In this document: in pieces, positions 1 through 64,000 of the stretch
How positions within the stretch are numbered: the stretch's first letter is position 1
Layout of the letters: each line of letters begins with the position of its first letter
The notes under the pieces: generated by a model
Told to the model about the DNA's origin: nothing
Database searches by the model: none
The model's input: only the letters and a program-made list of their open reading frames with translations
Assembly: GCA_009914755.4 (NCBI GenBank)
Contig: CP086569.2
Span: 11,424,001 to 11,488,000 of the forward strand
DNA length: 64,000 nt
Direction of reading: 5' to 3'
From: the human T2T-CHM13v2.0 reference genome, Homo sapiens
Made by a program: the position numbers and the translations under genes

Positions 1-12697: not shown

Positions 12698-12995
<298 letters not shown>

Positions 12996-14931
12996 TCAAG
13001 TCTATTTTTTATAGATGCATTCGAAAGCATGAAAAAAATCATGTCTCTATTTTACTTTAAATTTTTAAAAACACAACTAATGAATATGGTAATTCTCTTC
13101 CAATCTGCTATCTTTTCTCTCACTAAACTAATATGTGAGCTTTCAATTTACACAGTTAGAAAAAAATGCTCTAGTGTATATACTAGGATAAAATAACAGG
13201 GTCATAAGACAAGTGCACTCCATAATCTTTGTGACAACTTACACTTCCAGTGTCTGATGAACATTTACCCATAAACTCCCAGGTTTCCTCCATCCATCCA
13301 TCAATCAAATCTACCTATCTTTATTTATTTATTGTGCAAAATACCTGAACTTTGCCTTTCCTTCCCTGATTTCTGCCACAAACTAGGCAAGGAGTTCTGC
13401 CTAGGGGTTTTTCAGAGCTCCGGCTACCACCGAGGTTCCTAACAGGGAAATTGCCAGCTTGAATGTTTGGAGTTGATGTGGGAGTGCGTGTGAAATGGGT
13501 GTGGGGTGAAAGGGCAGTGAACTTTGTAGGTGGGTAGATGGGGGTGTGAAGGGCTTTCAGGTAAGAGGCACAGAGGAAACTGGGAGAGGCAGCGAAAGCA
13601 CTTCACACCTCAGATCACCAGAAGATGTTCCCACCAGTGCTGTGACAGTTTGCCAGTGCCATGGCAGCACAGGAAGTCCCCACCCCTTGCCATGGAAACA
13701 GCTGGAAGTTACTGCCCATTTCTAGCTATTTCTGAGTAACCCGCCCCTTAATTAGCATGTCATTAAAAGTGAATTATAAAAATGACTACAAGCCACCCCT
13801 AGGCTGCTACTCTGGGAGCACAACCCACGGAGGGCTCCCTGCCCTGCAGGAGCGGACGCAGGGCTGTAACACCGCCAATGCCTCCATAGAGCTGCTTTAT
13901 TCCACCACAGGCTTGCTTTTGGATTCCTTCCTGAGCGACGCCAAGAACCTGCCCTTCCTCAGTGTGACTCTTGCCTAAAACCTATCCCTGGTTTTCTCTT
14001 TTCCTAAGCATGCCCTGAGTTGTTCTTTCATCTCCTCTGAACTTTCAATTGCTCCTCAGTGACTCTATTCTGCAGATCCAGAAAACTCAACCTTAATCTT
14101 CCCAGAGCACTGTTGTCTCCAATATTGGAATCTCTAGCCTTGTTTTCTCAGACACCTAGATTACAGGCCTCTCTCTTGAACACCTATTGGTAAGGTATCT
14201 GGAGATCCTTTAAATACACGATGATTGGCAGGGGTTACATAGGGGAAATCAGTGCCTGACAATTCGCCTTCCAGGATATGGATTTTCATTCCCTCTCTTT
14301 GTGGGCCCCAGTCTCCTATACATAAAAGTAGAGATTGTAATACTCATTTGACTTGCAGATACCTCACCCCGAACCCACCTAATATAATGTAAAAGCCAAG
14401 AATGTAAACCCTTTCCTCACCCCGTGAAGGTAAAATCCTCAGAGCCCAGGAGAGAAGGCTCAGGGATGGTACCTGGGTGTTTCCAACACTAACCATGCAT
14501 TGTAGTTTTTAGTGTTCAAGTTTAAGCTTCTTATGTTAAAGTTACCCCAGCTTTAATTCTATTATAACAAGATTTATTTTTGTAATTCCATTTTTGGATT
14601 CTTGATTTCTTGGTAAAGAAATACAGTTATTTTTGTATACCAATCTTATATAGTGTTACATTCCTAAATTTGTTCATGAGTCCTAACACTTTTTAGTAAA
14701 TTTCTTATGATTTTCTAAATGCAAGATCATGTCATCTGTACATAAAGATAACTGTACTTCTTCCTTTCCAATCTAGATGCCGTTTATTTATTTACATTGC
14801 CAAGTTGTGCCAGCTACCACTGTTATGAAGTAAAAGGGTCTCGCTGCCCAAAGCACTAGAAGCCAGTAACATGACACTGAGTTTTTGAGAAGAGAAAAAC
14901 TTTAAAGCCAAACCAAAACCTATGGGATACA

Positions 14932-15244
14932 GGCCAGGCGCAGTGGCTCATGCCTGTAATCCCAGCACTTTGGGAGGCCGAGTCAGGTGGATCACGAGGT
15001 CAGGAGATCGAGACCATCCTGGCTAACATGGTGAAACCCCGTCTCTACTAAAAATACAAAAAACAAAAATTAGCTGGATATGGTGGTGGGCACCTGTAGT
15101 CCCAGCTACTCAGCTGAGGTGGGAGAATGGCATGAACCCAGAAGGCAGAGCTTGTAGTAAGCCAAGATTGCACCACTGCACTCCAGCCTGGGCAACAGAG
15201 AGAGACTCCATCTCCAAAAATAAAAACAAAAAAACAAAAAAAAC
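14932..15244 (+). mobile_element. Alu SINE inserted into the old L1, with ~16 bp TSD
   Basis: The TSD aaacctatgggatacag lies at ~14916-14932 and again at ~15245-15261. The L1 ORF2 reading NLWDT resumes exactly after the second copy. Confidence 0.9.
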
Positions 15245-15668
15245 AAACCTATGGGATACAGTAAAAACAGTACTAAGGAGTAAGTTTATAGCAAAAAGCA
15301 CCTACATCAAAAAAAGTAGAAAAACTTCAAATAAACAACCTAATAATGCATCTTAAATAGTTAGAAAAGCAAGAGCAAACCAAAACCAAAATTAGTAGAA
15401 GGAAACATAACAAAGATCAGAGCAGAAATAAATGAAATTGAAACTTAAAAATATAAAATATCAATGAAATGAAAAGTTAATATTTTTTAAAAGATCAACA
15501 AAATCAACAAACATTTAGCCAGACTAAGAGAAAAGAGAGAAGACTCAAATACATAAAACCAGAGATTAAAAAGGAGACACTGCAAATGATACTGCAGAAA
15601 TTCAAGTAATCATTGGAAACTATTATGACCAACTATATTCCAATAAATTGAAAAACCTGCAAGTAATG

Positions 15669-16037
<369 letters not shown>

Positions 16038-17352
16038 CTAGCAAAGAAACGTCTGGATCCAATGGCTTCACTGATTAATTTTACCAAACATTGAAGGAAG
16101 AATTACTATCAATCCTACTCAAACTATTCCAAAAAACAGAGAAGTCTGTAATATTTCCAAAATCATTCTATGAAAAAGACCATTCATCATGTCTAAGTGG
16201 GATTCATCCCAAGGATGCCAACATGGTTCAACATATGCAAATCAATCAATGTGACACATCATATCAACAGAATGAAGGACAAAAACCATATGGTAATTTC
16301 AATTCATGCTGAAAAGCATTTAATAAAATCCAACATCCCTGTGATAAAAAGAAACCCCCCAAAAAACTAGATTTAGAAGGAACATACCACAACACAATAA
16401 AAACCATATGCAACAGACCCTCAGCCAGTATCATCCTGAACAGAGATAACCTGAAATCCTTTCTTCTAAGATCTGGAACAAGGCAAGAATGTCCACTTCC
16501 AACAATGTTACTCAAGATAGTACTGGAAGTCCTAGCTAGAGCAATCAAGAAAATTGAAAAACAGTTAAGGGCATCCAAATTGAAAGAAGTAAAATTATTA
16601 TTGTTTTCTTGTTTGCAGGTGATTTAATCTTATATTTGGAAAAACCTAAGAACTCCACCAAAAAACTATCCGAACTGATCAACAAATTCAGAGTCACACG
16701 ATACAAAATCAAAATACAAAAATCAGTAACATTTCTAAATGCCAAAACTGAAGAATCTAAAGAAGAAAATCAAGAACGTAATCCCATTTACAATAGCTAC
16801 AAATAAAATAAAATATCTAGGAATAAATGTAACAAAAGAAGTGAAAGATCTCTACGATGAAAACTATAGAACACCAATGCAAAAAAATTAAATAAGACAC
16901 CAAAAAAAATGGAAAGATAGTCCATGTTCATTGATTGGAAGAGTAAATATTGTTAAAATACACATACTTCACAAAGCAATCTACAGATCCAACGCAATCC
17001 CTATTGAAATACGAATAACATTCTTCACAGAAAAACAGAAAAAAAATCCTAAAATTTATATGAAATCATAAAAGACCCAGAATACCCAAAGCCATCCGTA
17101 GCAAAAAGAACAAAACTGGAAGAATCACATCACCTGACGTTAAATTATACTACAGAGCAATTGTAAGCTAAACAGCATGGTACTGGCATAAAACAGACAC
17201 ATAGACCAATGGAACAGAATAGAGAACCCAGAAATAAATCCTTACATTTACAACTAACTCATTTTCAATGAAGGTGCCAAGAATATACATGGGGGAGAGG
17301 ACAGTCTCTTCACCAAATTGTGCTGGGAAAACTAGATATTCATTGGCAGAAT

Positions 17353-17621
17353 TTTTTTTTTTTGAGATGGAGTCTAGCTCTGTTGCTCAGGCTGCAGTGC
17401 AGTGGTGCGATCTGGGCTCACTGCAAGCTCCACCTCCCGGGTTCACACCATTCTCCTCCTCAGCCTCCCAAGTAGCTGGGAGTACAAGTGCCCCCACCAC
17501 GCCCAGCTATTTTTTTTTTTTGTATTTTTATTAGAGACGGAGTTTCACCGTGTTAGCCAGGGTATTCTTGATATCCTGCCTTCATGATCTGCCCACCTCA
17601 GCCTCCCAAAGTCATTGGCAG
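17353..17621 (-). mobile_element. Alu SINE (5'-truncated) in the old L1, with 13 bp TSD
   Basis: The TSD tcattggcagaat lies at 17340-17352 and 17622-17634. The Alu ends at ...cctcccaaagt, so it lacks the first ~35 nt of the consensus. Confidence 0.9.
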
Positions 17622-18039
17622 AATAATTAAACTAGAACCCTCTCTTGTGCTATATACAAAAATCAAATCCAAATGGATTAAAGACTTAAATCAAGGACAA
17701 GAAACTACTGAAAGAAAACATTAGGGAAACTCTCCAGGAAATTGGTCTGGGCACAGATTTCTTGAGTAATACTCCAAAAGCTCAGGCAACCAAAGCAAAA
17801 ATGAACAAATGGTATCACATGAAGTTCAAAAGTTTCTGCATAGTAAAGAAAACAATGGACAAAGTGAAAAGGCAATCCACAGAATGGAAGAAAATATTTG
17901 CAAACTATATATCTGACAAGGGATTAATAACCAGAATATATAAGGAGTTCAAACAACTCTATAAGAAAAAAACTAATAATCCAATTATTTAAATGGGCAA
18001 AAAATCTGAACAGACATTTCTCAAAAGAAGGCACGCAGA

Positions 18040-18327
18040 TCAGGCCCAGTGGCTCACACCTGTAATTCCAGCATTTTGGGGAGCCAAGACAGTTGGACCA
18101 CTTGAGCCCAGGAGTTCAAGACCAACCTGAAAAACATAGCAAATAATTTTAAAACCTACCTGGGCATGGTGATGCATGCCTGTGGTACCAGCTACTCAGG
18201 AGGCTGAGGTGGGAGGATTGCTTGAACCCTGGTAGTCATAACTACAGTAAGCCATCATTATACCACTGCACTCCAGCCTGGGTGACAGAGTGAGACACTG
18301 TCTCAAAAAATGAACAAAAACAAAAAA
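18040..18327 (+). mobile_element. Alu SINE (old, divergent) in the old L1
   Basis: caggcccagtggctcacacctgtaattccagcattttggggagccaagacag ... cactccagcctgggtgacagagtgagacactgtctcaaaaaa. Confidence 0.85.
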
Positions 18328-18974
18328 GAAGATATATAAATGTCAAATAGGTATTTGAAAAGATGCTCAATATCACTGATCATCAGAGAAATTCAAATCA
18401 AAACTACAATAAGATATCATCTTACCCCCATTAAAATGGCTTTTATGCAAAAGACAGGCAATAACAAATGCTTGCAAGAATGTAGGGAAAAGAGAACCCT
18501 CTTACTCTGTTGGTGGGAATGTAAATTATTACATTCACTATGGAGAAAAATATGGAGGTCCCTCAAAAAATTAAAAATAGAACTATCATATGACACAGCA
18601 ACCTCACTGCTGGGTATATACCCAAGGGAGGGAAAATTAGTATATCAAAGAGATATCTGCATTCCCATATTTATTTCAGCACTATTCATAATAGCCAAGA
18701 TTTGGAAGCAACCTAAGTGTGCATCAACAGATAAAGGGATAAAGAAAATGTAGTACATGTACACAATGGAGTACTCTTTGGCCATGAAAAAGAATAAGAT
18801 TCTGTCACTTGCAACAACGTGGATGGAACTAGGGAACATTATGTTAAGTACAATGAGCCAGACACAGAAAGACTTTGCATGTTCTCACACATTTGTGGGA
18901 GCTAAAAATTAAAACAATTGAACTCATCAAGATGGAGAGTAGACTGAGAGTTTCCAGAGGCTGGGAAGAGTAGA

Positions 18975-19512
18975 GGTGTTATGGGATCTTTGGAGTGTCA
19001 CTTTTCTGGACAGAAACCTCTATGGCTGGTGGCACCTTTACCTGAGTTTTGCTTGGGCCCCGCCCACTCAGCCTGGCAGGCTGTGCTCAGCTCATGCTAC
19101 CAGGTTGGATCCCATGTTTGCCAAGGGAGACTGCGTGGAGTGGCAAGGGGTGTGTGAGCAAGCATGGGGTCTGGCCACTGTGCCGTCAGACTTCCTGGCT
19201 GCTGCAGTGGGGCAGGTAGCTCCAGGTGCCAACATGGGTGCCAGCTCTCCACAAGTCTGTGGCTGGACCACGGGCACCGCAAGCAGCTTCCGCAGCTGGC
19301 ACACTGGGAACACAGTGGCACCCGGAAGCTTGGAGATACCAGGAACCACGGGGCCCCAAAGAGGGAATCACAGCCCTGGCTCGGGGAGCTCCCAGGTCTG
19401 GGCTTCCCAAAGGGTCACAGCTCTTGTTTCCTTCTCTTTGCCCACAATGTGGCAAGTAAGGGGCATGACTCAGCCCTGTTTGTGTTACAGCTCTTTCAGC
19501 CTCTTCCCTAGG
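18975..19512. repeat. LTR-like interspersed repeat, copy 2 (inverted relative to 2288-2818)
   Basis: See the feature at 2288-2818. The reverse complement of this block aligns end to end with copy 1. One end directly abuts the old L1 3' UTR. Confidence 0.45.
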
Positions 19513-19601
19513 ATTTGTCATAATTAATTCTCATATTGTCTTATTTTTTTACATTTGTTTCAACTTCAGAAGATGCATGGATCTAAACACAACATAATGT
19601 G

Positions 19602-19880
19602 TTAGCTAGCTGCCATATGAATTTCTCCGTGTTTCACCACTATGCAGCCTAAAGTTATTCCGTCATCCATGACTATCCTGGCTAAAGAGTCTAAAGATCT
19701 TTGTTTGGTAGCTATGGCTTCAGCTAGTTCATTCGCTAATTTACCTAGAGTGGTTGACAGATTTCTAATTATACGTTCATGAGAGGTTACTCCCCACCAT
19801 TGCAAGTGACTTCTGCCAAACATTGGCCAAAATTCACCTCCTTGGTTTGCAGGTATGGTTTGTCTAATCCTGGAAAGTAA
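19602..19880 (-). pseudogene. Retroviral env transmembrane-subunit-like ORF remnant adjoining the LTR-like repeat
   Basis: The minus-strand translation is ...QGGEFWPMFGRSHLQWWGVTSHERIIRNLSTTLGKLANELAEAIATKQRSLDSLARIVMDDGITLGCIVVKHGEIHMAAS*. The KQRSLDSLA...GITLGC stretch resembles the env-TM immunosuppressive domain (LQNRRGLDLL..GGLC). The ORF ends ~90 nt before the LTR-like repeat, as expected for a provirus 3' end. The resemblance is weak. Confidence 0.3.
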
Positions 19881-21078
19881 TTTCGATGAACTACTTCAGT
19901 GTTCAGAAACATTGGAGTTATAAATAGAAAGAGGAAGAGTCACATAACCTAATAGACAATTACTTCTCATATGCCAGTGGTCAACACATTCATAAGCCCA
20001 TGGGTGGTTGATCCAGGGACCACACAGGGTCCCTGACAGACTCTGAAAGTTAAGGCTTTAGTTTACTGGTAACAGAGACAAGTTAAAGTACATGTCTTCA
20101 GTCTTGAGGAGAGTGTAATCAGTCTCATTTTTTTTTTTTAATGAGACAAACATCAGGTAAAGACCTTGACAAGAAGGAAGAGAAATCCCGAGATTCTATA
20201 ATCATAATAATCGAATTGTAATTGCTAGTTTAAGTAGTCCTTCAAAAATACATCTCATTCCTGACAGGATAAAACAAGTTTTTAAAAATATATTATATTC
20301 AGATTCACTAGGGAACACTTGGAGCCAGGAAATAATTCAGAATTCAGCCCAAATTATAGGCAAATAATAAAAACTCTAAAACAATGATCAGGGTTGGAAT
20401 CTAATAGCATATGTCATAGTTTTCTTTTGGAACATAAATTTTCTCTCTAATCCATCATTTTATCAAAGACAAATCATAGTAGGACCAATTTTGTATACAA
20501 AATAAGTTTTAGTCTTATCATACCGGGTCTGATTATTTCCATAAAGAGCAGCAAGAATATTTATTGGCCATATAGGCTCCTTAAAATTGGCTTTGTTGGA
20601 AATTTTTAATAAGGAATCTTAGACTTTTAGGAGCCTTGAAGCTAGCCAAGTCAAAGATTTGCATCAGGCTGTGTCTGTAATACTTTTTTAACCTACTTTT
20701 TAAAATTATACTTTAAGTTCTGGGGTACATGTGCAGAACGTGCAGATTTGTTACATAGGTATATATATTCTGGGGTGGTTTGCTGCACCCATCAACCCAT
20801 CACCTATATTAGGCATTTCTCCTAATGCTATCCCTCTCCCTGCCCCCACCACCCAACATGCCCCAGTGTGTGATGTTCCCCTCCCTGTGTCCATGTGTTC
20901 TCATTGTTCAACTCCCACTTATGAGTGAGAACATGTGGTGTTTGATTTTCTGTTCTTGTGTTAGTTTGCTGAGAATGATGGTTTCCAGCTTCTTCCATGT
21001 CCCTGCAAAGGACATGAACTCATCGTTTTTTATGGCTACATAGTATTCCATGGTGTATATGTGCCACATTTTCTTTAT

Positions 21079-24000
21079 TCAATCTATCATTGATGGGCAT
21101 TTGGGTTGGTTCCAAGTCTTTGTTATTGTGAACAGTCCTGCAATAAACATACATGTGCATGTGTCTTTATAGTAGAATGATTTATAATCCTTTGGGTATA
21201 TACCCAGTAATGGGATTGCTGGGCCAAACGGTATTTCTAGTTCTAGATCCTTGAGGAATAGCCACACTGTCTTCCACAATGGTTGAACTAATTTACACTC
21301 CCACCAACAGTGTAAAAGCCTTCCTATTTCTCCACACTCTCTCCAGTATTTGTTGTTTCCTGACTCTTTAATTTTCGCCATTCTAACTGGCATGAGATGG
21401 TATCTCACTGTGGTTTTGATTTGCATTTCTCTAATGACTAGTGATGATGAGCTTTTTTTATAAGTTTGTTGGTTGCATAATTGTCCTCTTTTGAGAAGTG
21501 TCTGTTCACATCCTTTGCCCACTTTTCATTGGGGTTGTTTTATCTTGCAAATTTGTTTAAGTTCTTTGTAGATTCTGGATATTAGCCCTTTGTCAGATGG
21601 ATAGATTGCAAAAATTTTCTCGCATTTTGTAGGTTGCCCGTTCACTCTGATAGTTTCTTTTGCTGTCCAGAAACTCTTTAGTTTAATTAGGTCCCATTTG
21701 TCAATTTTGGCTTTTGTTGCCTTTGTTTTTGGTGTTTTGGTCATGAAGTCTTTGCCCATGTCTATGTCCTGAATGGTATTGCCTAGGTTTTCCTCTATGG
21801 TTTTTATGGCTTTAGGTCTTATGTTTAAGTCTTTAACCCATCTTGAGTTAATTTTTGTATAAGGTGTAAGGAAAGGATCCAGTTTCAGCTTTCTGCCTAT
21901 GGCTAGCCAGTTTTCCCAACACCATTTATTAAATAGGGAATCCTTTCCCCAGTGCTCGTTTTTCTCAGGTTTGTCAAAGATCAGATGGTTGTAGATGTGT
22001 GGTGTTATTTCTGAGGCCTCTGTTCTGTTCCTTTGATCTATATATCTGTTTTCGTACCAGTACCATGCTGTTTTGGTTACCGTAGCTTGTAGTATAGTTT
22101 GAAGTCAGGTGGCATGATGCTTCCAGCTTTGTTCTTTTTGGTTAGGATTGTCTTGGCTATTCGGGCTCTTTTTTGATTCCATATGAAATTTAAAGTATAT
22201 TTTTCCAATTCGTGGAGAAAGTCAATGGCAGTTTAATGGGGATAGCAGTGAATCTATAAATTACTTTGGGCAGTTGGTCACTTTCACGATACTGATTCTT
22301 CTTATCTATGAGCATGGAATGATTTTCCATTTGTTTGTGTCCTCTCTTATTTCCTTGAGGAGTGGTTTGTAGTTCTCCTTGAAGACATCTTTCACATCCT
22401 TGTAAGTTGTATTCCTAGTTATTTCATTCTTTTTATAGCAATGGTGAATGGGAGTTCACTCACAGTTTGGCTCTCTGTTTGTCTGTTATTGGTGTATAGG
22501 AATGCTTGTGATTTTTGCACATTGATTTTGTATCCTGAAACTTTGCCGAAGTTGCTTATCAGCTTAAGGAGATTTTGGGCTGAGATGATGGGGTTTTCTA
22601 AATATACAATCATGTCATCTGCAAACAGAGACCATTTGACTTCCTCTTTTCCTAATTGAATACCCTTTATTTCTTTCTCTTGCCTGATTGCCCTGGCCAG
22701 AACTTCCAATACTATGTTGAATAGGAGTAGTGAGAGAGGGTATCCTTGTCTTGTGCTGATTTTCAAAGGGAATGCTTCCAGTTTTTGCACATTCAGTATG
22801 TTACTGGCTGTGGGTTTGTCATAAATAGCACTTACTATTTTGAGATACGTTCCATCAATACCAGTTTATTGAGAGTTTTTAGCATGAAAGGTTGTTGAAT
22901 TTTGTCAAAGGCCCTTTCTGCATCTATTGAGATAATCATGAAGTTTTTGTCATTGGTTCCCTTTATGTGATGGATTACATTTATTGATTTGCATATGTTG
23001 AACCACTCTTGCATCCCAGGGGTGAAGCCGACTTGATCATGGTGGACAAGCTTTTTGATGTGCTGCTGGATTCAGTTTTCCAGTATTTTATTGAGGATTT
23101 CTGCATCAATGTTCATCAGGGATATTGGTCCAAAATTTTCTCTTTTTGTTGTGTCCCTGCGAGGTTTTGGTGTCAAGGTGATGCTGACCTCATAAAATGA
23201 GTTAGGGAGGATTCTCTCTTTTTCTATTGTTTGGAATAGTTTCAGAAGGAATGGTACCAGCTCCTCTTTGTACCTCTCGTAGAATTCGGCTGTGAATCCA
23301 TCTGGTCTTGGAATTTTTTTGTTGGTAGGCTATAATTAATGCCTCAATTTCAGAACTTGTTATTGGTCTATTCAGGAATTTCACTTCTTCCTGGTTCAGT
23401 CTTGGTAGTATTCTCTGATGATAATTTGTATTTCTGTGGGATCAGTGGTGATATCCCCTTAATCATGTTTTATTGCATCTATTTGATTCTTCTCTCTTTT
23501 CTTCTTTATTAGTCTGGCTAGTGGTCTGATTTGTTGATCTTTTCAAAAAAACAGTTCCTGGATTCATTGATTTTTTGAAGGGTTTTTCGTGTCTCTATCT
23601 CCTTCAGTTCTGCTCTGATCTTATTTGTGTCTTGTCTTCTGCTAGCTTTTGAATTTGTTTGTTATTGCTTCTCTAGTTCTTTTAATTTTGATGTTAAGGT
23701 GTCAATTTTAGATCTTTCCTGCTTTCCCTTGTGGACATTTAGTGCTATAAATTTCCCTCTACACACTGCTTTAAATGTGTTCCAGAGATTCTGGGACGTT
23801 GTGTCTTTGTTCTCATTGGTTTCGAAGAACATTTTTATTTCTGCCTTCAATTCTTTATTTACCCAGTAGTCACTCAGGAGTAGGTTACCCAGTTTCCATG
23901 TAGTTGTGAGGTTTTGAGTGAGTTTCTTAATCCTGCATACTAATTTGAATGCATTGCGGTCTGAGAGACTGTTTGTTATGATTTCCATTCTTTTGCATTT

Positions 24001-24545
24001 GCAGAGGAATGTTTTACTTCCAATTATGTGGTCAATTTTAGAATAAGTGCAATGTGGTGCTGAGAAGAAGGTATATTCTGTTGATTTGGGGTGGAGAGTT
24101 CTGTAGATATCTTTTAGGTCCACTTGGTCCAGAACTGAGTTCAAGTCCTGGATATTCTTGTTAATTTTCTGTCTCATTGATCTAATATTGACAATGGAGT
24201 GTTAAAGTCTCCCACTATTATTGTGTGGGAGTCTAAGTCTCTTTGTAGGTCTCTAAGAACTTGCTTTATGAATCTGAGTGCTCCTGTATTGGGTGCATAT
24301 ATGTCTAGGATAGTTAGCTCTTCTTGTTGCATTGATCCCTTTACCATTATGTAATGCCCTTCTTTGTCTCTTTTGATCTCTGTTGGCTTAAGATTTGTTT
24401 TATCAGAAACTAGGATTGCAACCTCTGCTTTTTGTTGCTTTCCGCTTGCTTGGTAAATGTTCCTCCATCCCTTTATTTTGAGCCTATGTGTATGAGATGG
24501 GTCTCCTGAGTACAGCACATTGATGTGTCTTGACTCTTTATCCAA
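21079..24545 (-). pseudogene. L1 ORF2 (endonuclease-RT-Cys domain), split into >=5 fragments by stops and frameshifts
   Basis: [18 protein letters not shown] and [71 protein letters not shown]-terminus: [77 protein letters not shown]. Confidence 0.85.
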
Positions 24546-25015
24546 TTTGCCAGTCTGTGTCTTTCAATTGGGGGCATTTAGCTCATTTACATTTAAGGTT
24601 AATATTGTTATGTATGAATTTGATCCTGTCATTATGATACTAGCTGGTTATTTTGCTCATTAGTTGATGCAGTTTTTTCATAGTGTCAATGGTCTTTATA
24701 ATTTGGTATGTTTTTGCAGTGGCTGTTACCAGTTGTTCCTTTCCATGTTTAGTGCTTCCTTCAGGAGCTCTTGTAAGTCAGGCCTGGTGGTGAAAATATC
24801 TCTCAGCATTTGCTTGTAAAGGATTTTATTTCTACTTCAATTATGAAGCTTAGTTTGGCTGGATATGAAATTCTGGCTTGAAAATTCTTTTCTTTAGGAA
24901 TGTTGTATATTGACCCCCACTCTCTTCTGGCTTGTAGGCTTTCTGCCAAGAGATCCACTGTTAGTCTGATGGGCTTCCGTTTGTGGGTAACTCAACCTTT
25001 CTCTCTGGCTGTCCT

Positions 25016-25718
25016 TTATATTTTTTCCTTCATTTCAACCTTGGTGAATCTGATGATTTTGTGTCTTGGGGTTGCTCTTCTTGAGGAGTATCTTAGTGGT
25101 GTTCTCTGTATTTCCTGAATTTGAATGTTGGCCTGTCTTGCTAGGTTGGGGAAGTTCTCCTGGATAATATCCTTGAGAGTGTTTTCCAACTTGGTTCCAT
25201 TCTCTCTCTCACTTTCAGGTACACGAATCAAACATAGATTCAGTGTTTTAACATATTCCTCTATTTCTTGGAGGCTTTGTTCATTTCTTTCACTCTTTTT
25301 TCTCTAATCTTGTCTTCTTGCTTTATTTCATTGAGATGATCTTCAATCTCTGATATTCTTTCTCCTGCTTGATTGATTCAGCTATTGATACTTGTGTATG
25401 CTTCATGAAGTTCTTGTGCTGGGTTTTTCAGCTCCATCAGGTCATTTATATTCTTCTCTAAACTGGTTATTCTAGTTAACAATTCGTCCTACCTTTTTTT
25501 TTCAGGCTCTTAGCTTCCTTGCATTGGGTTAAAACACGCTCCTTTAGCTTGGAGGAGTTTGTTATTACCCTCCTTCTGAAGCCTACTTCTGTCAATCCAT
25601 CAAACTCATTGTCTGTCCAGTTTTGTTCCCTTGCTGGTGGGGAGTTGTGGTCTTCTGGAGGAGAAGAGGCATTCTGGCTTTTGGAGTTTTCAGCCTTTTT
25701 GCACTGGTTTCTCCCCAT
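25016..25718 (-). pseudogene. L1 ORF1 (two fragments)
   Basis: The N-terminus reads MGRNQCKKAENSKSQNASSPPEDHNSPPAREQNWTDNEFDGLTEVGFRR. The C-terminal part reads VPESERENGTKLENTLKDIIQENFPNLARQANIQIQEIQRTPLRYSSRRATPRHKIIRFTKVEMKEK. Confidence 0.85.
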
Positions 25719-26759
25719 CTTTGTGGATTTATCTACCTTTGGTCTTTGATGTTGGTGATGTTGATACTATTCCTTTATGTTTGTTAGCTTTCCTTCTACC
25801 AGTCAGGTCCCTCTGCTGCAGGTTTGCTCGAGTTTGCTGGAGGTCCACTCCAGACCCTGTTTGCCTGGGTATCACCAGTGGAGGCTCAGTTGGAAATGCA
25901 TGAACCACCTGCCTTCTGTGTTGATCTCACTGGGTGCTGCAGACCGGAGCTGTTCCTATTCAGACATCTTGCCAACTCTCCTGTAATACTTTTATGAATG
26001 GGTGTAGTCCTATCTTCTCAAGGTCCCCAAATAACTTGAGGTTCCTGGGCCCGTCAGAAAGTGACATTCTTTACTTCTTACCACAAAGACAGCAACTTTG
26101 TAAAGGACCCTTGTAGACAAGACACCAAGCCAGTCATTCTAAGGGGCTTTGCATTGGTGCTATAAAGTCAACCTCAATTCCTTAAAGTGGTCTGGTTGTA
26201 TCTGCCGTTCGAGTTAAAGCCTTTATAAAATAAACAGTGTCTCCAATTGAATCCTGTTACCAAAAACAGATTCTTATTGAAATTATGCAAGTAATTATAT
26301 TGCCATAATTTAGGAATGCTCACGAATGGCTTCTGAATTCTGGAGAAATCAGTTAGAGAGACAGATAAATGGCTAAATTTTTGTTCAAAATGTAGTTTTT
26401 CTAACGTAGGGTAAGTTAAAAATAGCTGAAAAGAAAAAAATTCTTGACTTTGGAAAACAAAACATAAAGAGAATCAACAATGTTTCCAATGGAAGGGCCA
26501 TGAATAAAATCTTTTCCTTCTTTTATAAGTTCAGTCCAATGTAACTAAATCTTGTTCTGCTTGATTTCAAATAGCAATTCTCATTCAGTTTTTTGTGTTT
26601 TGCTTGATTTCAATTGGAAATTCTCATTCAGCTTTTTAGAGTCCTGGAAGATTTTCCTAGTCCAATGGTATGATCCCCAAAGTTATCTGAAACCATATTT
26701 AAGAGAACTTGTCAGAGTCCTTTCCATTAAAAGTAATTTAGATGATAGCTGATTGTAAA

Positions 26760-27105
26760 GGCTTTTTTTTTTTTTTGAGACATGGCCTGGTTCTATCACT
26801 CAGGATGGAGTGCAGTGGCATGATCTTGGCTCACCACAATCTCTCCCTCCCAAACTCAAGCCATCCTCCTACCTCAGCCTCCGAAGTAGTTGGGACCATA
26901 GACATGCACCATCATGCTGGCTAATTTTTGTATTTTTGTAGAGACAGGGTTTTACCATGTTGCCCAGGATGCTTTCAAACTTCTGAGTTCAATCAATTCA
27001 CCCACCTCGGCCTTGTAAAGTGCTGGGATTTTTACACGTGTGAGCCACCATGCCCTGCACCACGCCCAGCACCGTGCCCTGCACAGCCTCCAGCAGCACG
27101 CCCGG
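26760..27105 (-). mobile_element. Alu SINE with tandem expansion at its 5' end
   Basis: Poly(T) head. The tail reads gagccaccatgccctgcaccacgcccagcaccgtgccctgcacagcctccagcagcacgcccggcc, so the ~12-nt 5'-terminal motif is present in three imperfect copies. Confidence 0.8.
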
Positions 27106-27478
27106 CCTATAAAGCGTTTTAGAGAAGAACTTTAAACTATCACCGTGGATGACAAAAACTTAGAATATCCTTTGGTTAAAATCCAGTAGAAGTTCTCGAC
27201 CTGCGAGAAAATTTAGTTATTTCTATTATATGTAGCATTTTAAGATAACAGCCAGAATCATGACTGACGGCAACACATCAGATCCATCAGACTTCCACAA
27301 ATTTTATATAATCTTTAGAATATTTATATTAATAATATATCTATACATATACAACTTTAGAGAATATTTAACATCATCAAAATTATGACTGATACCATAT
27401 TAGATTTTTATAATTTATATAACATTTAAAATATTTATATTAATAATATACCTATAAATGTAACCAAAAGAAGATTTA

Positions 27479-27750
27479 GGCCAGGCACAGTGGCTCATGT
27501 CTGTAATCCCAACACTTTGGGAGGCCAAGTTGGACAGATCCATGAGCCTGGCCAACATGGAGAAATCTTGTCTCTACTAAAAATACAAAATTAGCCGGGC
27601 GTGGTGGCATGTATCTGTAGTCTCAGCTACTTGGGAGGTTGAGGCAGGAGAATCGCTTGAACCTTGGGGCAGAGGTTGCAATGGACCTAGATCACGCCAC
27701 TGCACTCCAGCCTGGGTGACTAAGCAAGATTCTGTCTCAGAGAAAAAAAA
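27479..27750 (+). mobile_element. Alu SINE with TSD aagatttag
   Basis: GGCCAGGCACAGTGGCTCATGTCTGTAATCCCAACACTTTGGGAGGCCAAG... The short-tail flanks aaagaagatttagg and aaaaaagatttagtg give the TSD. Confidence 0.85.
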
Positions 27751-27872
27751 AAGATTTAGTGTTACTTATCTTTTGGCAATGCTTCCCATACAATGTTATC
27801 AACTAAGATTTAGCAAAGATGTCAAAAAATTGAAAACATTTGACCGAAACTGAATGACAGTTTATTGTTTTT

Positions 27873-28168
27873 TATTTTATTATTTTTTTGAGACAGGGTC
27901 TCACCCTGTTGCCCAGGCTGGAGTGCAGTGGTGAAATCATGGCTCACTGCAGCCTCAACCTCCCAGGCTCAGGTGATCCTCCACCTTAGTCTCCCAAGTA
28001 GCCAGGACTATGAGCACTTGTTACGACACATAGCTAGCTTTTGTATTTTTAGTAGAGATGCGGTTTTGCCATTTTGCCCAGGCTGGACTTGAACTCCTGG
28101 GCTCAAGTGATTCACCCACCTTGGCCTCCCAAAGGGCTGGAATTACAGACATGAGCCGCTGCACACAG
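27873..28168 (-). mobile_element. Alu SINE
   Basis: tttttttgagacagggtctcaccctgttgcccaggctggagtgcagtggtgaaatcatggctcactgcagcctc... Confidence 0.9.
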
Positions 28169-29342
28169 CCACATGTCATTTTTAAATAACAGTCATTCAT
28201 TTAATTAGCATGACAACCAAAAGACATCAAAAGCAATGTAGAAGGTTACATGGATGTGATAACTGAAAACCCTCAGTTTTCCCAAGGAATTAAAAAAAAA
28301 AAAGGCAACACATGGATTATCTTGATAAAACCTAAAATTTTTATTACAGGCCAGTCATTTAAAGGGTAAAACTCCTGTGGCATAACTGTGTCTTCTTGCG
28401 GGAAGCTAATTTAAATCACTTGGAAGTCAATTCCGATGACAAGGAGACTTGAATTTAATTAGACATAGAAAGAGTGTGTCCAGGGTCATGAGTGAGCATA
28501 ATATTACAAAGGAATGTCAACAGGAAAACCAGAGCATAGAGCAGTGGGGAACCATAACTCACAATGATAGCAAGAAAGTTTCCTGGTTACATGAAGTAAT
28601 TAAGACATATTTAAAAGCCAAGAATATAAAATTAGACCTGATGAAAAAGCTGAAGGAGTTATCATCCCAGCCAAGCAGGAAACCCAAGCCTTTTATTCCT
28701 TCTCAAGAAGGAATAGGAGACAGTGATGTGATCTGTGAGTCATGTGTAACATGAAAGTACAGGAAAAGTTGAACTTCTGATATACAAATCTGAAAAGTTT
28801 TTATAGTAACAGATTTCAGGATTAAAAGTCAATATTTATTACCTCTTATTATGAGCAAATAAGTACATTAAGAAAACCTTGTTGTTTTAACCAAAATTTT
28901 TAGTTTTTTATCACTATGTTTTTAATATTATAACTAATTTAAATAAACTTTATAAACAATCTATCTGATCTCAATCAGTTTTGACCTAGATGTAAGATTT
29001 ACATAAACTTTTAATAACCTTGTATAATTTTTTCATCTTTCCCAACTTTTTATACACATTCACTTTTATCTATCTTTTTTATGCCTTCAATTTAAAATAA
29101 TCCTTAAAAATCTCTAAGCGAATTTACTTTCTCTGAAACAAAAACCGGTATACATTTTGCATACAGAATTGTTTCTCTTGTATCTAGTAGTCTTAATCAC
29201 ACATATCTAGCAAGATATTAACACTTAGTAACCCTTATTTTAAGAAAAAACCTAGGAAGCAAGAAATCTTGAATTGTCATATAGCAATATCTTACATATG
29301 AGAATAATTTCATAATTTTGAATTATGTGTTCCTAAAACATA

Positions 29343-29640
<298 letters not shown>

Positions 29641-29719
29641 TAAGTTTTAAATTGTAAATAACCCAGATATTTAATGAGTATCTATTATTTAATTTAACAT
29701 AACTAAAATTTCAAAAATA

Positions 29720-29990
29720 GGCTGGGCATGGTGGCTCACACCTGTAATCCCAACACTTTAGGAGGACAAGGCAGGAGTATCATGAAACCAGCCTGAGCAA
29801 AATAGTGAGATGCTGACTCTACAAAAAAAATAAAAGTTAGCTGACCATGGTGGTGTATGCCTGTAATTAACAGCTACATGGGAGGCTGAGGTGGGAGGAT
29901 ACCTTGAGCACAGGAGGTCAAGGTTGCAGTGAGCTGTGATCATGCCACTGCACTTCAGCCTGGGTGACAGACAGAGACATTGTCTCAAAA
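29720..29990 (+). mobile_element. Alu SINE with ~14 bp TSD
   Basis: The TSD aaatttcaaaaata(g/c) lies at 29706-29719 and 29990-30003. Confidence 0.9.
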
Positions 29991-30474
29991 AAATTTCAAA
30001 AATACATTAAGATGTCTTGTATAGACATTTATCCATTTACATTTACTTATTTTTGACAGTTTATCTAGAGTATTTGTGAGAACTGAGGTATTGGACAAAG
30101 GTATTCATCATTTCTAGGTTATTTTCTTGTTAACCACGTTATAGCCTGTGAATATCAGCTGTTCATGTAAGTGAGGACTTCAAAGTTAAATACATGGGTA
30201 TTTTACCAATATTTCAGAAAATTCCATTATTTTTGTTCAACAAACCATATTAAATTGGTCTTATGTATTTAAAAAATCACATAAACAAATATTCTTTTTT
30301 TCCTGTGTTTATAGCTTTATAACCTTCATGCCAAACCCTAGCACCTTAAAATATCTAGCAAATGTAAATATAAAACACAGTCTAAAATGTATGCTGACAA
30401 GTCTGAAGAGATTTCTATTTTTATTTTATCAATACTTTTTAAATTATTTGTATTTATAAAAGAACTCTTTTGTC

Positions 30475-30788
<314 letters not shown>

Positions 30789-31030
30789 AATTGTTTCATT
30801 CTTTTGTTTTTCTTCAGCCAAGTAACCTTGAATTAGTAACACCACAGACAGTAAGTCTTATCTCAACACCAGTAGACAGATCAGCAGATTCAAAGTAGGC
30901 AGGGAAAAAAAAATAGATAGGCAAAAGAACTGAGACTTTTTCACTTTAGGGTTTTTTAAAATAGTAACTATTTGAGTTCTGAATTTTCTTTCATGTAATT
31001 TGGCCATCAGGTTTAAAGTGTGCACTAGAG

Positions 31031-31334
31031 GTCAGGTGCAGTGGCTCATGTGTGTAATCCAAACACTATCGGAGGCTGAGGCAGGTGGATCACTTGAGGC
31101 CAGGAGTTTGAGACCAGCCTGGCCAACGTGACAAAACCCCATCTCTACTGAAAATACAAAAGTTAACTGGGTGTGGTAGTGTGCACCTGTAGTCCCAGCT
31201 ATTCAGGAGGCTGAGGCAGGATAATTACTCAAACCTGGGAGGCGGAGGTTGCAGTGAGCCACGATTGTACCACCATACTCCATCCTGGGCAACAGAGCAA
31301 GACTCTGTGTCAAAAAGAAAAAGGAAAAAAAAAG
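31031..31334 (+). mobile_element. Alu SINE (first of a tandem pair)
   Basis: ggtcaggtgcagtggctcatgtgtgtaatccaaacactatcggaggctgaggcaggtggatcacttgagg... Confidence 0.9.
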
Positions 31335-31356
31335 TATATATATATATATATGTATA

Positions 31357-31682
<326 letters not shown>

Positions 31683-32399
31683 CTAGAATGGTCCATAATA
31701 TATAGCCAGCTCGAGTCCCAGAAAACCTAGCAAGCTTAAGGTTAGAGCTTCTCATTTTGGCCTTTTCAAGATTAAATCTCCTTTAGTAGGCCCTTCCCCT
31801 CTAGGGAGGTACTTGCCAGAGCGCTGCCTGAAGTTGGTTTTCTGATGCCCTGTTGTTTCTGTTCTGAATGGTTTATTTCTCATTATAAGAGCTCAGCAAA
31901 GCAGGCAGAGTTAAAAAGCAGAGACATGAAGGCTTTAAAATCATGGACTTCACTCCTACACTGAATCTCAGTTCCCCAGAAAGACAGAAACACCATGGGA
32001 CCACAGCAAAGGCAGAAGGAGGAGTTAGAGAGGGAGGTGGACAGAACAACAAACAGGAGTTGGCTTTCATTTTTTCACGCGTGCCATTTTCTTTAGGTTT
32101 TTCTAGTTTATGGAGTCTCTTTGTTCCAGTTGAGCACACAGATAAACTAGAGATCTCACAAGGCTTTTGCTGAGAACATCAAAGCCTTTAACCTCTGTTG
32201 GGCCAAATATTTAGACCAAAAATATAGACAGACACACAAAAGCCAGAACCGGACCAGATTGAGTAGCTCAGTGGCTACAGCTTTTATTCCCTTTATTCTT
32301 TAAGGATATGAACTCAAACCAGATTCAGGGTTCTAACCCAGCCAGGACCCCCCTGGGGTGAAACTGAAATCCCACCGTCTAGACAAGGTTGGGGGTCTT

Positions 32400-32698
<299 letters not shown>

Positions 32699-32820
32699 TG
32701 CTTGTCCTTTTCATTTAATCCTGATCTCCGAATACAGGAGAGTAGCTGATTTGGTGTTCACTAACAAGCACAGAAGATTTGTTACATTTACAGTGTCATT
32801 CTTGGCAAAACCTGAAGTTT

Positions 32821-33034
32821 TGCCTCCCGGGTTCACGCCATTCTCCTGCCTCAGCCTCCTGAGTAGCTGGGACTATAGGCGCCCGCCACCTCACCCAGTT
32901 AATTTTTTGTATTGTTAGTATAGACGGGGTTTCGTCATGTTAGCCAGGATGGTCTCAATCTCCTGACCTTGTGATCCGCGCACCTCGGCTTCCCACAGTG
33001 CTGGGATTACAGGAGTGAGCCACCGCTCCCAGCC
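32821..33034 (-). mobile_element. Partial Alu (lacks its 3' portion)
   Basis: cctcccgggttcacgccattctcctgcctcagcctcctgagtagctgggactataggcgcccgccacc ... gagccaccgctcccagcc. Confidence 0.8.
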
Positions 33035-33121
33035 AGAAGCTCTAATTTCAATGATGATTGTGCTTTTTCTCTCTTCCTCAGCATCTGGCTCATGATAAAA
33101 TTTCAGGTGTCTTGATGGTAT

Positions 33122-33343
33122 CTAAATCAGTTGTTGATTTGGTCCTGGAGAAACACAAGCATAACCTCTATGCCAAGTTATAATTTTACCTATTTCCCAA
33201 CTTTTTGTTATTGGATCTCTCCACCAAACCAGTTGTTCTGCTTCTGTCTTTGCAGCTGGTTTCTGTAGATGCTGTTCAGCTGCTGGTAACATCTGGCCTT
33301 TGGGCAGTCTCAAAAATTTGAAAGTTAATAATGCAAGATTCAA
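33122..33343 (-). pseudogene. Retroviral integrase C-terminus (pol 3' end), HERV-K-like
   Basis: ours: LNLALLTFKFL...AAEQHLQKPAAKTEAEQLVWWRDPITKSWEIGKIITWHRGYACVSPGPNQ. HERV-K(HML-2) pol: [70 protein letters not shown]. Confidence 0.8.
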
Positions 33344-33399
33344 TTGTGTATGGGCTATCCCATAATCCCTGTTTCTCCCTCTTTTTTTGTTTTTATTAT

Positions 33400-34260
33400 C
33401 GGTTGTTCATCTGTATGAAATCTTAACTGAGCATTTTCAATTAACTGTGTGGAATGACCCATGTATGAAGAATCAGAAATCACATTAACAGGCATATCAA
33501 AAGCAGTCAACACCTCAATTACAGCTACAAGCTCTGCCTTTTGAGCTGAAGTATAGGGTGTCTGGAAAACTTTAGCTTTTGATCCAGAATAAGAACCTTT
33601 ACCATCACTAGACCCATCTGTGAAACAATGAAAACACTTAGCAGGCTGCAGGTTGTTTACTGCAGGAATTGTAAATGCAAACCTTTCACAGTCTTGCTCA
33701 GCTAAAAGGGTAGTAAAGAAACAGTCTTTTAAATCTGTGACTATTAAAGGCCAATTTTTTGGAATTATAGTAGAGAAGGGAATCCTGGCTGTTATATTTC
33801 CATAGGTTGTATAACTGAATTGATGGCTCTTAAGTCAGTTAACATTCTCCATTTACCTGATTTTTTCTTAATTATGAAAACTGGAGAATTCCAAGGGGAA
33901 AATGTTGGAGCTATGTGCCCATTTTCTAATTGTTCAGTAACTAATTTCTCTAAAGCATCCAGTATCTCTTTGCTTAGCAGCCATTATTCTATCCAAATTG
34001 GCTTATCTGTTAACCATTTTAAAGGTATAGGTTCTGGAGGCTTAACTATGGCCACCATCAAAAATGTTATCCTAATCTTTGGCAGGAACTTTGTCTTTCC
34101 GTTTGAAGCAGTTCTTTCAAAACTTGCAATTTTTTTTCTACTCCTATACCAGGGACATGCCCCATTTCGTGCATCATATGTTGACTTTGAGGGCTGTATT
34201 ATTGTTATGGAATTAGAACTTGTGCTCCCCATTGTCATAATAAATCTCTCCCCCATAAAT
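33400..34260 (-). pseudogene. Pro C-terminus (G-patch) and RT N-terminus joined directly to RNaseH start by an internal deletion
   Basis: ...[39 protein letters not shown] is the PR/RT boundary. The reverse complement of ~33560-33700 gives [49 protein letters not shown]. This is the RT box [32 protein letters not shown] running straight into the RNaseH start FTDGSS, so the RT palm, thumb and connection are deleted. Confidence 0.65.
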
Positions 34261-34453
34261 TTATAGGTACAGAAGTTGCAATTGGTTGAACAGTCCCAGG
34301 TTGTCCATTGGGCCCTTCACAATGCAAAGTATAGCTACTCTGATACACTTCTGGAGCTTTAACAGTTTCCACTGTGTTAAATTGAGTGGGCTGAATTGGC
34401 CACATGGACGGCCAGTGCTGTAGAGAAATAATTGAAATGTCCACTCCTACCAA
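34235..34453 (-). pseudogene. Retroviral aspartic protease (HERV-K-like)
   Basis: ours: GVDISIISLQHWPSMWPIQPTQFNTVETVKAPEVYQSSYTLHCEGPNGQPGTVQPIATSVPINLWGRDLL. HML-2 PR: GADVSIIALNQWPKNWPKQKAVTGLVGIGTASEVYQSTEILHCLGPDNQESTVQPMITSIPLNLWGRDLL. Confidence 0.85.
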
Positions 34454-34589
34454 AAAAAAAAATAGTATCTACCAAACCTTTAAAGTTCTTTCCCTGGATA
34501 GTTATTTCACAGGTAGGATGTTTATCAGTAATTTGATTTAACCAATAAGCTGCCTTGCCTTTTTTGTTTGTGCTTCCAAATCCTCCGGT

Positions 34590-34859
34590 TCATTTAATTT
34601 CACTTTTTCCCATTCCCACATATGGCACATTCAGGAGCTGTGCTATGAGCACTCCTGGCTGTGCTTTCCAGGGAACAGAAGTAGATATCACAATTTGAAT
34701 TTCTTCATTGTAATCTGAATCAATGACTCCAGTGTGTATTTGTACCCCTTTTAAACTTAAACTAGACCTTCCTAAAAGTAATACCATTGTCCCTGCTCGC
34801 AACGGTCCACAGACTCCTGTTGGGGCCTTTTGCGGGGGTTCCCCAGGCAGAAGGCTCAC
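34590..34859 (-). pseudogene. Retroviral dUTPase (N-terminal domain of the betaretroviral pro ORF)
   Basis: GTMVLLLGRSSLSLKGVQIHTGVIDSDYNEEIQIVISTSVPWKAQPGVLIAQLLNVPY contains the dUTPase motif-3 region (..GVIDSDY.GEI...). It lies between gag NC and PR, as in betaretroviruses. Confidence 0.7.
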
Positions 34860-34960
34860 AGCTTTTGTGCAGCATAGATCTACTGCAGCACTATGGGCTG
34901 TGGTGGGGGACAGATAACGTATGGGGGTGAGGGAATGGCCTGAGATGGAAATGCCCTGGT

Positions 34961-35248
34961 TTAGAACAGGGCCTGGGATGGACCCCTCAGGGAGTTTCCC
35001 AAAATCGGGTTCCCTTCTTTATCAAACTTAGAGTGACACTGATTAGCCCAAAGTTTTCCTTTTTTACATTTTGGACATATTTCAGGATCAGCAGTTTTGT
35101 TTTTTCCCCTATCTGGTGGCCTGACTCGGTGATTTTTTTTTTTTACATTCTTTTTAGTATGACCATGCTTCCCACAGTTAAAACAAGCTCCAGGAAATAG
35201 AGTATTTCCTTTATCCACTCTCAGTCTTGCCATTGCCTGTGCCAACAA
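34961..35248 (-). pseudogene. gag nucleocapsid with two CCHC zinc knuckles (first one mutated)
   Basis: CFNCGKHGHTKKNV...CPKCKKGKLWANQCHSKFDKEGNP. HML-2 has CFNCGKPGHFARDC...[24 protein letters not shown]. Confidence 0.8.
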
Positions 35249-35249
35249 A

Positions 35250-36330
35250 GTAGCTTTATGTAGATTATCTCTGATATCATCACAGGCCTTGTTATAATCA
35301 ACTAAATGTGCTTTCCCTCTGATAGGTCGCAGAGCAGCCTGGCCATAAGTATTAGCATTGTCAAAACCAATAACTGCAACACTATATCCTAAGCAGCCAA
35401 ATCTGCAATCATCTTTTTAGGAGACTCCTGTAACCAAGCTATAAAATCCACATATGGTTCTCTTGGTCCCTGTTTTATAGCACTAAAGGAAGGGTATTGT
35501 TCTCCACATGAAGTGATTTATTCCAAGCTCTAATGCACACTCCTCTAAGCTGTTCTATGGCATCATCCTGCATGACCACTTGTGCATGTAAACCAGCCCA
35601 GCCACCAACCCCCAGAAGTTGGTCTGCAGTTATATTAATTTGAGGTTGGGCCCAGGCATTGCGAGCAGCCTGAATGGAAGCTTCATCTGCCTACTAAGTT
35701 TTAAATTGTAATAACTGAGCAGGAGTTAGACAAGCTAGAGTAAAAGTGTCCCAGTCAGTAGGAATCATCCGACTGGAAACAGCAACATTCTTTAACAGTC
35801 CCATTTCAAAAGGAGAACCTGTTCCATACTGATTTATAGCTTGTTTAATTTTTTTGAGTAATTTAAAAGGAAAAGGCTCAAATGTAGCTATAATATTTCC
35901 CTGTTGATCTGGGGGGTGTATTCAAACAGGGAACTGCCAAGCCTCTAAATCCCACTTTTGTCTAGCTTGCTGTATTCCTGCCTGAATAGAACTAAGAGCA
36001 GTCGCTCAAGGCGCTGCTCGAACAGTCACCAGGGCAACTACTTTTCACCCAGTGTCCTCCAGAAAAGAAAGATCTGGAGGGTCGTTTTCTTTAAAATAGT
36101 AATGAGGGTGTGCAGAAGGATAGGGATGAACCTCTCCCTCCTTTTCTGCTTTAGCTTTAGGTGACAAGTAAACCTGGTCTGTAACCTCTACTGTTACTTT
36201 GTTATACTCTCCTTCCTCCTCATCAGTATGAAAAAGTTCCAAGGTAGAACGAACCACAGCCCACACTTGTCCTATTGCTACCCTGATGCTTCCGAGCTCC
36301 CCTTCTTACTCACCACGGGGATTGCTTTAA
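35250..36330 (-). pseudogene. gag matrix/capsid region of element A (degenerate)
   Basis: It is contiguous upstream of the NC fragment. It is homologous at the nucleotide level to the second gag copy at ~37260-38540 at an estimated 65-70% (by eye). No long intact ORF. Confidence 0.5.
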
Positions 36331-36402
36331 TAGTACTCTGGTGTCCTCCAGCTAGTTCCACTTTCTCCAATCGTTGCTCCAGCGATCCTTTGACCTGTAT
36401 TC

Positions 36403-36421
36403 GAGCCCCCATGAATGGGCA
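36403..36421 (-). promoter_or_regulatory. Primer-binding site of element A, tRNA-Lys-related
   Basis: The minus strand reads TGGTGCCCATTCATGGGGGCTCGAATAC, 2 nt after the LTR end ...CTCAGCA. It is related to the tRNA-Lys(CTT) PBS TGGCGCCCAACGTGGGGCTCGAACCC but carries indels. Confidence 0.4.
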
Positions 36422-36427
36422 CCACTT

Positions 36428-36905
36428 GCTGAGACCAGGTCGGTTGGAGAGACCCTAACCCAGCAGCACTAGAGGAATTAAAGACGCACACACAGAAATA
36501 TAGAGGTGTGAAGTGGGAAATCGGGGGGGGGGGGGGCGTCTTACAGCCTTCAGAGCAGAGTCCTGAACAGAGATTTACCGACGTGTTTATTAACAGCAAG
36601 CCAGTCATTAGCATTGTTTCTATAGATATTAGATTAACTAAAAGTATCCCTTATTCTTAAGGCACAGATCACTCATGCTATTGTTTGTGGCTTAAGAATG
36701 CCTTTAAGTAGTTTTCCACCCTGGACGGGCCAGGTATTCCTTGTCCTCATTCCAGTAAACCCACAACTTTCCAGCGTGGGTGTTATGGCCATCATGAACA
36801 TGTCACAGTGCTGCAGAGATTTTGTTTATGGCCAGTTTTGGGGCCAGTTTATGGCCGGATTTGAGGAGGCTTGTTCCCAACAGTTCCTCAGGGTAAGGGT
36901 GCCCT
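36428..36905 (-). mobile_element. 5' LTR of element A (~480 bp; specific HERV-K/HML family not determined); contains a C14 (plus-strand G14) homopolymer
   Basis: Minus-strand reading: TGAGGAACTGTTGGGAACAAGCC...GTTAATAAACACG...CCCCCCCCCCCCCC...CTGGTCTCAGCA. It runs from a TG start, through an AATAAA signal, to a CA end. The PBS and gag follow it. Confidence 0.55.
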
Positions 36906-36909
36906 AACT

Positions 36910-38540
36910 CCTGTGGGGACCTTCTTTGGTGGCTCCCCAGGAAGTAAGGAGATGGGAATTGTGCTGTAGAGGTCTACAGCAGCACTGCTTGCTGAGGCGG
37001 GGGACAATTGCTGTACATTTGTAAGGGCAGTGGCTGTGCTGGGTATGCCTCAGTTTGTTGAGGGACTTGAGGCGGGTCCCTCTTCCTATTTCCTGAAAGA
37101 GGTTGTCCATCTTTGCTAAATTTAGAATGACACGGACTTGCCCGGTGATAGCCTTTCTTACACCAGGGACGTACATTGGGACTTTTCTGTTGATTGACGG
37201 TAGTAGTTTTCGTCTTTTGAATTCCTTTCTACATTCCTTTCTTGTGTCCAATTTGCCCATAATTAAGGCAAGAGCCTGAGAAATGAAGCATATTTTTTCT
37301 TACTCTTAATCTAGCCACAGCTTGAGCTAAAAGAATAACCTTATGTAAGTTATCTCCAATGCCATCGCAAGCCTTAATATATTTAGTTAAATGGGCCCTC
37401 TCTGTCTGGGATCTAATAGCAGTTTGACACTCTGCATTAGCATTATTGTATGCAAGAAGCTGTATTACAACATCCTGAGCTGTTTTGATCATTTACGGCT
37501 TTATACACAGCCTCTTGGAGCTGAGCAATAAAATTAATATATGGTTCTTTAGGTCCTTGTCAGACAGAACTGAAATAAGGATACTTTTCCCCTGTAACAT
37601 TTATCCTTTTCTATGCATGTAAGCACATGAAGCACAGCTGAACAATGGCAACATCTTCCATTAGTGCTTGATTCTCTAATCAACCCCAATTAGGGCCAAC
37701 TCATATTAACTGATCAAAGAAAACAGGCACAGGTGGCTGCACTTGTGTGTTTTCTTTTGCCTGAGTTTGAGCTTCATCAGCCTACCAAGTTTTAAACTGC
37801 AAGTACTGAGATGGAGTGAGAACAGGTTTTGTCAAAGTATCCTAATTATATGGTAGTAATCTATTATCAAGAGCCATATTTTTAAATAAAGTTTGCACAA
37901 AAAGAGAGTTCAGTCCATATTGACTAATGGCTTGCTTAAATTCTTTAGTAACTTAAAAGAGAAAGCAGCCTAATTAGCTATATTCTGTCCTACTTGCTGG
38001 ATTATAGTAACGGGAAATTGCCATGTTTCAAGGTCTCCCTTGGCTTTAGCTTTTTAAATAGAATTTTGTCTACCACCACCAATTGCTCCAGGTTTTAATG
38101 TTGTAACTACAGGAGCAGTAAGTTTTTCAGCTAATTTATTTTCTCACCCATTTAGAGGAGAGAGAGGAGGTGGCCATTCACTTAATTCAGCAGGTGGAGC
38201 CAACGGGCTAGTAAAACATACTTTTTAAAGTTTTTCTTTCTTTTCTTTAATCTCCTCTGGTAGCTGCTCCCCACACTCAGAATTTGAAGTTAGTTTTTTA
38301 CACTCATCCTCCTCTTCCTCATCTGAGTCTGCCTCATTATCTGTTTGAAATGGCTCAAGGGCTGCCTTTATTAGTGCCCACACTGACCATACAGAAACTA
38401 GAATTTCTGCTCCATCTTTATATGCCTTTTAAAAAATATCTTCCAATTCTCTCCCATTCATCCAACTTCATAGTCCTTTGTTCTGGAAACCATGGGCAAA
38501 ACTGCTTTACTGTACTAAAGAGTGATAACAAATTCTAAGT
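36910..38540 (-). pseudogene. Second, diverged HERV-K-like gag (element B), fused at its 3' end (gag/pro junction) directly to the LTR of element A
   Basis: Capsid C-terminus to NC: IQLLAYNNANAECQTAIRSQTERAHLTKYIKACDGIGDNLHKVILLAQA...CLNYGQIGHKKG. HML-2 has IQLAYENANPECQ...YVKACDGIG. The NC second knuckle (..CKKGYHRASPCHSKF..) is readable in an alternative frame of ~37110-37190. Homology with element A ends abruptly at ~36908. Confidence 0.7.
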
Positions 38541-38636
38541 ACTAAATTTCATTCCCCATCTTTGTATGTCCTCGGGTGTCTTTTGATGTTGTGTCCTCTG
38601 CTTTCACATGCTCCAGCCTTCCTTCACCGGGTCTTT

Positions 38637-38654
38637 GTCACCCCATGTTGGGCG
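38637..38654 (-). promoter_or_regulatory. Primer-binding site of element B, tRNA-Lys(CTT) type
   Basis: The minus strand reads TGGCGCCCAACATGGGGTGAC. The canonical HERV-K PBS-Lys is TGGCGCCCAACGTGGGGC. Confidence 0.6.
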
Positions 38655-38943
38655 CCAGGAATGTTGGAGTGATCAGACCCAACACTAGATCATGGGGGTG
38701 ATGAAGTCCAGCAGAGTCAAAGGAATGAGAAAAAGACAGTTTGAGAGAGAAAGTGGGACCAGGAGACCATCACGAGTGTGGAGTCTGCAAAGTCCCCAAG
38801 CTCTGGGAGCCCACGCTATTTGTTGGTGCTCAAACAAACAGCTGGTGAGGATTTAGGGGTTGAAAGGAAACGGTGTATCAAGTGAATCAGAAACATATGG
38901 CCCTGCCTCAGCTTCTCTTCCAACACTCAGCTTTTCTCCCAAC
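38655..38943 (-). mobile_element. Short LTR (or R-U5 remnant) of element B
   Basis: Minus-strand reading: TGTTGGGAGAAAAGCTGAG...CAACAAATAGCGTGGGCTCCC...ACATTCC followed by the PBS. It is unrelated in sequence to the LTR of element A. Only ~290 bp. Confidence 0.4.
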
Positions 38944-38984
38944 ACATTCCCCTTATGAACAGGAATAAAATAGGGATGCTTGTT

Positions 38985-39790
38985 CTCACCACTCCTGTTT
39001 AACAAGTCCTAGCCAGAGCAATCAGGCAAGAGAAAGTGATAAAAGGCATCCAAATAGGAAATGAAGTCAAATTATCTCTCTTCACTGATTATATGATTCT
39101 ACACCTAGAAATCCCTAAAGACTGTGCCAAAAGACTCCTAGAACTGATAAAAAAAACCTTCAGCAAACTTTCAGGATTAAAAAAAATCAACATATAGAAA
39201 GAAGTATCATTTCTGTACACCAAAAATGTTTAAACTGAGAGGTAAATCAAGAGTGCAATCCTGTTTACAACAGCAACCCCCAAAATAAAATAAAAGAAAA
39301 GAAGAATATATCTAAGCAAGGAGGTAAAGGATATCTAAAAGGAGAACTACAAAACACTGCAGAAAGAAATCATAGATGACAAAGGAAATGGAAAACTATT
39401 CCATGCTCATGTATTAGAAAGATCGATATTTTTAAAATGGCTATACTGCCAAAAGCAATCTACACATTCAACACTATTCCTGTGAAACAACCAATGTCGT
39501 TTTTCACAGAATTAGAAAAAAATATATTCTAAATTTCATATGGATTTTTAAAGAGCCCAGACAACCAAAGGAAACCTAAGCAAGAAGAATGAAGCTGGAG
39601 ACATCACATTACTTGACTTCATACTATACCCTAAGGCCACAATAGACAAAATAGCATGGTAGCTATATGAAAACAGACACAAAGACCAATGAAACAGAAT
39701 AGAGAACCCCAAAATAAACATGCACCTACAGCCATCAGCTTTCCCAGGATAACACAAAGAGAGCCAAGTGGCACCTGCACATTACACTGT
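38985..39790 (+). mobile_element. Old L1 ORF2 fragment (plus strand) flanking the ERV locus
   Basis: Plus-strand translation: ..[75 protein letters not shown].. and ..[78 protein letters not shown]. Confidence 0.8.
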
Positions 39791-40349
39791 GGAAGAAAAA
39801 CCCAAGCTCAAGAAACCCCAACTTGTATTATGGGAAGTTCACTTGGCTGTACCCTTCCCAAGAGGGAGAAATTATCTGCATTATACTAGACAGTAAATAA
39901 ACTTTTCCTTTGTTCCAGAAGGAGGTACTGGTTTTCTATTCCAAGGCTGTTTTCTATACAAACATGCTTGAAAACAATCATTTGGAACAAGAAAGTCAGC
40001 GTCCATACTTGCAAAATGTGCGGAAATTAAAGAGACCCAAAAACTGTTTCTCTACCAATTTCTATTTTTTTAAAATCACATTTTCCCCATATAATATGCT
40101 TTTAATATGTGATAATATTCTGAAATTGTCTTAGCATTTAACCCCATTTCTGAGTCCAGAAGGATACAATAAATTTAATTTAATTTAGTAACACCTCAAA
40201 TAGTAGTGATTGTAATAGCAGAGCTAGTTTGTAGCATAAAGAAAAAATAATATTATTAGGTGACACAAATAATGCTAGCCACCATTTCTAAGTGTCATGG
40301 TAAGTACAGTGATTATTTTCTTTTTTTCTGACTCTTGTTTATTTTATTT

Positions 40350-40520
40350 TTTATTTTTTTCCCCATAGGTTATTGGGGTACTGTGGTATTTGGTTCCATG
40401 AATAACTTCTTTACTGGTTATTTGTGAGATTTGGGTGCACCTATCACCCGAACAGTGTACACTGCACCTTATTTGTTATCTTTTATCCCTCGCCCCCCTC
40501 CCTATTAAATAATAGACAAA
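40350..40520. mobile_element. Probable L1 fragment
   Basis: ggttattggggtactgtggtatttggttccatgaataacttctttactggttatttgtgagatttgggtgcacctatcacccgaacagtgtacactgcacc resembles a segment I recall from the non-coding ends of older L1 consensus sequences. This attribution is from memory only. Confidence 0.35.
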
Positions 40521-43500
40521 AAATAATGGGTTTAGAATAAATGAGTTCATATGAACTGTCAAACGTATGTGGGAAAAGTGGAATCAGTTTTTGAGAAAAA
40601 ACAAAAAACTCAACAGAAATGCTGATTAAAGCATCATCCCTTCATGGCTAGAGCTGCCAGGACACTAGAACACCAAAATTAGCTAGGGAAATTTTGTAGA
40701 AGTCCCAGATGTACTAAATGTTCTGTGAATACACAGAGACATAATAATAACTGTTACCTGAATGTAGAGTAAAGATGAGAAGGCATTGGTCATGGTGGCA
40801 GCTACCTCAGGAGTTACAAAGCAGACGTGGTTCCAGGACAGTGTATGTCAAGGCAAAGCTGTCCTCGGAGGCTATTAGGAGCTGGTTACGGCACAGACAT
40901 TGTAAGTCAGATGGTCTCATTACTTTCAATGACAAAACCAAAATTACTTTTGTATCAGCCTAATACAACGGCCTGGCAAGAGCACAGAAAAAGTCCCTGT
41001 GGCTGTTAGGTGGGGACCTCTGATGCAGCACAATTCCTTCATCCCCTTCTCCAACACCCCCTCTTCCAATTCCACTGAAGAGAGAATCTGATGGAAGTGC
41101 TGTGTAAGCAGGCTCAGATATATCTACCACTATAGATAGTACAGGTGATTCATAAATCCAAGCCTATCAAATACATCATAAATAAGTTACACGTTTAATT
41201 TTTTTTTTCAAATTAGGGATCATGATATAAAAGTTATCAGAATCAAAACTGTCACTAATGCTTAAAAAGAAAAGAAAAAACCTGGACAAATAGATTCAGA
41301 GAAGGCCTTGAAGAGAGGGTTCTCATGCTTCTAGGCCTGATATGAACTATCACAAAATACCACAAATTCCACAACCTTGCACAAAGGCCATAGCAAGCTT
41401 ACACAAAATACACTTCTGTGAGGACATCTATCCAGCAACCACCTGCTCAAACTTCAACTGACATCGACCTTGTTGTTGGTCTTTATAGTCGAAGGTAACT
41501 ATATCAAAACAATTATAGAAGCCTCTTCATTTTTCCTTTATTTATTTTTTTCTACTCCCCCATACTTCCAGGTTTCCAGGTTGATCATTTTTCTTTTAAA
41601 GACCTTGTCTTCCTTTACCATTTGAATCTATATAGTTTGCTTTGTCATGTATATTCCCATTGCAGTGCCCTCCTCCCTAAGATGTGTTTTTTCCTTTAGA
41701 GAGCCTTTCTCTGTTTGTTATTTAGGTTTACAATGAGAAGGCATGTAAAGTACTTTTACTGTCTTCCTAGGAAAAAATCACTGACTTACAGTATTTATAT
41801 TTATTTATTTACATTCCTGGGGATGAGGAATTAAAGATTTCACAAATTTTCTTATTGAGAAGATCCAAGTTTTCATGTGAGCAAAACTGAATATGTAAAT
41901 TGATATGTAAATTATGCTGCAGATAATATGGTCAAATGTTTACTTGTATTTAATTTGTTACACATGAATATTGCATATGTAAGATAATATACTAAGAAAT
42001 TATCACATTTAATGAAATGCTTTAATCAAATTCCTGATTGAATTTTTGGTATCAATATCTTTTTCATTGTTTAATCCATCTTTTGGGTGAACAGGGCTTT
42101 ATAGGCCAAAGTTCTCACTTCTATCTAAATAGTCTGAGTTACAGAACTTTTTGGATTTATTATGTTGTCACAGGAAGTTTCTTATTGCTGTTTAAAGGAG
42201 TCTCTCTCAATATGATGCAGAATCCAAAAGCACTGAAGGGCATATATCCTGAGTTTCTGTTACTGAAGCCAAAGGTTGCCAATTTCTTGTAGATCCTGCT
42301 ACAGTTAAACTTCATTTAAGTAATCATTAAAAGCTGTGTTTATTCCCTCACTTGAAATTTTGATTTCACACTATTAGGACTAATCCACTAAGTCTTTGTT
42401 AAGTTATGTTCCTCTTTTTCTTGTAGCTTGACTTTGATGATCTCTATATGCAACATCAATTGACATAAATTAAAGTACATTCAGGGCAAGAGAGTTTCTT
42501 TAAATATTACTTTGTTATTCAAAATAATCACAAAAGCACTCATCGTAGGAAAACTTGTGAGGACTCAAATATAGAGAAATACCTTTTCTTTCTAAGGCAT
42601 AATTCTGTAAAGAAATTCACCTTAATTTGAATATACATGTGAAAATATCCTTGTTCAATAATAGTCTATATTCACTCTGTTTTCTTCCCTCATAGACCAG
42701 CCGGTTCACTATTATTCTCCAAATGATGTGTGCCTCTCTAGATTCCAGGCTATCTGCATATCTAATTTTTCCCATAAATTACTGTTTTGAATTGCACTGA
42801 ATTCAATTTAAGGGGATGTCATTTATAAAAAGTGCAAATATATACTGCACGAGGGATCTTAAAAATCATACACATGGTTTGATCCATAAGCTCATATGAG
42901 CGTGCAATGTCAACTTTTTTCATGTTTTTTTAAGTCCACTTAAATTCTATTTTAAGCCACCATCTGTCTGTGCTGTTAGGGCAGTTAGCCTTAAATCATT
43001 TTAAGATGCTCCCTTCTAAGTACTGTGATAGTGATAGAGATGTCACCAGTCAAGTGTCCTAGGAAGCCGACTCCGAGTTGGAGATTTGCATGCAAGGAGG
43101 TTGAAATGATACTCCCAACACCTGTGGAAGAGTTAAAGCAATAGGATTGGGTGGAGCAGGAAGTTGGCTGGAATGCAATCACTATCATGGCCGCAGTCCA
43201 CTCTACAGGGATCTTGGTGAGTTTACCTAATGACCTCGAATTGGAGCAAGCAAAAAAGGCCATTATATTTCTGTACCAAGCAGTTCTCGGATGTGGGATG
43301 CCTTGAGAAGGGACATGGACTTGGATGAAGGAACTTTAGTGTGCTGTGAGTATTGTTGACAGGAGTCAGCTGTCAACACTCCCAGGAGCAGGGGAATTAT
43401 GCTTTAGTCACGGAGGCGGCATCTAGTGTCAGACCACAGCCTTGTTAAACAGAGCCAGAATTTGGAGGATGGATGGTGGGTTTAATATTTGGGGCTTGAC

Positions 43501-43993
43501 ATCTTGTCCCCACAAGCTGCTGCTGGCCTCTTCCTTGTCCATTTCTGTGTGGCTTGTTTAGGCCCCCCAGCTTCCTGCTTCTTTTTTACCATATTTGGAA
43601 TGCAAAAATCTACACGTAATTTGGCCCATGGTCCCTTCTGCTTAGACATATCCTTGTAGCTATTTTTTTTTAAAAGATGACTATGCCTTCCAGAATATTT
43701 CTAAGAAACTGCCGAAGTCACCACTGCTCACCAAGAGGCCTTCGTTTTTTCCTCTTCTTAACCATGGGAAAGGAATGTAGGAGTGTAGGGAGTGGATATT
43801 TTCTAACCTGGAAAAAAACTCATTTTACCCTATATAATTTTTTTAGCAAATTCCTTCTTTGCACTTACTCTACAATCTTTCCAAATTCTCCCAAATGCTC
43901 AAGCTTTTAAAAAACAAAAGACAGAAAGGATAGCAAGTTATTAATTTTTCCACCAAACCTTTTCTTTCTATTCGTTTACATCAGTGAGCTTAG

Positions 43994-44409
<416 letters not shown>

Positions 44410-46837
44410 TTGCTTTGTAATTTTTACATCATATATCCCATGTTAGACCAAGAGCTTGTAAAAGCCGGAAGACATACACCATTTATAGTTCAATTAGAGA
44501 TGTTCACTGATAAAACTGATTCTTCCATCTGAGGGTGGTATTTGTAGTTACAGTAATGTAAATGACAATCTAAGTTATGTTCTATAAACTGTGTCACTGA
44601 CATCTCAATCTACAGCTAACTTTAATTTTTTAAAAGCAGAGGAGTGGGTTGTATAGGTTTAGAAATATATCCATTAAGCTAGTTAAGTGAGATAGATTCA
44701 AACCTTCAACTCACTGGAATATTTACCAAATTGTCTATTCATTAGCTAAAGGAACCATATAAACAAGGTACTTTTCAAAATTCAAAATTATGTAAGGTTT
44801 TATTTCCTTTTTATGCTGTTATGAATTGGATTGTAGAGGTTATAAGGTAAAATAAGATTACTTTTACAGTAAAACATACAACACATTGTCACAAGACGGC
44901 AGCCTTTGAACATGAATTTATTCTCAGGCATTCCTTGAAATTTTGAGACAGTTTCTTTAATTAACACAACTAAATAATAAAACACTACAGAGGATTTAAG
45001 AAGATACTTTGACTTACGCATATTGTTACTTTTTTATTACTGCTAGTGGAAGATGTAATCGATAAGGAAGGTAAGGGCTGAATTTGTTTTATCTGAAAAG
45101 ACAAATTTATTTGGGTTTTAGCTTTCAAACATCAAGATAGTAGGTCAATGTCTAAATGAGTGTATCAAAGTTCTCACACTAGCACATGTAAATCCACCTC
45201 TTATCTACCCAAAACTCTAACCAAGCAAAGGCAAGTTGGAAGAATCAGACAAATGTAAGTGCCTAGGATACATAAATGCCACTGGATTTTATGTTTTTAA
45301 CTTTCAACCTCCCAAGTTTCAGTAAGAGACATGTTATTTGGAGAAGTTGCTAAAGTGTAGTTGTATGATGTCTCTGTGTACAGTTAGTCTGGACCTCTTT
45401 CTGTCCAGTGGTTGCCCTCAACTGATTGGAGTCACCTCTCTAAAGATCATGCTTATGTCCCTGGAGCAGTCCACAGCACTATCAATGTCTGATCTCCACC
45501 TTTTTCCAATTAATATTTCTGTACTTACTGAATTGGAAAACATACAGGTGATTTTTTCCTGGTCACTTGTGGTTTTACAACACTCCCCCCACTTCCCCAC
45601 CACTGCCCCAGGTTATTTTGATGCCAGCCAAAGTGTGAGAACTACTGGCAGCTGCTGGCAGACAGCAGCAAAGGCCCAAATCCTCGGTGTGATTTCAAGA
45701 CCCATATCTGGTTTTCAGCCATATTTCCTTCTCCTTCTCACAGCTGAGCCTACTCCTCCTCCCTCACCACCTGTAGGCTATGCTTTCCAGCCTGTGTCCA
45801 GGATTAGTCCTGATGTAAGGCACGTGGGGTTTAAGGATCTCTCTCTTCAGTCTTATTTCTGCACCATCTCTGACAGATATATTCCAGTTGTGATCATGGG
45901 GCTACCTCCTTTTCTTTCCAGTCCCATGCTCGTTTTCTCTATCACATTCTACCTTGTAATAACCTAAATCTTCTGGTGGGCAAGCTTCTTCCTCAATCAA
46001 ATTTGTGTTTATGATTGTGTTGGGGATTGGCTTAGTAATCCAGGTACTGCTACTGCCTTGAAAGCGGAGACTGCATCCTTCTGTCTGGATTTCTTGAGTT
46101 TCTGGATTGTAAACCTTATTAGGGCCCATTTTTCCTAGAATTGGAGCCTCTACTTTGTTCTTGCTACCTTAGTTCACCCAGAAAGCATGATCTCTGCCTG
46201 AATTTCAAAGTGTTGGCTAGTTTAAATATACTTTTTTGAGACTTTTGTCTTCCTGCAGGGTGATTTTTTCATCTTGCATACCATTGCTAATCTTTTTATC
46301 TTGAATGTAATTGAAATAGTTTTAATCTGTGTTACCAGCAACAAGAACCCCCTTTATGAGATGGAGAGGCCAGGTCAGTCTCATAACATGTGTCCCCATC
46401 CGTGTGTTGAATTTATGTCAGAGCCAGGTTCTTTCCTATTTGATGTCTCTCACCAAATTCCAGTGTTTATGTCCTAGGAGGTGCCCAATAAATTCTAGAG
46501 TTGATACAAGCTGTAATTTTAGAGAAATTAAATTAGCAAGTAGAATTAGATTATATACAATCTAATCAACTTTTCTTTTTCTTTCTGAGGATGACCAGGA
46601 TTTGGGCTTCAGTGACAATAGCTGTCCCCTAAATATTTATACTCAGAATCTAGGATTACCAGTACAATGTTGAATAGAGGTGATGAACACACACATTCCT
46701 TTCTTGTCCTAATCTATGTAGTTTAAACATTTACGCTTTCACCATTAAATGTAATATTGTTTATATGTTTTGTTGTGGATGCTTTCCATCACTTTGAGAA
46801 AATTTCTTTTTCTAGCTTGCTGAGAGGTTTTTTTTTT

Positions 46838-47475
46838 TTAATCAGCAATAGATATTTCTCCAAAGAAAATATCCAAATGACCAACAGATACATGAAAAAG
46901 ATGCTCAGCATCACTAATCATCAGGGAAATGCAAATCAAAACCACAAAGAGATATTGCCTCAAACCTGTTAGAATGGTCTTATTAAAAGAAAAAGATAAC
47001 GAGTGATAACAATGGGGAGAAATTGGAACACTTGTACAGTGTTTCTGGAAAAGTGAAACTGTGCAGCCTCTATGGAAAACAGTACGGTGGTTCCTCAAAA
47101 AAATTAAGAAACTAGAACTACCATATGATCTAGCAATCCACTTCAGGTTATTTATCTGAAAGAATTGAGATTGGGATGATTCTCAGGCTCATTGCAGCAT
47201 TATTTACACTAATCAAAATGTGGAAATGAGGTTAATGTCTATTGGCAGATGAATAGATAAAGAAAATGTGGTATATTCATACAACGGAATATTATTCAGC
47301 TTTAAAACAAGAAAGCCCGCCAATATGCAACATGGATGAACCTAGAGGACATTAATGCTAAGTAAAGTAAATCAGTCACAGAAGGACAAACTGTATGATT
47401 CCATTTGTATAAAGTATCTAAGATAGCCAAATTCATTAGAATCACAGATTAGAATGGTGATAGCTCTTTAAGTTG
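46838..47475 (+). mobile_element. Old L1 3' fragment (ORF2 C-terminus and 3' UTR)
   Basis: Plus-strand translation: NRYFSKENIQMTNRYMKKMLSITNHQGNANQNHKEILPQTC.NGLIKRKR. Compare L1 [48 protein letters not shown]. Confidence 0.8.
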
Positions 47476-48780
47476 AAATCAATTTTGCATTCCTGGGTTT
47501 TGTAGTTTTGCTATCAGGATTCTGACTCATAAAACAAGTTTGGAATTTCCCCCTTCTTTATTTATGAAATAATTTAAAAATTTTATTTTTTTAAACGTTT
47601 GAAAGAATTCACCAGCAAAACTCTTTAGATCTGGAGTTTACTTATTTTTTATTTCTTTAGTTTTATGTTTTTATGTGCAGGTATTTGACAATTAATTTAA
47701 TTACTTTAAGAAATGTCAATTACTTCATATGTTCCATTTAATCTTGTGAATTTTTTGATAAGTTGTTTTCAAGGAATTCACCCTTCCATCCAAGTAATGA
47801 AAATTAGTAAAAATGTTTCACAATATTCCATTATCTTGTTAATGTCTCTTGTGTCTACAACTGTACAATCTCATTAATCCCTGATATTTATAATTTGTGT
47901 TTTCTTTCTTTCTCACAGAACAACTTTTGGCCATGATGATTTTCTCCTGTTTCTGTTTTCTGTCTCATTGATTTCTAATTTCTGTTTTATTTCTTTTCTT
48001 CTACTTGTTTTGGACTTAATTTGCTCTCTTGTTTTAGATTTTCTTTTTAAGGTAGTAAATTAGTTCACTGTTTTGAACTTCTCTTTTTTAGAATAAGCAT
48101 TTATACGAAAAATTTACTCTGGGTCTGCTTAACTTTATCCCATACATTTTGATATATTATATTTTTATTTGTATTCAGTTCAATGTATTTAAACGTGTTT
48201 CTTATGATTTCTTCCTTGAGCTAAAGGGCATTTTAAGATGTATTTAAATCTTCCAATAGTGTAGACTTTCCTGGGTAGCTTGTTTTTACCCATTTCAACT
48301 CATTTTCATTATGGTCAGAAAGCATACTTTCTATGATTACAGTGTTTTGAAACTTCTTGAGAGATATTTTGTAGTCTATAGCCTATTGATAAATGTTTCA
48401 TGTGTAGCGTAATAGAACATATATTCTATTGTCTTGGTCAATATCGATTAGGTCAAGCTGTTGTCAAAATTATTTTATCTTAATTTTCTTTAGTTATTCT
48501 GTCAGCAATACAGCATTATGTCTTCATAATTACTTGACATTTTATCATTATGAAATAGCTATCTGTTGTAATATTGCTTGTTTGGAGGTCTACTTTTTCT
48601 TATATTAATATAGCCACATAAGATTTCTTGTGCTTGTTGTTTCCTTGGTATACTTGGAAATTATTTTACTCTCAACTTATCTATACCATAATATTTGGCA
48701 TGCATCTCTTATAGGTACTTTTATTATCCAGTTGGACAATCTGTGTTTTATTTGGAGTATTTAAATTACATTTGAAATAA

Positions 48781-49108
<328 letters not shown>

Positions 49109-52100
49109 GCACCCAGCCTATTTTGCTCTTATGTGCTATTTGTTCCATCATTTTTTGCTCCTCTGTTCTTTCTTTCATGCCTTTTTATATTAACTGAACA
49201 ATATTCAGGGTTCCATTTTAATTCCTTTATTGGCATTTTAGAAGAATATCTTCATATAATGTGGTGGTTCTCTAGGGATTATAATAAACATCCTGGGCTT
49301 ATTGCAGTCCACTTAGTGTTAATATTCAGCGTTTTCATGTAACATAAAGAAAAGTTGCGGCAAAATTGTTGCGTTTAGTCTCCTGTCAGAGCTATTAATT
49401 TAGAATATTTTACATACATTATCAATAGTACACTTAATTTTTTATTGAAACCATCAGTTGTTTGTTATAAAACTAAAAGAAAAAAGCCTTAGTTTTTCAT
49501 GTTTATGCACATGCCATTCCTAGAGCTTCTCCTTGCTTCCTGTAGGTCAGAATTTCCATCTGTTGTTATCCTTCTTTAGCCTAAAAAATTTCCGTTTGCA
49601 TTTCTTGTATCTAGGTCTGCTAATAACAATTGTTTGAAGCTTTCTTTTATCTGACTAAATCTTTCTTTTCTCAAGAATCACTGTTTCTAGTGATAGAATT
49701 TGGAGTTGACAGTTTTCTTTTATTTTGAAGATATAGTTTCATTGCTTTTTAAAGTGTCATTTCTGATGACAGGTCATCTGTCTATTTGTTTCAACGTATG
49801 TAAATTATTTTCTCTCTCCCTTTAGCTACTTTCAAGATTTACTCTTTTTTTGCCCAGTGGTTTAACTATGATATGTCTATATTTGATTCCCTTTATTTTT
49901 ATTCTGTTCTTTGAGTTTCTTAAACCTGTAAGTTGATATATGCTGACAATTAGGAAAACTTTTGGTCTTTACTTTTTCAAATAGCTTTTTCTGTCTCATT
50001 TTCTTCTCTACTCTTTCTAGGACTCCAATTATATTAGTGCTAGACTGGCCCTATTTTTATTATTTTTCTTCCTTTGTATTAACTGTATTGGGAAATTGTT
50101 CTTGATCTGTTTTTAAGTGCACTGATAGTTTTTTCTGCCATCTTTAATTTACTGGTATGTGCATACAATGACATTTTTATATAAGATATTCAGTCTCTCA
50201 GTTCTAAAATTTGTCCTATTATCTCTTTATCGTTTTTACTTCTCTGTTGAGATTCTCCAAATATTCCCTCTTATGACCATCTATTCCTTAAATCCTTGAA
50301 TATGCTTGTAATATCTTATTTTAAATTTCTTATCTTCTAATCCCAGCATGTGGGCCATTTCACTGTCTTAATCCATTGTTTACTTTTTTTGTTATGCATC
50401 ATATATTCCTGGTTTTATGTCTAGGCAGGTTAAATTATATGTTAGATTATGTGTATGATATTTTGTAGAGATAAGTTCTTCTATTTTCCTTTGAAGAGTG
50501 ACTCTTTTCTAACGTTAGTCTTTTTTCTGTAGTCAAACACCAAACTTTCACTCCTGAGCTATATGCAATGGTTGAAATCTCTGCTCTGTACTAGCAATTT
50601 AGCTGTTGTTTTCTGCTGGATTCTATGGAGTCTCTTTTTATCAATGTGAAATGTAGCAGCCATCATATATCTGAATGAAGTTTAAGTGCTGATTTTAGAT
50701 TTTTACTCTGTGACATTCTCCTCTGTGACTTTCAGTTGTGTAAGATTTCCTCCCGTGTCATTCAAATTTCCCAGTTCTTCTTTTCTGTCAGCCTGGAACT
50801 CTGTGCTCTTATTCCTCAAGCTAGTAAAACTCACCGCTTTACTCGTAGACATCTAATTTTGCACAGACTGGGAAGGGTCATCAGGTGTGAAGTTGCGTTG
50901 ATGCAAATTTAAATCATTGCAATTTTCTTTATTCAGTGGTCAGATACTTCATCAGTGGTTGAATATTCTACTATTTCTGCCTGTTTTCTGTTTCTCATTG
51001 TCATCAAATGTGTATTTAATTTTTTTTAGAGTTAATAGTTTTTTTCCCTGCATTTGAGTTAGACCTGAGCTACTACCATATTCTGTAATTCAAACTTTTT
51101 GTCTAACAATGTTTTAAAAAACTCTTTATTTGGAGGGAATTCTCAAATTTCTAAATACTCTACAAACATTAGGACCAGGGCTCACATTCCCAGTTTCCTT
51201 TGTAGACAGATGTACATATGGAAAATGACCTCAGCTAATGAAGCATACCCACATAGTTGAAACTCAGAAAAGTGTTAAGAGGAACTGTAGATATCATTTT
51301 AGTTGATGCAAGGATGGCAAAAAATAACCAACTTTCACTGGTGAACTTTGTCTTCAATCATTGTTTTCCCATGGGTAAGTGGCTAATTTTCTGGCCTAGA
51401 GGTGGAATTGGTGTGTTGGTAACAATTGATTTGATGATAACCTGCTTTTGTCTTTTTAAAAATTGCTAATCCACCATTGTTTCTTGTCCTGTTTTATACT
51501 TATGCCGTGTATAATCTCTCATGTAAAATTTAGTTCTTTGTTTCTCAGCTTAAACTAGATTTTGATGAGCAGTTTTCACCTTCAAATGAAAGAAATGGCT
51601 TTGGTTGATGTTAGACAAAAATAACAAGAGGGAATTAAAGAAATATGTTTGTCATCTTGTAATATTAAATAAATGAAACTGAAAATTCAACAATTCTGCT
51701 TCTAAAAAAATAGAAAGTTTCTACTGTTTTTCGTTATTTTTGAAGCTATATGATTAAATGAAATTTCTGCCTCATGGAAGGTTTTTAGAACTATGTAATA
51801 ATACCATACAGACCATTGGGAGAGAAATGAATAAAGACTGAAAGAAGTAAGCACTGTGTGGTAACGTAGATGGCACATAGTTTGTGCGTGGAGACCTAAT
51901 ACCTTTTACCACGGAATTTATACAATAAATGTTAGTTTCCTGTGAACCTGCTAATTAATATGACTTTCTCAGACATTTCCTTAACCTAAACAGTTTAGGT
52001 TTCCTGTAGATAGACTGCATGTATTCTCATCTTTAACCTTTCCATAATCTTCCCTAATTACAGATGTCATTGGTTCTTAATAGCAAAAGAACAGCAGTAG

Positions 52101-53009
52101 CTTATAAAGTTATATTATTTGTTTTTTACTAATATGTGAAGTGATTTTGTCTTTCATTTCACCTCTAAAGCTAATTATGTCTTCTAAGTTAACAAAAATT
52201 CCAGATCATACCATCATTAGTTTAAACTTTACAATGAATTCATTCTTTCCATTTATTACTAGCCTGCATTATAACAATATTTAGCTAATGAATTCTCAAA
52301 ATATTTCTTGAAAGGTGAAAGAGTACCTCAAGTAAGTGGTGTAATTAATTTATTTATCAGAATTTTAAATTAAGTGTTCTGTTTAATCTCAAAGAGGTAC
52401 CAATGAAGTTAGGGCATAAGGAGTCCGTGGTTAATAAAATGGCAAGAATTAAAAAAGATTATTACATTTTTTCCTCATACTATGATGGCTATAATTTTTT
52501 AAAACAGTAGAAATGTTTAATTTTTAAAGGCTACTAGTGTCTATTTAATTCAAAGATGTGAGGTCTTCAGTTCAATTTGTTGTTTGAAATTTGAATAGCT
52601 GTTTCTTGCTGTTGTTCAATACAGGTATTAAACAGTCCAGGCAGGCCTCTGGAGTTACATATATGTATGTGGCTATGTGTGTATATATACATAGAAGTAT
52701 AAATAGCATACAATTAATTTACCTAAGACTTTTGCTTTTGATGAAAATTCTTCTAAAAGTGAATGTAAATTAATAGCATATGGAGCCTACAAAAATTGTC
52801 TAATAGGGAAGTAGGAAAATATAATTTGTGAAGAAATAGTTCACTAAAACAGACTTTTTATTTTTACATGTAATAACTTTATATTGAAGGGTTTCCAGAA
52901 ATATAAAATGTTATAGGGCACTTATACTGAGACACACGAAGGAGACAAGGGATAGAGCTAGGATGGAAATGAAAAGAAAGGACAAATAGAGATAGATACT
53001 TAAGTTGAA

Positions 53010-53258
53010 ATGAAACACTGCATGTTCTCACTCATAGGTGATAATTGAACAGTGAGAACACGTGGACACAGGAAGGGGAACATCACACACCAGGGCCTGT
53101 TGTGGGGTGGGGGAGGGGGTAGGGATAGCATTAAGACATATACCTAATGCTAAATGACGAGTTAATGGGTGCAGCACACCAACATGGCACATGTATACAT
53201 ATGTAACTAAACTGCACGTTGTGCACATATGCCCTAAAACTTAAAGTACAAAAAAAAG
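53010..53258 (+). mobile_element. L1PA-type 3' end fragment (last ~250 nt plus short A tail)
   Basis: aaacactgcatgttctcactcataggtg.taattgaacagtgagaacacgtggacacaggaaggggaacatcacacaccagggcctgttgtggggtggggg...gcacatgtatacatatgtaactaaactgcacgttgtgcacatatgccctaaaacttaaagtacaaaaaaaag. Confidence 0.9.
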
Positions 53259-56044
53259 TCATCAAACAGGTGGTAATTTTAAAACATGTCTTTTCCAGGC
53301 AGCAAATTTTCTGAATGTATCGCAAAAGAAGATAAATTGTGTGTCTATGTAGATCATGTCAATGAAATAAACAATAAAGGTTACTTATTGGAATATTGAA
53401 AGTGGTTGATAATAAATTAATTACTTATATTTATGGTAAAAGCAATAAACTTGATTTTTAGGGGGTTCAATGACTTCCTGAAAATATCCTCTCACAGATT
53501 TTCTCAGAGTGTCTAGTTGGCAAAAGCACAGCTCCAAATAGCTATTTCTGTCAATGTCTACAGAATATTTACAGTTCGGTTTCCAAAAGTTTCCATTTAT
53601 ACTGACCTTACAAATTTGTAAAATGAATGCCCAACAGGAAAAAATATTAAATGATAAAATTAATTGGATCCTACAAGTGAAAATCTAGGCAAGGAAAATC
53701 TTCCTTCTTAATGAATGATTTTTACGTCTCTTCATTCTTGTCCTTCTAGGTAGAGCAACACTCTGGAGACCTTCTTTTGAGGCATTTCACCACCAGAGTA
53801 AGTGTGATGTATGAATAATTAGTCCACCCACAGGCAGCTGGTGAAATTGAATTGGAAGTTATTTCTTAACTGGCATATCTTGGAGTAAAATTCATCTAAT
53901 AACAGTTTTCATAAGAGAGCATAAGCTTAAAAGACAACATTTTTCATTCAACTTTACCAAACAAAGTGCAAATTTAGGTGTCCAGTTGTGAAGTTTGGTT
54001 GTGTATGGATTGTACAGTGAAGGTACCAGTGGACAACAGTTGCTCATCAAGCAAGTTTATACAAAATCTTTTGGACAAGTCCAACTCTAGATAAAATTCT
54101 AAAGTATTTCGTGCTTGTGTTCAGAGTTTCTTTTTCTCTCTCCAAGGTAACACACATATCAAAAGACATGGATTGTGGGTAGAACTTCCTAAAATTGCTG
54201 GTGAGAAGTGTGCCATGCATAAACATACTTCACTAGCTTGAATTTTCTGTTAGTCTCACAGGAAACAATTACAATCCTGTATGTTTTTCTATCTCCACAC
54301 ACTCCTGAACATAGAAAGACCAAGTAACATCCCTGGTTAAGATGTGTACAGGTTACAAGACATGTCTAAATATATTCACCAAGAGGTTTATTATTTTCAC
54401 AGTGGCATTCACTAAATCAGTTGTCAGTATAGCATTACTCAAGGAATAAGCAGGGTCTTTAATTTATCAAAGTTTGGAGTCCACCCCAAGTTGGATCACT
54501 GAAGCACATAACTATAGATAAGGTCACTCAAAAGCACAAATCCAGGTAATAAATATTCAGTAGTAGTTTATATGCATTTAGCAATTTGAATGCTGGGAAA
54601 TGTAGCCCAGAAAATCAATCGACCTTCAACTATTAAAGAGGCATTCATGGCACCTGCACTTTGAATCTTTTCAGACGAAGGTTAAACAGGAGACACGGTA
54701 GCTCACGTATACTGCAAAACCCCTTCCTCTTTCCCTTTTTATCTATGAACCTGCCCTTTTCAATGTTATCTAGATGCCTGAAGGTATGAATACCCTTGAT
54801 CTTAGTAAAAAATGGTACCACCCATCAGCAAAATCTCACTGATCAGTGTCTATGTTACCTCACTGAGTTAGCCTTTTGTGTTGTTGTGGCCCAGGATGAC
54901 AATGTTGACAGAATCCAAACCAGTAGTTGGAAAGTTAATGTTAGATGCGTCTTTGACAATTGATGGAATGACCTGAAATCAAATGTGAGGCAGTGGAGAC
55001 ACAAGAATGCTATTCAGGCAGTGAGTGATCTGTGGAGATACTAAATGAAATATCTGGAAGGAATTGTAATCTTGAAACTATGCTTTTATGTGTTTTTTGA
55101 TGTAAACAGTTTCTATTTATGGTGGAGCTGCAGTGTCCATTTCCCATGATGTTCCCATAGTGTTAACTAATACAGTCATGTGTCACTTAATGACAGGGGT
55201 GTGTCTGAGCAATGCATTGCTGGACAATTTTATTATTGTATGAACATCACAGAGTTTACTTACACAAACCTAGATGCTATAGCTGATTATATGCCTAGGT
55301 TAGGTGGTATAGCCTATTCCTCCTAGGCTACAAACCTGTGCAGCATGTTACTGTACTGAATACTGTAGGCAATTGTAACACAACAGTTAAGTATATCTAT
55401 AGTTACTAATATCTATACAGTAAGTGTATCTATACATGTCTAAACATACAAGAGGTACAGTAAAAGTACAGTGTTATGATTTTATTGCACCACTCTCATA
55501 CATGTGCACTATCCTTGACCAAAATGTTGTTATGTGATGCATGATTGTAACAAAAGAATTAATTAAATATAATATTGAAGTGCCTATTGAGATTTCAATG
55601 AAGAAAGGAATATTTGTAAATTCTGATTACCTTAAGTGAGAATTGACTTTCTTCCTGTTTCCATGGCTGTTCTTGTGAAAGAGCATAGCTTTCCAAAGAC
55701 CTGAAATCTCTAACAAATCTTGCAATTCTCTATTGCCTGCATTATGAAGGTCACCTGGTGTCAAATGAGGCAAAATGGTAGATTATAAAGACCTGTACTT
55801 TATTGTCAGTTCCTAAACATAGCAAGCATTGGTCTACCTTGAACATTTCTGCCATTATAAATGAGCCTTGGGTCATGATTTTCTGCCCTTTTATCATAGA
55901 CAAGATTTAATTTAGGAGATGTCCTTTTAATGTGTAATGTGAATAGTAAGTGCCACTTATGAAGCCTATTTTCTTCCAGCCATTTTAATTGTCAAATCTG
56001 TCCAGTCAAGATGCATTGTTAGAGGCTTCACTGACAACACCGTC

Positions 56045-56073
56045 TGTGTGTGTGGGTGTGTGGGTGTGTGTGT
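56045..56073. repeat. (TG)n-like microsatellite, imperfect
   Basis: tgtgtgtgtgggtgtgtgggtgtgtgtgt. Confidence 0.8.
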
Positions 56074-56483
56074 ATACATACATATGATTGACCAGGATTT
56101 ATTGTAAGTCAAAACAGTCTCAAATTTCTTAGGAAAATACAGCTTCCTTAGCCATTCCCTTGGAGCTCTGAGTTGAGGAGCTGGTGATGTGTATTTCTTT
56201 TACATGTTCTCCACATTATCCCCATGCAGGCCTTCCATGGGCTTGGTTTTGGAACCAGTGATAAGGAAGATCATTAGAACTGTTGTTCTCAAAAAGCTTC
56301 CTCCATTCTTCTGTATAAGCAATTGCAATTTTCCCAGACCATTATTTCTTCTTTTGAAATGGAAAATTTTGAATAATAACTGGTTAGTATAATCCCATAA
56401 AATAACAAAGTTTGAGCCCTATGATCTGTGTTTTAGGCTAAAGTTGTGTTTTATGCTAAATCATCATTTACTCCTTGTATGAT

Positions 56484-56655
56484 TTTTTTTTTTTTTTTTT
56501 TGAGACAGAGTCTCACACTGTCACTCAGGCTGGAGTGCAGTGGCACAATTTTGGCTTACGGCAAGCTCCACCTCCCAGGTGCACACCATCCTTCTGCTTC
56601 AGCCTCCTGAGTAGCTGGGACTACAGGTGCCCACCACCACACCTGGCTAATTGTT
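56484..56655 (-). mobile_element. Partial Alu (right monomer only) with T19 head
   Basis: tttttttttttttttttttgagacagagtctcacactgtcactcaggctggagtgcagtggcacaattttggcttacggcaagctccacctcccaggtgcacaccatccttctgcttcagcctcctgagtagctgggactacaggtgcccaccaccacacctggctaatt. Confidence 0.8.
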
Positions 56656-59600
56656 TTTTAAGATTAAGGGCGAAATAAGAGCTGCTCCCCTATATTACAA
56701 TCATAAATCAGAATTATTAAAGCATGCTATTTATTTATTAGAAACACATACTCCAAATTTAGCATCTAAGACATGACAGCCTTTCAAGAGACATCAATTT
56801 ACTTTTTAGGGTCTATAGCTATATTTGTATTCATGTTATTGGTGTCCATAGTGTTTCATTAGATGTTCTGGGTAAATTAATAAATGACAATAATGTATGT
56901 GATAAGGGGAACAACCTAGGCCTCCTGGAGGGCCCCTTACAACTCAGCTGGTGTTAGCAGAAATGCCTGGGTGTAACAGTGAGAAACAACCTTTCAAAAG
57001 TGTTGAGCAATTTTTCAGGCAGAGGAATATGTATACCAATCCAGGCAGCAAGATAAGTGGAGGTCAGTTAAAAGATCAGGGTGTGATTACATTTTTTTTT
57101 TAGGTTTCTACTGAGAGGAAATATAACACTCAGTTATTATTTTCTCCGCATATCTCTGGTTATTTTGTCACAACCTTTTATGTAAGCTACTACCAAACAC
57201 TGGGTTATCCAAGATCTATGGGTCGTATTCAATATTTGCTTTTCCCTCAACTACTAACACATTTGATTCTCTTTGTAACTGTCTCTCCTATTTCTCCTTT
57301 TAACCTGTTTTCTCCAACCACACTGAGTTAATAAGCCTCCTATATACTCTCATAACCTGTTTTATCTAAAGAGATTTCCTTTTTCTACTATTATACCCAT
57401 CTCATTCCCTAATTTATTTATTCTTATTTCTCTCTCTATTTTTTATTCTTTTAGGCACAGCTCATGTCTCATGACTTTCAAAAAGTTTTTCTTCTGATAT
57501 TCCCAGCTCGAATTAGGTACATCCCAATCAGTTTCCTTAGACTTACAACTCTGCAAATTATTGGCTTGCAATCTGTCTTAGGCTGGGAATTAGCTCCTTG
57601 TAGGCAGGGGCTAGAATTTATTTACACTTATGTCCATAATGCCTGACACAGGAACTATTCTCACATACAAATTGTAGGGCCATAATTCCTGAGAACATAT
57701 GTATATTGTAGTGACTCATAAAGGCTTGAAATAAATTTTTAAAATGATTAATTGGGAAGTCCATGAACTTGACATCTTGATGTAGAAGAAAAGCAAGGGC
57801 AGATGAAGAAGTTATACATGATACTTGAAATACCAGAAGAATATAATCAGAGAGCAATAAATTAATCCTAGATTTTTAGATGTGAAGAAGTTCTGAGAAA
57901 TATTTGAAGACATGGCTCTAGGGATGAGTACATAACACAGACCAGTAGCTAGAGTTAGAGCTTTTCAGAGTGAAGAAATTGCATTGCAGGGGGAAGGACT
58001 GTTGTATACTAAATAGAAATTGTCATTAAATGGAGACTAAGCAAGAGGCTGATGATCTGTGGATGACAGATGCATAAAGGTGTGGAGATAGAGGTAAATG
58101 CCATAATGTACAAAGAAGATATTTTTGTGCCAGAAAGAAATAATAGATCTAGAATGTAATAAAAGATAAATAGTTAACTACATTGTAATGTGGTCTGAGA
58201 ACTCACTGAAGGCATAGCCATTGATATTAACTTCCACTTCGCTTCCAGACAAAAGATTTTAAATATCTTAAAAATTCCATTTGATATTGTATGATTCATC
58301 AAGACAGAAAGTAAAGCTGTAGTTGCCCTGGGAGGGTGGGGAATGGGGAGTCACTTTTTAACGGGTACAGGATTTCAATTTTACAAGGCAAAAATAATTA
58401 TGGAGATGGGTGGTGGTGATGCTTGCACAACATTGTGAATACATTTAATGACACTGAATTTTATACTTAACAGTGGTTAAGATGCAAATTGTTGAGTGTG
58501 TTTTGCCACAGTTAAAAAACGGAAAACAATAGTATTTGAAGATATAGCCCATTTCATCTGGTAGCTAGCTGTATGTGTCTGCTCAGCCGTGGATAGGTAT
58601 TTATGCTGTTTCTGAACTGGAGGTTACTGGTATTCTCTAAGGTATAGGAAAATTGATCTTATGTGGCTAACTGAGGTGGATATAGTTGTGTCATTCAGAC
58701 AGTAATGATATAATCATGATAGATTACATTTAACACAACTTACATGTGTTATACTTTAGAAAACACTTCATAGATATTATTACTTCATACCACTTTCCCC
58801 TTACCATATTTGTCTCTCCTTTCTCTGCTGACTTCAGAAAATGTCTCTTCCACACTATTCAATTCATCTCCTTAGTTTGTCAAAATTTTACGTCTCAGAG
58901 TCTCCAAAAAAAAATTCCAGACAAGTCTCATCAGCTTTTGGTTATTGATTAATCAATATCCTTAGAGGCTTCCCCTTCTCAATTCAACATAGCTTCCAAA
59001 TACACTTGCCAGTAAAACAAAGTTGTTTATATGGTTTTGTATTTCTTCCTGCTGAATTATGAACATTTTTTCATATTGACATTGATTTCCATCTGGCCAT
59101 GAAATACTCAAGGTGAAGAAAATGAAACAAAATTGTTAATATTTATCAAGAGCCAGGTACTGTTTTCAGTGTCCTAGAAGCATAAACTAGTGTAATGCTC
59201 ACCAGCTCATATGAGAGGCAAAAATGGATGAAATTATAAAACCAAGACACAGAGAGTTAAGGGAAATTTCCCAAGATCACACAGCCACTGAGGATATGAA
59301 CTAGATTTTGACTTCAGGCTATTTACCCCAGAACCTGTGCTTTCAACCATCATTTGTACTGCTTCCCTAAATTACACTTGACTACACTGTGACATCAAAT
59401 TTCACCTATGACACTGACTATCTGGGGAACTTTGCAACTTATTCTGAATATGACTCAGTTTTCTTTTCTGTACAGAGATAAAGTCAGTATATACTCTATA
59501 GATTCTTTATAAGGATTATATGAAATGACACATGAGAAGGCTTTAAAAGGACTTGGAAAGCAATAAGCTTTTTTGTTTTCAATCATTTTTCAATAGGTTA

Positions 59601-62600
59601 TCAGTGTTGTGAATGGTTCATGAAAAATGATTTTGGGCTCAGTGAGTAACTGAAATGTTGTTGCTTAATAGTGTGTTTAATATTAATATAATAGTAACAA
59701 ATGTTGTTATTGTTGAGTAATACTTATTTGGCTTTTCACTGCTTTTCTTTTCTAGTGTTTTAGTCAGAGACTTCTTAAGTCTCCTCAAGTGTGTACACAT
59801 TTCTTAAGTTTGTTGGAAAGTACCAAATTTAAGATATCTTGCATTTTTTTCTTCCTTAGTAAACACTAAATTCCATCACGCAGCAGAAAAAGGGCTCTGT
59901 TATTGTTGGTACAATGGTTTAATATTCACTTGTATTCCCTGTATCGTAGTTCTGATTTAATTGCTATTTAGAATAAAATTTGTTCCTTATTATATGCATT
60001 CATAATTATAAAATTTGTGTTTTAATGCCTTCTACACATATACTGTGCTTTTCTTTATTTCCTTATATCTCTTACTGTTTCATGATCCTGGTATTTGAAA
60101 TCTCATTAAGTGTTGTTTGGGGATTTGCTGGGAATGTCATCTACATAGTAATGTCTCAAGTTTGTAGCATCTTTAAAACATAATAGGAGATGGAATTCAC
60201 AGCAGAGTAATAAACCTCCCGCTTTAGGCAATGTATTTGTGATTGGTATGACTTTGTTCCCAGAGGGCAGTTAGCAACACAATATTAAGGCTATGTGTAC
60301 AAGGAAAACAAATTTTAAAAATCTCCTTTAAAAAAACAGTTTCCTATCCTAACCAGTATCATGCACAGAATCCGTTTCCATCTCTTCATATGGAAGCAGC
60401 TCTGGGTGGACATCTAGAAAGTTGGATAACTATTTATCACATATGATCTGTAAAGGGAGAGATTTACAAGAAAGTGTTAAATTTAATCCATAGGAAAGCA
60501 AAGTCAAAAATCAATGAATTTTCCATTTGTAGTTTTCCCTAGGGGCTCCACTCTCAAGATGGCTTATATGCGTTAGAACTAATTGACTAGGCACAATTGT
60601 TTGTTAGTGACATAAAAGCAAGGTGAGCATTTCTGCTTTATGAGTCCAAGCACAGGGGCATTGGTTTTCTTTGGAAGGATATCATAAAGGCAATGTTTAT
60701 GAGTAATCCCTCATTGTCTTTCCTTCTGTAGCATTCAATGGTATGTACTATAATTTAGAAATGAAAACTATTTAAAGACCACTTGCTAAGTTTCATGTAT
60801 TTCAAATTCTCAGATCCTAAGTGTTTAAATATGCCTATATTTCTTCATGAAAAAAAACATAATCTTTGCCAAGTTAGAAAAAGAAAAAGTCATATTCCCA
60901 TTTTTATCTAAATGTAATCAGAAATTTGGACAGTTTTTAGCCTTCAATACATTATGTAATTTGGGTAACAGGTTGAATAAAAGTAAGGAACTTCAGTTAA
61001 ATTCAGAGAGAAGCTAGTAATTATTTCTAAGACTCAAATGTATAGAACAGATCTCTGATAGTAAGGGTAAAACCCTCAAAGGTGACCCAAAATGGGTAAT
61101 TGTGGGATTATTTTGGGAGGAATCATCATAGATTCTTACTGCTATAAATACAGTCAAATGTCAGATAAATATACTCCACTGAAATGTTTTCTAGGAATGA
61201 TGTTGGAACCAATGTTGGTAATTTTGAAAGTCATGGAGAGGATTTCAGATGATAGAAGTCGGGCAACTATCCCAGGTTTAATAAATAAGTAAATTGTGAG
61301 TTCCAAAAATGCTGTATCAATGAGCCTCATATTGATCCTGAGCACAATTTCAGGAAGGTCCATTAAATGGGTCTTTGGAGAGCACTTAGGATAAAAGGCT
61401 GGCAGCAGGGATTCACTAAGAGCAATGGTGCCAAGCTTGTCTCTTTAGCATTGTTATGTGACTGATAAAGGTAGGCTATAGCGATACACAATACAGATAT
61501 TTCCAGGGTAAAGCTGTCGAGCTGCTGTAATTTTCCTTGCCTCTTCACTATCTTCTCCTATAGTTGACTCCCAAGGAAAAGATAGTTGACTTTTAATCTA
61601 GAAATGTATGTTAATTAGCAAAAACAAACAAATGAAACCATAAACTATCCTTTAGGCTTCTCTCTGCTCAGTTATTAGATCATATGAATGTGCCCTTAGG
61701 AAACACAGAAGACCCACACTACTATAGAGACAAATTTCTTACATTCTCTGCTGTTTAATGCTCTTCAAAAGACTTACCATACTTCACTAATTTGATTACC
61801 AACTACTTGAACACAGGGACCAATGTGCTTATTAAAAATTTTGCATATTATGAGGGCATTAACTTTTAAGTATTCGATTGTTAAGACAATGCATATTATT
61901 ATAAACCATAGAAGGCACACTTATTACCTCCTTAAGAACCAGTCTCTATTTCTCTGGTTCATAGATCTCCAAGGTCATAGAGGGATTTTACATTTGTGTC
62001 TTCAATTGGCCCTCTTCAGCCCTAGGATAAATAGTGATTAATCTAAGCCAATGGTTTTCAGCTCTGTCTGACCCAATGCCTCTACTTCACAAGAAACTCT
62101 TCAAAGACCCCTTCGCTATTCTAAACTATTAGTGAGAACACAATGTATGCATTCAAGTTGTTGAAAATATTAATGTTATGCTGAAGCTAACAAAGGAGAA
62201 ATAATTTACTGTCAATATATAATCCAAAATGTATATAATTGTGCCAGAACATTTACATATCAAATACAATAGAACATAATGAAATTTTCATATCTTCACC
62301 AATACTTTGATACATTGTAAATAAAAAGCTACAGATATAGTTTCATTGAATAACCAAATGCCAAAACTGCCATTTCTATTGTTGACATGATTGATCTGCA
62401 TTGGTAAATGTAATAGATACTTTCTGTTTGGCCCTTGTCCCCTGTTATACTCCCCTATTTACTGGCTTTCGTCCAAGTGGAATGGTCCATATTGAATATC
62501 TCAATCGGTTCCCTTGCTCATTGCCTTCTATGCATGTTCATGAGATTAAAGGGAAGGAGGTAATGGGATTGGGGGTTATTGCCTAAACTCCCTCTCTGCT

Positions 62601-63361
62601 AGGTCTCCTTGACCAATCTTTTTCATAAGAAAATTAGTGTTTCCTTGTGTGATCAGGGCAGTTTACTCTCAAGAACTCTGCCTGCTGCTACTAACCCAGA
62701 GTTATTGTGGGGTGTGATTTCTGTGATTCCTTCACCCTTCTCCCCTGACATTTTCGTAAGTAGTCTCTTTGGAAATAAACCCATGTTAAATTATCTTAGT
62801 TTGTGTGTGTTCTATTTTTCCTATTGAGACTCTGAAATGAGTATCTAAATGAAAAAATCTACCGTCTTTTCTCATATACATAGTAGTTTCGTTCTTGCAA
62901 AATTCATGGCATATTAAAACCATGCAAAAGTATTTGGCACTTAGGCAGTTACATTTGGGATTGTATAATTAAACAAAGCAGGTTATTCGCCTTCATTACA
63001 TTAGAAAGTCTTTCAGGACATGCAGCAATCCTTAATTAGGAGCGGCTATCCCATGTTACTGGACATATGGCATCCCTGTTTTCCAATCCTTAAAGTTTTT
63101 CCTTAAAGTTCCAAAATGCCATCACTTATTATTTCCTGCCATTGGATTTTGTCACATGAAGTTGTAAGGCTGGGAATGCCATAGCCATCTTGAAAACATA
63201 GGTAGAAAGATAAGAGAATCACAAAGAAGTGGATCATGTTGAATTAACTAAGCATTGATACCATCTATTTGTTGTGTGATTTGGTAAAAGTTGCTCCTTG
63301 TTTTTTTCTTCAGTTAGTTGACTATTCTGTTACTTGAAGCTAAAAACTTTTTTCTTTTCTT

Positions 63362-63656
<295 letters not shown>

Positions 63657-64000
63657 AAAAACATTTTAACCAATAGCAAAGCACATTATTTCATTACATT
63701 TTTTCAAAAGTTGCAAGTAATTTCAATTAAAAATATTATATAACATGTTTAATGCAATACAAATACTTTTCAATGTACAATGAGGTTAAGTCTTGATAAG
63801 CTGATTATAAATTGAAAATACAGTAAGTTAAAAATGTATTTAATACCTCACTTACAGAATATCACAGCTTAGCCTGGCATACCTTTAATGTGCTCAGAAC
63901 ACTTATATCAGCTGACAATTGGGCAAAATCATTGAATACAAAACCCACTTTATAATAAAGCATTGGATATTTTATGTAATTTGTTGAATATTGTACTGAA

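What the first reader, a model, noticed from the sequence alone, without database searches (positions are those of the whole stretch)
33040..38943. Two diverged HERV-K-like elements joined head-to-tail: gag of element B runs straight into the 5' LTR of element A
Reading the minus strand, the order is LTR(B)-PBS(Lys)-gag(B)|LTR(A)-PBS-gag(A)-dUTPase-PR-G-patch-RT(deleted)-RNaseH-IN C-terminus. The two gag segments are clearly homologous but only ~65-70% identical by eye. The two LTRs and the two PBSs differ. This points to two different HML-like lineages rather than a tandem duplication. Homology between the copies stops exactly at the gag/pro junction of B, at ~36908, where the LTR of A begins. 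Either A integrated into B and the rest of B was later lost (no B pro, pol, env or 3' LTR appears beyond A), or a recombination or deletion fused them. A itself lacks env and a 3' LTR and is cut off by Alus at ~33040.
Basis: partly seen in the sequence, partly recalled or inferred. Interest (0 to 1): 0.55.

Follow-up and report, generated by a model that had tools for sequence, protein, structure and literature searches.

The report
Nested HML-3 provirus inside HML-1
This is an ordinary piece of primate "fossil virus" DNA: one ancient HERV-K-type retrovirus (HML-3) inserted itself into the protease gene of an older one (HML-1-like), later deletions removed everything downstream, and the resulting composite was afterwards copied several times together with its flanks.

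Summary
On the minus strand the order is: old L1 | LTR(B) 38944-38662 | Lys PBS | gag(B), running about 75 nt into dUTPase | LTR(A) 36882-36427 | PBS | gag-dUTPase-PR-RT(deleted)-RNaseH-IN C-terminus | AluY at 33034.

Corrections:
- The junction is at 36883|36882, inside pro, not at the gag/pro border.
- The two gag segments are 56% identical overall and 60-68% in CA/NC.

Tests against published references assign A to HML-3 (HERVK9/MER9), not HML-6 as I first recalled. B is HML-1-like.

B stops exactly at the first base of A's U3. In a family member that same sequence follows the polypurine tract. So A integrated into B; a random deletion or recombination is unlikely. Downstream there is no pol, env, 3' LTR or remainder of the L1. 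A breakpoint inside the AluY explains the loss.

Unexpectedly, the identical junction occurs in 11 human-derived metagenome contigs, giving 12 distinct haplotypes with the window. Several share the upstream flank and one shares the downstream truncation. The fusion therefore happened once and was later spread by segmental duplication.

Nested ERVs are well documented. Interest is low.

The parts
38945..39736 (+). Old L1 fragment (ORF2 3' region). This is the target into which provirus B integrated. L1 homology ends at the first base of LTR(B).
   Evidence: an L1 probe recalled from memory aligns at positions 1-766 to 39709..38945 and stops exactly at 38945; the window's own younger L1 (21984-22705) aligns to 39736..39004. 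No continuation of this L1 lies downstream of the composite.
38662..38944 (-). 5' LTR of element B (HML-1-like). It runs TGTTGGGAG...CCAACA and is 283 bp. It carries an internal deletion of about 300 bp relative to the full LTR seen in contig L051.
   Evidence: Sequence. L051 346-386 and 723-1029 match the two ends of this LTR; the LTR/leader part of the published HML1 putein rvnr1112 hits 38899..38548 only.
38640..38657 (-). Primer binding site of B: TGGCGCCCAACATGGGGT, tRNA-Lys(CTT) type.
   Evidence: It matches at 17/18 positions the entry TGGCGCCCAACATGGGGC = K (CTT) in the PBS table of Vargiu 2016.
36883..38639 (-). Internal part of B: leader, gag (ATG at 38559; MA, CA, NC with two zinc knuckles; several stops and frameshifts), and the first ~25 codons of pro/dUTPase (SAAVDLYST...GVRAPLP*GT). 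It ends at 36883.
   Evidence: Pfam hits Gag_p10, Gag_p24, Gag_p24_C and zf-CCHC_5. tblastn with A's polyprotein reaches residue 498, in dUTPase, at 36879. The best PDB hit is HERV-K Gag 8c9m, E 8e-93.
36427..36882 (-). 5' LTR of element A (HML-3 / MER9-type). It runs TGTTGGGAAC...TCTCAGCA and is 456 bp. It is 68 nt shorter than most family copies, which carry extra sequence between 36656 and 36654.
   Evidence: in L033 the same TGTTGGGAAC follows the PPT AAAGAAGGGGGGACA; family copies; it matches the LTR read-through tail of the hml3b consensus (E 1.5e-7).
36407..36424 (-). Degenerate Lys-type PBS of A: TGGTGCCCATTCATGGGG, followed by GCTCGAA.
   Evidence: Sequence. Family copies read TGGCGTCCATCGTGGGGGCTCGAA. 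Assignment to tRNA-Lys rests on resemblance to TGGCGCCCAACGTGGGGC.
34961..36275 (-). gag of A. The start is mutated (ATA GGA CAA) and is joined directly to the C-terminal end of MA, so the Gag_p10 domain is missing. CA and NC follow. A splice-donor-like GGTGAGTAAG lies just upstream, at about 36310.
   Evidence: Pfam hits Gag_p24, Gag_p24_C and zf-CCHC_5. The MA truncation is shared by all HML-3-like contigs. PDB hit 8c9m, E 5e-89.
34217..34916 (-). pro of A: dUTPase (34614-34916) and retroviral aspartyl protease (34217-34447). A possible G-patch remnant follows but was not confirmed.
   Evidence: Pfam dUTPase E 7e-16 and RVP E 2e-10. G-patch was not reported at E<=0.01.
33626..34060 (-). N-terminal third of RT. 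It ends at a deletion junction at 33626/33625.
   Evidence: it aligns to HERV-K RT 7sr6 residues 34-178, then jumps to about residue 470. Contigs L032 and L051 carry about 925 extra nt at this point.
33391..33625 (-). RNase H fragment. It is followed by a second deletion junction at about 33398/33380 that removes the integrase core.
   Evidence: Pfam RNase_H E 1.7e-8. L015 carries about 650 extra nt (integrase core) at this point.
33035..33380 (-). Integrase C-terminal domain and the end of pol. This is the last recognisable part of A.
   Evidence: Pfam IN_DBD_C at 33101-33229. Alignment to family copies.
32822..33034 (-). AluY inserted into the end of pol. The Alu itself is cut at about Alu position 228, with no poly(A) and no target-site duplication. 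This is the breakpoint of the event that removed the rest of A, the rest of B and the rest of the L1.
   Evidence: Sequence. No TSD partner found. The same ERV/Alu junction is present in contigs L015 and L040.
32400..32818 (-). Unrelated unit joined to the cut AluY: 117 bp, then a complete Alu, then poly(A). An inverted paralogue lies at window 122-542.
   Evidence: 84% identity overall and 91% in the 117-bp part.

Best explanation
This is a nested (secondary) retroviral integration that later decayed and was then copied. The proposed order of events is as follows.

1. An HML-1-like provirus (B) integrated into an old L1.
2. An HML-3 provirus (A; HERVK9 internal sequence with a MER9-type LTR) was inserted by integrase into B's pro gene, about 25 codons into the dUTPase domain. 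This separated B's 5' LTR-gag from the rest of B.
3. A lost most of RT and the integrase core through internal deletions, and B's LTR lost about 300 bp.
4. An AluY inserted into the end of A's pol.
5. A rearrangement with one breakpoint inside that AluY removed A's env and 3' LTR, B's pro-pol-env-3' LTR and the remainder of the L1. It joined the Alu stump to unrelated DNA.
6. The composite, together with at least 5 kb of upstream flank, was duplicated several times by segmental duplication. The same junction therefore exists in many diverged copies.

What is shown:
- The anatomy.
- The exact LTR-terminus junction.
- The family assignments of both elements: A indirectly, through a family member's env; B only moderately.
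- The absence of downstream ERV or L1 remnants.
- The shared junction and flanks in other copies.

What is inferred:
- The order of events.
- That the downstream loss was a single deletion.
- That the copies arose by segmental duplication.

The element has no evident present-day function. All reading frames are broken.
For: - Domain map of both elements.
- B's homology to A's dUTPase runs up to 36883-36879, and LTR(A) starts at 36882 with TGTTGGGAAC.
- In L033 the identical LTR start directly follows the polypurine tract AAAGAAGGGGGGACA. The junction is therefore the true U3 terminus.
- The LTR has imperfect terminal inverted repeats TG...CA.
- A belongs to HML-3. The env remnant of L033, which is about 92% identical to A at nucleotide level, scores 449+147 bits against the published hml3b consensus and 269+183+94 against hml3a. 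It scores no more than 157 against hml1a, 9a, 10a, 2a, 4a and 7a, and 48 against hml6b. LTR(A) matches the LTR read-through part of hml3b.
- B is nearest HML-1. The published HML1 Gag putein rvnr1112 hits B at 64%, and the copies of B in contigs at 67-71%. It hits HML-3-like copies at 50-62% and the ~43%-identity contigs presumed to be HML-2 at 45%. Its LTR/leader portion hits only LTR(B) and its leader. PBS(B) matches the Lys(CTT) entry at 17/18 positions.
- Published ages are HML-1 ~39 My and HML-3 ~36 My, which fits B being older than A (PMC3778440).
- There is no 3' LTR, pol, env or L1 continuation downstream.
- The junction ...CCCTGAGGAAC|TGTTGGGAACAAG is identical in 11 of 11 B-containing human-derived contigs. 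There are 12 distinct 400-bp haplotypes including the window.
- The same upstream flank is present in L015, L066, L037 and L001. The same downstream truncation is present in L040.
- Precedents: an HML10 provirus nested in HML9 at 19p13.2 (PMC5667498), and secondary integration as a common source of HERV mosaicism (PMC4724089).
Against: - The classical proof of a nested insertion cannot be obtained here. That proof would be A's 3' LTR followed by a target-site duplication and the continuation of B's pro. This part is deleted in the window, and no contig reaches it.
- B's next expected codons (..T V G..) resemble the LTR start TGTTGG. Up to about 6 nt at the junction are therefore ambiguous.
- The comparison contigs are low-coverage short-read metagenome assemblies and are partly chimeric. 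L015 runs through an Alu into 5S rDNA. L051 starts with an Illumina adapter. Copy number and the long-range structure of the other copies are therefore uncertain.
- No contig is identical to the window. It is not known whether the window is one of the human paralogues or comes from another primate.
- The HML-1 assignment of B rests on one published putein at 64-71% identity, not on a repeat library.
Confidence: 0.85

Rival explanations
1. Two independently integrated neighbouring proviruses were fused by a non-homologous deletion or recombination. That event removed B's 3' part and the DNA between the two elements.
For: B's 3' part is missing, and other deletions clearly occurred in this locus.
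Against: The breakpoint would have to fall exactly on the first nucleotide of A's U3. That is roughly a one-in-thousands coincidence. No trace of intervening host DNA is present.
Confidence: 0.06
2. A chimeric retroviral genome (HML-1 5' half plus HML-3) arose by template switching or read-through packaging. It spread by reinfection or retrotransposition, which would explain the many copies.
For: The junction is multi-copy. Vargiu 2016 reports mosaic HERVs that proliferated after recombination, and HML1 and HML3 are among the groups most often involved. HML-1/HERV-W hybrids with differing flanks are known (PMC3778440).
Against: - Every copy for which flank sequence is available (L001, L015, L037, L066) has the same L1 flank as the window, for up to 5 kb.
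- One copy shares the downstream Alu breakpoint.
- The composite contains a complete internal LTR with its own PBS. Vargiu's criteria count that against reintegration.
Confidence: 0.04
3. An internal or tandem duplication of a single HERV-K element, whose two copies then diverged.
For: The two segments lie in the same orientation and have colinear gag homology.
Against: - The gag segments are only 56% identical at nucleotide level and 51% at protein level. That is as far apart as each is from HML-2.
- The LTRs do not hit each other by BLASTN.
- Published references assign the two elements to different groups.
Confidence: 0.01

Closest known systems
HERV-K(HML-3) = HERVK9 internal sequence with MER9-type LTRs (Mayer & Meese 2002; Vargiu 2016 group 20030)
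   Same: Element A shares these features with the group:
- Betaretrovirus-like gag-pro-pol with dUTPase in pro.
- Two zinc knuckles.
- A Lys-like PBS.
- Close family members (91-97% nucleotide identity) that carry the hml3a/hml3b-type deleted env.
- An LTR that matches the LTR read-through of the hml3b consensus.
   Different: This copy lacks env and the 3' LTR, most of RT and the integrase core. Its gag start codon is mutated. Its LTR is 68 nt shorter than most family copies.
HERV-K(HML-1) = HERVK14 with LTR14A/B (Flockerzi 2005; Vargiu 2016 group 20010)
   Same: Element B shares these features with the group:
- A Lys(CTT) PBS.
- gag, LTR-U5 and leader closest to a published HML1 chain (rvnr 1112).
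   Different: Only the 5' LTR (with an internal deletion of about 300 bp), gag and about 75 nt of pro remain. Identity to the single available reference is moderate (64-71% at protein level). Subfamily (LTR14A or LTR14B) was not determined.
Secondary ('piggy-back') proviral integrations, e.g. the HML10 provirus inside an HML9 provirus at 19p13.2 (Grandi 2017, PMC5667498)
   Same: One HML provirus separates the 5' LTR and leading part of a pre-existing HML provirus from the rest of that provirus.
   Different: Here the host provirus's downstream part has been deleted altogether, and the composite was subsequently duplicated with its flanks.
HERV-K(HML-6)/LTR3, which was my own first recollection for element A
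   Same: It belongs to the same supergroup and has a similar LTR length.
   Different: Rejected by test. The env of A's family members is only 24-36% identical to the hml6 consensus, against 60-86% to hml3.

Membership tests
HERV-K (HML supergroup, betaretrovirus-like) | gag with Gag_p10/p24 and two CCHC knuckles, dUTPase and protease in pro, and closest solved relatives being HERV-K proteins | tested here: met
   Pfam scan. Best PDB hits are HERV-K Gag 8c9m (E 5e-89 for A, 8e-93 for B), far ahead of the next non-HERV-K retroviral Gag/capsid chains. HERV-K RT 7sr6 scores E 6e-88.
HML-3 (HERVK9/MER9), element A | Sequence similarity to published HML-3 reference sequences that exceeds similarity to the other HML groups | tested here: met
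   The test is indirect because A has no env. L033 is about 92% identical to A over gag-pol. Its env remnant scores 449+147 bits against hml3b and 269+183+94 against hml3a, no more than 157 against other groups, and 48 against hml6b. LTR(A) hits the LTR read-through of hml3b at E 1.5e-7.
HML-3 (HERVK9/MER9), element A | Lys-type PBS | tested here: inconclusive
   The site reads TGGTGCCCATTCATGGGG+GCTCGAA and is degenerate. Family copies read TGGCGTCCATCGTGGGGGCTCGAA. It resembles the Lys(CTT) PBS but has several changes and an indel.
HML-3 (HERVK9/MER9), element A | RepeatMasker/Dfam assignment to HERVK9-int and a MER9 subfamily | not testable with these tools
   No repeat library is available. 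The nucleotide consensus file of Vargiu 2016 is cut off before class II elements.
HML-1 (HERVK14/LTR14A,B), element B | Sequence similarity to a published HML-1 reference that exceeds similarity to other groups | tested here: met
   The HML1 Gag putein rvnr1112 hits B at 64% (183 bits) and B copies in contigs at 67-71%. It hits HML-3-like copies at 50-62% and the ~43%-identity contigs presumed to be HML-2 at 45%. Its LTR/leader part hits only 38899..38548. This rests on a single reference and the identity is moderate.
HML-1 (HERVK14/LTR14A,B), element B | Lys PBS | tested here: met
   TGGCGCCCAACATGGGGT matches the K(CTT) entry in Vargiu Table S6 at 17/18 positions.
HML-6 (HERVK3/LTR3), considered for A | HML-6-type env and ISD (LKNKLN/LQNKIN), and similarity to the hml6 consensus | tested here: not met
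   The env of family member L033 is 24-36% identical to hml6b (48 bits).
HML-2, considered for both elements | High identity to HML-2 Gag | tested here: not met
   Protein identity in CA-NC is 45.5% for A and 46.8% for B.
Nested (secondary) proviral integration | The host element is interrupted exactly at the terminal nucleotide of the inserted LTR | tested here: met
   B ends at 36883 and U3 of A starts at 36882 with TGTTGGGAAC. In L033 the same sequence follows the PPT.
Nested (secondary) proviral integration | The host element resumes after the inserted 3' LTR, with a short target-site duplication | tested here: inconclusive
   The 3' part is deleted in the window. Contigs L032 and L051 end inside a second LTR(A).
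Segmental duplication family | The same junctions and the same flanks occur in several mutually diverged copies | tested here: met
   There are 12 junction haplotypes. The upstream flank is shared for 0.14-5.2 kb in L001, L015, L037 and L066 at 93-99%. The downstream breakpoint is shared by L040. Chromosomal positions and true copy number cannot be tested here.

The most novel reading that the evidence does not exclude
The HML-1/HML-3 composite, with at least 12 kb of surrounding DNA, belongs to a multi-copy duplication family that has not been specifically described. The copy number might be high: these contigs rank among the longest in very poor, low-coverage assemblies of human-contaminated skin samples. 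A further possibility is that HML-3 units next to it form LTR-internal-LTR tandem arrays, suggested by circular 6.52-kb contigs and by a contig with two units 99.94% identical.
Probability: 0.12. Interest if true: 0.3.

Novelty: already known. Interest (0 to 1): 0.14.

Why it matters
It matters little beyond annotation. The locus shows how mosaic 'HERV chains' arise by secondary integration, deletion and segmental duplication. Such composites can be misread as recombinant viruses or misclassified. My own recollection of HML-6 for element A was wrong until tested. If the duplication family proved to be large and undescribed, it would interest people cataloguing segmental duplications or locus-specific HERV expression, because multi-mapping reads would be an issue. 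No new biology is implied.

Tried and rejected
- HML-6/LTR3 for element A, recalled from memory. Rejected by the env-consensus test.
- Matching primers from the HML6-c14 paper to A. No matches; uninformative.
- Full-text search for LTR k-mers in papers. Nothing found.
- Looking up the PBS 18-mers in the Vargiu tables to recover the chain number and locus. Not found; the master table is truncated.
- The nucleotide consensus file of Vargiu 2016. It is cut off before the HML groups.
- The Pisano 2019 (HML-6) and Flockerzi 2005 (HERV-K14) papers. Not held.
- Protein database search with A's polyprotein, hoping for named close relatives. It returned only 4 distant Gag hits.
- Scans of viral contigs and genome contigs for relatives. 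Nothing found.
- Exact-ORF look-up to place the window in a genome. Not on record.
- Rfam scan of the window. No family found.
- Searches for the target-site duplication partner of the AluY, and for the continuation of B after the junction. None found.
- A tandem duplication of one element. Rejected.
- Treating the tail of L015 as the undeleted 3' side of the locus. Rejected: it is 5S rDNA joined through an Alu, an assembly chimera.

Full report
**What is there**

The window is primate DNA, rich in Alus and L1s. Reading the minus strand from 39736 downwards gives the following order.
- An old L1 fragment lies at 39736-38945. Its sense strand is the window's plus strand.
- LTR(B) occupies 38944-38662. 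It is 283 bp and runs TGTTGGGAG...CCAACA.
- The PBS of B is TGGCGCCCAACATGGGGT.
- The leader and gag of B follow, with ATG at 38559. Pfam finds Gag_p10, Gag_p24, Gag_p24_C and zf-CCHC_5.
- B continues for about 25 codons into pro/dUTPase (SAAVDLYST...GVRAPLP*GT) and ends at 36883.
- LTR(A) occupies 36882-36427. It is 456 bp and runs TGTTGGGAAC...TCTCAGCA.
- A degenerate PBS follows (TGGTGCCCATTCATGGGG), then a splice-donor-like GGTGAGTAAG.
- gag of A runs 36275-34961. It lacks the Gag_p10 domain.
- dUTPase lies at 34916-34614 and protease at 34447-34217.
- The RT N-terminus follows. It matches HERV-K RT 7sr6 residues 34-178 and then jumps to about residue 470.
- RNase H lies at 33627-33391, followed by a second deletion junction at about 33398/33380.
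- The integrase C-terminal domain lies at 33229-33101, and pol ends at 33035.
- An AluY starts at 33034.

All reading frames are broken. G-patch and RVT_1 were not called by Pfam at E<=0.01.

**Checking the observation**

The two gag segments are colinear homologues.
- BLASTN HSPs are 64-71% identical.
- A global alignment gives 56% overall, 60-68% over CA/NC, and near-random identity in MA/pp.
- At protein level in CA-NC, A vs B is 51%, A vs HML-2 is 45.5% and B vs HML-2 is 46.8%. The three are about equidistant.
- The two LTRs share only their terminal few bases and do not hit each other by BLASTN at E<=1.
- B's homology to A's polyprotein reaches residue 498, in dUTPase, at window 36879.

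**What the two elements are**

No repeat library was available, so I tested against published sequences.

My first recollection, that LTR(A) is LTR3 (HML-6), was wrong. A metagenome scan with a CA-NC alignment of A, B and HML-2 returned 80 loci, mostly contigs from human skin metagenomes, which means human host DNA.
- Most carry A-like gag-pro-pol at 91-97% nucleotide identity.
- One of them, L033, retains the env remnant and 3' LTR.
- That env scores 449+147 bits against the hml3b consensus of Vargiu et al. 2016 (Additional file 4) and 269+183+94 against hml3a.
- It scores no more than 157 bits against hml1a, 2a, 4a, 7a, 9a and 10a, and only 48 against hml6b.
- The hml3b consensus reads through into the LTR, and that part matches the window's LTR(A) at E 1.5e-7.
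- A is therefore HML-3 (HERVK9/MER9).

The truncated MA (ATG GGA CAA joined to GTG TGG GCT) is shared by all HML-3-like contigs. It is a family trait, not a local deletion.

For B, the evidence is as follows.
- The HML1 Gag putein rvnr 1112, printed in Vargiu's Additional file 2, hits B at 64%. It hits B's copies in contigs at 67-71%.
- The same putein hits HML-3-like copies at 50-62%, and at 45% the contigs that share ~43% identity with A, which I presume to be HML-2.
- The portion of that putein that is really translated LTR-U5, PBS and leader hits only 38899-38548.
- PBS(B) matches the K(CTT) entry TGGCGCCCAACATGGGGC at 17/18 positions.
- B is therefore HML-1-like, with moderate confidence.
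- Its 283-bp LTR is an internally deleted version of the longer LTR seen in L051.

**How the junction arose**

B stops exactly where A's U3 begins. In L033 the same TGTTGGGAAC directly follows the polypurine tract AAAGAAGGGGGGACA. So 36882 is the canonical LTR terminus.

A random deletion or recombination hitting that exact nucleotide is very unlikely. Integrase-mediated insertion of A into B's pro is the economical explanation. Published ages fit B being the older element: HML-1 about 39 My and HML-3 about 36 My (PMC3778440).

The classical confirmation cannot be made here. That confirmation would be A's 3' LTR, a target-site duplication and the rest of B. The evidence that this part is missing:
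- The window holds no second copy of either LTR.
- It holds no other gag/pro/pol similarity.
- No retroviral Pfam domain occurs in open segments of at least 35 aa from 25980-33040 after Alu-like segments were removed.
- The interrupted L1 does not continue anywhere downstream.

The AluY at 33034 is itself cut at about Alu position 228 (window 32822). It has no poly(A) and no target-site duplication. It is joined to a unit of 117 bp, a complete Alu and poly(A), which has an inverted paralogue at window 122-542.

A rearrangement with a breakpoint inside that Alu therefore most simply accounts for the loss of A's env and 3' LTR, B's pro-pol-env-3' LTR and the rest of the L1. That it was a single event is an inference.

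**The unexpected part**

The composite is not unique to this locus.
- All 11 contigs that contain B-like gag also contain the identical junction ...CCCTGAGGAAC|TGTTGGGAACAAG.
- The 400 bp around the junction fall into 12 different haplotypes, including the window. They differ at 4-29 positions.
- L015, L066, L037 and L001 also carry the window's upstream flank. It extends to window 43763 in L015 and to 44186 in L066, at 93-99% identity. The contigs differ from one another even inside the old L1.
- L040 is colinear with window 36373-31790 at 96.8%. That stretch includes the cut AluY, the 117-bp/Alu unit and the unique DNA beyond it.
- The RT and integrase deletion junctions are each shared by subsets of contigs.

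So the integration happened once, and the locus was later copied together with its flanks by segmental duplication. Retrotransposition of a chimeric genome is disfavoured because the flanks are shared.

Caveats:
- These are low-coverage short-read assemblies and are partly chimeric. L015 runs through the Alu into 5S rDNA. L051 begins with an Illumina adapter and an HML-1 env-PPT-LTR.
- Copy number and long-range structure therefore remain uncertain.
- No contig is identical to the window. The best segment identities are 94.5-98.2%, and the best value over the 400 bp around the junction is 98.75%. I cannot say whether the window is one human paralogue or comes from another primate.

**Comparison with what is known**

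Secondary integration of one HERV into another, followed by deletions, is a documented and common source of mosaic HERV loci (Vargiu 2016, PMC4724089). A direct precedent is the HML10 provirus that splits an HML9 provirus at 19p13.2 (Grandi 2017, PMC5667498). Duplication of ERV-bearing segments is also ordinary.

The finding is real and correctly read by the first stage. It is a known kind of thing and is presumably already annotated by RepeatMasker in the source genome.

**Verdict**
- Observation: confirmed, with small coordinate corrections.
- Interpretation: supported. The nested-integration branch is favoured at about 0.85.
- Novelty: already known.
- Interest: about 0.14.

The only mildly open points are the size and location of the duplication family, and whether the circular 6.52-kb HML-3 contigs reflect real tandem arrays.

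Noticed in passing
window 122-542 (+) and 32400-32818 (-): A discrete unit of 117 unique bp, a complete Alu and an A-rich tail occurs twice in the window, in inverted orientation. Identity is 84% overall and 91% in the 117-bp part. Homology starts and ends at the same points in both copies. It could be an Alu retrotransposed with 5' flanking sequence, or a small duplicon.
   Followed up: partly
L015 11690-14001: The tail of this metagenome contig is the human 5S rDNA repeat: the 5S gene in reverse, a GC-rich spacer, and an Alu with a period of about 2.24 kb. It is joined to the ERV locus through the shared AluY, so this is an assembly chimera. It is a warning about using such contigs for long-range structure.
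   Followed up: yes
L006, L012, L013, L052, L054 (6574-6583 nt), L021 (5024 nt), L033 (13143 nt): Several HML-3 contigs are circular, with 55-nt terminal overlaps and a unit of about 6.52 kb (LTR plus internal sequence). L033 holds two consecutive units that are 99.94% identical. This is either a real tandem LTR-int-LTR-int array in the human genome or a collapsed assembly of the HML-3 family.
   Followed up: partly
L051 1-345: The contig begins with an Illumina adapter (GGAGTTCAGACGTGTGCTCTTCCGATCT). It then runs through the 3' end of an HML-1 env and a PPT into a full-length LTR of the LTR(B) type. That LTR is about 300 bp longer than the window's LTR(B).
   Followed up: partly
window 32200-32397 (-): Directly after the 117-bp/Alu unit lies an LTR-like R-U5 stretch: AATAAA signals and an ending ...GGCCCAACA. 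Its family is unknown. It has no similarity to LTR(A) or LTR(B) and no second copy in the window.
   Followed up: partly
window ~20900-25985 (-): A long, relatively young L1 lies on the minus strand. It is 88-90% identical to an L1PA-like probe, and its 5' UTR starts near 25980. ORF2-derived open frames lie at 21079-21522 and 23662-24177. It is unrelated to the old L1 that was hit by provirus B.
   Followed up: partly
window 15246-17351 (-): A second old L1 fragment has the same orientation and covers the same ORF2 region as the one flanking LTR(B). It is about 69% identical to that flank L1 (about 71% to the recalled probe). It covers both sides of the insertion point, so it is a separate copy and not the missing continuation.
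   Followed up: yes
window 2292-2799 (+) and 18995-19501 (-): A GC-rich repeat of about 510 bp is present twice in inverted orientation at 73% identity. Its family was not identified.
   Followed up: no
window ~31640-31690 and ~31340-31365: A (CA)n and a (TA)n microsatellite lie next to a pair of Alus downstream of the composite.
   Followed up: no
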